Assembly: GCA_004431415.1 (NCBI GenBank) | Contig: QPMI01000469.1 | Span: 62,001 to 126,000, forward strand | Direction: 5' to 3' | DNA length: 64,000 bases | Source: Cyanophora paradoxa CCMP329 | Taxonomy: Eukaryota; Plantae; Glaucophyta | Part shown: in pieces, positions 1 to 64,000 of the stretch | Numbering within the stretch: position 1 is the first letter of the stretch | Layout: every line of letters begins with the position of its first letter | Notes under the pieces: model-generated | Told to the model about the DNA's origin: nothing | Seen by the model: the letters and a program-made list of their open reading frames with translations, nothing else | Databases searched by the model: none | Program-made: the position numbers and the translations under genes

Positions 1-939
1 GTGATTCGATTACGATCACGATTAGGATCACTTCGTCATTGTTCCGGGGGGGCCCGGGACCACATCGCGATCGATATCGTGGCCTTTGGTAATATCGAAC
101 ACTCCTTGATCTTAGCTATAGTGATCATGACCGAAGACTCCTGGATTGGGAGTGTATATATATAGGGGTTCCAGATCCGTGTCTGCACACTCGCCCTAGC
201 TATCCGGATGAAAATGAGAATTAATCTGGTGGGCACATATGGCATGTAGCTATATATATAGCTAGCTAGAGTGTCCGCGGAGCTATATATAGGGGGCCAC
301 GCATACGCAGGGCCCGGCCCAGCCGGCGCGCGCGGCCGCAGTACCATAGAAGTACACCCAGTACACCCCACACTTGGTAGCCTGGGCTCAGTGTGACTTG
401 TGGTTTGAATTCGTGTCCAAATGCTGCTAGTGAATCATTTTTGAATCCTTTTTTGTGTCACTGGGTACGTCACAGTGCTGCCCATGGCCAGTTGCAATTG
501 ATGAATTCGAAGAATTCGAAACTTGAAATGAGAAAAGTAAGAATGAAAGATTCCTCCCCATGCAGTACGTATACATACGTATACGTATACGTGGCATCGG
601 CTGTGATCATATGCATGCAGACCGGACATCGGATTCGTCGCGATCGCCCCCGCCGAGCTCGAGTCGATCATGCATGCCATGATGCATATGAATTTCCGAA
701 TTCGGATTCACTGTCATTAAGAAACTTGAAACATGCCATATGCATGATAAGCCCGTGCCACTGGGCCATGGTACCTGTGTATTTTTTGACGCGACATTGA
801 CACAAGATGTCGATCACTGAGTCAGCTGCAGCTAGCTATAGCTGTTTGACTGGTACTGTACGTACGTATACATGTACATGTAGCTGCGTATGCGAATCGA
901 AATTGAGCCTCGGAGATTGAAACTGAGGTAAATTGAATA

Positions 940-960
940 AGAGAGAGAGAGAGAGAGAGA
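940..960. repeat. (GA)n microsatellite
   Basis: About 10 GA units read directly. Confidence 0.9.
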
Positions 961-1457
961 AATGCAGTAGACACATCCACGCCAGCACTGCGGCAAGACT
1001 GGGTATGACAAAGCCGCAGAGGCCCCGAATGGGACGTGCAAGGCCCGTCAGGGACCCACTAGCGTGGGGAATGAGTGGAAGCCACGTACAGGACCTGGGC
1101 CACCACCCCCAGGGCGCCAGCAGAATGGAAAGCCAACCTATGTGGACACCCGACGGCGCCACAGAGGAAGAGCCTGAATCCCCGTGGGCTCTACTAGGCT
1201 AAGGAGAAGGAATACAGCCTGTGCATGCCCCGCTCCGGAAGGGACGCAAAAGATGGTGCCGCATCCAGTTGAGAGGCGTGCGGCGGTAGGGCACTGCAGC
1301 ACTGCGGCACTGCGGGGATACGTGCTGGGACGAATCAACTTTCGAACCCCAGATCATGATTGAAATTGTTGGCGATAGAGCATTTGGACAACAATCGAAG
1401 GCGAAATCAAGCTAATGCAGATGCTCTTTCTAGGTGACGGCAGATGGCTGGGCCCAA

Positions 1458-3260
1458 TCATCTTTTTGTTTTCGATTTCCGACCCTGCAGACGGACAACA
1501 GAGAACCTCAAAAAATGATTAAAGGATGGTAAAAGGTCCAATATGTGATCTCACCCAAGGGCGGCTGCCTGCTGCTTGCCACTGATTCCAGTCGAATAAT
1601 TGGCTGTCCAGTGAGGGATCTTCGGATGAAGCCCTTGAAGGTCTGGATGGTGAATGCGCTTCAAGCTCTGGGGGATGCGGAAGCTGGTGGTTGTTGGCGG
1701 GGGCGTTTGGGATGTTGGAGATTCGGGGAAGGCCGGAGGGCGCCGTCCGTGAAAAGCTCTGTGAACCGACACGAAAAGGGACATCACAGAATCGAGCTGT
1801 GAGCTCTATGAAACGTGCTCTGAGAGACAGGGGCAGAGCTGATGGATCAAGCGGTTCGGGAGGGAGGTCGTGTTCTGAAGCGAAGGAAGCGGCTAGCTTC
1901 TCAAAAGTAGGCGAAAAAGGGCCTTGCCGCGAAGTAGCTTGCTGAGTTGTAAGCTCCTTCTGGAGCCGTGCAATCGTGCCCTCAAGGAGGGTGATCTTCG
2001 ACTCTAGAAACTTGATGATGGCCTCCTGCTTCTTGTTGACGGCAACGTCCTGTTCGCATTCTCTCAATTTTTCAGCCGCTGCCTTGACAGCTCGGAGGAG
2101 AGTAGCATTTTTGGAGCAGGCGGCCTCAGCGATTCCTTTCTGCACCGAAAGTTGCCTTCTAAGCTCCTCAGCCTCAGCCACAACGCTCCGGTTCTTCTCC
2201 AGCACGCGTGCCGTCTGTCGCTCGAGATAGAGGAGCTCGGTTTGTAGCTGTGAGCAATTCAGCAATGAAAAGATCGCTTGCTCATAGCCACATTCAAAAC
2301 CAAATATGACCTGCTCATTCTCCTGAATGGTGCGCTTTGTCGTCTGCTCAATGTTCTCGTCTGTAAGTTTTAGAATTGCGTTCCTTGTCTCCTGGACTTT
2401 CGCCAGCATTTCACGCCGGAGCTGATCGCGCTCCTGAACAATTTTCCGCTCCAGGTTTGATTTTTCAACGAGATGCTGACTTTGCATCTTGGCCATCTCG
2501 AGCTTCCTCTCGTGTAGGTCATGCTCAAGCAGCTGCTTTTCCTTCTGGAAAGTCTCCAGTCCCTTGAGCTCCCTTGTCCTTTGCTCAAGCTCTGAGTGTA
2601 TGTGAGAAAAAATAAAGCAATTCGATCCTTCCTTCTTACCCATGATGAGTTGACTTCGTTCTCTCTCTCGTTCCTCTCGTTCCCCTTGCAACTTGATTTC
2701 AAATCCTGCTGTTACTTTTTGGATTTGATACTGTGAAAGAATTCCATATAATGAGTGTTTGCATGAGACAATTAGAAGTTGCTTGCACCTGGAGCTTGCC
2801 GATCATGTCCTTCAGCTCCTCATTCTCGAGGGCTTTAAGTTGTAGCTCATTGGTAAGATAAGCTGATAAAAATCGATCAGCACCACAACCGCGAAGCCAA
2901 GCGCCAGCTATAGCCCCGGCAAAATTAGAGCCAGCCTAGGCCACCTTGAATGTCGTTCTGCGCCTGGGCATCAGATGGAGTGCTGCCGTAGCACAGGGCA
3001 GCCGGCGAACCGCTTCAGAGACTTGCTTTGCAAGCTCTTGCTCCATGCGCTGAAGAGTGCTGCGGTCTTCATCACGTCCACGCTGAAGGCGCTCTGCGGA
3101 GTTGTCACGCCCGCCCCGGGCGCGACGGCTGCTTGGTTGGGCACGCACCGAGCTTCTCAAGCTGTGCCGAGAGTGACAGAATCTGAAGAGCTGTCAGCTA
3201 CAGTCTGCACGAACATGACCAGCAGCGGACCAGGGCCTCCTTCTCTTCCTCGGTGGCCAT
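1458..3260 (-). CDS. CFAP157: Cilia- and flagella-associated coiled-coil protein, CFAP157-like (multi-exon)
   Basis: ORF 1519-2691 has TTKRTIQENEQ-LQTELLYLERQTARVLEKN, resembling the CFAP157 core. Upstream exons (YLTNELQLKALENEELK; ATG at 3260) and a last exon (GRKSKTKR*) are joined by short introns. Confidence 0.7.
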
Positions 3261-3948
3261 GAGACCACAGAATCACACAGATAACCGTCCCGAGATGTCA
3301 CAGCTGGCCGCCCAGCTACTTAGCTAAAAGCGGTCGATCATAGCTAAGACTTCGCTGGCGGAGGGTGCTTCTGCATAGGGCCTGTGCCCTCTAGATCTCA
3401 CTGCCGAGTCGATGCCCTCTGAGCTCGGAGCGCTTGGCCAGGATTGCAATCCAATTGCCTGAGAATTTGCCTCTGCTTTGGGTACGGTAATTGTAAAAAT
3501 TAAACCTCCGCGCCTTTTTTTCTGCGCGCCCCCAACTTCGAATTCGAAATTCGATCGATATCGCGTGCCAGCGAGCCTGCGACTAGGCTGCGAGTAGTCG
3601 AGTCGACGTCGACGTCGGCGAGTCGGCGACGTCGACTCGGCGCCGATCGCGAGTCGCCGCCGACCGGACTCGGCGAGTCGACGTCGTCGGCGCCGACTCG
3701 GCGGCGAGCCTGGCGCATGGCCCAGTACTAGCTAGTGGCGAGTCGACGTCGGCGGCGTATAGTCACTACCGGAGTAGCCTAGTAGCTCTGTTCATGCCAT
3801 GCGCGTCGTACCGCATTCGTAGTATACGTGAGCGGAGTTCGGAGTGTGGCAAGGTTGCCTGTCGTGCGGGGTGTCCGTCGCACAGGGCCAGGCGATCCCT
3901 ACCGCAGATTCAGCGGTGTCCGGCTTGATGCGAAAGTAGAGCGATACG

Positions 3949-6392
3949 ATGGACGCATCGACGTTTTTCAACTTTCCCCAGATGCCCCCGGGCCCGAACA
4001 TGCGACCACCAATGCCTCCAGGCATGGGCATGCCGCCGATGCCGCCTCCGCCGATGCCAGGCCCGCCCCCAATGCCGTGGATGAGTGCGTCGGGCCGTTC
4101 AAACTGACTCGATGGTTGTCCCGCTGTAACGAGCTTCCACGCCAGGCGCAGAAGGGCCTCCGATGCCGCCGATGGGAGGCCCGATGATGGGGCCGATGGG
4201 CATGCCGAACATCTTCCAGCAAAACCCGTTCTCGATGCCCTTTCTGGTGCGTAGGCGGTTCCTTGGCCCGTTCTGGCCGTGCTGAAGCTGGGCACAGCCG
4301 CCGCCTATGCTTCCGCCGCCACCGATGGGCCCCGATGCGAACTTCAAACGGGACTTCGGCCCGGTGAGTTGATCCGATCCGCCTTGATTCGGCCGTCCCT
4401 CACGCTCCCCGTAAAGGACAACGGGCTGTTCGGGCCTACGCGCGTACCTCCGCCAGGCATCCAGCACCTCCTGTCTCCCCCGCCGAATGACCCGCCTATT
4501 CAACGCAAGCGGCCGTACGATCCGACGCGCGATGACAACGAGTGGCCGCCTTCGCGCCGAACAGCAAATCTTCCGCCCCAGTTAAGCCCTGCAGACACCT
4601 CCGAGCCAGCGTGGGGCGCGCCGCCTCCGCCGCCGGCGGATGGACCGAAGAAGAAGCGCTCGAAGCAGCAGCAGCAACAGCAGCCGCAGCAGCAGCAGGA
4701 AGCGCCGGCGGCCGCTGCGTGGGGGGACCGGCCCGACGTCGCCTGCAGCTTCCTGGACGGCGCCCAGCCGTCTTCTTCGGCCCCAGCGCCAAAGCCCAAG
4801 AAATCGAAGAAGTCTGCGGCCTCTGCGGCCGAGGTGACTGCTCGCGCCTCGTCTCTCGCGCCGTCCCTCGACTTCCCGCCGGCGCCGCTACCTGCGCCTG
4901 CGTCGTCCTCGTCGGCGCCACCCGACCCGCCTGCGCCGCGAGCACGGCCCTGGGTGGAGGGCAAGCCGATCAAGGAGCCCGCGTACGCGCGGCTCGCGGG
5001 CCCCGAGGTCGATCTCTACATCCGGTCCCTCTCGGTTGTGCTCGGCCGGGGCCCGCACCCCTCCGTCGACCTGAGCATAGGCAAGGAGGAGCGCATCCCG
5101 CGGCGCGCCGCCCGCATCTACTGGAGCCAGAAATCCTCCGCCTTCGTTGTGGAGTGGCTCTCGGGCCCGCCCATCTGGGCCGGCCACGCGCAGCTCGGTC
5201 CAAACTCTAAACCCCTCTCCCTCAAGTCCCGGACCCTCATCAGCATCTCCGAAAAGTGCGGCGGGACCTCTTTTCCCGGGAAACCAACTGTTCACTCACG
5301 TCGAATTACAGGCACTTCTGGTTCCTCCTTCCCCGCACGACGTCGGACGAGCCCCCGCCGCCGATCGCGGTGCCCGTCCAACCCCCGCCTCCAGCCGCCG
5401 CATCCGCTCTCCGCTTCGGCCCGGTCCCTCCGATGGGCCCCCCCTTCCCCCGCTCTATGCCGCCGATGATGGCCCCGAACCTTGGCCCGTTTCCCTCATT
5501 CTCCTTTCCCGGAGCCCCGCTCCCGTTTGGCGGGCCTCTGCCTCCGCCGTCTATGCCGACGCTTCCGCCCTCGCCGCTCCAGCAGCCCCGCCCCTCGGCG
5601 CCCTCGGCGGTGCAGGGGCCGGAGCAGGCGCCGCCGAGCCCGACGCGGTCGGAGGGCGAGCCGGAGGCGGGTCTCGTCCCCGCGGACGGTGGCGTCGGCA
5701 AGTCGGGGATCCCGCAGATCAAGCCGCCGGGCTGCATGAAGCTGCTCGTCGGGCAGGCGATCCTCGCGACGGCCGGCCGAGCCGCCGTCGTCTCGGGCAT
5801 CCTCTCCTGGATCGCCCAGCGGGCCCCCGACGCACGCGACGCGCCCAGCACGCAGCTCCAGCGATGGCACAACTCTATCCGGCACAACCTCACGTCGTCG
5901 CCCCAGCTCTTCCTGAAGCTGGCGCGCCCCGATACCGCCCGCAACAAGGGCCTCTACTGGCGTGTCACCCCATCCCTCGAGCGCTGGTTCGCCGTCGGGC
6001 TCCTGCCCCCGGAGGTCCGGGACGGCTCGCCGGGGACCAAGTTCCAACCGCACCCGGACGGCCCCATCCCCGCCGGCGAGACCATGCCGATCATGTACCC
6101 CGGTGAAATCGTCGTGGCGGCCGAGCGGGCGGGGATGAGCCTGCCCCACGCCGAGGTCTCTGCTTCCATTGAGGCGGCGTTCCTCGCTGCAGGCCCCATC
6201 CTCTCCACCGGCTCGACGCCATCCTCCGTCGTGCAACCCACGCCGCTCTCTTCCTCATCCTCCTCCCCTGCAGCGCCTGGCGCCACTTCCCCTCGGCCCT
6301 CGAGCTCCTCCGTTCCCCTCCCTGGCTTCTTCTCCTCGGGGGGGCGCCTCTCCGCCCCCGATGCCGCCTCCTCCGCCAACCCTAACAGTTAA
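3949..6392 (+). CDS. FHA-like + forkhead domain transcription factor (Fkh/FOXK-type architecture), multi-exon
   Basis: Pro/Met-rich N-terminus; FHA-like AYARLAG..VVLGRG..VDL..HFWFLLP; forkhead motifs KPP..QAI..WI..WHNSIRHNLT..FLKLARP..KGLYW. Confidence 0.8.
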
Positions 6393-7212
6393 TCGCCCCG
6401 CTCACATGTGTGTATGTACTATGCATTCGATCGTGACACGTGACGTTCGCCAGCTGTTAACTAGCAGCACTTCTGTGGTCTACGCTGGGTGCGCGGTGCC
6501 TTGCCCGAAGGCTCGGCCACGGCCGGCCGTTCCGCCATGAGATCTACATCTTGAGAGCAAGTTGCAAGTTTGCTTGAGAGCACGCCCCCCCGGCGGGCCC
6601 TTCAGAGGGCCCTGCCTGCGTTGTCCGCGGCTTCTCGCCCCGTAGGTAGCACCGCCTCTTCTAGCTCGCGTTGTCCGCAGCTAGTATGCCAGTGTTATCA
6701 ATGTGCAAGTTTGCCGTTCCGCTCTGACTCGAGCTACTATAGCTACTCCAGTTTCAAGTTCAACGGTTTGCCATTATCATTACGTGCACGTACGCGTACG
6801 CGTACGCGTGCATGCGCATGCACGTGGCAGCTGCAGCGCGCCCCCGGCCCGGCGGCCGCGCCGCGCGCGCGCGCTAGCGCTGCAGCTGCCGGCCGCGGCC
6901 GGGTGCCGCGGCGCGCGTCGCGCCGCGGCGCGCGCGGCACATTGCATGCATGCGCAAGCCTTGAAGCTTTAAGTTAAATTCCTCCGCGAGGCTCGGGTCA
7001 CTGCGCGCGGCGTCAGCTCACAGCTAGATAGCTATAGCGCTGCAGCTGTAGGGCGCGCAATCACGGATTGGCGCTCATGATCAGCGGCTATAGCTAGCCG
7101 TCACACCGAAATTCTGCCTGGAATCTGCCATGGTGGGCGGGTACAGTTATTATTGTCATCCATCAGCACGAGCAGCGCGCGCAGCTCTAGAGTTGCCTAC
7201 CAGGCCAGCGCA

Positions 7213-8330
7213 ATGGCACCAGCCAAGGCAAATCCCCACGACGTGTTAGAAGCGACGCTCGCGTTTGCAGCGCGCCCCGAAGAGTCTTACGCCGAGTTTT
7301 TGCGCTTGGTTCCCGCGGCTAAGGACCATCCGCGCGCTTCGAATATGCCATCTGCGTCGCTCTTGATCATGCCGGTGCGCCGCTATTGGAATTGATTTAC
7401 AGCCGGCGCCGTACAAAGCGCCCGAAAGCCTTCGCCCGGGCGAACTGCAGCTGCTGCGAATTTGTTCCGCGCTCACGCTCCGTTGCATATACGTATACAG
7501 GAGAACGCGGGAGACTGTCTCGGCGAGGACGAGGAGGAGCGCGATGAGCGCTCCAACGTGGACGACCTCGCGTCAGAGGAGGGCGAGTGGATCGACATGA
7601 GCGCCCCTGCGCAAATCACCGGCGGCCTCAGCAGGCCTCCTTCAGCTGGAGACCTGCGGCCCCTGCTCCACAACTTCGTCGAGGAGGCGGCTGAATTGCG
7701 CGGCGTGGGCAGGGAGTCAATCGCGAACGAGAGTGATGAAGAGCCCACCTACGTTCCCAGCTTCTCTCGCTCGGCGACGTTGTCCCGCACCCCAGCTGCA
7801 GCTGCAGTTCAACCCGCCCCGCCCATCTCTGCCGGCCATGAGGCACGGGGACCACCGAAGAACGCCCCCTCCCCTCCCTCGCCGATCGCTACGCCAGCAC
7901 TGCCTTCTGCGGGTGCCGAAGAGGAGTCACATCCGGAAGCGCTCGAGAGCGTGGTGGTGGATGGTATCCTCACTTCGAACTTTCGCTGTGATTCTTCCAG
8001 CTTTTAATTCGTGCTGGATCCCAGAGAGCGAAGACGGCTTGACAGTAGCAGCGCAGCGACGGATGCGGCTTCTCGCGTCTGGCGACGTCGTACCCGGCCT
8101 TGTGGACGAGGAGGACAAGGTACCCTTCGGACCCGTAATGAAGGCGACTGTTAGGGCCCCTTCTGACCTGCATTCCCTGCAGGCGGAGGCAAACGGGGAG
8201 GCGAACGGGGCGGGGCTGGAGGAACACGGTATTGACGAGGAGGGGCCGGATCCGTTGCTCTCTGCCCCGGTGCGCTAGCTATATATAGGATCCAGAGCCG
8301 CCCTGCGCCTCTCCCCGCCATCGCTGAGCT
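7213..8330 (+). CDS. Acidic low-complexity protein, weak resemblance to IFT-associated protein (C11orf74/IFTAP-like), multi-exon
   Basis: Exon-like segments ESYAEFLRL, NFVEE, PTYVPSF, VVPGLVDEE separated by short intron-like gaps. Family call and 3' end uncertain. Confidence 0.3.
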
Positions 8331-8413
8331 GCCAATCCGTCCCAAAATAGCTACCGGACGCAAGCGACGACCCTGATGCATGCGTCAAGTGCGCAATTGC
8401 AAACGCTGCGCTG

Positions 8414-8770
8414 CCCGCCCCCCCCCCCCCCCCCTCCCCCCCCCTTCCCCCTCGTCAGGGCCTCGCGTGCACATGTACCATGCGCGACGGACCAGCTGAC
8501 TTTGTGACGCGGGGGCGCTGGCAGGTTCTCCCTCGACCCCACTTTCGACTACGACCACTGCCCCTCACCCCGAAGCCCACCATTTTCGCCCCCGGGGGCG
8601 ACCAATGGGGGCAGGCTTTCCCCAGCAGGGCCGTGATTGCAGTTTATTCCGTGGTGTCTGTTCAATAGCTCTGCATTCCTGCGGTAAATTTGGGGCCCGG
8701 GGAGGGGGGGGGGGGGGCGGGGGGCGGAGGGGGGGGGGGGGGGGCGGGGGGGAGAGGCGGGGGGGGGCGT
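8414..8770. repeat. Poly-C tract (8414-8450) and poly-G tract (8692-8770); G-quadruplex-capable
   Basis: Long interrupted homopolymer runs read directly. Confidence 0.8.
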
Positions 8771-9066
8771 GAGGGGGGTACCGGTACCACCGCACCGTTG
8801 CACCATAATTATAAGGAGAGCTGTCACGTCAGGAGAGCTGTCAAGGCCACGGCGACGAGCATGGCCTCCGATACGCGCCTGACCGTCGGACCAAGGGGTG
8901 GCTCCGGATCCTTGACCCGGTGACCCCCCCAATTGCAAGCCTTGCAAGCCCGTTCTGCCAGCTGGCGCCGGCCATGCCATGATGGTCGTGCCAGGCCCTC
9001 TATTTAATTTCCGCCGCGAGCCGCCCTTGTTCATCCCGAACGCACTTCGCATCTATATATATATAG

Positions 9067-11489
9067 CTCAGCGGCTAGATCTGTACTCCGAAAAGTTCTG
9101 TATTCTAGATCTGTTCTATTCTAGATCTGTTCTATTCCGAATGCCGCATGCGCAGTGCATGCGCAGTCGCTGAGTCGACCCCCTTCTCAGAGTCTCACTC
9201 ACTGAGTCACGATCGATATCACCCAGCTACAGCTACCAGTTGTTGCCAGCCTGGTTTCCACTGAGTCGAGCCACTCATACCATGTACCCCAGTCAGTAGT
9301 CTCGCTGTACCCTCCGGGACCGCACCACGGCTCCCAATACAGCCCCACCACCCCTCGGGGCAATCTCGCGTGTAGCGCACGGGCTGGGAGCACAGCTGGG
9401 CAGCCACAGCACAGCAGAGCGGGCCAACAACGCCAATAATACCCTCGCCGCGACAGCCGCTGGCCCCGTCGACGGACGCTGCGGACGTCGATGCGCCGGT
9501 GGAGAGTCCGTGGATTCTACATGGTGGAGAGTGCGCGCGATCGCTGGACTACGAGAAGGAGGGACGATCGGCACGGAGGCCGAATCTTCAAAAGCGGAGG
9601 GAGGAGAAGAAGACGGCGATCCCAACCGCGACCGTAGCGATGTGCTCGTCAGCAGCAGCACCGGGTGATGCCCCGCGACCGGCCCTCGCTCGCGCGCTGG
9701 ACCGCGTCGGACCGTCGGGTGATTCCCGTGCCGCCTGCAGCAGCCTTGGCAGCTGGGTGATTCCAGCGTAATCCGTGCGGCCTGATCGAGAGCTGGTGTT
9801 CTTTCCACGTCGATCAGCGCCATCGCGCATCGGAGGCCGGGTGATTCCGGCATGAGCCTCGGCTTGCGTACCTCAGCGACTCAACACGCCGCGCTCCGCG
9901 CGCGTGAGCAAGGGCGCCAAAGGCGAGCGCTGTCTGCGAGTGCTGCGCGTCCGGGAGTCCGCCCAACCAGACCGGCGCGCACTTCAAAGGCTTGGCCGCG
10001 ATCGCCCGGACCTGCGCGTACGGACTGGAGGCGGCGACCAAGCTACATCTTCACGCTGAAGATACGCTCTCTCTCATTCTTTCCGTCGCATTAGCAGCTC
10101 GCCCCCCGAGAGTCGCTCTTAGAAGGGAACCATCTATGCGTGTCCCGCGACTCGGCTACCCATGCCAGTCGCCTTGAGAGTCTATGAGCTTTGAGAGTCT
10201 ATCTTGCTTCCGACTGAGAGTCTGTCGCAACCGACTGGGAGTCCGGCCCCGCGCCGTTCAGTCGTGACCCTTATCGCTGTCCGATGGCCCACGGATGATG
10301 TATCCGATGCGGCGTTGCCCCTTCCAATCCGGATGATGTATCCGATGAGTCGCATAGCCTGCCATGGCCCGTTGGAGCCCCAAAGAGAGTTGCCTCGCCG
10401 GTCCCGAGCTGCTAGCCTCCCGCCTGAGTGATGGCCCCTGCGGAAGGATGGCTCTGACCGATCCCTCTTGCTGTCTTGCTCAGATGCGGCCACTCGCAAT
10501 CGAGGCTTCAAGATGACCAGACTTACCTTGCGTGCCGCGCGTCACACCCGTCTTTACGATGGCCGTGATTGCCCGAGCCGCCCCTCCCCGTCGCTGACGT
10601 GCTGTACCCCGACGTCGATGTCCCCGGCCCTGCCCCTTGCATCCTTTGCCGTTCTCCATTCCTCTTTTGAGTCTTCCCATTTCCTTTCCCGTTGGGTGGT
10701 GGTTTTCTGCCTGGTCTCTTGCTGTGGGATGCAAGTGCCGGTGCCTCTCTGTATGGCCCCCAGGGTCCCATCAGTGGCTTGGCCTCTTCAGACCTCGCGC
10801 CTCGCTGCTGCCCTGGATAGCGGGTTCTTTCTCATCCCTGTCCTTTCTCGTGCAGTTCCGTAGTGGCTTCATCCTTACCAGTGAGGGAGATCCCCCCTCG
10901 GTAGCTTTCGCCTTACCAGTGAGGGAGATCCCTGTACCCCTCGTTCCCTCGGCGTACCCCTCGATCTTTCGGACGGCCTTTGAGAGTTGTACCCCTTCTG
11001 GCCCTTGGTTCATTGCCAGGCCTAGGCGTTTTCCGTCCCGGCCCCGACCACGCGGGCGTAGTCGTTGCCGTTCCGATGTGGACCACGTGGACGTGGTCGT
11101 ACCAGTGAGGGAGATGTTGCCAGCCTGGTTTCCACTGAGTCGAGCCACTCATACCATGTACCCCAGTCAGTAGTCTCGCTGTACCCTCCGGGACCGCACC
11201 ACGGCTCCCAATACAGCCCCACCACCCCTCGGGGCAATCTCGCGTGTAGCGCACGGGCTGGGAGCACAGCTGGGCAGCCACAGCACAGCAGAGCGGGCCA
11301 ACAACGCCAATAATACTCAGCGGCTAGATCTGTACTCCGAAAAGTTCTGTATTCTAGATCTGTTCTATTCTAGATCTGTTCTATTCCGAATGCCGCATGC
11401 GCAGTGCATGCGCAGTCGCTGAGTCGACCCCCTTCTCAGAGTCTCACTCACTGAGTCACGATCGATATCACCCAGCTACAGCTACCAGT
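9067..11489. mobile_element. Non-coding element with nested direct repeats A-B-X-B-A (A 174 bp; B 202 bp, LTR-like)
   Basis: A1 9067-9240 = A2 11316-11489; B1 9241-9442 = B2 11115-11316. B starts TGTTG, and B2 is preceded by purine tract GAGGGAGA. No recognisable gag/pol ORF inside. Confidence 0.75.
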
Positions 11490-11671
11490 ACTGCAACCGT
11501 TGAACACACGTGCACGTACCCGCCGCGGCGCTTCAGCTTGCAATTTGTAAATCATGAATATTTTTAGAGTACCGCAGCCATATGCATGGCCACGAGCTGC
11601 ATAAAACGCCGTTGCGTAACCAAAGGAATTGAAGCCCTTGATCATGAGGAGGTATGTCAGGTTCAGCAGAG

Positions 11672-14600
11672 TCAGACGGCGGCGGCCTTGCGAAGGGGCG
11701 TGAGGTCAACTTCCGTCGGGAAGCGCTCCATGAACGCGAGCAGCCGCGCGGCGATCTTCTGCACGCCGCCCTGTGCGCGCCCCGGTCGAGGTGAGGCCCC
11801 CCTCGGCACTCTACCAAGCAGGCAGAGAAGAGGGCACCCCGACGTCGGATTCGATGTTGATGGGGAGGATGGGGTCATGGAGGGACTTGCGTGCGAGGAA
11901 CCAGCCCTCGGGGAAGCTCACCCGGATGCCCTGCGCGGCGCGCTCGGCTTCCGAGCTCTTCGGAGCGCCGGCGGCGGGGGGCGGCGGGGACCTCGTAGTT
12001 GGGCTCGACGACGCTCCAGCCCTCCTGCGCGGCATGTGCGGCGAGCGCATCCAGGACGCCCCCGGCGAACGCCGCGAAGTCCTCTCCCGAGAGCGCCAGC
12101 CTGCCGCGCGGGGCCGCCCCGTCAGGCGGACCCCTTCGAGCGAGGCGGGCGGGCGGGGGCGCGCCGGCACTCGGCCGCCTCCTTGGGCTCGCGGAGGCCC
12201 TCCGTGAGGACCGCCACAGCGTCCCTGCCCGAGCGGCCCAGCTCCACCAGCAGCTGCCCCCGCGCCAATGAGGGGCGGGGGCCATCCCTAAGGCTTCGAG
12301 GGCGCGGGCGGCGCGCCTTGACCATGAGGTAGGCGCCGTCGTCGAGGAAGAAGTTCTCGCGCATCGCCCCGTGGCCCGACGTCTCGATTGCCAGCCACGC
12401 CTCCTGCCGGGCGCGCGCTGGCTCAGGAACCGCGCCCACGCCGACCCCGCCGAGGAGCGCTGGCCAGGGAGGACCTGGCCCTCTCCGTTGAGGCGGACGG
12501 CCTCGTTGATGACGTTCTTGTAGCCGCGCTTGAAGCGGTGGTGCCGGCCCCCCAGCTTCCCCTCGATGAACTCCGCCAGGCCTGCCCCGCCCGCCGCCGG
12601 CGTCAGAGGGGCGGCCCTCCCCCATGCGAGGCGTGCGGGCGGGCGCGCCGTCCGAGGTGACTGAGTCGGTGACGATCGTTGAGCCCGGGTGCTCCCTCAG
12701 CACGATCGCTGCGGCGCGCCCCGCCGCGTCGGGCGCGCGGCATGGGCCCACAGGGCGCGCGAGGCGCACAGGAAAGGGCGGCGATGAGGCGGTTGCGGTT
12801 GATTTCCTGCCAGATGCATTAGGGCGTCAAAGAAAGTGAGGGGGGCGCGAGGGCGGACCTGGCCGTCCGAGTCGACGGCGCCGGCCCTGTCCACGTCCGT
12901 GTCGAAGATGATCCCGAGGTCCGCCTTGTGCGCCTGCGGCCCCGCCGGCGTCAGCCGCCCCGCCCCCTCGGGCCCCGCCCGGCAAGGGGGCCCGCCTGGA
13001 CGGCCCGAACGACGGATTCAATGGCCTCTGCCTCCTCCGGGTTAGGGATGTGGTTCGGGAACATCCCGTCCTGCGCCGGCGCCCGGAGCGCGCGCGTGAG
13101 TGCCGAAGGTGGCACACCGCGGCGGCGCCGCGCATGCTCGCCGGCTCGAGGAACTGGGAGCCGGTCACGTCGGCGCCCAGCGGTCGCAGGACCTTCTCCA
13201 CGAAAAAGCCCCCCGCGCCGTTCCCCGCGTCCTGCGGGGATGCACGTCGCGTCCGGCGCGTGGGCGAGGGCGAGGGCGAGGGCGAGGGCGAGGTCGGACC
13301 ACGAGGACGCGGAAGCCCTGCAGGGGCGTATCGTAGTGCTGTGGGTTGTTCACGCCCCTCCGGATCTTGTCCACCTGCGCGCGCGGGCGGGGGGGAAGAA
13401 GGGGGGAGGGCTCGGTCTTCCCCTCACCGGAGGGCGGGCGGGGGCGTCCCCCCCGCACCAGCAGGGCCGAGTAGTCGGACATGAAGTCGACGGCCTGCTC
13501 GCTGCCCTTCGCCGGCTCCTGCGCCCACGGCTCCTGCGCGGCGGAGGTCGATGCCGGCCAGCTGCAGGGTTCGAGCGCACCCCAAGGGATCGCACCGAGC
13601 CGGCCAGAGCCCCATGAATCTCGGCTGCGCCCGCGAGGATCTCTGTGATGTCCGGCTTGTCCAGGCCCCCATCCGCGGTGAAGAACTGCGGCGAAACTCA
13701 GTGCATGCGCGCACCGGGCGCCCCTCTGAACGAGGCACAAACCTTCACGCCGTTGCGATTGAACGGGAGGTGCGATGCTGTGATCATCACGCCACCTGCG
13801 CGCGGGGCTGTCGCGCGCGGCTCGGGGTCCCGATGTTCTTTGACCGGCTGGCCGCACCATCGTACGCGTGGCCGTCGGTCACTGTGGACATGAACATTGC
13901 GGGCGTCGACGCGATGCCGCAGTTCTTCACCGCGACCGCCTCTCTGGGCGCGCTCCAGTTCAATCCCGAATCGGTCGGACCCCACGCGATACGCACTGCC
14001 GGAGCCCGCGAGAGAATGCCGAGCGCAACCGGGGGCCCGATACGCGGGAGTCGCAGCCGACGGCCACGCTCAGCATGCTGCTAGGCTTGCCTTTCTGCGC
14101 GGCCAAGGGGGTCGGATCGGCCTAACACGGCGGCGGACGGCCGGCGTTTGCCCACCTTCTTGGCGAGCCACTGCGCGAAAGCCGCGCCTATAGAGTACAC
14201 GACGGGGTCCGTTAGGTTCACATCTTGTCCGGCAACGCCCTCGACGGCCACACCGCTGAACGCGGCCGGAGCTGTCAGTGCGCGGATGGCGGCAACGCGA
14301 AGGCGTACCGGATGTCGCTGCCGTTCTGCAGCTTCTTCCAGTCGATTCCGGCGCCGGATGCGGGCGGCGGCGCGGCTGAGCGCAACCGGAGTCAGCGCTC
14401 GGCTGGCAACAAGGCGCGGTCCTCAGGTCGGCTTGCCTGATGCGCTGGCGCGGAGCAGGAACGGCCTTGCCGGCTGCGAGGCTGACGGGGCGTTGGCCGC
14501 GCAACCGGGCCCGGGCCGAAGGGGCAGGAGGAACGATACCTGCCGTACGGCCTGACGTCCACGACCAGGGAGCGATCGGGCGGCCGAAGAACTGGCGGTT

Positions 14601-14777
14601 CAGTCCGCTCGAGGGCCTGCACTCCCTGACGGACGCGTACACGGCTGCGAGTCGTCAGGTCTCGTTGGCGCGGCGAGCCGGCGGGGACGTACGATGCTCG
14701 CATCGGTGCGTGCTCTCTGTGCCGCATGCCGGCACCGCACGCGTACGGGCTGGTGGGATCGCTTGCGTGAACGCCAT
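11672..14777 (-). CDS. Phosphomannomutase/phosphoglucomutase (alpha-D-phosphohexomutase), probably plastid-targeted, multi-exon
   Basis: LQNGSDIR N-motif, ASTPAMF, catalytic MITASHLP, metal loop FDTDVDR, IETSGHGA. N-terminus MAFTQAIPP is presequence-like. Confidence 0.9.
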
Positions 14778-14908
14778 GAAATACAATACCCTTGGTCGCC
14801 GACGAGTCTGAGGACGAGACTCGAGTGCAGCGGCGAACTCAGCAGGCAGGCTCCGAACGCGGAGAACGTAAGCGGGAGTTGTCTCCGCGGCGGTAGCCGC
14901 ACGGCACC

Positions 14909-17301
14909 ATGGCGCGCCAGACGCTGCTGCGGCTGGCGCTTGCCGCGGTGCTGGCGGTCGCGGCATTCGCCTACTCCGAAAACGAGGAGGTGACATTCTA
15001 CACGAACAAGGTCTGCGGCCTCGCGCCTTCGCGCCTTCCTGCGTGTAGCTGAGCCGAGGGCAGGTTGGGCCCTATGCGAACCCCAGCGAAACCTACCAGT
15101 ACTACACGCTGCCGTTCTGCCAGCCCCAGACCCTCCATTACAAGTCAGAAGATCTCGGGGAGCTGCTCGAGGGCGACCGCATGGTCAAAGCGTGCGCAAC
15201 CGCGCTCCCCGCGTCCCTCGCGTGCACGTGTGAACTCTAACGCTGCCCTTGATCAGTCTCTATAACCTGAAGTTCAGAGGTCCGCTCCCGCGCGCTGTCG
15301 GGGCGCACCCACGCGATCCCTCCGCCTCTCTGACAACGCCCCGCAGACGAGTTCAAGATGCAGACGCTCTGCGACAAGAAGCTGACTGCGGACGACGTGC
15401 GGCGCTTCCAGGAGGCCATCGAGCAGGACTACTACTTCGAACTCTACTATGGTGCGCCCGGCTGGGCAGTGGCGCGCCGGCCGCGTTTCTTATGCAGCGG
15501 GCGCTTCCAGACGATCTTCCTGTGTGGGGATTCATCGGTGAGATCGAGAAGCGGATCGAGAACGGCGCGGAAGTCACGAAGTACTTCCTGTTCACCCATC
15601 TGCAGTTCACCATTTCCTACAACGGCCCCCAGGTTCATTCCTTTTAAATGCATTGATAGGTTACTCAGACTGAAGCCCATAAGGTCATCGAGATCGTCGT
15701 TGTCGCGGACCCGCTCAAGCGAAAGGACATCACGGAGGTCGAGGCGATGTCGGTCGAGTTCACGTACTCTGCGAAGTGGATCCCGACCGATATCGCTTAC
15801 GAGAACCGCATGGAAAAGTACTCGCGGCACTCGTTCCTCCCTCAGCATCTCGAAATCCACTGGTTTTCCATCATCAACTCCTGTGTCACCGTCTTCCTCC
15901 TTACCGGATTCCTTGCTACGATCCTTCTTCGCATGCTGAAGAATGATTTCGTGAAGTACACGCGCGAGGACGAGGAGGACGGTTCGGCCCTGTTGAATGT
16001 TTTTGCCGAACCTTCTTTCTAACTATATCTTTTTGCAGACCAGGAGGACACTGGCTGGAAGCTCATCCACGGCGACGTGTTTCGTTTCCCGCCGCATATC
16101 AACCTCTTCTCGTCGATCCTTGGTGTGGGCACACAGCTGGTCACTCTCGTTACTTGCATTTTCCTCCTTGCACTGGCTGGTGTGTTCTACCCCTACAGCC
16201 GCGGCGCCATGTACACGGCCGCCATCGTGTTGTACGCACTCACCGCCGGTGAGCTTCCCGCATGGAAGGCACACTTACGGCTGTGCTCAAAACTTCCCTC
16301 GCAGGCATCTCTGGGTACGTCTCTGCCGCATGGTACAAGAAGCTTGGCGGCGAGGCCTGGGTCGCGAACATCATGGTCACCGTGGTCCTGTATGCTGGCC
16401 CCTTTTTCCTCATGTTTGCTTTCCTCAACACGGTCAGCTTGTTTCTTTACGAAATTGCTGAAGCATGCCATGAAGCTGACCTCTTGTCTGGGATAGGTTG
16501 CCATCGCCTACGACTCCACAGCTGCGCTGCCATTCGGCACTATTCTTGTCATCATCCTCATTTGGGCCTTGGGTTCGAGGAATCCTTGTCAGCACATTGC
16601 AGCGTCAATCTGATTTCGCATCCCTCAGTGACATTCCCGCTCACTGTCGTTGGTGGCATTGCTGGCAAGAACATGTCGGCTGCCTTCAGCGCACCTTGCA
16701 GGACGACCAAGATGCCCCGCGAGATCCCGCCCCTCCCCTGGTACCGCCAGGCCCCTGCTCAGATGGTCATGGCTGGGTTCCTGCCATTCAGGTGCGAACA
16801 CATGACTGATTCCTTCGATGAACACACGCCTTCTTACCCCTTCCTCATTAGCGCCATCTACATTGAGCTGTACTACATCTTTACGAGTGTGTGGGGCCAC
16901 AAGGTGTACACGATCTACAGTGAGCGTTCTCTTCGTTTCGTACTGTCAAAGCTTTCCATCTAACTCTGTTCGCAGGCATCCTCTTCATCGTGTTCATCAT
17001 CCTCATTATTGTGACGGCGTTCATCACGATTGCGCTCACCTACTTCCAGCTTGCCGTGGAGGACCACGAGTGGTGGTGGCGCTCTATCTTCTCGGGCGGC
17101 TCGACCGCCCTCTTCATTTATGGCTACTGCTTCTACTACTACTTTGCCCGCTCGGATATGAGCGGCTTCCTTCAGACGTCGTTCTTCTTTGGCCATATGC
17201 TCTCCATCTGCTACGGCTTCTTCCTCCTCCTGGGCTCGATCGGCTTCTACTCAAGCCTCGTGTTTGTTAAACACATCTACAAGGCGATCAAGTGTGATTG
17301 A
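14909..17301 (+). CDS. TM9SF: Transmembrane 9 superfamily (nonaspanin/EMP70) protein, multi-exon
   Basis: Signal peptide; [19 protein letters not shown]; [10 protein letters not shown]; [13 protein letters not shown]; C-terminal IYKAIKCD. Confidence 0.95.
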
Positions 17302-17667
17302 TAGAAATCTCTGTAATTGAACCAAAGTAAGGTGCCGAGTCGTCGTAATGCCGAGACTAATGCGCCACCGCCAGTCGGGAAAGTGCCGAGAGGTCAAGAG
17401 CGCTATATAACATGGATCCCCGCAGGCCCGGGGGCCAGAAGCGCTAACCTGCTCATTTAGATCTGGATCCCGCTGCCCTGCGCGTGCGACGACGCACATG
17501 CTGAGGCCTAGGTCGAGCTCGAGCGAATTGCCGCGCGATATTCGTAATGAAGAAACAACCGCGCGCCCGTGCCGGCTGCGCGCGGCGCGCGCCGGCGGCG
17601 CTATGGAGCAGAAGGGTCGGCCGGGGAGTCGAGCCCGAGGGTCAGAATGTCGAGAACCGGTGCAATA

Positions 17668-17739
17668 TAGCCCGACCGGGAATCGAACCCGGATTTCGGC
17701 CGTGTGAAAGCCGTGTACTAACCGTTATACTATCAGGCC
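17668..17739 (-). tRNA. tRNA-Val (anticodon CAC)
   Basis: 72-nt cloverleaf: GGCCTGA/TCGGGCT acceptor, CGGCT-TTCACAC-GGCCG anticodon arm, CCGGG-TTCGATT-CCCGG T arm, discriminator A. Confidence 0.9.
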
Positions 17740-18489
17740 GGTTGAGAGGTGCGATCCAGCACGGCAGGTCTCCAACAACGCAGCCGTGGGCAGCATGTGC
17801 AGCTTGCGCCTTCGCCGGCATGCGCAGTGCCGTGCGCATGCAGGCTTAAGCTTCACTACTACTTTGCCTGATAAAAAAGTGCACTTCACTAGCTGTGCAA
17901 AGTGTGCGCATGCCTTCTAAACTGTGCCACGGTGCAGCCGGGCCGGGTATACGTATACGTATATATATACGTACCGTAGTACCGGTACGTAGATCATCGG
18001 ATCTACTAGGCTAGACGCTGCACGATGCCATGCCATGCATATGATGATGCCCGCTAGCTATAGCGCCTTCCGAAGTTCGCGCCAGCATGCACATATGCAT
18101 GCCATGCATATATATATATATATATGATGCCGCCGTGCGCATGCGCAGTGCGCGTACACGTGCACGTGCCAGCCTGGCAGCGTCGTGCAGGGAATATAAA
18201 AAATACGTTTACTGTTATCGATATCCAGCACTGTTATCGATATCCAGCACTGCGGCATGGCTTCTTGTTCCAATATTAATACGCAACATGGGCAGTATAC
18301 GTATATATATGTATATGTCACAGCTGCAGTGTGCGCATGCAGCTCAGCGGCTAGCTATGATCATGAAGCTTATATAATTAAGACTTGAAGATTAAGATCA
18401 TCGGATTCTGGCCCCGCCGGCTCGGCAGGGGCCCGGGGGCCCGGGGCCGCGGACTCCAAAGATTCACACAGACTCAGGGTATTACGACC

Positions 18490-20397
18490 TCAGGACTCCG
18501 GGACTCCTAGCAAATCTGCATCAGCGCCCGCCGAGCCCGCCGGCCCCACTGCCGTGGTGGCGCCACCCTTTCGGGGGAAGGGGCTGCCCCCCAGGCCCTG
18601 TCGGGCCCTCCAGCTCGGGCCGCCGCTCCGCCCACCTCCGCACTGGCTTCCCGCCCACGCCAGCGTACGCGTACGTCTCCTGGCCATGGCTCGCGGGGGA
18701 GGGCGACTGTGTCGGCGGCCGGGCCCCAGGAGGCGCCGGCACCTGAGGTGTTGTGTCTGGCTCTGCGAGCAGCCGGCGGCGGCCCGCTTCTCGCCGCGCC
18801 TTGGGCCGATCGCAGCGGAAGGCGTTGCTGCGCAAGGAAGTGAGGAAATTATAGCGGATGGGAGTTGGGCGGACCTGGAGGAGTTGAGACCGCGGGCGGC
18901 GCGCGCGATGCACGGGGCCAGTGCGCGCTGCTCGGCATGCAACGTACGGCGCCTCGGGAGGCGCCCCGCCTCCACCTCGCCCATCGCGTGCACCTACCAC
19001 ACTGCTCAAAAGGGCCCGGGAATGAAGGAGGGAGCGCGGCGTGCACCTCCCCGCGAGCGGACCAGACGGCGACCTTGGTCCCGACGAGGGCGGAGCGGTC
19101 CGCGAAGAGCTCGTGCTCGCATCCCTCGCAGTCGACCTGCGAAACGGTCTCACGGCGCTACGCTATCTAACCCGGGGGAGCCTCCGGCGCGCCTTGAGGA
19201 GGCCGACCGAGAGGGGGGCAGTGCCCAGGTCAGCGCGGATCTGCAAGGTACTGTCAGAAGGCAGGGAACGATGTGGGTGAAGTAGAGAGTGAACGCGCCT
19301 GGTCCCAGATCTCGTCGAGGGTGACGGAGGGCACAAGCCCCCCTCCCTGCTCCTCCGCAACCGGTTCCTCCGCCTCCGCCACGTGGTGCTCCGGCGCGGG
19401 GTCCTCGTCGTGGCCCCCCGGGAGGTCCTGCCGGAAACTTCGCCCGTACACGTTCGTGAAGAGGCTGCGTAGGGTACAGCGTTTGAATCCTGGCGGGGAG
19501 CGCGCTCTAGGCGCCGCGCACTGGCTCTCGGCGTCGTAACGGATGCGTACCGGGCGCCCGTCGCCCGTGACGGCTGCGTTGAAGATTCGGACACGGCCGG
19601 TCAGGTTGTTCGCCCGGATGTTGTGCTGCAGGAAGGCGAACGCGCGGGGCGCCGGCTCGTACGCGTAAACGCGTGCCTGAGAAGGAGAGCGGTCCGTCAG
19701 GAAGCCAAACTCAAAGCGCTGGCTACCGGGAAGTGCAACACGCCTGTGGCCAGAGCTCTGCGGCCAGGATGCTGAATAGCCCCATCTGCGTGCGCGGGCG
19801 CTCAGAGAAGAGCGAGGTCGAAACCCTAAGAGCTCCAAGCTCATGCGAGGGCGCGCACGTTTGCGCCGATGTCGACGACGATGTCGCCGGGCCGCACATC
19901 GGCCTCCAGCATCCCGTACTTGTCCGCTGCGCCCGTGATCAGATGCCAGGCACCACTCTTCGAGCTCGCGGCGCACTGGCGAAGTCGTTGACAAGGAGGC
20001 CGACCTGGTATTGACCCGCGCGCTCGACGCGCAGGTACGTGGAAGCCAGCAGGTCCGCCATCTCCGGCTTCACGGCGCGACGCCGCCGTGCCAGTCCCTC
20101 GCACCAGTGCTCGCCGAATGCAGCGTCCTCTCTCATGAAGAAGGGCTGCGCCATGAGGTTGCCGAAGCCTGCGCTCTCCGCTTCGAGGAACAGTGCAATG
20201 CCATCAGGTTCCCGCTCTGCCCTGACCGCCGCAAGCTCCTGCGTGCTCACGCTCGCGCCTGCGACGATCGGATCAACCGCGCGCGAGCGGGCTATAGCTA
20301 GCTCGAGCTGTGGCAGGGCACCGCAGACACAGGCCGCTCCAGCCAGAAAGCCGAGGAGCAGCACCGCGTGCGCGTGTGGCATGTTTCGCCGTAGCAT
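18490..20397 (-). CDS. FkbM-family (Methyltransf_21) SAM-dependent methyltransferase with N-terminal signal peptide, multi-exon
   Basis: VVDIGANV-G, RVYAYEP, NIRANNL, VTLDE, LKVDCEGCE motifs. 3' end approximate. Confidence 0.85.
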
Positions 20398-20808
20398 ACA
20401 CCGGGCGCCTCAGCCCAGCCCTTTCCGTCAGGCCGGAACCCCACCTGCCTGGAGCTCGCCCGTCGTTGTCTGGCACGTTGAGCTCGTGAGCGCTAGCTTG
20501 GAGAGCTTTCGATTGTGCTGTCGCGGTGCCTCTATGCATTGCCTGAGCTCAGCGTCTCGCGTCTCTCTGCGCATGCATGCGCATGCACTTTCCGTCGGTT
20601 CGTGCCGGCCTGGAATGTGTACCCCGGTCCCGATCCCCCTCCCCGAAACGTACGTGCAAGCCTTGAAGCGCGCGCGGCCTGCTGCAAATGCAGATGCGGC
20701 ACGCGCAGCAAAACACATCCATGGCGGCGCAGACGCTTGGATATATTACGTTTATGAACCGATAACATGAACCGAGAGAAAAGGGGAAGAAGAAGGAAGT
20801 GGGGAGCG

Positions 20809-23800
20809 TCAGCGAACGAGCGCCTCAATATGCTCCATGCGCGCCTCTGACTTGGCGGACGAGGACTTGCGGTTGGCGGGGGAGAGGCCGGTGCCCCCGG
20901 ACCGGCGGCCCGTGGAGGGCACCCTCGGGACGCTGGGCTCCTTCTCGGTCTCGACGGGGGCACCAGCGGCGAGGGGCGAGGCCGTGAGGAGGGGGTCCGC
21001 CTCTCGGTCTGACGCGTACGTGGAAACGGTGCCCGAGCGCCGGCCAGGCCCGATCGGGGGAAGGTGCGAGGGCGGCGGCGTCGCCCGGCCCAGCAGCTGC
21101 ATCGCGGTGGCCTCGATGCTTTCCGAGGCGACGACTGGCAGCGCCAGCGGCGGAGGCTGCTCCGACGACGCCTCGACCCAGCGCTCCGAGGGGGAGGGCG
21201 GGGCGGCCATCCCCGGGAGGGGCCGGCTCGGGTCCGTGCGAGCCGCGACATACTTGCCGCCGCTGACCTGCCCGCGGCTAACCGCTGACACGAGAGACGA
21301 ATCCGAGCCCGAGGGGGCCGTGACCAGCGCCCCGCCACCCCCTCCGGGCCCGCCGCCAACTCCGCCAGGGGCGGGGCCGTCCGTGGCGGCGAGGGCGGGG
21401 AGGAGGCCGCGGATGAGGGGCGAGGAGAGGCTGGCGGACTGGGAGGGCGACGGGGTGGATACGCCCGAGACGGGGAGGGGCCCCGCGGTGCGCGCGAGGC
21501 CGTCCGAGGCGGAGCTGCCGACGACCTCCTCGCTGCTCGAATTGCGCGTGACGACTAGCGCCCCCGAGGAGGCGCCCGCCGCCGCGCCGGCGGCCTTCGC
21601 GTAGCCGCCCACCCCCGCCAGCCCCGTGCGCTCCGCCTCCCGGTCCGGTGGCGGGCTCCGCGCTGCGCGCTCTGAGGCACCGAGATCAGCCGGTGGGGCG
21701 CGAATGGAGAGGCGCGAGGCGAGGGCGCACGGGCGCGCTCAGGGGCCGGAGCCCCCTGCTCAAGCGGCGCCCCGCCGATCTCACTCGGGGGCGCCGCCTG
21801 CCCGTTTTTTGGCAGGCCACGGAGGTCGCTGGGGGGCACCGTATCGTAGAGCTCTCGCCCGCAGCAGCAGCCGCAGACGAGGATGGAGTGCGGGGGGAAG
21901 GGCGGGTGCGGGGTGGGGCTCGGGGCGACGGCGGCGGCGTTGGGGCGGCGGCGGGCGCGGCGGAGGGCGCGGCGCTCGAGCAGCTCGACCTCCTGGATGA
22001 TCTCGAGGGGCCGGGGCCAGAGCTCGCGCCGCGCCGCCGCGTAGATCATGTCGGGGAGGAGGCACGTCGCGATGATGACGGCGCCGCCGAGCCAGAAGGG
22101 CGCTGCCGTGAACATGCGCTCCGAGGTATCCTGCAGGGAGACAACCGGCTCGAAGGCCGCGAACCAGACGGCCACGAAGACCCCGTAGAAGAGTAGCGAG
22201 CCCCAGACCGCCAGGTGGTTCACCCACGTCCACGTCCTGCGCGGCGCGGCGCGTGAGGCGGGGGCCTCCCAAGGGGACGCAGGAGGGCCGCCTCACCGGG
22301 TCATGGCTCCGCACTTGAGCGTGACGAGCACGATGATCCAGGTGTACGTTAGGACCGACCACGTCGAGAGGTCCAGGACGGTGCCCCCCGGGCGGTCCGC
22401 CCCGCCGTGCCCCACCACGATGCGCATCGAGAAGAAGAACATGACGAGGGAGTGCCAGACGCCCTTGAGGATCCACGTCCAGAAGAGGCGCATGTTGAAG
22501 GCGGAGCCGAGCTGGCCGGCGCGGTAAAGGCCCGGGAAGCGCTCCGGGGTGCGGTGGCGCGTCTCCTGGTCGCAGCAGGCGACGATGATGATGGGGAGGG
22601 CCGTGAAGATCGTGTTGTAGAGGGTCAGGAGGATGTCGGGGAAGAAGTTGAGGCCCGAGAAGCCGCCGTGGATGTTGAACCAGAGCTGGTTCAGGATGAA
22701 CGCGAAGTTCTTGTAGAAGCTGTAGAGGATGAGCGCCGAGATCCGCTTGTAGGACCAGAGCCCGTGCACGAGCAGGAGCCGCCCTAGGAAGCGGAACTGG
22801 GCGATCGCGTAGTCCGAGGAGCGCACGGCCTGCAGGCCCTCCAGGCCCGAGATGCCGACGCCGATGTGGGCCTCCTGGATCATCGCCACGTCGTTGGCGC
22901 CGTCCCCGATGGCAAGCGTGATGGCGTCGACGGCGCGGCGGACGAGGCGCACAACCAGCGCCTTCTGCAGGGGCGTGACGCGGCAGCAGATGACGGCGGC
23001 GGCGCCCTGCGCCAGCGAGAGCAGCGGCCGCTTCAAGTCCTCCTCCAGGCAATGCGCAAGCGTCGCGCCGTCGATAACGACGGCGGTCGAGGAGCCGGCG
23101 GGGAGTGCCTGCGTCTGCACGAGCGCCCGCTCCAGCTGCTTCCGCGCCTCCTCCTTGCTCGCCGCGTTTAGCTTGAGCACCAGGAGGCTCCGGTCGATCA
23201 GCGAGCACGACTTGCCGATGTTGATCGCCGTTTCCTGGCCGGCCCAGTCTCAGCGCCCGGCCCGTGGGCGGGAGCTTCGGATAAACGCTTAGGAAGCCAT
23301 CAGAGGTCCAGACATATATATAGTGTGAAATCAGGCCCCCCATGGGGGGCTCATGCTAACAGGGAGAGAGCCATCACGTGGCCGGGGGTCCCAGAGTGAA
23401 GCCCCGCCCGCCCCGCCCCGCCGGCCGCCGCGCGGCGCACCTGCTTGTCGCCGGTGAGCATCCAGATCTTGATGTGGGCGTCGCGGAGGAGGCGAATGGT
23501 CTCGGGAACGCCGGCCTGCAGGCGGTCCTCGATGCCCGTCGCCCCCAGCAGGCGCAAGTCCTTCTCGATCAGCTCGCACGCATCCTCCACTTTCTGCTCC
23601 CGGTTCACGACCGCCGTCGCCGCCTTCTTGAAGGTGGCGTCCCAGTCGGCGTGCTCCGCCGGGGTCAGCGAGAGGGCCGACAGGCAGAGGGTGCGCAGGC
23701 CGTCCAGCGCGAACTCGTCCAGGTGGCGCTGCGTCGTCTCCAGCAGCGGGTCCGCGGCGCGCAGGCGGTCGATGATGACCGAGTCGGCCCCCTTGCAGTA

Positions 23801-26622
23801 GAGCTGCGCCGCAACCCCGCGCGTGAGGCGCCAAGCGGCCTCCGCCAAGCGGGCGGGAGCCGACCTTGATCTCGCCCTCGGGCGTGCGGACGATTACGGA
23901 CATGCGCTTCCGGTTCGAGTTGAACTCGAGGATCTGGGCGGGGGCGGGAACTCAGCGAGGCGGGCAGGAGGCGAAGCGGGGCAGGCGGGGGCGCGGCGCT
24001 GCTCCCGGCGCACATTCAGGAGCTCGAAGGTGACGTCCTCGCCCAGAATCTCCACGGTCATCGTGCTCGAGGTCCGGCCCTGCCGCCGCCGCCGCCGCCG
24101 TGAGCGCCGGGGCCGGGGCCGGGGCGGGAACGGACGGGCGCCGGCGGCGGGCGGAACGCACGATGAAACGGTAGCCCATGTCGGCGGCAGCACCCACGAG
24201 GGCCGTCTCATCGGGGGAGGCCCCCTGGTACACCAGGCCTGCGGCGCGGGTCGGCGGGGCCGATGCGGGGCGCGCGGGAGGGCCGCACGCGAGGGGTCGC
24301 CCTTGTCGCGCTCGGGGATGCAGGCGTGGCAGAGGGAGAGGCAAAGGAGGAACTCGCGCATGCTCTCGGCGTGCGCGCCCGTCTCCCGCACCACCTGGAA
24401 GATGCGCGAGTCCCGGAAGAGCCGCGACTCCGCCCGCTGCTCCCTGTTCGCCGCCGGCGACGGCGTCGAGCCCTTGCTCGGCTCCCGGCCCCGGACGACG
24501 AGCGCCGCCCCCGCGCGGGCCGTCGGGGCGCTCGCCGCCGGCCCCACGCCCGACCCATTGATGGCGACCACCTTGGGGTACGCGCCGTCGTCGCCCTCAG
24601 TTAGGACGCCGCCCTCGCTGCCGCTGCCGCTGCCGCTCGCCGGGCCGGCGCTCCCGTACATCACGCCCCCGATTGAGCAGCGCGCGAACGTCATCTGATT
24701 CCTCGTCAACGTGCCCGTCTTGTCCGAGAAGACGTACTCCACCTGCGCCGCTGTGTTCAGGCCGCGGCGAGCGCGACAGGTTTCCTCGGCGGGGGCCCGC
24801 CTACCTGGCCGAGCTCTTCGTTCAGGTTGGAGGTGCGCGCCAGGGCGGGCGTGTCCGTCTCGTCATGGTACATCTCGACGTCCCAGTTGATGAGGAAGGT
24901 CTGCGGAGAGGAGTGCGGTCAGGCGGGTGGTCCGGGAGGCGGGTGCGGCGGGCGAGCCTGTATCAGCTTCACGATCTCCATCGTCACGTAGAGCGAGATG
25001 GGGACCATGTACGTGAAGGAGAGCCAGAAGGTCAGGAAGGAGAGGGCCGAGTCGCCCTCCGTCCACGAGAGGTTCAGGTACCAGTGGCGCGTGCGCGCCG
25101 AGCTCTGCCGCCCCGCGTCGGCCGCGGAAGACGAAAGGAAAGAAACAGAGCGCGCACGTTCCAGGTCCAGTTGGCGATGGCGCACGCGACGCAGATGATG
25201 ATTTGGCAGAGGACAATGAAGACGAGCTGCATGTTGACGACCTTCTCGACGCGGGACCGCTTCGAGGGGGTGTGCCTGCCGCGCCGTCAGCCGGCGGCCA
25301 CGTTGAAGCTCGGGCAACACGCACAGGGCGTTCTGCATGACTTTCGTGTCATGGCCCGTGAAGACGACGACGCCGTGGATCCAGCCTGTGTTGCGCAGAA
25401 CACAGCCGCGGAACACCGTCTGCTTCAGCGAGAGCGGAAAGTCCCCGGAGGCCAGGTGGATCGTCGCATCGAAGTTCAGCAGCCGGTTGTTCGGATGCTC
25501 GACCGACATTGTCGCTGCAGACGCCGGTAAGATGGTGGGCGGGCCCCGCGCGCGACTCTGATCGCACCCTTTAAAGTGTGTAGGTCTTCTGCTGTCGCGG
25601 CAGAAAGTGTCTGCGGCAACGCTTGCCTCACTTTGAGATTCGTCTCCCTGAAAGAGCGCGTTAGGCGCAAGGTGCAGGGACGCAAGCTTCGTTAGACGCA
25701 GACCCGTCGAGGTTCGCAGTCTCTATGAAGGCTACTCCTTCGGGCTCGCTAGTAGAGAGCAAGACCAAGTCTGCTGGTATTGCGCCGCGATCGTGCGTTG
25801 CCCGCACGACATCGCCGACGCGGATGTCTTTCCACAGCACCGGGACGAACTTTCCTTCTCGCAACACATCGGCTGTCCTGTTGTTTGTCTCCTTGTCAGC
25901 TGTGTGCCGTTTCTGCGCACCGTGGACACTTAGTGCGCTCAGGGCGGAGCAGGACCGCGGCGCGGACCCAGTCCTCGAAGGCCTCCTTGACGGCGCTGAC
26001 CGCGAGCACGAAGGCGAGCGGGGCCACAGCGAAGAAGGGATTCTGCGGGCTGATCTGCCGGATGCAGAACAGAACAGCATTTGCCTGCGCACGCGCGCGC
26101 GGCTGGTTAGCTTGAAGCGAGGTCGACCCCCACCGGGGCGTGCGCTTGAGCGTGCTTCAGCCTGGTTTACTCACCAGAAAGTAGAAATTGGCGGCTCTTC
26201 GAAACTGTTCAAAGAGATTCCTGCGGCTCGTCTTAGCACGGAGCTCCTAGACATTGCGAATGCGGAGCGCATGGCTGGGCCGGGGCTCACTTTGGAAGGA
26301 AAGTGATTACTGTGTACTTGCTGGTCTTCACGGAGTTGTCGCGGAACCGGTGCTCGTCATTCTTTAGGCTATCGTTGATGTGCAGCGTTCGGAAGGGCGC
26401 ATCGTGCTGGCCCGGTAACCTCCATCTGTGGTGGCCCGGGCCGTGATGGTCCTCCTGCTGGCCCGGTAATCTCCATCCACCGTTCACGGGAGCAGTGGCT
26501 GCGGAGGAGGCCTGCGGGGTGGCAGCCGCAGTCGGGCGGAGAACTGGAATGCGCGCGGGCGGGGATGCATTAGCAGTGTTGAGCACCGGCATTGCTGCAG
26601 CCTCCTGTTTACGCCCGCTCAT
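20809..26622 (-). CDS. P4-type ATPase (phospholipid flippase), multi-exon
   Basis: [65 protein letters not shown]. Confidence 0.95.
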
Positions 26623-27019
26623 CTGGCTTGGCGGGGGCCCATGAAGCGGCTGGGCGCCGTGCGCGCGGGCTAGCTGCAAAGACGACACAAGAGAGATAAG
26701 CCAAGTGTTACAGCTGGTCTTCTGCGGCTCCTGCGAAACTTGCTAAGAACGGCGCTATCCGTGTCTCCCCCTCCGAGATCAATGCTGCTGTTGGAACTTC
26801 CGATGTCCAGTGCGGCCTTCCGCTCCTAGAGCCCCGCTCTTGATCCCCCTGCGTTGGACCTAGAGCCCCGCTCTTTGCTATGGCAAGGTACCCCCCTCAC
26901 CCATTCCCCGAGTTTTTTTCTCGACACCAACTTCGTGCGACGACGAAGTCTAAGGCGGCCCGAGCCCGGTGGAAGCAGCCTTCGCGAATCCTGCGCCGTT
27001 GACACGCCGTTAGGTAGTG

Positions 27020-30000
27020 ATGTCCGAGCTCGACGCCGAGACGCCCGGCGATACCGACGATCAAGGAGCAGAACTGATGGGGTCGGAAAGAAGCTCGGTG
27101 CCCGACAACGTTTCATCGAGTGCTGCAGATATGCCTCAGCCTGCAGCCGGCGCACAGCAAGAGGCTGAGTCGGGCCCGTCTTCGCCCCCGCTTGAACTGG
27201 AGCAGCCTGCCGACCCTTCCGAACATGTGCGCCGCGCTTTGCTTCCAGCATTAGATCCCCACACACATAACTCGATCGCCCAGGAAGCGCCAACTTCGTT
27301 GGAAGAGCTGGAGACGGAGTCGGGGCGGCAACCGAAGCGCCTCCGGGTTAATGGAGACGGCTCAGCTAGTATCAACGAGGCTGACAGCGGCGGCGTGGCA
27401 ATGGAGAACGGAGAAGCGAAGGACGCGAGCGATCTTGAAGCATCGAACTCCGCCGAGCCAGTGCAGAGCGGCGAATCTCCGGCCTCGGACGGCACTCCTG
27501 CCGCACAGGCGGCGAGCGGCGCTTCACCAGAGGAGGCAAGCGGCGAGGTGGACTGTGCGGCCGAATCTGCCGACGCGGCAGAGCCCAGCGCTGGGGCGGG
27601 CGATGAGGCAACGGCAGTGAAGACGGAACTAGCCGGCGCGGCGCCCGGGGCGGCGGAGGCCGAAGGCGCGGGAGCGGCGCCATCGGGCGAGGCGCGGAAG
27701 GACGTGGCGGCGGAGTGGGCGACATCGGGCGAGCCGGAGCACTTCGCCCTGTGCGACACCCCCTTCGAGAGCATCCACGTCTCCCCCGTGCGCCCGGCCG
27801 CGCCCCCGACCGCCCGCACCGGAGAACGACTGGCGAGCGCCGCAGGACGGCCTCCGTGTGGTCGGCGGGGCGCGCGGCGGGCGCATCTGGATGGGATCGG
27901 GCCCCTCCTTCGGCCAGGAGGACTGCTGGCGTGCCCACGGGTACACCGCTGTCCTAGCCGTGCGCCCCGACCCCCCGCCGCCCGCGTCCCTGTACGCCCG
28001 GTCGACCCCGCTGGCAGATCCGCTTCTCCGCGGGAGGAGCCCGCCTCATTTCGTGCGGGTACGACGGGTTCGTGCGCTTCTGGGACACGAAGACGCGGTG
28101 CGTCGCCTGGCGCTCGCCCCCCACGCCGCGCAGTGTGCGCGGCGCTGAGGCGGGCGGCAGGGTGGAGCTGCACCACTTTGCGGTGGCGTCGCCGGGTAGC
28201 CTCCCCTTCGACATCGACGTCTCCCGCGACGAGAGCATCGTCCTCAGCGTCTGCATTAACGCCCTCACCGTCTGGGAGGCGCGCCCGCCCTCGCCCCCGG
28301 CCCGGCCCCGCCCTCGCCCCCCGCGGCGCCTCGCCGACAGCCGCTCGCAGGCGCGCACGGGCCGCAAGTTCGCTGAGATCCCCGCCAAGGACTGCAGCTG
28401 CGTCGCCCTCGCCCCGGTCCGCCCCCCCGCGAGCTTCGGACGGCGCCGCCGGCGCTGAGGGGCGGGGCCAGGACGGGCTGCGTGCGGCGGCGGGCGGCAG
28501 CACGGGCTGGCTCCGCGTCTGGGACCTCGCCTCGTGTGCGGAGCTCCTGAAGCTCCCGGGGCACCAGGTCTCCGTCACCTCTCTTGCCTTCGCGCAGGTG
28601 CCGCCCCCCGCCCCGCCCCCCCCCCGGCCCTCCGCTCCCCCGGCCCTCGGGTCCCCCGGCCCCCTGGCCCCTCACCCCGGCCGGCCGGCAGAACGGCGCG
28701 GTGCTGATCTCGGGGGGTTCGGACCGGGTGGTGCGCGTGTGGAGCGCGGGGGACGGCGCGCTCGTGCGGACGCTGGAGGTCGGCGTCCCGGTCTTCCGCC
28801 TCGCCGCCTCGTCGGACGGCTCGCTCGTCGCCCTCGTCACCCGCTCCGACCGCATCGTCCGCCTCTGGGACGCCGCCGCCGGCCGCCACCTCCGCTCCCT
28901 CTCGGGCCTCCAGGACGGGGAGACCCTCTGCACCTGCGTCGCCCTCTCCGAGAACGGCCAGGCGATCGCCGTCGGCACCGACCTCGACTCCTCCTCCTGC
29001 GGCTCTGCCCTCGTCTGGCGCCGCCGCTCCCCCGAGGCCGCCGCCGCCGCCCGCCGCTCCGCCCTCAACCCCGCCCCCGCCACCCCGTCGCCGGCCCCCG
29101 AGGGGGAGGGTGCGGCGGGGCAGGAGGCGGGGGCTGCAGCGGGGGCGGCGGTGGCGGCGCCCCCGGCGGAGGTGATCCGCCGCTGCCGGAGCCAGTGGAC
29201 CTGCCGCTGCAGCCGCCGAGCGAGGACCTGCCCGAGACCTGGCAGCGCCTCCGCAGCTCCCTCCTCGAGATTCGCCTCTTCGCGGCGCGCCCCGGCCCCG
29301 CCCCGCCCCGCCGGCCCCGCGCGCGCTCACGGCGGCGGCAGGTGCGGGAGCGGCAGCGGGCGGAGGACGCGGAGCGGCAGCGGGAGATCGTGGCGAGGAG
29401 GGCGGCAGAGGCGGAGGCGACGGCCGAGCGGGAGCGGACGCTGCGGCAGGTGACGGAGACGGCGGCGAACCAGGCGGTGGCGGCGGCGGAGCTGCAGCGG
29501 CGGCGCGAGGTCGAGCAGCTGCGGGTGGCCCCGGCGTCGCCGGCCAGCTCGCCGAGATGCGCGACCGCCTCGCGATCTCGCAGCGGCGCGCCGAGGAGGC
29601 GGCGCGCAAGTGGGAGGAGGGCGAGCGCCGCGCCGCCGTCGCCGAGGCCGAGGCGCGGCGCCTGCAGGCGCAGCTGCGGCTCGAGGAGGGCGGCGCGGCG
29701 GCCGCCGCCGAGCACGAGGCGGCGGCCGTGGAGGCCGCCACCGCCGCGATGCGCGCCCGGCTCGAGGCCTCGGAGCGCCGCCTCGTCGAGGCGGTGCGCC
29801 GGCGCCCCGTCCCGGCCCGGCCCCCGCCGCCCTCACCGCCCCGCAGGAGGCGGAGATCGCGCGCGAGGCGGACCGGCGCTCCGCGATCATCGCCGAGCTC
29901 TCGCGCGTACAGGCGAGGGCGCTGGGGCGGGAGGGCTCGCCGTGGCGCCTGACGGGGCGGCCCGCGCAGGCGGCGCTGGAGCGGGCGGCGGCGGAGGCGG

Positions 30001-30392
30001 CGGAGGCGCGACGCTGCCAGCAGCAGGCGATGAGCGAGGCGCAGGCGATGCGGGGCGAGCTGCAGGCCGCGGCGGGGGCCGTGGCGGAGGCCCGGCGCGA
30101 GTCGGCGCTGGTGCGGGGCCAGGTGCACCAGCTGGAGCAGCGGACGATCGAGGCGGAGCGGCTCGCCGTCGGGGCGCGCCTCTCGCACGACGAGGCGATG
30201 CGCCGCATGGCCATCATCATCTCCGAGCTCCGCGCCAAGCTCGACGCCTCCGAGGCCCTCGTGCGCCGCCGCGAGCCCTCGCTCGGAGGAGCCGCCCAGC
30301 CGCTTATTGGCTGTGTGCGCGCGCAGATAAACTCGCTGCAGGCGCAGCTGCAGGCGTCCGGTGGCTCTTCTTCGTCCGGGGCACGCCCCTGA
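27020..30392 (+). CDS. WD40-repeat protein with acidic N-terminus and C-terminal coiled coil, multi-exon
   Basis: WD repeats (VRFWD, LRVWD, GH..VTSLAF, ISGGSDRVVRVW, IVRLWD) followed by Ala/Glu/Arg-rich heptads. Confidence 0.75.
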
Positions 30393-31256
30393 GGAGCGCC
30401 GCCCCCGCATCCCCTTGCTAGTGCATCCCTCCAACGTTCAACGCATTGCCAAGAGTGTCACAGTGTCCATTTCTCGCTCCAAGCTCTAGTTTTTGTTCAG
30501 CGGTGGCTTTCTAGTTATTTCCCGCGCCCCCTAGCCTCAGGGCCTAGTAGTTTACTGAATGTCCAATGCATCGGGATCCCACGACCCTGCGATCGTTCCG
30601 AGTTTACGTTCTGCCTCCCCGTGCACGCACCGTGGCACTAGTACTGCGGGCACCTCAGGGCCTGCCAGGCTGTGGGGCCCCGGGCTAGCCTCGGCTCATG
30701 ATCATGCCATGATCATGATGATCAGCTCGGCCGCCGGGCCGGCGGCCCGCGGTACCGTAGTACCGTATACGTAGCCTAGTAGTACGCCATGACGAAGGCC
30801 TACTAGGCTAGACCCCTGCCAGGCTGGCCGGGGCCCCCGCGGCGTGCGGGAGAGATCACCCGGTGACCGAGTCACAGCCGTCACGGCGTGACCGAGCCTT
30901 TAAAAATTCAAATTAAATGATTTGTCAACTTGCACAAGTTGGCGATTTGCCAGTTGGCAATTTAATTTGCACAACTTGCCAAGTTCAATTGGGAACCGTT
31001 GAACGTTCAACGGTTCGAATTCAACGCCGTGACGCCTGGGGCGGCGGGGCCGTGCCACGGTGACGGTTCAACGGTTGCCACGGTACCGCCGGGCCGGTTG
31101 CTCGCCCAAAACTTCAAAGGCGACTCGCACGTCCGACGGTCCACCGGGAGATCATGCAACTCTGGGCCCCGCGGATGCTTTTTGAAACTCGGCGACTCTC
31201 GCAAATGACAAGACAACTCGGGCGCGGGAGGCACTGTGCGCAGAGGCCTAGGCGGG

Positions 31257-34200
31257 CTACTTGGGCTGGCGCGGCTCGGCCTGGGGCGGGTTGGGGCGGC
31301 CCTCGCGCTTCGCGACCCCCTCCACCTTCTTCATCCCCGGGTCGGAGCGCCGCTTCGGGCGCATGAAGAACTTGATCGGGGTCCCTGCGGCGGGGGGCTC
31401 TCGGCTAGGCGGCGAGAGGCGCTCGTGGCGCGTGCGCGCACGCACCCTCGAAGCCGAGGTTCTTGCGGAACTGGCGGTTGAAGTAGCGCTGGTAGTTGTT
31501 GTTGAAGAGCTGCGGCCGCCCGGCGCTCGGGCGGTTTCCGGTGAGGGGACGGGGCGGGGCCCACACCTTCGGGTCGTTGACGAAAAGCACCATCGAGGGC
31601 GGCTCGGCCCGGACCTGCCCGAGGGGGAACGCTGAGCTGAGCGAGACGCGCCGCCCGGCAGGCCGGCTGCCGGGCACCTGGGTGCCGTAGTAGATGCGGC
31701 CCTGCTGGCCACGCGGGTTCGTTGGCGGGGCGTGCCAGGCCGTCACCTGCGCGCGGCAGGCGGCGCGGGGCGTCGTCGGGAGAGGGGCGAGGGGAGAGGG
31801 GGAGAGGGGCGGCCTCTCGTGGAAGAGCGACGCACGTCGTTGATGACCTCGTTGACGACGCCCGTGGGCACGCGGCGCCGGTGCTGCGCCACCACCTGCC
31901 GCCGCCCCGCCCCGTCGCTCCCCGCGGCTTCCATCTCCCTGGGCCACGCGCGCGAGGCGCGCACCCTGTCGACGAGGTCGAGGATGCCGGGGACGCGCTG
32001 GCCCGTCAGCGCGCTGCCGCGGCGGCCCGTCAGGCGGCCCCGCCGCTGCGCTCGCCAAGGCGGGGGCGGGACCTGGTGAAGATCATGGGGGCCCACTCGA
32101 GGTCCGTGATGTACGAGCGGATCGACTTCTCGAACTCGTAGATCGTGTTCCCGTCCTGGGGGGCGGTGAGATGGGGGAGGGCGGGCGAGGGCGGGCGGCG
32201 CGGGGCCGCAACACCTTCTCCTGGACGGCGTCCCACTTGTTCGCCACGATGACGCAGGCGCGCCCCTCGTCGCTCACCTGGCGGCCGGTGAGAGGAGGTC
32301 CCCGGGCTCGCGATTCAGCGAGGGCCGGGGCACCATGCGCGCGAGCTTCTGGTCCTGGTCCGTGACCCCTGCGAATGCGGCCCGCCGCGTCACCTCAAGC
32401 GGCGTCGCGTGCGCGGGGAAGAGGCGGCGGGGCGGGCCCTCGGTGGCGTCCATGACGAAGAGCGCGACGTCGCAGCGGCGGATGGCCTGCGCGAAGCGGC
32501 CTCGGTCGGCCGACGCCGGGCGGCGGCGGCGGCGCTCCCCCTGGCCGCCCACCTTCATGGCGCGGTTGATGCCGAAGTACTCGGGCCCGAACGAGACCTT
32601 CGTGCGCCGCCGGATCCCCGCCGTGTCAATCAGCCGGTACACCTGCCCCGCCGGTCACTTGGCGCGCGGGGGACGTCGCCGCCGGCTACCGCGCGCGTGG
32701 CCCGCTCGCCTGGCCCTGCCTCGTAACGACCGTGTCGATCGCGTCGCGCGTCGTGCCCGAGATGGGGCTGCCAACGCCCCGCCCCGCTCAGGCCGCGCCC
32801 CGCGCCGGGCTGGGGGCGGCTTGAGGGCGCGCACCTGACGATCGCGCGGCCCTCCCCGACGAAGGAGTTCAGGAGGCTCGACTTGCCGACGTTCGGGCGG
32901 CCCACGATGGCGACCTGCCGCCGCGGCGCGAGCTCAGCCCGGCCCGGCCCCGCTGCTCGCCGCCGCTCGGAGGGGGAGCGGCGGACCCGGATCTCCTTGC
33001 TGGCGGCCTCGAGCTCCTCCTGCGAGGGGCCCGGCGGCAGGCGCGGGACCTGCCGCGCGGGGGCGGCGCTCGGAGGGAGAGGCGGCTGGAGAGGGCGCCG
33101 CGGGCGCACGAGGTCGTCGAGGATCTCAGCGAGGCCGTTGCCGTGCAGGCCCGACACGGGGAAGGGCTCCCCCAGCCCCATGCTCCAGAACTCGGCCGCC
33201 TGCCCCCGCCGCTCGCCCCCGCACGCCGAGGGGCGCCGCGCGGTGGGCGCCGCACCTGGAGCTGGCCCTGCGTGGGGGACTCGCACTTGTTGACGGCGAG
33301 GTACACGGGGATCTTGTTCATGTACTTCTGCAGCATTGTCGCGATGTCCTGCGCGGAGGACCCTCGGTGGGGACGCGAGCGCGCGCGGCCCGACAGCACC
33401 CCCCGCCCGCCCCCACCTTGTCGCGCGAGGAGGGCCCGACCTGCCCGTCGACGACAAGAATGGCCGCCGACGCTTCGGCCAGCGCCGCCATTGCCTGCGG
33501 GCGCGGGGGCGGACGCGTGAGGGGCGGGGGCCTCGCGGGGCGGGCGGGGCGGGCGGGGCGCCTGCTCGCGGATGAGGGGCATGAAGTCCTCCTGGTCGTT
33601 GAAGACCAGGCCGCCCGTGTCCACCACGATGAACTCCCTGCCCCCACGCCCCGTCAGCCCGCCCCCGCAACGTCTCGCCGCGCGCGGCCGGCGGCGGGCG
33701 GCGCACCGCCCGTTCCAGAAGGACTCGCGGTACGTCCGATCGCGCGTCACGCCGGGCGTGTCGTGCACGATCGAATCCTGCAGCGGCCGTGAGGAAAGAC
33801 AATCCAGAGTGCCGGGCGGCCGCGCGCCTTGTTGCCAGCAAGCCGATTCACGATCGTCGACTTGCCGACGTTCGGCCGCCCAAGGACCGCAACCACGGGC
33901 AGTCCCCGGTGCGGCTTGTAAACTAGCTTCGAGCTCGCTTTCTTCTGCTCCACCCCGCGTGAGCGCGCGCATGGCGCCTGCGCCAGTTCAAGAGCGCGGC
34001 ACTCGCCTTGTCGGGCTTTGGCTCCTCGATCGGCTCCTCGGCCACCTCAGCTCTCGCAGCCAGGTCTTCGAACTCGGCGAAGTCCATGTCCTCGCCCCAC
34101 GCAGGCGCCAGCTCGTCTTCTCCTAAGCGGAGTTCACGGAAGCATGAGCTGGAGCGGGCACGCTAGCTAGAGCTCGACGAGCCGTGCCCCAGGTTGAAAG

Positions 34201-34663
34201 CGTGCGTAAACTCTCACCTTCATCCTCCTCCTCGGAGACTTGGACCAGTTCCTCCTCAGACTGAACAGCGGGGACAGGATCCGCGGCCTTTCGAACCAGG
34301 GCGGGCGCGGTCAGGAAGCGCTAGATACGAGCTGGCTGCGTACGCACTTTCCCGCCCTGGGGCTTTGCCCGCGCCATACACACGGGGCTCGGGTGTGCAT
34401 CGACTGAAGCCCACGCTGCCTCGAACGTGCGCTGGGCCTCAAGCCGCGAGCGGGACGCCGATCCAGCGAAGAACTCGCGGCTGCGCGCCATATCTTGCAC
34501 TACATGGCCGGCTATAGATCTTCTGGGCGCCTGCGAGCTGCTGGCCTGCACGCGATCGAGCTCTGCGAAGCATGAGACGCGTACGCGAGCTCCCGAGGGC
34601 GCGGATCGCACCTGGGGCCTGCACAGCTGCCGGCGGCACGACTGGGCATAGGAAGGCCTCCAT
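31257..34663 (-). CDS. der: Ribosome biogenesis GTPase Der/EngA, probably plastid-targeted, multi-exon
   Basis: Two G-domains (GRPNVGKS twice, PGVTRD, DTGG, NKCE; GTTRD, DTAG, NKWD) and a KH-like tail ([20 protein letters not shown]). N-terminus MEAFLCPV. Confidence 0.93.
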
Positions 34664-34742
34664 CCCGAGCGAGCTTGAAGATCTAGCGTTTCACGGGTAC
34701 AGCACGCTTTTGAAACTTCGCATACGCGCCCTTGTCGCAAAC

Positions 34743-36809
34743 ATGAAGGAAGCGCTCAGCAAGATAGAGAGAGACTTCATCCTTCAAGCGCTGCGGGAGG
34801 GCGGCCAGCGCTTGGATGGCCGCCGGCCGTTCGACTACCGCAAGATCCGCATCACGTTCGGCACCGATACGGGGCTCGCTGAAGTCCAGCTGGGTCAGAC
34901 GCGGTCCGCGCGCTCCCCGGGCCGCCGCTCGCACCGCTGCCCTCGATCTCGCCTCGCAGCGTGACCGCCGTCGTCTCCGCTGAGATCGTCGAGCCGTATC
35001 CCGATCGGCCAACTGAGGGCTTTCTATCGTTCAATGTCGAGCTGTCGCCCATGGCGCACCCGTCTTTCGAGCCGGGCCGGTGCTCCTGGCGATTCCGACG
35101 CGCTTAGCTAGCGCGCCCACATAGCGGCCCCCGCCCCGCGCAGGCCATCCGAGTTCGCGGTGGAGCTCGGGCGCATCATCGAGCGCGGGCTTCGCGAAGC
35201 GCGCGCGATAGACACGGAGGGCCTCTGCATCGTCGCCGGAAAGAAGGCCCGCGCGGCGCCCGCCAGCCACGCCCGCGAACCGCAGCTCAACGAGCGGCAG
35301 GTCTGGTCCGTGCGCTGCGACATGCACGTGATGGACCACGGGGGCAACCTGATCGACTGCACTCAGCTGGCGCTAGGTGCGGCGCGCTCCCAGTGAGCCG
35401 CCCGCGCGCCCCGACGCCGCCGCGCGCAGTGCTCGCGCTGCTGCACTTCCGGAGGCCCGTCGTGAGCGTCGTCGGCGAGAGCGTCATGGTGGTGCGTGCC
35501 CCCGCCACGCCCCGACTCGGCGACGGCGGCCCCCGAACGACCCCGGGGCGGCGGCAGTACGCCACGAACGAGCGGGAGCCCATACCGCTCACGCTCCACC
35601 ACGTGCCCCTCTCCGTCACCTTCGCCTTCTTCGAGGACGGGTGCGCCCCGCCGGCCCCGCGCGGCGGAGCGCCCTGCTGGCCGGCGCCGCCGCCGCTCAC
35701 GCCGCGGCCCAGGGAGCAAGTGGTGGTGGACCCCTCCACGAAGGAGGAGCTCGCCGCGGACGGGCGGATGACCATCACGATGAACGCGCAGGTGCCCGAG
35801 GGCCGGCCCGCGCCCCGGCCTGCGCCGCTCACGGGCCGCTGTCGCAGCGGGAGATCTGCTGCGTGCAGAAGTCCGGGGGCTCGGCCATCACCGCCGAGCA
35901 GATGATCCGATGCGTCAAGATCGCCGCCGTGAAAGTCTCCGAGATCTCCAAGGCGAGGCCGCCGCCTTCGGGTCCGAGTGGCGCTGCTCACGTGCCTCGG
36001 CGCAGATCGTGAACCAGAACCTGCAGGCGGCGGACAGGAGGTCACACGCCCCTCGTTCTCACCGGGGCTCTCGTTTTCATGCTCTCCTCCGCAGCGCCGC
36101 GCAGAAGCGGCCGCGGAAGCCGCTGCGGGTGCCGGGCGCGGGCGGCCCTGCCTGCACGAACCTCACCGCCGGGTCGGCTGTCGCGGCCTCCGAAGCCGCC
36201 GCCGCCGCCGCCGCCGCCGCCGCGGACGCCGAGATGGCCGACGCGGACGGGCCGGCGTGCGCAGCGCCACCCCGCCCCGCGCTCCCGCCCGGGCCGACGC
36301 TGCGGCGCAGGCCCCCGCCGGCGATCCCGGTGCCGAAAGCTGCCGCGGGAGACGACATGGAGGCCCTCTTCTACGGGCAGAAGAGCCAGTGGGAGGACAA
36401 GGAGGAGAAGGTGCGGGGCCCCGCGGCCGCCCCTGCGCTGGGCCGCAGTGCGAGCGGGGGGGCGCGGGGGCGGGCGCAGGCGGACCCCCAGTCGCTGCAG
36501 GCGCAGCGGAGGAAGAAGAAGAAGGAGCGGCGGCGGGCGGGCGGCGGCGAGGCGGACGAAGAGGGCAGCGAGGAGGAGGAGGGCGACACGGCCACCCTCC
36601 ACTCTGAGTTTGCGCCGGCCCCCGCGGCGCCAGCGGCCGCCCCCGCGCCCTCCCCGCGCAAGGCCCCCGTGCCCGAGCCGGCGCCCACCGCGGCGGTGGC
36701 CAAGCCGGCCAAGACGAAGAAGGCGGCAGCGGCGATGGAGGACGATGGCGAGCTCGACCTCGCGGCCGCCGTCAAGAAGAAGCCGGCCGGCGGGAAGAAG
36801 AAGGCCTAG
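34743..36809 (+). CDS. RRP45: Exosome complex component RRP45 (EXOSC9), multi-exon
   Basis: RLDGR..DYR, VQLGQT, PYPDRPTEG, LCIVAGKKVWS, DHGGNLID, LLHFRRP, P.TLHHVP, QKSGG; low-complexity Lys-rich tail. Confidence 0.93.
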
Positions 36810-36901
36810 GCAGCTGTCTTAAGCTTTCAATCTTTGAATGAAATGATGCATGTGTATTCCGCGTATACAGAGGGGCGGCGGTATGTACAGGGGTGCTTGC
36901 G

Positions 36902-39900
36902 CTAGCGTAGGGGCTCGCCGGGCCCCGTGCGGATCGGGGGCGCCTGGAAGAGGCCGCCCCTGTTGAACTCGGCGGCGTTCCAGGGGTTGCCCCCCTCGGG
37001 GACGCGCATCTCGCACTGGTGCCCGAAGTACCTGCCGGCCGGCGGCGCGTGAGCCTTGGGTCAGAAAGCGAGCGGCCTCGTGTCGCGCGGAGGGGCGCTA
37101 GCGCACCCCGCCTTGCACATGCAGTGCCCCGTGATGTGGTCGGCGTGGCCGTTGCCCGAGCACTCCAGGGTGCCCAGCGTGCTGCAGTCCCAGTTGCTGT
37201 ACCCCTCGTCGCAGAAGCACTGCCCGACCTCCATGTCGCAGCGCCCGTGCCCCGAGCAGTTGCGCGGGCACGCCACCGTGAGGCAGTCCTGCGGAGCACG
37301 CGCGCGCGAGCCGTTGGCACGGGCACGGGGGGCGGGAGCGGTAGCGGGCAAGGGCGCGGACCTGGCCGCTGAAGCCCGGGTAGCAGCGGCACTTGCCGGT
37401 GTGGTAGTTGCAGGCGCCGTTGCCGGCGCAGTCGAGGGGGCACTCGGTCTTGGAGCAGTCGTCGTCGAAGTAGCCGGGCTTGCAGCGGCAGATGCCCGTG
37501 TCGTAGTTGCACGTGCCGCGCGTCTCGTTCACCTGCGGGCCCGTCGCGTTCGCCGCCAGCGGGTAGTAGTACGTGCAGTTCATCGGGCAGAGCTGCGCGC
37601 GCCTGGGGGTGAGGCTGGGCGGGGCAGGGGGGCGGCGGGGCGCGGGCGGGCCTTGTACTGGCACTGGTTGCCGAACCAGCCGGCGTTGCAGATGCAGTTG
37701 TCGTTGAGGAAGTCGCAGCGGCCGTTGAAGCCGCAGCCGCCCGGGCACTTGGAGTAGCGGCAGTCGTAGCCCCAGAAGGCCCGCAGGCACTGGCAGTTCC
37801 CGTTGTTGTCGCAGAAGCCCTGCCTGCGCGCCCCGCCGCTCGCCCCGGCGCGGCGCAAGGCCCGGGGCGGGCGGGGCGGGGCGGGGCGGACCCGTAGCAG
37901 CCGTTGGGGCACTCCTTGCGGGAGCAGTCGTCGCCCGTGAAGCCCGGGTCGCAGTAGCAGGCCCCCTTCTTGATGTCGCACGACCCGTGGAAGTTGCAGT
38001 TGTTCGGGCACTCCACCGGCTGCACCGCCCCGCCGCGCCTCCGTGAGGCCCCGCGGCGCGCCCCGGGCGGGACATCGACCGCGGCGCACCGTGAGACCTG
38101 CCGACCAGGCGGCCGTGTCCCCGGGGCCCGTAACCTTGTCCGCGTAGTTGATCGGCACCGAGCAGACCGTCTGCCGCGGACCGTGAGCAGCCAGGGGGGC
38201 GGCGGCGGGGCCGGCGGCAGAGGCCTGGGGCCCAGCTCTCACCCGGATGCTGCTGTCGTCTGTGAAGATGACGTTGAGGATGTAGACGCCGGGGGGCGTC
38301 ACGCTCGCCGCCGCCGGCGTGTACGTCAGCTGCGGGCGTGCGCGCGTCAGCAGGGGGCGGGGCGGGGCGGGCGGGGCGAGGGCGGGCCTTGGCGCGGAAG
38401 GGGGAGAGGCGGCGGGTGCCGGCGGGGGGGTCCATGACCATGCCGGGGAGGACGTCGCCCCCCAGGGCTGCCCGCCCCGCGTCGCCCCCCGACGCCGCGC
38501 GACGGGCGGGCGGGCGGGGGGGCGGGGGGGCGCACAGAGGGTCAGGTGGGTGGAGAGCTCGTTGAAGCCCGTGAAGGTGATCTGCGCGGGGCCCTCAGCG
38601 CCGGCGCGAGCGGCGGGGGGCCGGCCCCGGGCCGGCGCGCACGGAGTAGTTGCGGCCTGCGGGGAGGAGCCCGCCGACGTACATCGTGTCCTGCCCGAGC
38701 GAGTGCGCGCACAGCGGGAACGAGGAGACGAGGAACGTGTACTGCGCCCCGCCCCGCCCCGCCGGCTCAGCCCCGAGCGGCGCAAGGGCGGCCCCGAGGC
38801 GCGCACGGAGCGCATGAAGGCGAGGGCGGCGTCGAGGCCGGCCGACGCCTCCAGGATGAACGTGTAGAAGAACGAGACCGACTCCGCTGCCGGGCGCGCC
38901 CCCTCGATCCCTGGCGGAGCGAGGGGGCGGCCCGGGGGCGCACTCGGCGCGAGGGAATCGAAGCGATAGGCGAGGGAGACCGCCTCATCGGCGCAGCGCT
39001 GCGGGGCGCGCGCGCGTCGGGGGCAGCCCGCCCGCCGCCCCGGGGGCCGGACAGCGGCGCGCACGGTTTGGCCCGTGGCCATCGGGCTGTTGTAGATCGG
39101 GGTTGGGTTGCGGTTGACGAAGCCTCCGTAGGTCACCTGCCCCCGGCGCGGCGCGGCGTCGGCGAGGCGCCGGCGGGGCGGGGCGGGGTGGGCGGCCGGG
39201 CGCCGCGGGGCGGCGCACGCGGGCGTTGCAGTTGATGGTCGCAAGCGCGAGGTAGAGCTGTGGCAGCGTCTGCGGCGGGGCGGGGCGTCGGCGCCGTCGG
39301 CGTCGGCGGCGGGGGCGGGGCGGGGGCGGGGCACCTTGCCCTGCGCCCGGACGAGGGCGGTGCAGTTCGCGTCGGGGTCCGTCGGCTGCGGCGACGTCAG
39401 GAGAGAAAGGAGGAAAAGGAGAAGGAGGAAGGGGCGAGGGCTCGCCTGGGACACGACGGTGTTGCACGTGTCGTAGTTGTCGGCGCGCGTGGACCAAGGC
39501 TGCTCCTGGTCGGGATCTGCCGCCCCGCTGAGGACAGCGCACTGAAGCGAGCCGTCTGCCCCGCGCACCGATGTTGTGCAGGTACTGGACCTTCGTGATC
39601 GCCGACGCGCCGACGTTCGTGAGGACCACCTGGGGGGCGCCTCGGAAAAGAAAAGGAGAAGAAGGGAAGAGGGGCCGGGGGCGGCGCGCCTGGACGGTGA
39701 AAAAGAGGTCGTCTTCGTTGAAGTAGATCGTCTTCTGGACCTGCACGGCCGACGTGACGAGGTTCGAGCCTGCGCCCGCGCTCGGCGGCGCCCGCGCGAC
39801 GGCCCCGCCCCCTCCGAGCGCACCGGTGGCGGTCGTGGAGGTCGCGCCGGCCGTCCCGAGCCACTCGACGCTCTTCCTGGTCCCCGAGCTCGTTTCGACG

Positions 39901-40428
39901 ATCGCAGCGGGCGCAATCTGCCGGCTCGGGATGAGGCCCGTGCGCTCGCAGGGCCGAGCCACGCACGTCGATCTGGTTCATCAGGCCGTAGTTGTTGAAG
40001 CGCTGCACCACGCCGTTCGTGTCCGTGAACTCCAGCGTCCAGCCCTCCTCCGGCGTTCCCGGAAGGAACTGCGGCAGGGGCTGAGCGGCCGGGCGCGTGG
40101 CTCAGGAACAGACCGGCAGCTCACGTAGTCTCCGGAGTACGGAGGCGAACCCGTGCTCCACCCATCCATGCCGTAGTCGGCCTGGCGGGCAATTTCAGAG
40201 GAAGCGCGTACGCTCAGGGCTCGGGGGGCGCACCGAGATGCCGAGCTTGCCGCTGCCTGAGTTGACGTGGTAGCCTGCCGGGGCTGTCGTTGTACTACCT
40301 AAGCTCGACGCTGGGTGGACGCCGACTTCCAGGTACGTCCCCTGCAGAAAGACCGTCTGCCCCTCCTGGTACGCGAGGCTCAGGTGCATGCCGGCAAGTA
40401 AGAGCAGCCCGTATAGCGATGGCTGCAT
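36902..40428 (-). CDS. Secreted protein with N-terminal beta-rich domain and C-terminal tenascin-type EGF repeats, multi-exon
   Basis: Signal peptide MQPSLYGLLLLAG; repeated CPxxCxxxGxC..C.C..G..G.DC units; stop at 36902. Confidence 0.85.
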
Positions 40429-40977
40429 CCGCGACCTCGCCGGATGCCTGTGGCCTGCCATAGCTGGCTGTGCCAGCGTGGCTGCGCCTCAGATAGCTGG
40501 ACGGGACCGGCCAGGCACGAATGCAGCAACTATCCAATCACGCAGTGGCTGACCCGTCCAGCTGCTGGACGCGTATCTCGTGCGCGGTGGCAGAGTCGCA
40601 GTACGGATAGCGGACCAGTCCGACCGCTATTGCTAGGTCGATGCACTTATCAGCTTAGCTACCGTCTAGATATCGATGGGGCGCTGACTCTGCAGGCGGC
40701 GCAAGCATAGGAGAACTGTACCCCCGCATGCGATCAATTTTCGAATTCGGTCACTTCCGATCATGATCAGGCCGGCGCTAGAGCTTCGAATTCTAGCTAT
40801 AGCTAGGGCTGGATCAAGAAACTCGGCCTAACCTCGCGAATTGGGTCGAGCGCTTAAAGATCGGGGCAGGCGCTGGCGCGCTCCGGCTCAGATATTCGAT
40901 TGCGCGCTGTGTACATGTACAGGCCCCCGCGCGCCGGTACAGAGACGCCCCCGACCGTTCCGTCTCGGCGCGTGCCC

Positions 40978-42565
40978 TCAAGCGACGACGTTCATGCCTG
41001 CGGCGCCGTGAGCCAAGGCCGGAGGGGGATGGGGGGAGCGAGAGTGACGTGAGCGTACCCTCCTGGTGACGCAGAGAGAAGCTCTTGAAAGCTGCGATGG
41101 GGTGAGGCGGGGCGGGCGGGGGCCGGGGGCGGGGGCGGGGTCACCGGAGATGATCTGGTCGTCCTCGCGCTCGCGCGCCGCCGCCTCCGACTCGATCTCC
41201 TTCTTGAGCTGCAGGCGGAGGTGTGCAGCCCCTCAGCGAGCCGCCGGAGCCGCCGCAGCCGGCGGGGCGCACCTTGGCGAACTCCTCGCGGACGTAGGCG
41301 TTGAACTTCTCGGTGCCCTTGTCGCGCTGCGCCCGGTCGAGCGCGATCTCGTCCCGCACCTTCGCCACCTGGTTCTCCCGCGTCGTCTGCGGCGCCGGCG
41401 TCAGCGCCCGCCCGAGGCCCCGGCCGTGGAAGACGGCCGCGGACCCGCTCGACGTCGTTGGCCTGCTCGAGCTTGAAGACGGCCTCCTCGATGCGCTTGA
41501 GGATCATGGCCTCGGCCTCCTGCCGTCCCTTCTTCTCCCGCTCCACGCTGCTCTCGCACACCTGCGCGCCGGCCGCCGTCGCGTCCCAGCGCGGGCGGGG
41601 AAGGGGCGGCGGGGGCCGGCGCGCCTCCATGCGCTTGTTGAAGGACTGGATGGCGGCCTCGAGCTTCGTGAAGATCGCCTCGTACCGCTCCGCCATCGTC
41701 CTGCGTCGCCTCAGCGCGGGAAGAGCCCGCGGGGGCCCTCCGAGCGGCGCCGGCGCACTTCTCGAGGAGGTCGAGGCGTGCGTTGACGTCCACGACGGCC
41801 TTCTTCAGGGGCTCCACCAGGTCGATGAACTGCGCCCCGCCGCCGCGTCGGGGGCCCCGAGAGGCAGGCACGCGCGCTCGCCGGCGCTGGGGGAGGAGGG
41901 CACCTGCTGCTCCATCTTGGCGTGCAGGTTGATCAGCTGGCCCTCGAAGGTCGCCTGTGCGCCACCGGGTCAGCGGCGGGCGCGCGTGTGCGGAGAGCGG
42001 CGCGTAGCGACCTGCAGGTTCCTGTCGGCTTCCGCACGCTTCCTCGCCTCCGACTTGTTTGCACTGTCCACCGCTCGGATCTCATCCTGCGCAGCGCCGA
42101 GTGGGCGGCCTGGAGAGGCGGCGGCCCGGCGGCCCCGCCGCTGCCCGAGGCTTTGCCGTTCCGGCGAGGGGGCCGCACCTGGAGCGCGCGCAGTCTCCTC
42201 TCCTCCTCTTCCCTCCTCGCCTCCACCTTCCGCTCGAACTCGACGTAGAAGCGATCCAGTTGAACTGGCGTTCATAGCTAAGCTTAAGAACGCATTTGAT
42301 ATGCGAAGCTAAAGTGTGCACCCGTCATTGCCTCCAGCCGGGCACCCGCCGGGACCTGGCCATCCCTGCGTCTAGCTGTGAGCGCCAGCGAGGTTGCCAG
42401 AGGGAAGGCCAACCTGTCGACTGGGATGGAGACTCCCATGCTTGTCAGGCCCTTGGGCGTTGTGCCGCCGGTTAGCGGTCCCTGTTTCGGCGTGGTGCCG
42501 CCAGTGAGAGGCGCCGGGGTGGTTGCGGCAAGCTTGGCATGAATTGCCGGTGTCGGCGTCGTCAT
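40978..42565 (-). CDS. SF-assemblin / beta-giardin family striated-fibre protein, multi-exon
   Basis: Pro/Thr-rich head with TTPK repeats, long coiled coil, and C-terminal EREDDQIISAF..QEGMNVV typical of SF-assemblin. Confidence 0.8.
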
Positions 42566-42929
42566 GGTAGCTGTGTTGCTGTTGCCGAAAAATAGGCGAA
42601 AGTTACTTGTACCCGCCTGACACACCGAGAGTGACCGAGTCACCGCGTCGAAGTCAGCGAGGACGGCAGCAGCACGCGCCGCGAATCGCCCGCCGTGATG
42701 CTGTTCACCATACCTTTCCACCGCGCGCCGGCGCCGGATACAGCTCCACCACAAGCGGGGCCGCGCGCCGCACCTCCCGGCGCCAGTACATGCTCTATAA
42801 CTAGCGCCAGCGGTGCGATCAGCGCCCTGCGGCCGGCGTGTCTAGCGGATCGACCAGCGCGCGAGTCGCCAGCAGCGCGAGCGTGTGATTTCATCGGGCT
42901 CAGGCTCGGCAGACGATTCATCGAGCGCT

Positions 42930-45388
42930 CATGTATTCCATCGCAAGTCAAGACAGCCGCTCGCTGCTCGGCGGGCCGCGCGGCAGACTCGTCCAGCATC
43001 GTAGCACAAGCGTGCACGTGGACGCCTCCGACCGAGGCTAAAGCAGCTCGAACAGCGTTGTACGAGTCTCCCGACCGTGCGCGCTCGCCCGTCGGCCCCG
43101 CTGAGCCGCGTCATACCGCTTCGCTGCACTGCGCGGCATTGCGTGACTTTCGCGCGTCAAAATGCAGGGAGCGTCGTCGTCGAAACGGACTTCGACTCAG
43201 GGAACGGGAGGGTCGTGCGCACGCAGGTCCTGGGTCCGGACGCCGAGTGCGTCATCTGGATCGAGATCGAACGTGCGTGCCGCGCGAGTCCCTCGCAGGC
43301 GCCAGCGCATGTACAGGTGGCTTATCGCGCTCGCAGCTGACACAAACTCTCGGGACTACCAGTGGTATGTCCTTGAAGAGTTAGCGCTTTGCTTTTACAT
43401 TGACGCGGCATCGTGGGCGCAGGTTCCATGTTCGCGTCCGGTCCGCTCCGCTCTCCCCGGGCCCGGCCCCGCCGCTCTCCCGGCCTCGCTTGAGCCTTCC
43501 CCGTCAGATGCGCTCCAGGCCGCCGCCTGCGCCTGATCTTCACCAACGCGCCCGCCGCGTCGTACCCCCGCGGCTGGCAGGGTACGTGTCCGTGCCTGTA
43601 CCCCCGTCCGCTCTGATCGAGCGGAACCGTGGCGTCAGGGTACCGGGCGTACTGGAGCGCGGGGGCGGCCGTGGAGGACTCCGACGCGTGGGAGACTGCG
43701 GAAACGACGTACGACCCCAGCGAAGGCCTCGCGTGCGCGCTTTGCCCCGGGCCCCTCTGTCGTCCGAGGGGCCTCCGCGCTCCGAGTCTTACATGAGCGC
43801 CCGCACCTCCCCCCCCCCCCCCCCCCTCCGCGCGCAGCGTGCGGGTTGTACCCCGATCTGACGAGACTGACGTCGCCCTCTTCGTGCCGTACTCCCTCGC
43901 CCAGGCCCGCAGGGGGATCGGAGGCGGGGGGTACAGGATCGCGCCCCTCATCGCCTCTTCTCGCCACAGGTGGACGCGCTGGTACGGCGGGCGGCGGAGA
44001 GCCGGCGCTGCTCGGCCACGGTGATCGGAGCGAGGCAAGGAGCCGCTGCCGGGGGTCGCTGGAGCGGTGGCTCGGGAGGGCTGACGGTGCGGGGGGCAGC
44101 GTGGAGGGGCGGGCGATCACGGAGCTGCGGTTCGGGGAGGGGCGGGCGGGGGCGGGGAGCAGCTTCTCCCGCCGCAAGCACCTCTGGGTCATCGCCCGCC
44201 AGGCGCGCCCCCGCCCCCGCCCCCGCCCCCGCCCCGCCCCCCGGGCACCGCCGGCGAGCCCCGCCCCGCTGGGGCGCGCAGCACCCCGGGGAGGCGATGG
44301 CCTCTTTCTTCGTCGAGGGCCTCGTCTCCAGGCGCGCCGGCCCGCCCGCCCTCCGCCCCCGCGCCCCGAGGCCGGCCCCGCAGGCTGCTCGCTTCTGACG
44401 CGGGGGCCGAGGACGCCGAGGTCGAGCGGCTGCTGGCCCGCGCCGACGTGCATGTCGTACCCCTCATGAACCCCGGTACGCGCGCGGGGCGAGGGCATCC
44501 GAGGAACTCACGCGCCCGCCCGGGGGCACAGACGGCGTGTTTTGGGGCAACCACAGGAACAACGCCGCCGGCATCGACCTCAACAGGCGCGCGCGCCGCG
44601 CGGCCGGCATACGTGCGTGCAGGGCAGCGCTCACCCGTGCCCCTCGGCAGGCAGTGGAACACGCCGGACCCCGAGCGCGCCCCTGAGGTGAGCGTTCTGC
44701 TGGCTAGTCCTCGCCGGCTCCCTCACCGCCCGGCCGACGATTCCGCCTTCCCCCCCCCCTTTTTCCCCTGCCCCCCGCTGCAGGTGGCGTGCGTGCGGAA
44801 GCGGATGGAGGAGACGGGCTGCCACTTCTTCCTCGACGCCCACGGCGACGAGGGTTCGAGCCCGCCAAGGTCCCTTCAATCTAGACAGGGCTTGAGATTG
44901 TCCCCCTCTCAGGCCTCCCTTACGTCTTCGTGGCGGGCTCGGAAGGCGTACCTTCTTTCGGGCCCCGCGTCGCCGACCTCCAGGTATCCCCGGACCCTTG
45001 ATCGGTTTCTCTTCTTCCTGCCTCTTTTTGCTGACTGCCCCCTCAGGACCGGTTCAAGGCGCTGTACAGCAGTGTGAACCCGTCCTTCCAGGACGAGTGC
45101 GTACCCCGCGTGCAGAGCCTTCACGCGCACGCGCGCGCCTGCGCAGCGAGGTGAGGGGGCCTGGGGCGCAGGTACAACTACGGGCGGCGTGCGCCGGGGA
45201 GGGCGAACCTGGGAATCGCGACGAGCTCGGTGGGGGAGCGCCACCGCTGCCTCGCCTTCACCCTCGAGATGCCCTTCCTCGCCTGCCGCCGCGACCCCGA
45301 CCCCCTCCACGGCTTCGGCGCCCCCCGCGCCCGCCGCCTCGGCGCCGCCCTCCCCGCCGTCCTCTCCTCCCTCGTCGACGACCTCTAG
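42930..45388 (+). CDS. M14-family zinc carboxypeptidase (cytosolic carboxypeptidase-like), multi-exon
   Basis: DFDSGN, QWFHVR, ARQHPGE (HxxE), PLMNPDG, NAAGIDLNR, FLDAHGDE, FTLEMPF. Start codon uncertain. Confidence 0.88.
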
Positions 45389-45516
45389 CCACACAAGGCA
45401 GGCAAGCCTATAGCTAGCCATAGGTCAGGGAGGGAGCCCAGGGGCAGGCGCAGCTGCAGCCTAGAGAGATCGACAGGAAGTCATGATCAGCAGCGGCAGC
45501 CGTCAGGGAATCAGAC

Positions 45517-45545
45517 GCAGCGCAGCGCAGCGCAGCGCAGCGCAG
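45517..45545. repeat. (CGCAG)n pentanucleotide repeat next to the host/virus junction
   Basis: About six CGCAG units read directly. Confidence 0.85.
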
Positions 45546-45564
45546 GTCACGGGTATACGAAGCA

Positions 45565-45847
45565 ACACATAGTAAAATGCGGAGTTTTAACCCTCGGCTT
45601 ATCTTAATTGATTTTGTTGATATATCTCGTATATTCTATTTCAATCAATCGATAATCTGTGTATATCTTATCGAATATTCAATTATTTCGATTATTTTGT
45701 ATTCTTTTCGATATTTTATCGTAAATCTCTCTTATTTTCCGATTAGTCTTACTGAGTCTATCGATAATCTGTATATATTTCCGAATAATATAACTGAATC
45801 TCAATTAGATCTTGCCTCTGGTTAAAACTCCGCATTTTACTATGTGT
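45565..45847. repeat. 28-bp perfect inverted repeat (45565-45592 / 45820-45847) around a 227-bp T-rich spacer
   Basis: ACACATAGTAAAATGCGGAGTTTTAACC and its exact reverse complement. Confidence 0.95.
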
Positions 45848-46101
45848 GATTGGTCTAAAAGTTAATTGATTTAATCGATATTATATTCATGTACTTTCTC
45901 GATTAAATTTAATTAAATTTAATTCATTTAATCGGAAATATATCGCTAAACTCGATTAAGATCCATAAAAGATTCATTTGTTTAATAAAACAAATCGATC
46001 TCTTATTGAATTCAATCGTAATTATACATGAAACTTATATGATTTGATCATTGTTTTATTGAGTCTAAGGGGGGACCCTTAGGAATTTAATGAATAATTG
46101 G

Positions 46102-46192
46102 GTGTCACAGGTGTCACAGGTCCATCCCATCGAAAGGGAAAATCACTCTTTATAGGGCTTGAGCTGGGATAAACCTGTGACACCTGTGACAC
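46102..46192. promoter_or_regulatory. 20-bp inverted repeat built from 9-bp tandem units; candidate replication origin or protein-binding site
   Basis: GTGTCACAGGTGTCACAGGT (46102-46121) and ACCTGTGACACCTGTGACAC (46173-46192). Function is inferred. Confidence 0.55.
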
Positions 46193-46698
46193 ATACCATA
46201 TTCAGTAAGGACCTCATATATTGTTAAAATCTCAGTGTTAGTTGGTGTAGTTGATTCAAAAAATGCATTTATACTCTGATTCATTGTTATTTCCTGTGAA
46301 ATTTGAGTCAACTCAACCCACTTAGTCAACCCTTGCATTGAATTCGTAACAAAATCCATATACTATTACTACTTTTACGATTAATATGAGTCAACCTTGA
46401 GTCCACTTAAATATAAATATAATATAATAGGGGGAATCTAGGGCAGATGCTGAGTGTTATTGTAAGGAAATCGAATAGTATTCGAAATACTTGACATTGC
46501 TTAATGTAGGGTGCATTCATATTTCGGCTACATCATACAGTAGAAATCTATCGTAACAAATGACCGGAATCCGGAAAATAATCATTGTAGAAAGCTATTG
46601 TATGAAAAGGATATATTATATCCTTTTTTAACAGTAGCTGATCAATGTTATTGTTAGAAAAACAAAGGAATCCTTTAGAAATTCATTATAGAAACCCA

Positions 46699-47097
46699 TC
46701 AAAACGGGAATCTATCATGTTTATGTCTCTCAGTCTTCTCAAATGTGAGGAAATTCATTGTTTTATCGATCTCATCAGCAACTGCTTGTGTTTTATGCTG
46801 AGCTTCTTTACCACAACTGAATATATCAATTGCTAACATACCTTCATTGGAATAACAATGAGCTGTGCAATGGCTTTCATCTAAAAGCAAAACCAATGCA
46901 AACCCAGGAGGTGATACTTTGCCATCAAATATCTCACAGTGTTTATGAACAATCCTAATGCCTTGTCTTAATACTGCTTGTTCAAGGGTTCCCATAATCC
47001 AATTACCTAGGAAGCTAACATGCTCATGTCCTGTTGCAATAGCTGATTTAGCCTTGTAATCAAGCATAACATGAAAGCCTCTGTATTGAGTCTCCAT
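46699..47097 (-). CDS. speD: Prokaryotic-type pyruvoyl S-adenosylmethionine decarboxylase proenzyme (SpeD/SpeH-like)
   Basis: 132 aa; G.HVMLD N-motif, PPGF..VLLLDESHCTAHCY self-cleavage motif, AIDIFSCG. Confidence 0.9.
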   Translation of the reverse strand: METQYRGFHVMLDYKAKSAIATGHEHVSFLGNWIMGTLEQAVLRQGIRIVHKHCEIFDGKVSPPGFALVLLLDESHCTAHCYSNEGMLAIDIFSCGKEAQHKTQAVADEIDKTMNFLTFEKTERHKHDRFPF

Positions 47098-47126
47098 TAA
47101 GAATACCTTAGAAAAATTAATTAAAC

Positions 47127-47399
47127 CTAATCGAACCTAATACACACATCCCTATATTCCACAGTGATTGATGAAGTAGCCCTTTTCCTATAAGCCTGAG
47201 AGTGCTTTTTGTTGCATTCCCTACACCCTGATCCCTTCACATGATTGAATGGATAGGTAAGGATCACCTTATTACACTGCAAACATCTAACAGATACTTT
47301 CTCTTGAGCTTTGATGTAATGTGTCTCACTGTAATCGAATTTATCTTTACCATGAACTGTCATAGCAGCATCAATAAACTTTTTTGTTTTAGTATCCAT
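47127..47399 (-). CDS. Stand-alone DUF723-like zinc-ribbon protein
   Basis: KFI..A..VHG.DKFDYS...Y.....KV...C..C......P.NH..G.GC..C pattern, seen in viral homing-endonuclease-associated domains. Confidence 0.75.
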   Translation of the reverse strand: MDTKTKKFIDAAMTVHGKDKFDYSETHYIKAQEKVSVRCLQCNKVILTYPFNHVKGSGCRECNKKHSQAYRKRATSSITVEYRDVCIRFD

Positions 47400-47421
47400 A
47401 CTCTATATATACCCAATATTC

Positions 47422-48255
47422 TTATGGAGCAGTATCCTGCCCAAAAATGGGGAAATATCGATTTGTGCCATAGTATTCAGCATAGGTATTCTGCTTTGCA
47501 ATAAAATCGGTTCTCTCAGCATATAATACACACTTGTAGATACCAAACTTGGTGGCTCTCACTAAGAACTGGTAATCTTCTAAACCGAAATTGACTCCAT
47601 GATAAGCAATTCCAAAATTATCATATGGGGTGATCACAACAGCAAAATTAGGAGTTCCACCCTCTACTTGACAAAGAGCATAAACATCTGGTGGAATATC
47701 CACAACAACCTTGTAGTGGTCACCAATCTCAACAAGAGAGTCTACTACTGCTGTTTGTTCATTTACAACAATGGGGAATATCTTTATAATGTATGGGGCA
47801 TTCATGCTGGGGACATAGGTTCGAATTCTTGTATTGGAATCAATGGGATTGGGTTGATCATTCACAAATAAAGGCGCTCCAACAGCCCCACCAACCCTAA
47901 GACCATCACCAATATAAGCTCCCCCCGATTTGCAGTTAATAGCTCCCGACCTAGATTCAAAAGAATAAGTAGACAGAGGATCTCCATAGCTATCTGGGTC
48001 TCCATAATGAGCAGAGAAGTTTGCATTTGTGACAAGTAGCTTAGTTGTCTTAACTATTCCATTATTTTTATCACATCTGAGTTCCTGTAATCTCAGTTTA
48101 TGGGTGGAACCAAAGGTGTTCATTGTAGGTTGGACCTCTGTTGATTGGAGACCCTCTACATCATCAAAGGTAGCATGCTGTAGAACATGGTTTGCTGGGG
48201 CAGCTAATGATAGCTGTGGTGTAATAATTCGTTCAAGTGGGGGTTGCTCAGCCAT
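47422..48255 (-). CDS. Fibre-like paralogue 1 (shared N-module; phage-fibre-type C-terminal domain)
   Basis: ELRCDKNNGIVKTT..SGGAYIGDG module; C-terminal IP..VYAL..VVITPY..Y.CVLYAERTD. Confidence 0.65.
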   Translation of the reverse strand: MAEQPPLERIITPQLSLAAPANHVLQHATFDDVEGLQSTEVQPTMNTFGSTHKLRLQELRCDKNNGIVKTTKLLVTNANFSAHYGDPDSYGDPLSTYSFESRSGAINCKSGGAYIGDGLRVGGAVGAPLFVNDQPNPIDSNTRIRTYVPSMNAPYIIKIFPIVVNEQTAVVDSLVEIGDHYKVVVDIPPDVYALCQVEGGTPNFAVVITPYDNFGIAYHGVNFGLEDYQFLVRATKFGIYKCVLYAERTDFIAKQNTYAEYYGTNRYFPIFGQDTAP

Positions 48256-48278
48256 TTTACATTAAAGGGATATATCTT

Positions 48279-49124
48279 TTATGGGGTTGGGTCATCAATT
48301 ACATCTGGCTCTTGGTAAAACCCTGTTTGAGAAAGAGTATCAGGAGTAACACCTCTAAGAGCTGAGACAGCAGCTATATCTGTTCTGATACCCATAACTG
48401 TAATTGTATATTTTCCAATATCTGTAACAAACAGATCATAGGTGAAATTGTTATTATAAACACAGAACCCTGTGCCGAAATGATCATATCCCTGAACACT
48501 GAAATTGTATCTGTGACCTGGCTGGTTATTGTTGGCTCTACATAAAGAAAGCATTGCAGAAGGAATGACCAGCCCTCTCATTACTCTTTTGGTTCCTTCA
48601 ATCAATTCAGAGTTTTCAAGTGTGACAGTATAACCTTGGTAAAATTGAATAAGTGGCTGTTGTGCAACTGGTATATATAATCGAATTCGTTGGGGGTCTT
48701 CAACATTCTGTTCAAGAGTATCTGGGACATCATTATACGAAATTGAGGATGAAAGCTGACCTGAAACTCTGCAGCCACCCCCAATAAAAGCTCCTCCTGA
48801 TCTCACAGTAACAGCTGCAGAATTCTTATCGAAATCAAGGGCTTTCAGATCAACACTGTAGGCATCAGGACCTCCATTGGTAGGCTGGAAAAAGTTAGCA
48901 TTTGTGACAAGAAGTCGAGTTGTTTTAACCACACCAGAATTCTTATCAGCTCTCAGCTCTTTAACTCGAATAATCGAATTTTTATCAAAGGAGTTGCCAT
49001 TGGAATTGGGTCTCTCTGTGGATTCTAAACCACGAACCTCATCATTTACTTCATGCTGGCGAAAATGCATTGCAGGGGATCCAAGGGAATATATAGGCAG
49101 TTGAACTCGATTATATTCACCCAT
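48279..49124 (-). CDS. Fibre-like paralogue 2 (start more likely at MGEYNR, 49124)
   Basis: ELRADKNSGVVKTT..SGGAFIGGG module; C-terminus alignable to paralogue 1 (YDHFG..KYTITVMGIRTD). Confidence 0.65.
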   Translation of the reverse strand: MGEYNRVQLPIYSLGSPAMHFRQHEVNDEVRGLESTERPNSNGNSFDKNSIIRVKELRADKNSGVVKTTRLLVTNANFFQPTNGGPDAYSVDLKALDFDKNSAAVTVRSGGAFIGGGCRVSGQLSSSISYNDVPDTLEQNVEDPQRIRLYIPVAQQPLIQFYQGYTVTLENSELIEGTKRVMRGLVIPSAMLSLCRANNNQPGHRYNFSVQGYDHFGTGFCVYNNNFTYDLFVTDIGKYTITVMGIRTDIAAVSALRGVTPDTLSQTGFYQEPDVIDDPTP

Positions 49125-49159
49125 TGCTTCTTTTACTAAGAAGGAAAGAAAAATAATGT

Positions 49160-49426
49160 TCATTGTTCTTCTGTGACATTATTATACTCAATACCTTTCT
49201 TTACAGTTCCCTTTTGGAAAGCCTGCAACACAATTGCTTCCTTGGAGGTTGGTATTTGAACTCCTGATGAGATACAAGATTGAATCTCTTTCTGAACAAT
49301 CTCATCAATTGCAATTCTTGCCCTGTTATGAACAACATTATCAATCCAATCCTGAACAGAGGCAGCACAGTACTCCATTCCCAAATTTTCGGTATCAGAT
49401 AGAACAACTTGGTATATATTCGACAT
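49160..49426 (-). CDS. Small phage-type protein, candidate fibre assembly partner/chaperone
   Basis: 88 aa with LSDTE..MEY.A....WI.N...NRARIAIDEIV, which I recall from small ORFs next to C1q-type tail fibres in aquatic phages (not searched). Confidence 0.55.
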   Translation of the reverse strand: MSNIYQVVLSDTENLGMEYCAASVQDWIDNVVHNRARIAIDEIVQKEIQSCISSGVQIPTSKEAIVLQAFQKGTVKKGIEYNNVTEEQ

Positions 49427-49447
49427 TCCTACTTAATAGTGAGAAAA

Positions 49448-50472
49448 TTATGTGATACTTAGAAGTTCACCAGTAAACATGGTTCGACTTGAATAACTAC
49501 CTGTGGTTCCTGTGACAATTGTTACATATTCTCCTGCAGCAAGATTGAGTATAACATTTATATAAAGAGGTTTTGCTGCAATTGTTGTCGAAGTTCCAAA
49601 GGTTCCAATGGAAAGACCACCAGGGTTAGTGTCATTCACCTGCAAAGTAAGACTTACAGAAGATGAAGTTGTGGAGGCAGAGTTTACTGTAAATCTGTAA
49701 TGACCTGCAACAGGAGCTGTAAATCTTCCATTGCCTACATTGAATGCACCTCTGTTATCAATAAAAACTGTTGTCCAGTTAATGAGAGGGGCAGCACTTG
49801 TAGCAGTGTGTGTGTAACCAAGTTGAACACATAATCGAGGTTGAAAATCATACTTTAAATAACATCCTGTATTCAGGGTGAAACTATTGGCTTCCAGGGT
49901 CGCCATAACATCACTATTGCGTTTAAAAACCAGATTTGCGCTTGATCCTGTGTCTATTTCAGGTGTAACTATTTTGGTAGTTGCTGAAACAATAGATTGT
50001 TGCGCCCCAGGAACATACACACCCCCATTTGCTGTTACCAAATCATTAAACGTAGTTGCTCCTGTTACTGTGATTTGTTCTGTTGTAAGATTCCCATTTA
50101 TTCTTGCTCCATCTCCAATGTATGCCCCTCCACTTTTTACCACAAGAGCAGAGTTATTACTTGTGTTATCAAAAGTAACAATCTTGGGTGTGGTGAACCC
50201 TCCCACATCATCATAAATTGCAGAATCCGAAACGATCTGTCCTGATTGAACTTGATTTTTATTCGAAACTATGAGACCTGTGGTTCTCACCTTCCCCCCA
50301 TTTCGATCACATCGAATTTCTTTGCATCTAATTACAGAGTTCTGCGAAAATGAATCTGCCCCAGTTGTTTCTGTACAAATAAAACCTGGGTTGCATCTGT
50401 TACAGCATGGTTAAGTTGGTGTATTTTTGGGGCAGCATAACAGAAAACAGGGACTGCTATTTGAGTAGCCAT
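49448..50472 (-). CDS. Fibre-like paralogue 3 with C1q-like tip; one 1-bp frameshift near 50388-50390
   Basis: Adding one C joins MATQIAVP..DATPGFICTET..KEIRCDRNGGKVRTTG to ORF 49448-50290. C1q-like GRFTAPVAGHYRF..LNLAAGEYV..FTGELL. Confidence 0.75.
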
Positions 50473-50494
50473 TCTTTATATTACACAGACAATA

Positions 50495-51567
50495 TTATAT
50501 GGCGCTTACCAGATAACAGCCCAAGTAACATCGTTGGCTTATAGTGATAGTAACACCTGTTGAGTTTAATATTCCAACACTGTCCCCATGTTAAGAGTAA
50601 TTAATGTTTCGTATGTGATAGCCATTTGTCCTGTTAATGAACATTGAAATTCGTAATTGGATGCAATTCCATTTATTGAAAGCTTTAAGATAGTCACATA
50701 AGAAGTCTGAGTATCTACTCTGAGAGCTGTGAAGAAAACCCTGTATACACCTGCAACAGGTGCAGTAAATAAATACCAATCATTCCAGTTGCCTTCATTG
50801 TTGACATAATAAGTGGCGAAACTAGGAACTGTAAAGGTAACTTGAGAGCCAGATGCCCATGATGATGTTGATACTGTCTGATTGGGTAACAGTTTTGTGA
50901 CACAAAATCTTGGGCAATAGGTCCTTTTCAGATAGCAAGTTGGAGAAAGTGTGAATGATTTTATCTCTGTCTCTGCAACTGTCGTTTTTTCAAGAGTGAC
51001 AATTGTATTACCATTTACTTTGTAGGTCATGTTGGAATCTGTTCCAGTACCAATTTCGGGTGTTTGAACTCTCAGAAATGCTTGAAGTGTCCCATAAATT
51101 ATATTTCCTAAAAGACCAGAGTTGATATTCATTAATTGAGTAAAACTGCTTGTCCCATTCACAGTCAACTGATTTGCTGTGACAGTCCCCACCACAATTG
51201 CTCCATCACCAATGTAGGCTTCTCCACTTCTGACTACAAGAGCCGAATTATTTATTGTGTTATCGAAATTAACTATCTTTGCTGTGGTGAATCCACCCAC
51301 ATTATCATATATTGCTGAATTGGGGACTATTTGACCTGCTTGAATCTGATTTTTATTCGAGATTATAATGCCTGTGGTTCTTATCTTGCCTTCATTTCGA
51401 TCACATCGAATTTCTTTGAATCTGAGTATATTGTTCTCTGTGAAAGAGGTATTACTTGAAGTTTCAGTGCAAATATACCCAGGGGTTGAATCAACTACTC
51501 CATGAGAGGTGCTATGGAGTGATTTGGCTGCAAGTTCATAGTTTGGGATCTCTAATAGTGAGGTCAT
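50495..51567 (-). CDS. Fibre-like paralogue 4 with C1q-like tip; one 1-bp frameshift near 50584-50587
   Basis: KEIRCDRNEGKIRTTG module; FTAPVAGVYRVFF. Adding one G restores the C1q-like end LNMGDSVGI..YLGCYLVSAI*. Confidence 0.75.
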
Positions 51568-51586
51568 CTTTATATTAATCAAATAG

Positions 51587-54500
51587 TTAAATTGCGACAG
51601 CAATGTAATGGATTGTCACAGTTTTGGATGAATTATTCATTGCATATGGATCAGTGAAAAGTTCACAAGTGAAATAGTTACTGTAAACCTCCAACAGGTT
51701 CACAGTAAAAATGACAGGAGTTGCTTGATAATTTGGATCTTGTCCTTCATGCCTTACTGTTGCTGTCACAACAGGAGGAGAAGCAAAGGCATTGGTAAAA
51801 TAGATAGTTAGATTGAACACATAGAGATTATTGTAGTTCAAAACAGGAGTAGTGTAAACATACTTTCCTGCTTGAATTTTCCCATTCAAATATGCATTGA
51901 GTTGACTGGAAAGATCTGCTTCTGTAATGCATCTACTGATAGTCTGATTATTTGAAGGGTTCATAGCATAGAAATTCCTTGCATAGGCATTCCCTCTCAC
52001 AAGTAGTGTTTGATCATAATAATTCTGCGAATTGTGGAAAAACCATGTTTCATCAAACATAGGTCCTGCTGGTTCTACAATCTGACCTGATCCTACATAC
52101 ATTGTGCTGTTGGCTCTAATAGTGGTTGCTGTGAATGGATCAAGAGTTGGTCTATTGGTCAAATCATTGTAGTTGCCTGAGAATATTGCAGGTTTGTTAG
52201 AGATATCTGTATTCCAATCATGAGTGTGTGCAAAGTCTGTAATCTCTGCCTTTGTGTGATTGTGAGCAAAATCTGTTATCTGTGACTTGGTGTGAGTGTG
52301 TGCAAAATCTGTGATCTCAGATTTAACATGAGTGTGAGCGAAATTCGTAATATCTGCTCTGGTGTGGGTGTGAGCAAAATCTGTTATCTGTGATTTTGTG
52401 TGAGTGTGTGCAAAATCTGTGATCTCTGCTCTTGTGTGGGTGTGTGATCTATTATTTAGATCAAGGAAGCTTCCCGAAAATGCAACAGGATGCAGATTTG
52501 CAGCAGTAGGTTTATTAATGAGATCATTATAATCTCCTGTAAATGAAATGGTTTTCAGTTCACCCCTTCCTACATAATCAGAAGGTAGATCAATCTTGAT
52601 GGGCATGATAGCTGGATCATCTGGAATCTCATACTCACCTCCTGGGTGAACCACAGGGAAGGTTTGATTGCTTTCAGTGTGGACAAAGAAATTGCATGCT
52701 GTTACTGTTCCATCAATAATCCCACCTGTGAGAGGGAGGTAATTTCCTGTGACTCCTATACCTGCAATGATTGTATTAAGTTCTGTTTCATCTATGTAGT
52801 TCTGGGCTTGAAGGTAATCCTCTGTCACCACTCTTGATATGGTCTCATTGTGAATATTCTTTGCTGCTGCCCTCTGATTGATCTCTAGAACTCCCTCACC
52901 AACTCCACCATTATAATTCGTTTTGATCCATGCCATCTCACATCTCTTATAGTCATCTCGATTTCCTATGAGAGCATCAGGTAACAGTCTCTCCCTGCTA
53001 AATATTAACTTTGGTCTTGAACCATCCAAATCACTCACATCAGTAACATTTATTTGGATTGCTGCATCTTTATCATCAAAGTTCACTGGATCAGATGGAA
53101 GTGGTGGTAATCCTGCTGTCATTGGGATGTCATCAGCATAGTAACTTGTCAAATAGATACCTGGTTTGGTGTCCAATGCTCCAAAGTTTCCACCTGCTGC
53201 AATCATCTGCATTCTTGTAGGGGGTCTGATGTATAATTCACCCTCCATAGTGGTCCCTGCATCAATGCCTTTTCGATTTACATAATAGTCATTGAGTTGC
53301 GGCCTTTCAGGTATGGCATTGCTCTGGTAAAGACTCACACCATGTGGGAAATCTGTTAACAGATTGCCTGCAGATGCAAATTTGGGTTGCTGATCGATTT
53401 CACTCCAAGGGTGTCTGTGATTGCAGTTGGTGATCTGGGTATAATCATGAGTGTGAGTATCAGGAGGGAAGGTGATAGGTTTGTCTACAATATTTGACCA
53501 GGCATGGGTGTGATCATCTGGGGGAAAAGTCAATGGTTTGTCCACAATATTCGACCAGGCATGAGTGTGATCAAAATCTATAATTTGGTCTTTGGTGTGG
53601 GTATGGTTTTTGATCCACCCATCCACAACATTTGAAGTTGAATGATGTGGGAGGTTTGCATTAGATGTAACAGTAAGAAAATCGACAGTTATATTGCTTG
53701 CATAAAGGTTACTTGTGTAAAGGTTACTGGTTACAGTAAGGTCCCCTGTGATTGTTCCACCAGTTTTGAGAAGATACTTTGATAATTCAAGAGCAAGTTC
53801 ATTTTTCGTTACATAATTTGCGAGCATAGCAAGGGTGACTATATTCACAAGAACAACAGCAGTAAGGTAATCCTCTGTGACCACTCTCGAAATATTTTCA
53901 TTGTGTATGTTTTTTGCAGCCATCCTCTGATTGGATTCCAGAACCCCACCATAGTTGGTTTTAATCCATGCAAGCTCTGCCCTTCCATAATTATCATTTG
54001 CAGTTCCCACTATGGGAATGTAGGAATATTTATCTCTGCTGAATACTATCATTGGTCTTGAGCCATCTAAACTGCTTACATCTGCTACATGAACCTGTAT
54101 AGCAGAGTTGTAATTTTGGTAGGTTGCTGGGTCTGTAGGGACTCTGAATGTATCTGTGGGAATGTCAGCCTCCATGTAGCTTGACACAAAGATATTTGGT
54201 ATGGTTGCTCCTGGTTCAGGTGGTGGATTATAAGAGCCTGGTAATGTCCTAATATGAAGTGGTCCTCTCATAGCTGAATTTGCAAGTGTCCCATTCACAT
54301 GAACATAGTGTTCATTCAAAAAGATCCTTTCAGGGATATTACAAGTCTGGTAAAGAGAAACCCCCAAGTTATCAAGAGGCTCCACCTTTGCGAATTCTGG
54401 TTGGTCATTGATCTCATCCCAGGTGTGTTCATGGTTGCTTGCTGCAAACTTATCTGGAATCCCATCAATTTCACCCCAATCATGCCTGTGATCCTCTGGT

Positions 54501-55870
54501 GGATACTTCTGAGGTTTGCCTAAGATCTCATCCCAATCATGATTGTGATCCTCTGGGGGATACTTTGCAGGTTTATTATTAATTTGTTCATAATCAGGAA
54601 AGAACTCCCAGATCTCAGGTCGAAATCCATCTGGTAATAATTCCTCATGGGGTTCATAAGGTTGCTCATAGTCAACAGCTGGTGGATCATGCCCATCTGG
54701 CAAATACTCCTCATCAGGTTCATAGTTCTGCTCATACTCAAACTCTTGTGGATCTAAGCCATCTGGTAGTATCTCCTCCTCATTGGGATCAAACTGATCA
54801 TATTCATATTCTTGTGGGTCAAAACCATCTGGTAAATATTCTTCCTCATCTGGAACGAATTGATATTCATCAAGCTCTAATATATCGACTTCAGGAGGTA
54901 AATACTGCTCATCTATTTGCTTTCTGGGTTCAATTATAGGTTTATTGCGAACTTGCTCCCAACTAACAATATGCTGCCCAAAGGCTACATCTTCAGTTGC
55001 TGTGTATTCTCTTCCAGGCTGCTTCTTTGGTGTTAAATCGGGAGGTCCATTGGGAAATGGAATAGGGAATGGGACTGTTGGTCCATTGGGACCATAATGC
55101 TCGATTATTTCCCTTAGAGTTTTCTCACTCACAAGTTTCTCCCCATTTGCATACACATTGCTGCCATGGATATTTCGCCATTGCCTTGTTCGAATTCCAA
55201 GGTCTTTCACATTGCTATACAAAGGCAAAAGGTGCCTATCCATTTCGACTAAATCAGGGTGTAAATGGATTGCTACTGGTTGACTGGGGCTACTGTTGAT
55301 TGTAATTGATGGCTTTTTTTGATGGACATCTTTTGGAGTAAAAAACCCAAAAGGCTCATTCCTCGCAAAGTCATATGTAATATCCTTGGGGTATACATCA
55401 TTTGTGTAGGAGACCTGATTTGTGTTGGCAATGGGACCCACTTGCAATACTTGGGGGACCTCAGCTTTTGCAGTGTTGCCCTCACTGTAAATTCGCAAAG
55501 CTGTGTTCTGTTTGCCCTGCTCATCTTGAACATTGAAAATCAATCGACCACTATCGAACCTGGAAGGTATATCTGGGTGAGTGCCACTGGTTTTTAGTTT
55601 CCTAGGTCTCCTTCTTGTTGCTTTGATCTCTGCCACTTGGTTTGCTTTCACATTACCCAAGGTGAAAGCAACACTGACATCCTCCTTATCTGGATCGGTT
55701 TGATTCACAGATAAAGCATGCTCCCTTGATTGAGTCTTTGAAGAATTATCCGAGCTGTGGTCAATTGAAACTGAACCCTTTACTTTAATATTATCAAAGT
55801 TCACATGCTTGGTGCTGCTTGCATTATCATCTTGAATGGTTTCTAGATTGGGTGGGTAATTGAAGCTCAT
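51587..55870 (-). CDS. 1427-aa tail-fibre-like protein with acidic repeats, HxH tail repeats, a duplicated internal module and a C-terminal H-type-lectin-like domain
   Basis: EEYLPDGxDP repeats; HTHTKSQITDFA and HTHAWSNIVDKP repeats; YLxxTGGxIxG shaft motifs; two copies of GVSLYQ..AWIKTNY..ISRVVTEDYL; C-terminal F..AFASPPVVTAT..IHYIAV. Confidence 0.8.
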   Translation of the reverse strand: MSFNYPPNLETIQDDNASSTKHVNFDNIKVKGSVSIDHSSDNSSKTQSREHALSVNQTDPDKEDVSVAFTLGNVKANQVAEIKATRRRPRKLKTSGTHPDIPSRFDSGRLIFNVQDEQGKQNTALRIYSEGNTAKAEVPQVLQVGPIANTNQVSYTNDVYPKDITYDFARNEPFGFFTPKDVHQKKPSITINSSPSQPVAIHLHPDLVEMDRHLLPLYSNVKDLGIRTRQWRNIHGSNVYANGEKLVSEKTLREIIEHYGPNGPTVPFPIPFPNGPPDLTPKKQPGREYTATEDVAFGQHIVSWEQVRNKPIIEPRKQIDEQYLPPEVDILELDEYQFVPDEEEYLPDGFDPQEYEYDQFDPNEEEILPDGLDPQEFEYEQNYEPDEEYLPDGHDPPAVDYEQPYEPHEELLPDGFRPEIWEFFPDYEQINNKPAKYPPEDHNHDWDEILGKPQKYPPEDHRHDWGEIDGIPDKFAASNHEHTWDEINDQPEFAKVEPLDNLGVSLYQTCNIPERIFLNEHYVHVNGTLANSAMRGPLHIRTLPGSYNPPPEPGATIPNIFVSSYMEADIPTDTFRVPTDPATYQNYNSAIQVHVADVSSLDGSRPMIVFSRDKYSYIPIVGTANDNYGRAELAWIKTNYGGVLESNQRMAAKNIHNENISRVVTEDYLTAVVLVNIVTLAMLANYVTKNELALELSKYLLKTGGTITGDLTVTSNLYTSNLYASNITVDFLTVTSNANLPHHSTSNVVDGWIKNHTHTKDQIIDFDHTHAWSNIVDKPLTFPPDDHTHAWSNIVDKPITFPPDTHTHDYTQITNCNHRHPWSEIDQQPKFASAGNLLTDFPHGVSLYQSNAIPERPQLNDYYVNRKGIDAGTTMEGELYIRPPTRMQMIAAGGNFGALDTKPGIYLTSYYADDIPMTAGLPPLPSDPVNFDDKDAAIQINVTDVSDLDGSRPKLIFSRERLLPDALIGNRDDYKRCEMAWIKTNYNGGVGEGVLEINQRAAAKNIHNETISRVVTEDYLQAQNYIDETELNTIIAGIGVTGNYLPLTGGIIDGTVTACNFFVHTESNQTFPVVHPGGEYEIPDDPAIMPIKIDLPSDYVGRGELKTISFTGDYNDLINKPTAANLHPVAFSGSFLDLNNRSHTHTRAEITDFAHTHTKSQITDFAHTHTRADITNFAHTHVKSEITDFAHTHTKSQITDFAHNHTKAEITDFAHTHDWNTDISNKPAIFSGNYNDLTNRPTLDPFTATTIRANSTMYVGSGQIVEPAGPMFDETWFFHNSQNYYDQTLLVRGNAYARNFYAMNPSNNQTISRCITEADLSSQLNAYLNGKIQAGKYVYTTPVLNYNNLYVFNLTIYFTNAFASPPVVTATVRHEGQDPNYQATPVIFTVNLLEVYSNYFTCELFTDPYAMNNSSKTVTIHYIAVAI
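52222..52446. repeat. 36-bp coding tandem repeat (HTHTxxxITDFA, ~6 copies)
   Basis: Read from the DNA and its translation. Confidence 0.9.
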
Positions 55871-55913
55871 GGCTTTTACTATATGGATTTATAAAATTCC
55901 TGATAAGTAAAAG
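55871..55913. promoter_or_regulatory. 43-bp divergent intergenic region with inverted AGTAAAAG motifs next to both start codons
   Basis: CTTTTACT at 55873-55880 and AGTAAAAG at 55906-55913. Confidence 0.5.
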
Positions 55914-56147
55914 ATGCCTCTCAAGGTCGTTTTAGCATTGTCAGGGGGAGGTGCAAGGGGCATTATCATAACCAGGCTGCTAAAAGAAATCGAAAATCGA
56001 ACTGGCAGGAGAATAATCGATCTTGTGGATCTTGTGAGTGGAACTTCCACTGGTGGGATCATTGCAATAGGTTTGAATATAAGGCATCCTGATAGACCAG
56101 GTGAACCTAAACTGACAGCAAACGATTTACACAATATTTTGTTTTAG
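55914..56147 (+). pseudogene. Patatin-like phospholipase, N-terminal fragment interrupted at ~56140
   Basis: LALSGGGARG glycine loop and GTSTGG nucleophile motif are present. The catalytic Asp (DGG) region is missing, and composition changes at the break. Confidence 0.85.
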
Positions 56148-56739
56148 GAGGTTTTATACGTCCCAGTAGACCTTAGCAACCTTCCCGTAGCGTACCAGCA
56201 GCAGGCGAGCAGGCTGTCACGTTGCAAGAGAAAGCTGCTAATCACAGACTACTGTGTACCCTAGGACACGGCTACCGGAAAGTATCAAGCTAGAGTCAGA
56301 AAAAGTAGCTAGGGTCGCATCTTCGTACAGGGGTACAGTGACTCAGGAAATCGCGAGAAGCCGCGGGTCAAGTCACGGTACTACTGCGAACGAAGTGCAA
56401 ACGAAGCACTAACGGCTAGGAAACCCTATCGGCAACAGCTCTCCAGGTCCTCACAGACGCTTCCACGCGGCTGGATCAGAAGAGATGTAGAGCTGCGCAT
56501 TTGGTTGAGGGCAAACCAGGCAGCGGTGATCAGCCGCTGACCCAGCGCCAAGAGAGAATTCCCGAAACTCGCAAGCCACATCCCAGTGAAGGGCACGTCA
56601 TCGACAACGGAAGTGAATCCGGTAAACCGCAGTACCACTGGGAGATCATGTGCTGGTACGCCGACTGAGTAATAGTGCTTCGCCGACCTTTAGTACACCG
56701 ACAAGGTCGGTGTTTTCCCACGGGCGATTACTCCGACCA

Positions 56740-56828
56740 GGTCGGTGTAATAGGGGTCGGTGTAATAGGGGTCGGTGTAATAGGGGTCGGTGTAATAGGG
56801 GTCGGTGTAATAGGGGTCGGTGTAATAG
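56740..56828. repeat. 15-bp tandem repeat GGTCGGTGTAATAGG (~6 copies), preceded by CCGAC/GTCGG hairpins
   Basis: Read directly; hairpins ACACCGAC-aag-GTCGGTGT and ATTACTCCGACC-a-GGTCGGTGTAAT. Confidence 0.92.
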
Positions 56829-57293
56829 CGAACGTTGCCAACTGGCCCACTCGTTCTTTTCATCCCAGCGGCGTGTGGCTATTTGATTTAATGTTTAAAT
56901 TCCATCACACATGTAGCTGAATAAGTTTGACTAGAAAAAGCTGTCGCACAGAATACCTCCTGCGTATATCTAGCTATAATGCATATATATTTATCTGGGA
57001 AAGGATAAGGCAGGTCCCGAAGAAGAGACGAATGTGTCCCGCACCTCGAACCTTGAGCTTGTTGGCACTGGCTGGAACTGCGGACTTTGTTGAACGCATT
57101 GGCGAACTCTCCAGAAGTTGACGGATTGGTGCAATCATTCTGCGAATGAGAAGCACATTTAACGAAATTATAAAAACAGCTTGGAAAGGCTCGAACCATG
57201 AGCAGCTTGGTAAGGCTCGAGGTTGAGGACGAGGTTGGAAAGGCTCGAACCATGAGCAGCTTGGAAAGGCTCGAGGTTGAGCTCGAGCCGGAC

Positions 57294-58252
57294 GAACAAA
57301 GGGACTTGCGGAGACGTCGATTTCGTTGGGAAATCTGAGAAAGAGGACAATATAAAACATGATCCAGTTGTTGAAAAGGAAGCTGGGGATGTGGGGTACG
57401 CTGGACGCGCACGAACCGTGAGGCGCGATGATTTCTTAGAGGAGTATGAGTATGAAGTATGAAGAATGAGTATCAAGCTTGGGTTCTTGTGTCTTGCACT
57501 GGTGGACGTCTTGAACTATGGAGCTGGGGTGTGTGTGGATCTTGTTCTATGAGGTCGGTTGGCCTTGATTGCACGTTTTGTTGGTCTCATGTGGTGCCTT
57601 GAGTGGCCCGTCGGTTGGGAAAGGTCCGTGTTCCGCAAACTTCGAAAGCCGTATGAACAAAGGGACTTGCGGAGACGTCGATTTCGTTGGGAAATCTGAG
57701 AAAGAGGACAATATAAAACATGATCCAGTTGTTGAAAAGGAAGCTGGGGATGTGGGGTACGCTGGACGCGCACGAACCGTGGGGCGCGATGATTTCTTAG
57801 AGGAGTATGAGTATGAAGTATGAAGAATGAGTATCAAGCTTGGGTTCTTGTGTCTTGCACTGGTGGACGTCTTGAACTATGGAGCTGGGGTGTGTGTGGA
57901 TCTTGTTCTATGAGGTCGGTTGGCCTTGATTGCACGTTTTGTTGGTCTCATGTGGTGCCTTGAGTGGCCCGTCGGTTGGGAAAGGTACCGGTCCGTGTTC
58001 CGCAAACTTCGAAAGCCGTATGAACAAAGGGACTTGCGGAGACGTCGATTTCGTTGGGAAATCTGAGAAAGAGGACAATATAAAACATGATCCAGTTGTT
58101 GAAAAGGAAGCTGGGATGTGGGGTACGCTGGACGCGCACGAACCGTGAGGCGCGATGATTTCTTAGAGGAGTATGAGTATGAAGTATGAAGAATGAGTAT
58201 CAAGCTTGGGTTCTTGTGCCTCGCACTGGTGGACGTCTTGAACTATGGAGCT
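57294..58252. repeat. ~361-367-bp tandem repeat, about 2.6 near-identical copies
   Basis: Units start at 57294, 57655 and 58022. Differences include a 6-bp insertion and a 1-bp G-run change. Confidence 0.95.
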
Positions 58253-58701
58253 ATGAGGTTGGTTGGCCTTGAGTGTGTGTGGAAGAGTAAATGGAAGTCT
58301 AAGAATGAGTATGAAGTATGAAGAATGAGTATCTTGGGTTTTAATCTAAAAAGGGTGCGCGAAACAAATTCTTGAAAGAGAATAATAACTGAAAAACAGG
58401 GGAAACGAAGTCCCCTCCCCTCCACCAGTGCCCACTTAGCCCGTCCCCTCTCCAAGCTTGGTGGATGTCTATATGTCTTGCACTTGGGTACTTGGGACTG
58501 GATGGAAGAGTAGGTGTGTAGTAGAAGAGAGTAGAAGAGTAGAAGGTACTGGTACTTGGAAAAGTGGAGAGTAGTATGTGTGTGTATCTAGAAGAATGAG
58601 TATGAAGTATGAAGAATAAGTATCTTGGGTTCTTGGGTTCTTGGGTTCTTGTGTCTGGGATGTCTTGGTGGATGTCTTGAACGATGGTGCTGGGGTGTAA
58701 G

Positions 58702-58784
58702 TCCCCTCCCCCGCCCCAAGCCCCCCCCCCCCCCCCCCCCGCCCGCCCCGCCCCGCCCCCCCCCCCCCCCCCACCCCCACCCCC
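58702..58784. repeat. Poly-C tract (G-quadruplex-capable on minus strand)
   Basis: Read directly. Confidence 0.85.
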
Positions 58785-58999
58785 GGCCACGTTTCAGCCC
58801 GCGCTCGACAACCTGCGAGAATCAGAAGGCGAGTGGAGGTGTTAAAACGAAAAATATAATTGTTGACACTAGAAACTGTTACTACAGTTTGTGTCAAGAA
58901 ATTTGAGCGTTATCCTCCAGTTCATCTAAAGTCGATAAAATGTCGTGTCCATTGACTCCGTCGTTAGCTTCTGTCGAAAATATCGATACATTAAAGAGA

Positions 59000-61900
59000 T
59001 TTGAAGACGGTCACACCTTGAACGCCAGAACGATCTGCTTGCGTGTTCCCTGGAAAAACTGACATTTACAAAACCGGGTGAACCGCCTGCGCATTGTTGC
59101 GAACCGTTTGGCTTCATGAGGGGAGCGGTGGTGTGTGAGGAGGTGTGTGAGGAATCGACAAAAATATCCGTATGATCTTGCCATGTGTTCTCTTCTGGAT
59201 AATCTTCTAAAAAAATGGCAGGAAGGGTGTACTGCGAAAAAACAAATGACGTCAAATTTTCATATCATAATTAAAAATCACATTTACTCACATTTTTGGA
59301 AATGTCGTCAGATATGTGGTCGAACAAGGCGTGCGGGAGAAATTTACAGCTCTCTCGACTAAGAGCGTTGAGCTGATGTTCTTTGACAACATGTGACCTG
59401 TGCAAATCGTAAGGAACTATCACACTGATAAAGAAACATTACCGCGTACATGAACGCAGAATCAAGAATTGCGCCTTTGATGAATTTGTTGATCTCAGTT
59501 ATAACAAAAGTCGACCAAGTCCGAATTTTCTCGACCTTGTTAACCGCAGGAAGTCGATGCTCGTAAATCACTGCGAATTTAATGTTAAGGCGAAGTCTAA
59601 CGCACGTCTGAGGCGAAGTCTAACGCACGCTTCCCACTCTTGGGTTCAGGAATAACAAAACCAACACCAACAACAACGAGTTCGCCAGTTTCAGTCATCT
59701 CCCAGTTATATTCGCTTTCGTCGCGCTGAGCGGATCTCCGCAATAAATTGAAGCGATTCCAGCCGTCGTACTCATCCATTTCCACCTCTCTGAAACAAGG
59801 AGGTTCACCCAGCTTGCGCTTGTCTGCTTTGATTCGTCGAGCAACAGATTGAAGCGGAAGCTTGATCAAAACACGTTTGACCTGAAAACACATAAGCGTT
59901 CAGGTCTTGGACTTACACGGGAATACTTACACGCTTGGACTCGGGCACATCAGGTCTTGACCTTAACACCATTTCGTCACGAAGTTGTTGGCATTGAGAT
60001 AAATACCTTTGAGATTTTGGCTTAATCACAACCGCAACCTGCGCATTTCATGGCCGGCGTCACAAAGAATGGTAAAATCATCACAAACAGACCTTGGAAT
60101 GCTGGAGTTGAACTGCTCGTTGCTTCTTCGCGCCAGTCGTTCTTTGGAGAGTAAATAACAAACGACAAATCTTTCTTGTGACATTTAAAGCGTACCTTTC
60201 ATCTGAACCATTGCTCGACGACCCAGGACGTTTGTATCCTCTCGTCGCTGGTTCAAGGCTCTGTTTGGATATTTTGTCATCGTCATCGTCAATCGCGTTT
60301 TGATCGGAATCTTCGCCCTTTTCGGCCTTCGGCGGTCTCACGCGTGGTCTTCTTTGGCGCTTATGTGGAATTGCTGCGAACTGCGAGCAATCAAATGTTT
60401 GACTGATCATTTTTCACTTGCACGCACTGGATCGTGTTCAACGAGCGACATGGACGGTTCGTTGACGCTTGGTTCGTCATGCACAGGAGTCTCTTCGATC
60501 AGGTCAGCTCTCCAGAAGATTGATTTGAACCGTCCCGAGATGCTTTCCATATTGGGCTGCAATATAAGTTGGATTTGAAAAAATTGAAGTCATTCGCTGA
60601 AATTGAAGGCATACCGCATTCGTTTGCTGGACAGACGAGACTCTAAGATCCTGAAAATGCCATGGAACTTTCATACCAATGCGTCTCGCCGTCATAACAA
60701 CGACCAGATGTTCAACGGAGACTCCATGACTGTCCTGAAAGAACAGTTAGAAGTTATAAAAAGCAAACAACGATCAAACCTTTGGCAAGATGATGCCATG
60801 TTTCTTGACAAGAAGCTCGATGTTCACTCGACCAGTGTACATCCCAGCGGCAACAAACTCTTTCGTGACATTGCCAGTTGAGTCAGTTCTTGGATAATAA
60901 AGGTTAACCAATGCGCCAAATGGCAAAGAGGTCTGCTCGCGTCCTTGTCGACACTTTTCGATTCGCATTCTCCATCCCACATCTGAACAGCGCCATCTGA
61001 TTTGAGAAACGGCGTCACTGCAAAAATGTTGTCAGAGTCCAAATGAATTCGAAGTAATCAAAATGCAAAAACGAACGCCAATCGGCAGCATGTACGGTCC
61101 GGGTGAGATCCTTAGTCTTTGCATCGATATTGGTTTTTTTCTTCACCAAGTACTTCCGGTGTTGCGGGAGTCGTAGCCAATGATCTCACCGGATGACTCC
61201 TTGAAATATTGTTCAGAAGTATTTAATGATCTCAACCGATGACATCTTCGAAAAAATATTCAGAGGCTTACGTCTAAAAGTGCGAGCGAAGACCGCTTGT
61301 CTTTTCGCCATAGCCAGAGTCGGTAGTTCAGATACTTTTGGGCAACATGATCCGTGTAAGGTTCCTGTGATTGTTAAAGTTTGTAAGGTTCCTGTGATTG
61401 TAGAAGAATTTCAAATACCTGAAGTTTATGTGCAAGAAACTTGATAACGAGTATGATTCTTGAACGAAGTCCTGCCAACAATGGAATACATAAGCACCTA
61501 CAGTCGACAATCTCGAGGTTTGTACCGGGATAACAATTCGAGAAGTCAGACGGCCTCGGCTCGCAAATCGCTCTCCAGAGGCAGAAGATGATGGGCATTA
61601 AAGCTTCGTCAAAAATCCGGATATTGTCCGACTTTGTATATTTTTTCCCCTCCCGATGCTTTACCAGAAAACCACATCCTGTGCAAAAATGAGAATTTGA
61701 AGGCAAGTGAATATCGATCAATCTAACCTTCCGGTGGTGATGCGAAAATGTGGTCGTCAGGTACTTTGATATCGTACTTGGCATCGACAAAAAACTGTTG
61801 AAATTGAAGAATATGGTTGCGCTGATTTGCGCTGTTAATGTCAAGACTGAGAAAAATAAAAAAAGTACCAGTTCAGCGTTCGATCCTTGAAATCGATATG

Positions 61901-64000
61901 TGCCAAAATGGTCGATGAGCTTTGAAAGAAATGCGCTGATCGTTATATCGGAAATTTCACGATATCCGTTCACTCCGACGTTTTTCAAACCTGTATTAAG
62001 CTTTGATTTGAAAATGAAGCTCCTCGAAGAAAAAAAGAAAACGCACAAAAAGCTTTACGCATACTTCGTGTAGGAGAGGTACACTGAGAGGCCACGAATC
62101 CATTGGAGTTTCCATTTTCTGGAATTCTTTACTTGTGTCTGAAAGCAAGAAATCATGGTGAATATAAAAAACCAGAAATGACGATGAGAAACACGGATCT
62201 GCACATTTTGGCTTTCGAGCCGTAAGTTCGGCGAATTGATCAGCAAGCGGGTTACCCCATTTATATTTACTCGGCGTCGAGTCTTCGCAAGGTCCGATTT
62301 GGCGTTCCCGAATCTCACTCACAGCTGAGCGCAAGGTAAATTTCTTCAAAACTGACCGCAGAGCGAAAATCCGACGACGTACAGGTTTCGAACTTCCCTC
62401 TCAGGTCTTTCACAACAGATAGAAGAGTATTCTTCCGATCCTCTTCATCTGTGATAGCTCTTTGAAGCTCTTCAAGTTCAAGCCTGCAAAACGGTTAAGG
62501 AACACAACCTGTACCAAAAAAACAAACGAACTCGTCAGCTCCACTAAGTTCGCGGTCGCCGCGAAGTTTCGTTTTGGAAGCTATAGAAGTGATAGCTTCT
62601 TGAACACATGTCAATTGATGGGCAAGTGTCGTTGCGATTTGAAGGCATTTTGCTAATGACGTATCTCTCGCAAACGAGTCCTTGAGTCCATCGACCCTGA
62701 GAAGTGATCGTCAATAACCTCAATAAAATCGCCAGTAAAACACTTGCCTTTCGATGAATTTTGAGGTTGATTGGATACTTCGGCGCACAGAAGGAGAACC
62801 TTCTTCAGTCGACCATCTGAGTGTGCGGATAAATGTAAGCGATCAAATCCCAGAAACCGATTTTCCAACCGAAGTTCATAAATCCTCCATTGTCATGTCG
62901 AGGCCTTCCGTGAGAGTTGGAAAAGACGCTTGGATTTCTGATACAATAAAGAATTCTTGAATAAAGAATAAAGAAAGGAAATTGATTGATTGAAATAATA
63001 CCGGATTTAATTTGTCGGATCGAAACTGCAAGTTCTCGCTCACGCTTTGTTTGAAGAAGTATTTGATTGGGTGAGAGGCTGTACAGGATAAGGTACAAAA
63101 AATGGAGAAATGAACAAAATAGATCGCACCTTGTAGTTTCGCGATTTTCGATGAAGCTTCCAATTTCTCGAATCAGAGCTTTTCCCAGACGAAGCAGCTC
63201 AGTTGCTTGAGGCTGCTCGTGCAAATTGTTTTCTGCCGCCTCGAGCCTGCTAGGTGCATGATTCCTCCAAATTAGGGGTGCACAGATTCGCAAAGAGGTG
63301 CACACCTTGAAGCCATGAAGTTGAAATTCTCACGCTTCATAGTCAAGAGGTCGGAAGCAACTAAAGGTAGCGAAACGAGTCAAATTAAAGCTTTCGATCG
63401 CAGATGGGAGAACAGACACACGCGAAGTACAATCTTGGTCTCCAGGAAAAAGGCGTTTCATTTCATGAACTTCAGCTGTACATGACGAAAGAGATGTTTG
63501 CTTTTCTGATGCGAGAGAAGACGCCGGTGATCCTGCATTGAAAGCATTATAAAGAATTAACGACGTCAAAAACAGAATTAGAGTCACGCCTTCCACTTTG
63601 ATGGAGGGAGTGTTTGCCAGCGGGAAGGGCATGCGCTGCAGCTGAGGAAACGGGAACGGCATGGCTTTCGATTCTGCTTTAGTATTAAAAACGTGTCTGA
63701 CAAGCGCTTCATGCAGGAAACCAGACCTGAATCTCTGGAAGGAGAAGAGCGGAGATCAGACAGTTTATGAGATGCACCTGCCAGGAATAGGTTAACGAAA
63801 ACCAGAAGAAGAAGCGGCGTTTGAGATCGGCTTTACTGTACGAAGGGAAATTTGAACAGAACGCAAGATGTCCAAAAGGATTGCACCGTTCTCTTGGTCA
63901 GTTATGTCGACCTCCGATTTAATTGAACGCTCGAGTGAACTCCCGACAGCCCTGCTGCTTGAGCTTGAAGTCTGCAAAACTTTTTCGATGTCGTCAGAAA
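59000..64000 (-). CDS. Unidentified intron-rich gene or degenerate gene; 5' part beyond window
   Basis: Short coding-looking segments separated by ~50-nt GT...pyrimidine-rich...AG gaps on the minus strand (e.g. near 63780-63836 and 63082-63130). The reading frame could not be fully rebuilt. Confidence 0.4.

What the first reader, a model, noticed from the sequence alone, without database searches (positions are those of the whole stretch)
46699..56139. Context-specific CpG loss in the viral segment: nearly only TCG/CGA survives
Seen: a manual count in the 4.28-kb fibre gene gives 31 CpGs, versus about 150-160 expected at ~39% GC. Thirteen are TCGA and 30 of 31 have T before or A after, where chance would give roughly half. 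The neighbouring genes show a similar but less strict bias. The non-coding left end is rich in TCGA/ATCGAT, while host DNA and the insertion after 56,140 are CpG-rich. Inference: footprint of a methyltransferase, mutator or restriction system hitting VCGB but sparing TCGA, or of a viral TCGA adenine methylase protecting those sites.
Basis: partly seen in the sequence, partly recalled or inferred. Interest (0 to 1): 0.75.

Follow-up and report, generated by a model that had tools for sequence, protein, structure and literature searches.

The report
Algal provirus shuns CG except TCGA
A many-copy virus-like element in what is likely an algal genome has lost most CG pairs except those in the word TCGA, and also the words GTAC and GGCC, likely because selection removed the targets of DNA-cutting enzymes of a co-infecting giant virus, which would point to an undescribed enzyme that recognises CG unless a T precedes it.

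Summary
Confirmed, and wider than reported. In 46,699-56,139 there are 87 CpGs against 370 expected. TCGA is neutral (38/34), half-sites are at 0.26 and VCGB at 0.045. Codon-matched nulls and the flanking host, LTR and AT-richer blocks do not reproduce this. One rule fits: each VCG on either strand cuts survival about four-fold, and TCGA is the only CpG with no VCG. A TCGA-only protector (TaqI-like methylase) is rejected. New here: GTAC and GGCC are nearly absent too, and sites are avoided even where the cytosines are not the silent base (Val GTR before C 0/32; conserved Arg never CGB). That points to selection on sites rather than plain deamination. Among 61 non-redundant small viral contigs (4 of 13 checked carry virophage/PLV hallmark genes), 60 lack some 4-base palindrome, but none shows this TCGA-sparing rule. 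Best reading (0.45): avoidance of giant-virus restriction or nicking enzymes, with a CviJI*-like degenerate CG cutter inferred. Main rival (0.3): escape from host CpG methylation. No enzyme, capsid gene or methylation data were found. The scan noted restriction-site avoidance in two other small viruses before; its word search returned no note on this VCG rule.

The parts
45565..56139 (.). Visible left part of a high-copy, AT-rich (38.6% GC) endogenous virus-like element carrying the motif bias; cut at 56,140
   Evidence: Depth jumps at about 45,565; a host-junction contig has depth 90 against element contigs of up to 3,358-9,000 in run X2; copies 85-100% alike. Bias:
45565..45847 (.). Left end with 47-nt inverted repeat arms (45,565-45,611 and 45,801-45,847); the arms hold 2 of the left end's 4 VCGB
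45565..46698 (.). Non-coding terminal region, TCGA-rich (12 vs about 3-4), CpG not depleted overall
46699..47097 (-). Prokaryote-type S-adenosylmethionine decarboxylase
   Evidence: PF02675 E=2.8e-11; 10 homologues at 42-60% identity
47127..47399 (-). 90-aa zinc-finger protein like those of HNH/endonuclease families
   Evidence: PHROG 681 and 559, E about 1e-8
47422..48255 (-). 277-aa paralogue with shared N-terminal domain; all 10 Arg conserved in both homologues use AGR or CGA
48279..49163 (-). 294-aa paralogue
49160..49426 (-). 88-aa ORF, unknown
49448..50475 (-). Paralogue ending in a C1q domain, broken by a frame shift near 50,390-50,410; its middle holds most VCGB exceptions
50566..51567 (-). 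333-aa paralogue
51587..55870 (-). 1,427-aa fibre with phage-tail-type repeats; 31 CpG, 13 TCGA
   Evidence: PHROG tail and tail-fibre families
53299..53304 (.). One position (53,301) that creates both the fibre gene's only VCGB and the element's only GGCC; not seen in other copies
55914..56139 (+). Patatin-like phospholipase, N-terminal part, interrupted at 56,140
   Evidence: PF01734 E=4.2e-11; a contig of run X1 continues past 56,139 with other sequence
56140..56437 (.). 298-bp LTR-like repeat (TG...CA ends) inserted in patatin; no CpG bias; internal control

Best explanation
The element lacks a set of short DNA words (VCG on either strand, GTAC, GGCC, partly GCAC/GTGC), likely because selection removed the targets of restriction or nicking enzymes met during its cycle, most likely those of a co-infecting giant virus. 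Shown: each VCG lowers a CpG's survival to about 0.24, so VCGB (two VCGs) is nearly gone, half-sites fall to a quarter and TCGA (none) is neutral; sites are avoided even where neither cytosine is the silent base. Inferred: the element is a PLV/virophage-type provirus that is copied while a giant virus is present. A three-base or CviJI*-like CG enzyme would cut both strands at VCGB, one strand (or weakly) at half-sites, and never at TCGA. Separate four-base cutters would account for GTAC and GGCC. TCGA needs no protector. The enzyme could also be encoded in the unseen part of the element.
For: The one-parameter VCG model fits 10 classes (deviance 14.2, df 9, AIC 46.3) against TCGA-only (AIC 76.1) and uniform loss (AIC 145.6). 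Silent-site retention is symmetric: TCGA 19/84, VCGA 15/166, TCGB 15/200, VCGB 3/391. Non-CpG words: GTAC 2 vs 31.8, GGCC 1 vs 18.2; still 2 vs 10.9 and 1 vs 7.3 in a codon- and dinucleotide-preserving null. Site-level avoidance: Val GTR before C 0/32 vs 88/165 (p=8e-10) with no excess of the deamination product Ile ATA|C (10/36 vs 27/101); Gly GGY before AC/GC 6/32 vs 54/97; CGA share of CGA+AGA 16/25 after T vs 4/50 after V; CGG 0/34; none of 24 conserved Arg uses CGB. GTR|C and CGA results hold in the fibre alone and without it. Context: 60 of 61 non-redundant small viral contigs lack at least one 4-base palindrome (GGCC 22 of 34 testable, GTAC 20 of 60) against 1 of 69 simulated controls; 3 of 69 have a CG-trinucleotide void. 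Chloroviruses encode 2-4-bp cutters, 3-base nickases and CviJI*, which cuts RGCY, YGCY and RGCR; their packaged enzymes are thought to degrade host DNA within minutes (PMC7019647 passages). PLV methyltransferases were proposed as a shield against giant-virus restriction (10.64898/2026.06.19.733378 passages).
Against: No nuclease, methyltransferase or helper virus was found, and the element's class is unproven. No VCG-specific enzyme appears in what I read. The CpG loss exceeds that of the free viruses (non-palindromic VCGB O/E 0.03 vs median 0.92; only 2 of 69 below 0.2), which fits a host-nuclear cause. Human DNMT3A also disfavours T at -1. CpA/TpG are in excess (1.38). GAC loses its C in a strand-specific way, like a mutation mark (Asp GAC 23/126, NNG|TC 5/29, middle base unaffected). 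Three diverged subfamily contigs gained 4 CpGs among 40 listed variants vs 5.6 expected, including apparent ACGT and ACGG sites (only 40 of 76 rows were visible, so flanks may be wrong). The comparison contigs were all picked by one methyltransferase-like gene, so they are not a random sample.
Confidence: 0.45

Rival explanations
1. Two agents: GTAC and GGCC are lost to restriction enzymes, but the CpG layer is selection to escape silencing by host DNMT1/DNMT3, which would methylate VCG better than TCG on each strand.
For: If the host is Cyanophora paradoxa (named only in earlier AI notes; flank GC 68.1% vs published 67.6%), it has 32% mCG, DNMT1 and DNMT3, methylated repeats and methylated viral genes (PMC12344493). 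DNMT flank preferences are strong: human DNMT3A most disfavours T at -1; mouse DNMT1 ranks TACGTA and TCCGTA best and CGCGAG among the worst, and GCG is the least depleted VCG here (0.16 vs 0.09-0.10). The integrated element is more CpG-poor than nearly all free contigs. Trinucleotide-biased host methylation is known in Amoebidium.
Against: The LTR and other repeats in the window show no CpG loss or flank bias. The non-coding terminus keeps CpG at O/E 1.05. DNMT3A disfavours G at +1, yet CGG/CCG is as lost as the rest. No flank data for this host were found in the text or supplement legends.
Confidence: 0.3
2. Mutational footprint: a viral, helper or host cytosine methyltransferase with VCG (plus GGCC, GYRC, GAC) specificity marks the genome, and 5mC deamination erodes those sites without selection on the sites themselves.
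For: CpA/TpG excess 1.38-1.45. Strand-specific GA[C] loss. Before G, Gly and Val/Leu third positions match the drain-to-T prediction. Chloroviruses carry up to 18 methyltransferases, some with 2-3-bp targets.
Against: Avoidance occurs at non-cytosine silent bases and at conserved Arg, with no Ile ATA|C excess. The pooled mass-balance test was inconclusive and leaned to selection under both baselines (lnL -265 vs -273 and -281 vs -308). Of 32 copy-specific differences examined, 3 are CpGs present only in the window and none is a CpG lost in it. A very high mutation load would mimic selection, so this is not excluded.
Confidence: 0.17
3. A viral TaqI-like adenine methylase protects TCGA against general CpG loss.
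For: TCGA is at or above expectation and enriched three-fold at the terminus. PLVs commonly encode methyltransferases.
Against: Half-sites are kept about ten times better than VCGB. The TCGA-only model is rejected (p=1.4e-6). No such gene lies in the visible part.
Confidence: 0.03
4. Artefact of AT-richness, codon usage or protein repeats.
For: The fibre is repetitive.
Against: Three coding nulls fail. The signal holds without the fibre. A free viral contig of the same GC has CpG O/E 1.06.
Confidence: 0.01

Closest known systems
Restriction-site avoidance in phages, and in virophage/PLV-type contigs (measured here; earlier scan notes e1-10191871 and e1-6776189)
   Same: Near-total loss of specific 4-base palindromes (GTAC, GGCC, ACGT, CCGG), avoided at site level
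   Different: Here non-palindromic CpG words are lost too, by a graded per-strand VCG rule, and TCGA is spared, whereas 31 of 59 testable comparison contigs avoid TCGA
Chlorovirus CviJI* and nicking enzymes Nt.CviPII (CCD), Nt.CviQXI (RAG) (PMC7019647, passages)
   Same: Degenerate 2-3-base recognition; CviJI* cuts three of the four R/Y flank classes of GC, the same logic as sparing one flank class of CG
   Different: Core GC or CC, not CG; the enzyme here is only inferred from a footprint
Context-biased eukaryotic CpG methylation: Amoebidium CGC/GCG (PMC11244446), DNMT1 (PMC7381644), DNMT3A (PMC9530848), C. paradoxa repressive mCG (PMC12344493); passages
   Same: CpG target with strong flank dependence; endogenous viruses are methylated and silenced
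   Different: None of the passages reports a TCGA-sparing rule or sequence depletion in the viruses; cannot explain GTAC or GGCC
CpG depletion by 5mC deamination (vertebrate type; general knowledge)
   Same: Low CpG with TpG/CpA excess
   Different: Host and host repeats are not depleted; arginine CGB codons are nearly absent (3 of 112), which deamination under protein constraint would not be expected to give

Membership tests
Restriction-site avoidance | Specific short words depleted beyond Markov and codon-matched nulls | tested here: met
Restriction-site avoidance | Avoidance acts on the site, not only on a mutable cytosine | tested here: met
   GTR|C 0/32; CGA after T 16/25 vs after V 4/50
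Restriction-site avoidance | Confined to the invader, absent from host DNA | tested here: met
Restriction-site avoidance | A cognate nuclease exists in the element's environment | not testable with these tools
   No genome held; no helper virus identified
5mC-deamination CpG depletion | Low CpG with TpG/CpA excess | tested here: met
   CpG 0.24, CA/TG 1.38
5mC-deamination CpG depletion | Lost C drains to T at silent sites (mass balance) | tested here: inconclusive
   disagree by codon family
5mC-deamination CpG depletion | Sites persist where both cytosines are fixed by the protein | tested here: not met
   0 of 24 conserved Arg use CGB
5mC-deamination CpG depletion | 5mC shown at the lost contexts | not testable with these tools
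   Only assembled contigs were available
TaqI-like TCGA protection | Only complete TCGA is spared | tested here: not met
RIP-like host mutation of repeats | Other repeats in the same genome carry the same loss | tested here: not met
   LTR and repeat blocks w 0.87-1.12
Polinton-like virus / virophage | Jelly-roll capsid, A32 ATPase, integrase or replicase genes | tested here: inconclusive
   None among the ORFs of the visible 10.6 kb; the rest of the element is not in the window
Polinton-like virus / virophage | Multi-copy AT-rich insertion with lipase and fibre genes and a repeat at its end | tested here: met
   (typical, not diagnostic)
Polinton-like virus / virophage | Terminal inverted repeats at both ends, 15-40 kb length | not testable with these tools
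   Right end missing

The most novel reading that the evidence does not exclude
An unisolated giant virus of this alga carries a CG-directed three-base endonuclease (VCG) of a new specificity that shreds the CpG-rich, 68%-GC host genome on infection, and the integrated satellite virus has recoded itself, down to its arginine codons, to survive in the chromosome and escape. The provirus's missing words would then list the enzymes of an unknown helper.
Probability: 0.3. Interest if true: 0.75.

Novelty: new variant of a known kind. Interest (0 to 1): 0.52.

Why it matters
The footprint gives a precise prediction (VCG per strand, about four-fold each) that existing methylome data could test. If the host methylome is flat across flanks, it points to an undescribed CG-cutting enzyme and an unknown helper virus, and supports the proposed role of restriction systems in virophage-giant virus conflict. 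If the methylome follows the rule, it shows an endogenous virus recoding to evade a protist's DNMT preference. Either way, missing words could help link small viruses to their helper or host.

Tried and rejected
No genome is held, so other copies could not be searched for methyltransferases. No relatives of the element's genes were found in viral contigs, metagenome contigs or prokaryote genomes. One search gave one distant SAMDC contig (32% identity), used only as a comparison and as the seed. Host lineage by sequence failed: the Forkhead ORF had no homologues and the atlas was uninformative. My early guess of a haptophyte host was dropped. No RNA holder listed. The 277-aa fold was unusable (pLDDT 37.9). 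No Rfam match in 45,000-64,000. PDB search with the fibre gave one weak tail-collar-fibre hit (E=0.008). A strand-specific 'CGA only' rule was rejected (VCGA vs TCGB p=0.70). The mass-balance test was inconclusive. A crude C5-methyltransferase motif screen of 69 comparison contigs found none. Ten literature searches showed no paper describing TCGA-sparing CpG loss or site avoidance in PLVs or virophages; PMC7320823 was seen as a listing only, and subscription journals are mostly not covered. Passages read without bearing: 10.1101/2022.07.28.501842, PMC12480563, PMC12220804, PMC13334186, PMC8634572, PMC12695648.
Full report
Observation. The counts are right. The fibre gene has 31 CpGs (13 TCGA, 17 half-sites, 1 VCGB) against 178 expected; the block 46,699-56,139 has 87 against 370. 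Over nine ORFs, synonymous shuffles give 74 VCGB against 3 observed, with none of 2000 reaching it, while TCGA is as expected (35 vs 33). Host DNA, its lowest-GC bins, the LTR block and the 44%-GC right block show no such bias.

What the segment is. It is the left 10.6 kb of an AT-rich element starting near 45,565 with a 47-nt inverted repeat. It encodes SAM decarboxylase, a zinc finger, four paralogues (one ending in C1q and frameshifted), a phage-type fibre and a patatin cut by an LTR-like insertion at 56,140. Fourteen listed runs of one organism hold half or more of its words. In run X2 a host-junction contig has depth 90 and single element contigs reach 3,358-9,000, with copies 85-100% alike; this suggests tens of copies, though depth is not a copy count. 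No capsid, ATPase or integrase gene is visible, so 'PLV/virophage-type' is inferred. Earlier AI notes name the host as Cyanophora paradoxa. I could check only that the GC content agrees (68.1% vs 67.6%).

The rule. At silent C/T sites on both strands, C is kept at TCGA 19/84, VCGA 15/166, TCGB 15/200 and VCGB 3/391, against a baseline of 0.42. A one-parameter model, each VCG on either strand multiplying survival by 0.24, fits all ten NCGN classes (p=0.11, AIC 46.3). TCGA-only protection (AIC 76.1) and uniform loss (AIC 145.6) do not. TCGA is the one CpG with no VCG. It is neutral over whole genes but somewhat low at silent sites (0.23 vs 0.42), so sparing may be incomplete. Survivors also favour AT-rich outer flanks.

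Beyond CpG. The element has 1 GGCC and 4 GTAC in 10.6 kb (about 9 and 25 expected by a Markov model), and GCAC/GTGC at a third of expectation; the other blocks do not. The one GGCC and the fibre's one VCGB come from the same position, 53,301, where all covering contigs read another base. For one search I used 32 of the 40 rows shown (of 1,223), dropping 8 that lay in clusters of adjacent differences. GAC is also low, in a strand-specific way that I cannot place.

Mutation or selection. Val GTR is never followed by C (0/32 vs 88/165), though neither cytosine of GTRC is silent there, and the deamination product Ile ATA|C is not enriched. CGA replaces AGA after T (16/25) but not after V (4/50). 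CGG is 0/34, CGB is 3 of 112 Arg codons, and 0 of 24 conserved Arg use CGB. The GTR|C and CGA results repeat in the fibre alone and without it. This is avoidance of sites. Against it: CpA/TpG excess, an inconclusive mass-balance test, and 4 CpG gains against 5.6 expected among 40 of 76 variants in three diverged subfamilies. Those contigs still appear to hold only 1-3 CpGs in 225 bp, where about 9 would be expected by my arithmetic; unseen rows could change that.

Comparison. I fetched 80 small viral contigs sharing a methyltransferase-like gene and kept 69, dropping one duplicate and ten under 6 kb. Of 13 scanned, two have a Sputnik-type capsid and two an A32 ATPase; the rest are unclassified. 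At least one 4-base palindrome is below 0.25 of expectation in 67 of 69 (60 of 61 non-redundant), against 1 of 69 simulated controls. GGCC and GTAC loss is therefore ordinary for such viruses. The CpG rule is not: non-palindromic VCGB has median O/E 0.92, only L054 and L077 fall below 0.2, and neither spares TCGA (0.36 and 0.00). The TCGA/VCGB ratio is 44 here against at most 5.7. Three contigs nearly lack one CG trinucleotide.

Mechanism. I commit to nuclease avoidance (0.45). Chloroviruses package restriction enzymes thought to degrade host DNA, and encode 3-base nickases and CviJI*, which cuts all R/Y flank classes of GC but one (PMC7019647 passages; PMC7253447 passages). A VCG enzyme would break both strands at VCGB, one at half-sites and none at TCGA, matching the gradient. 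This enzyme is inferred; none was seen. The chief rival (0.3) is escape from host CpG silencing. C. paradoxa has 32% mCG on repeats and viral genes (PMC12344493, section 6 and passages; supplement searched as text, figures not held). Human DNMT3A disfavours T at -1 (PMC9530848 passages) and mouse DNMT1 has strong flank effects (PMC7381644 passages). A methylation conflict is also reported for punuivirus (10.64898/2026.10.09.758095 passages). But host repeats here are unbiased, and non-CpG methylation in that alga is at background. Deamination alone gets 0.17 and a TCGA methylase 0.03.

Novelty. Site avoidance and CpG suppression are known kinds, and this scan noted restriction-site avoidance in two other small viruses (Rusinov 2018 is named there, not read by me). 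Ten library searches showed no report of a TCGA-sparing VCG rule. Verdict: real, strong, a new variant of a known kind, agent unresolved, and testable with existing methylome data. Interest 0.52.

Noticed in passing
L003-L082 (69 contigs of 6 kb or more): Nearly every small viral contig carrying this methyltransferase-like gene lacks its own set of 4-base palindromes; L003 has 0 ACGT, GTAC and TCGA in 15 kb; CAGG is low in 21 and AGCC in 11.
   Followed up: partly
L075, L077, L054: Trinucleotide voids: L075 has no GCG/CGC, L077 almost no ACG/CGT, L054 little GCG. These could reflect 3-base cutters or Amoebidium-like host methylation.
   Followed up: no
window 46,699-56,139: C two bases after G is lost at silent sites on both strands (153/533 vs 638/1362), most at GA[C] (28/153); looks mutational and is unexplained.
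   Followed up: partly
window 56,140-56,437: 298-bp LTR-like repeat with TG...CA ends inserted in the viral patatin gene; the same piece lies in other contexts in runs X1 and X15.
   Followed up: partly
window 56,683-58,700: 15-bp tandem array (56,725-56,844) with an inverted arm, then three copies of a roughly 361-bp unit; no Pfam match.
   Followed up: no
window 45,565-46,200: Two inverted-repeat pairs (47-nt and 35-nt arms) and repeated ATCGA-type words at the element end; possibly origin or integration signals.
   Followed up: no
window 47,422-51,567: Four paralogues share an N-terminal domain with very few database relatives (4 hits among 1.8 billion representatives); low read depth and joints at 49,340-51,075 suggest a swappable C1q cassette.
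   Followed up: partly
window 1,522-2,802 (-) and 58,800-64,000: A 427-codon open frame with no Pfam or PHROG match in a 51%-GC block, and a 44%-GC CpG-rich block with no recognised gene.
   Followed up: no
window 5,211-35,393: Host genes: Forkhead, phosphoglucomutase piece, EMP70, P4-ATPase, WD40, RNase PH.
   Followed up: no

Follow-up and report, generated by a model that had tools for sequence, protein, structure and literature searches.

Fibre paralogues with a shared N-terminal module and different heads in a likely Polinton-like element of Cyanophora paradoxa

Introduction

Polinton-like viruses (PLVs) of the glaucophyte alga Cyanophora paradoxa have been described from numerous genomic copies. 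One survey reported 366 capsid loci in this species, falling into two clusters of 272 and 94 (PMC10120064); these capsids are tabulated outside the virophage block and, by column count, within the 'iterative HMM' block (PMC10120064 Table S4). Among 156 catalogued glaucophyte elements, AdoMet_dc was recorded in 66, lipase in 89 and rve integrase in 85, and the standard capsid profile was matched in only 2 of the 156 (PMC12220804 Table S6). The same work treats phage-like fibres in PLVs; its lists include one 'PTR PTR H_lectin' fibre for C. paradoxa and, for glaucophytes, fusions that involve patatin (PMC12220804). Adintovirus-like sequences (PMC8502044) and giant-virus insertions (PMC12344493) have also been reported in C. 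paradoxa. The locus described here shares with the C. paradoxa PLVs the host, the many copies, an AdoMet decarboxylase gene, a lipase/patatin gene and a PTR-PTR-H_lectin fibre. The accounts of those PLVs contain no C1q heads (main text and supplement), shared module, counterpart of the small phage-type gene S or head exchange, and, conversely, the core genes are absent in the present truncated copy (PMC10120064; PMC12220804).

Fibres of phage type are also documented in other small eukaryotic DNA viruses. The PLV Gezel-14T resembles the element in having a long phage-like fibre (Ltf) and a lipase, both of which were detected in Gezel-14T particles; a patatin/lipase role in entry has been proposed for this virus, and its available account describes one gp36-like fibre and, unlike in the element, no set of short paralogues (10.1101/2022.07.28.501842). 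The virophage DSLV2, for which binding to bacteria has been proposed, has consecutive phage-related fibre genes, as does the element; however, its tripartite tail proteins are T4 gp37-like and are reported to form one heterotrimer with fixed positions, whereas the element combines different head folds and its paralogue A is a predicted homotrimer (PMC12724248). In marine and freshwater (glacier) phages, receptor-binding proteins tipped with C1q show much higher read recruitment at the N-terminus than at the head; they are similar to the proteins of the element in their conserved N-terminus, variable C1q head and location beside a long tail fibre (PMC3909814; PMC7468147). Unlike these phage genes, those considered here belong to a eukaryotic element with many integrated copies, and a profile of their N-terminal module misses four phage C1q loci.

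Little has been established about how PLVs attach fibres to the capsid or select the cell or helper virus that they enter. Here, we describe a truncated element in which four tandem fibre paralogues combine a common N-terminal module with different heads. Elements of this kind, the alga that carries them and their phage-like fibres have been described before. The module, the C1q heads with a putative phage helper gene and the head exchange are apparently new, not having been found for such viruses in the literature searched, which lay outside subscription papers and preprint supplements; a term search of the available text of PMC7805220, PMC11161782 and two 2026 preprints returned no mention of a shared module, C1q heads or exchange.

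Results

A truncated element composed largely of fibre genes

The window, that is, the whole 64-kb stretch of DNA analysed, contains an AT-rich segment (45,565-56,140) with a GC content of 0.39 versus 0.67 in the intron-rich left flank; at the left edge, GC falls from 0.57-0.78 to 0.22-0.30. A flippase exon in the flanking DNA is 100% identical to a C. paradoxa protein. The segment is the left ~10.6 kb of a broken element copy (Table 1). A perfect inverted repeat of 28 bp (45565-45592 and 45820-45847; fold z -8.5) stands at its very start, and no second copy of this left end was found in the window, so that one element end is present.

Table 1. Features of the element and the evidence for their assignment
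Feature	Position	Strand	Evidence or remark
Non-coding left end, presumed terminal repeat	45565..46690	.	~1.1 kb without genes; GC fall
S-adenosylmethionine decarboxylase	46699..47097	-	PF02675, E 2.8e-11
Zinc-finger piece, 90 aa, HNH-endonuclease kind	47127..47399	-	phrog_681 and phrog_559, E ~1e-8, partial
Paralogue A, 277 aa: N-module (1-122) and beta-sandwich head	47422..48255	-	Structure model, predicted homotrimer
Paralogue B, 281 aa from second ATG: N-module and A-type head	48279..49124	-	Homology to A
S, 88-aa phage-type protein	49160..49426	-	Atlas score 0.95, tailed-phage clusters
Paralogue C: N-module, short shaft, C1q head	49448..50474	-	PF00386, 32.5 bits; frameshift near 50,390-50,410
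Paralogue D: N-module, short shaft, C1q head	50488..51567	-	Frame breaks near 50,583; ORF 50566-51567 stops at 50,566
L, 1427-aa long fibre without N-module	51587..55870	-	Phage-tail (HxH) repeats, internal duplication, H-lectin-like tip
Patatin-like phospholipase, cut after ~76 codons	55911..56147	+	PF01734, E 4.4e-11, profile 1-58 of 191

Fibre-related genes account for 8,338 of the 10,576 bp, close to the ~8.4 of 10.6 kb estimated in an earlier sequence-only reading of the locus. The fibre array outlined there, four paralogues and the adjoining 1427-aa fibre L, is borne out, and is to be completed by S, which lies between C and B and had gone unmentioned. The phage-tail repeats of L agree with its description as a fibre; its lectin-like tip is a weak match, with an H-lectin E value of 0.0013 that lies below the Pfam cut-off, as do the PTR scores.

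The first ~27 residues of C are encoded in a different frame. Contigs of other runs carry one extra base at both the C and D frame breaks, the one at 50,583 being present in every covering contig of three runs. The two frameshifts may therefore be assembly errors, which are on record for repeats of this type (PMC10120064 section 7). When the break in D was bridged with an X, the C1q score did not rise (20.4 versus 20.7 bits).

A shared N-terminal module

As the sequence-only reading had recognized, A-D are four tandem paralogues with a common N-terminal module, of ~120 aa. Both module motifs occur four times in the window versus never in 200 shuffles of the element, and a module profile matches the four ORFs A-D (E 5e-35 to 5e-46) and not L. 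The module, which might have proved to be a well-described non-virion domain, matched no Pfam or PHROG family and no solved structure at E <0.05; its pLDDT is below 50 in both monomer models (A and the relative P0003).

Relatives of the module are few, as judged from the profile search that had been suggested at the outset: 7 matches were obtained among 1.84 billion representatives, 3 of them C. paradoxa gene models (with a further 13 in their clusters) and 4 environmental proteins. A second module search returned 5 of 7,998 candidates, 3 of which were new and bore names styled as in the first set. The module itself appears to be undescribed.

Unrelated heads on near-identical modules

Pairing of the modules within the window follows head type (A/B 48% and C/D 67% identical), so that the window alone does not demonstrate exchange. 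Likewise, A and the environmental relative P0001 are 60% identical in the module and 64% in the head, the head having been kept with the module. By contrast, in a sister family of C. paradoxa, modules 84-96% identical carry three unrelated heads, namely, a C1q head (P0005 and P0013, which share only 36% identity), a second type of 277 aa (P0006, P0010 and P0011) and a third (P0141). Identity between these head types is 19-25%, the same as the shuffled background (24 +/- 3), and all seven modules of the sister family group in a single clade (support 100/99). The sister family is direct evidence of recent head exchange at the level of proteins and gene models, the form in which its genes are known. 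The earlier claim that one module is combined with different heads is thus supported twice, by A-D in the window and by the sister family. A candidate assignment of the second sister head as a peptidase G2 chaperone was not confirmed; this head matches phrog_34132, of unknown function.

For the element's own family, the evidence of exchange is indirect and consists of modules that are deeper than heads and of joints at the C head. The ratio of module to head depth is 6.6-9 for C, 12-22 for D and 3.4-5.7 for B (0.8-0.9 for A), a pattern also published for the phage C1q receptor-binding proteins (PMC3909814; PMC7468147). Among the 15 joints listed out of 16, six are present in both DNA runs and align with the C head at its conserved ends only; five of these six C-head joints are at about single-copy depth in run X2.

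An alternative in which a PLV with trimeric spikes had its heads fixed by an old duplication, followed by point mutation only and no present exchange, would account for the pairing of modules by head type and for the head shared by A and P0001, and the depth dip in C and D could be due to rapid divergence or to one module serving several C1q paralogues. However, point mutation cannot yield unrelated heads on the near-identical modules of the sister family, and we consider this alternative unlikely.

Predicted folds and trimerization of the heads

The C head exceeds the C1q cut-off of Pfam (32.5 versus 23.7 bits), and the D head covers positions 38-106 of the 134 in the C1q profile (Pfam E 0.034). 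The structural model of the relative P0003, which is also C1q by sequence profile, superimposes on C1q with a Z of 20.1 (rmsd 1.6, 130 aligned). A search of phage genomes with C gave no match.

The A head, modelled with pLDDT mostly 62-86 over residues 153-256, has no Pfam match. Seven chains aligned with it at a Z of at least 5 (5.3-6.2; rmsd 2.2-4.0, 68-86 aligned), a range in which Z values of 5-6 may reflect a common arrangement only. These chains belong to phage or pyocin fibre tips (3 entries, 4 chains), H-type lectins (2) and a viral envelope protein (1). They are the cyanophage Pam1 tailspike head, Helix agglutinin, phage AP22 gp53, an envelope protein of white spot virus, two entries for pyocin fibres, and discoidin, a consistent set although the scores are moderate. 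Foldseek with the A model gave no PDB match at E 0.001, and its viral matches, mostly phage tail proteins, were set aside because of an rmsd of 12-29 on a half-unfolded model. The B head is homologous to the A head (25% identity, E 1.7e-6); the best Atlas score of B (0.79) was uninformative. The A/B head is thus predicted to resemble H-type lectins and phage fibre tips. No sequence similarity was detected between the A tip and the L tip; judging from the model, the A/B head probably shares the fold class of the L tip, so that the window may hold two head folds rather than three.

These results refine the initial assignment of C1q tips to two paralogues and phage-fibre-type domains ending in RTD to the other two. 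The C1q assignment holds for C, above the cut-off, and in part for D, and the fold likeness of A and B is a prediction. The RTD motif does not end the heads of A and B but lies ~30 residues before the end (A 248/277, B 247/281), and it reads RND in the closest relative.

Three copies of A reached a trimer score of 0.80 versus 0.00 for the best of 3 controls, measured against a mark that 21 of 30 solved pairs, but none of 23 single chains, attain and that, being calibrated on dimers, mostly from microbes, is rough for trimers. Across the trimer runs of A, contact agreement was at least 64% and pLDDT at least 54. The pass may reflect likeness to solved fibres. In the model, residues 58-133 and 157-248 form the interface and residues 1-57 are unplaced. 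A is accordingly a predicted homotrimer, and the proposal of phage-like trimeric fibres receives support from this prediction.

A putative helper gene in phage-like order

Phage homologues of S are 39-53% identical to it and are located directly after a C1q-tipped fibre gene in 3 of 4 loci; in the fourth, the homologue follows a tail-assembly-chaperone gene. Homologues of S follow C1q-tipped genes in phages DC33 and S-SRM01, as S does in the element, and the D-C-S order of the element is that of the phage C1q loci. Because of this gene order, S is likely, by analogy, an assembly helper of C1q-tipped fibres, and the phage-like S together with the C1q order suggests that the cassette was acquired from freshwater phages.

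A likely PLV copy from a large family

For most of the element's length, three runs give a summed depth of 10,000-50,000 and a fourth gives 2,600-8,800, compared with 12-95 for single-copy host contigs, which places the element hundreds-fold deeper in 4 of 4 runs; summed depth does not equal copy number. The depth comes from thousands of contigs that are 85-99% alike, and the element is a member of a large, diverged, many-copy family. Among the best-supported of more than 1,400 differences, 40 of the 62 listed within genes are synonymous and none creates a stop, which suggests that the element family is under selection for function. In the D module, all 5 of the differences listed among the best supported change the residue.

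The combination of AdoMet decarboxylase, patatin and a PTR/H-lectin fibre (PTR and H-lectin below the Pfam cut-offs) is the glaucophyte PLV accessory set. Because the window contains no capsid, ATPase, polymerase or integrase gene, membership is based on these accessory genes, and we regard the element as a likely PLV copy, most likely belonging to the catalogued C. paradoxa set. The many copies, the GC drop and the accessory set all support the original description as an endogenous, Polinton-like virus. The suggestion of a possibly undescribed family is not supported at the level of the element: C. paradoxa elements with this accessory set are already catalogued (PMC10120064; PMC12220804). 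The check proposed at the outset, for capsid, ATPase and polymerase genes beyond 56,140, brought none to light: a scan of 16 frames on the right-hand side of the break gave no usable Pfam match. Viral-contig scans with D, AdoMetDC, the module alignment, L, P0001 and patatin, as well as metagenome scans, yielded no related locus, and S yielded 2 loci in viral contigs, so that these scans did not supply a full-length relative carrying capsid genes. A homologue search with D gave 0 of 1,354 candidates.

Patatin, AdoMet decarboxylase and HNH-type zinc fingers occur in giant viruses too, which counts for another origin, with the segment as a piece of an amplified endogenous giant virus (Nucleocytoviricota) and its genes as giant-virus fibres. 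Such insertions are reported in C. paradoxa (PMC12344493), and no PLV core gene was found in the window. Nevertheless, the hundreds-fold depth, the sharp end with a 1.1-kb non-coding terminus and a gene set that is the one of the 156 catalogued small elements (PMC12220804) make a giant-virus origin decidedly unlikely. No Nucleocytoviricota hallmark gene was detected in the 10.6 kb of the element.

Transcription, ends and host genome

In two putative RNA runs (X15 and X16, their RNA nature being guessed), 12 and 14 contigs fall on 47,400-51,650, versus 1,038 and 1,483 in DNA runs. One 98%-identical contig spans A and part of B at a depth of 33-43, B-D being otherwise below 15, and short pieces nearly identical to C and D of this copy have a depth of 2-9. 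This is a weak hint of transcription of the A region. It could also hint, as weakly, that A-D are secreted or cell-surface lectins expressed from integrated copies, which would block or trap other viruses. Such lectins are at odds with a gene order of phage type that includes S and a long fibre, and with the detection of a comparable PLV fibre in particles (10.1101/2022.07.28.501842), and we find them very improbable.

At the left end, single-copy host contigs stop at 45590 in 4 of 4 runs. Host-unique contigs reach 26 nt into the element with 0 differences, again in 4 of 4 runs, which falls short of the 31 letters on each side that define a junction bridge. At the right break, ~56,140, the depth drops beyond 56,315, and from 56,139 other contigs have a different continuation; no bridging contig was found among the 32 pieces listed, and the right junction may be misjoined in the assembly. 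The stretch or part of it is contained in 20 of the 24 listed runs of one organism, 14 of which contain more than half of its words. The element genes show a CpG observed/expected ratio of 0.23 with excesses of TpG (1.41) and CpA (1.36), a pattern that fits CpG methylation by the host; in C. paradoxa, CpG methylation is reported on repeats and viral genes (PMC12344493). The phage-like heads and S, frameshifts pointing to assembly errors and the want of a listed contig with 31 letters on each side of a junction, left or right, might speak for phage contamination or a chimeric assembly, but such an origin is scarcely credible in view of those 14 runs, the exact entry of host-unique contigs into the left end, the methylation-like CpG and TpG values and the C. 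paradoxa gene models among the module relatives.

Discussion

We judge it probable that the locus represents the left end of a truncated copy of a many-copy, likely Polinton-like virus that encodes four short trimeric spikes, with the module seated on the capsid and phage-like heads binding sugars. When reactivated, such an element would build small capsids bearing one long fibre (L) and several short trimeric spikes. In each spike, module residues 1-57 would dock on the capsid, perhaps on the vertex protein, the second half of the module (58-133) is predicted to be wound as a shaft, and residues 157-248 would form the head. The heads would bind surface sugars, most likely those of the algal cell surface; bacteria, as proposed for DSLV2, or a helper giant virus may be targeted instead. 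S would help the C1q spikes to fold, and patatin could aid entry, as proposed for Gezel-14T. The heads themselves may have come from freshwater phages, with recombination between copies at the module/shaft boundary replacing them.

A more far-reaching scenario, which we regard as doubtful, is that the hundreds of copies constitute a library of heads on a lineage-specific anchor, from which recombination deals phage-derived heads together with their helper to reactivated particles, possibly as an inherited defence against giant viruses. The element would then represent a eukaryotic virus with a phage-style cassette system for host range.

The shared, unclassified module is a candidate attachment domain whose several heads lend themselves to assays, and the host is a cultured model alga in which hundreds of copies are available for comparison. 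If the spike reading is true, receptor-binding cassettes of phages, together with a helper gene, would be seen to move into eukaryotic viruses.

Fibre genes and their relatives

The long-fibre gene L contains 16 HxH repeat positions, and the number of its repeats varies between copies of the element. A tandem series of short fibre-like genes also surrounds the homologue of the small phage-type gene S in cyanophage S-SRM01 (L002:22-6603), where two of these genes carry C1q heads. The sister family of genes that bear the N-terminal module of the four tandem paralogues (P0005-P0020 and P0141-P0143) carries the annotation of host genes of C. paradoxa. Many of its gene models consist of the module alone, and in P0142 the module is fused to a protein that lies upstream and has motifs resembling tail repeats.

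Ends and flanks of the element

The non-coding end of the element, which is possibly a replication origin, includes a perfect 28-bp inverted repeat with arms 227 nt apart, as well as imperfect palindromes at 45895-46018 and 46087-46208. Depletion of CpG is restricted to the coding part of the element (46699-55870), with an observed/expected ratio of 0.23 versus 1.07 in the non-coding end (45565-46690), and 35 of the 74 CG dinucleotides that are left lie in a TCGA context.

To the left of the element, window 1-45500 holds host genes; judging from sequence motifs, besides the flippase and the tRNA these presumably encode a forkhead/FHA protein, TM9SF, a WD40 protein, an EngA-type GTPase, an exosome subunit, an EGF-repeat protein and a carboxypeptidase. 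Beyond the break at the right end of the element, the low-copy repeat stretch also holds a C-rich run, and the stretch gave no protein match. Searches of window 58795-64000 (GC 44%, CpG not depleted, depth ~4x single copy) yielded neither long ORFs nor Pfam matches.

Features of the element and its flanks (window coordinates)
Feature	Position	Remark
P4-ATPase flippase	within 1-45500	
tRNA-Val	17668-17739	
Palindromes, several	45565-46208	element's end
Duplicated block inside L	52811-54356	copies ~1,020-1,050 bp apart
Low-copy repeat stretch	56148-58790	beyond the break
15-bp unit, x6	56740-56829	
361/366-bp unit, x ~3	57286-58312	

Lineage of the C. paradoxa elements

This small virus encodes the polyamine-pathway enzyme AdoMet decarboxylase (46699-47097). 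Among the elements tabulated in PMC12220804 (Table S6), the enzyme is common only in those of glaucophytes and some cryptophytes.

Standard Polinton-like virus profiles mostly miss the C. paradoxa capsid proteins, with a match in 2 of the 156 glaucophyte elements of the same table, and the best HHpred hits of those tabulated in PMC10120064 (Table S2) are of the giant-virus type. Because of both observations, the C. paradoxa elements may represent a distinct lineage.
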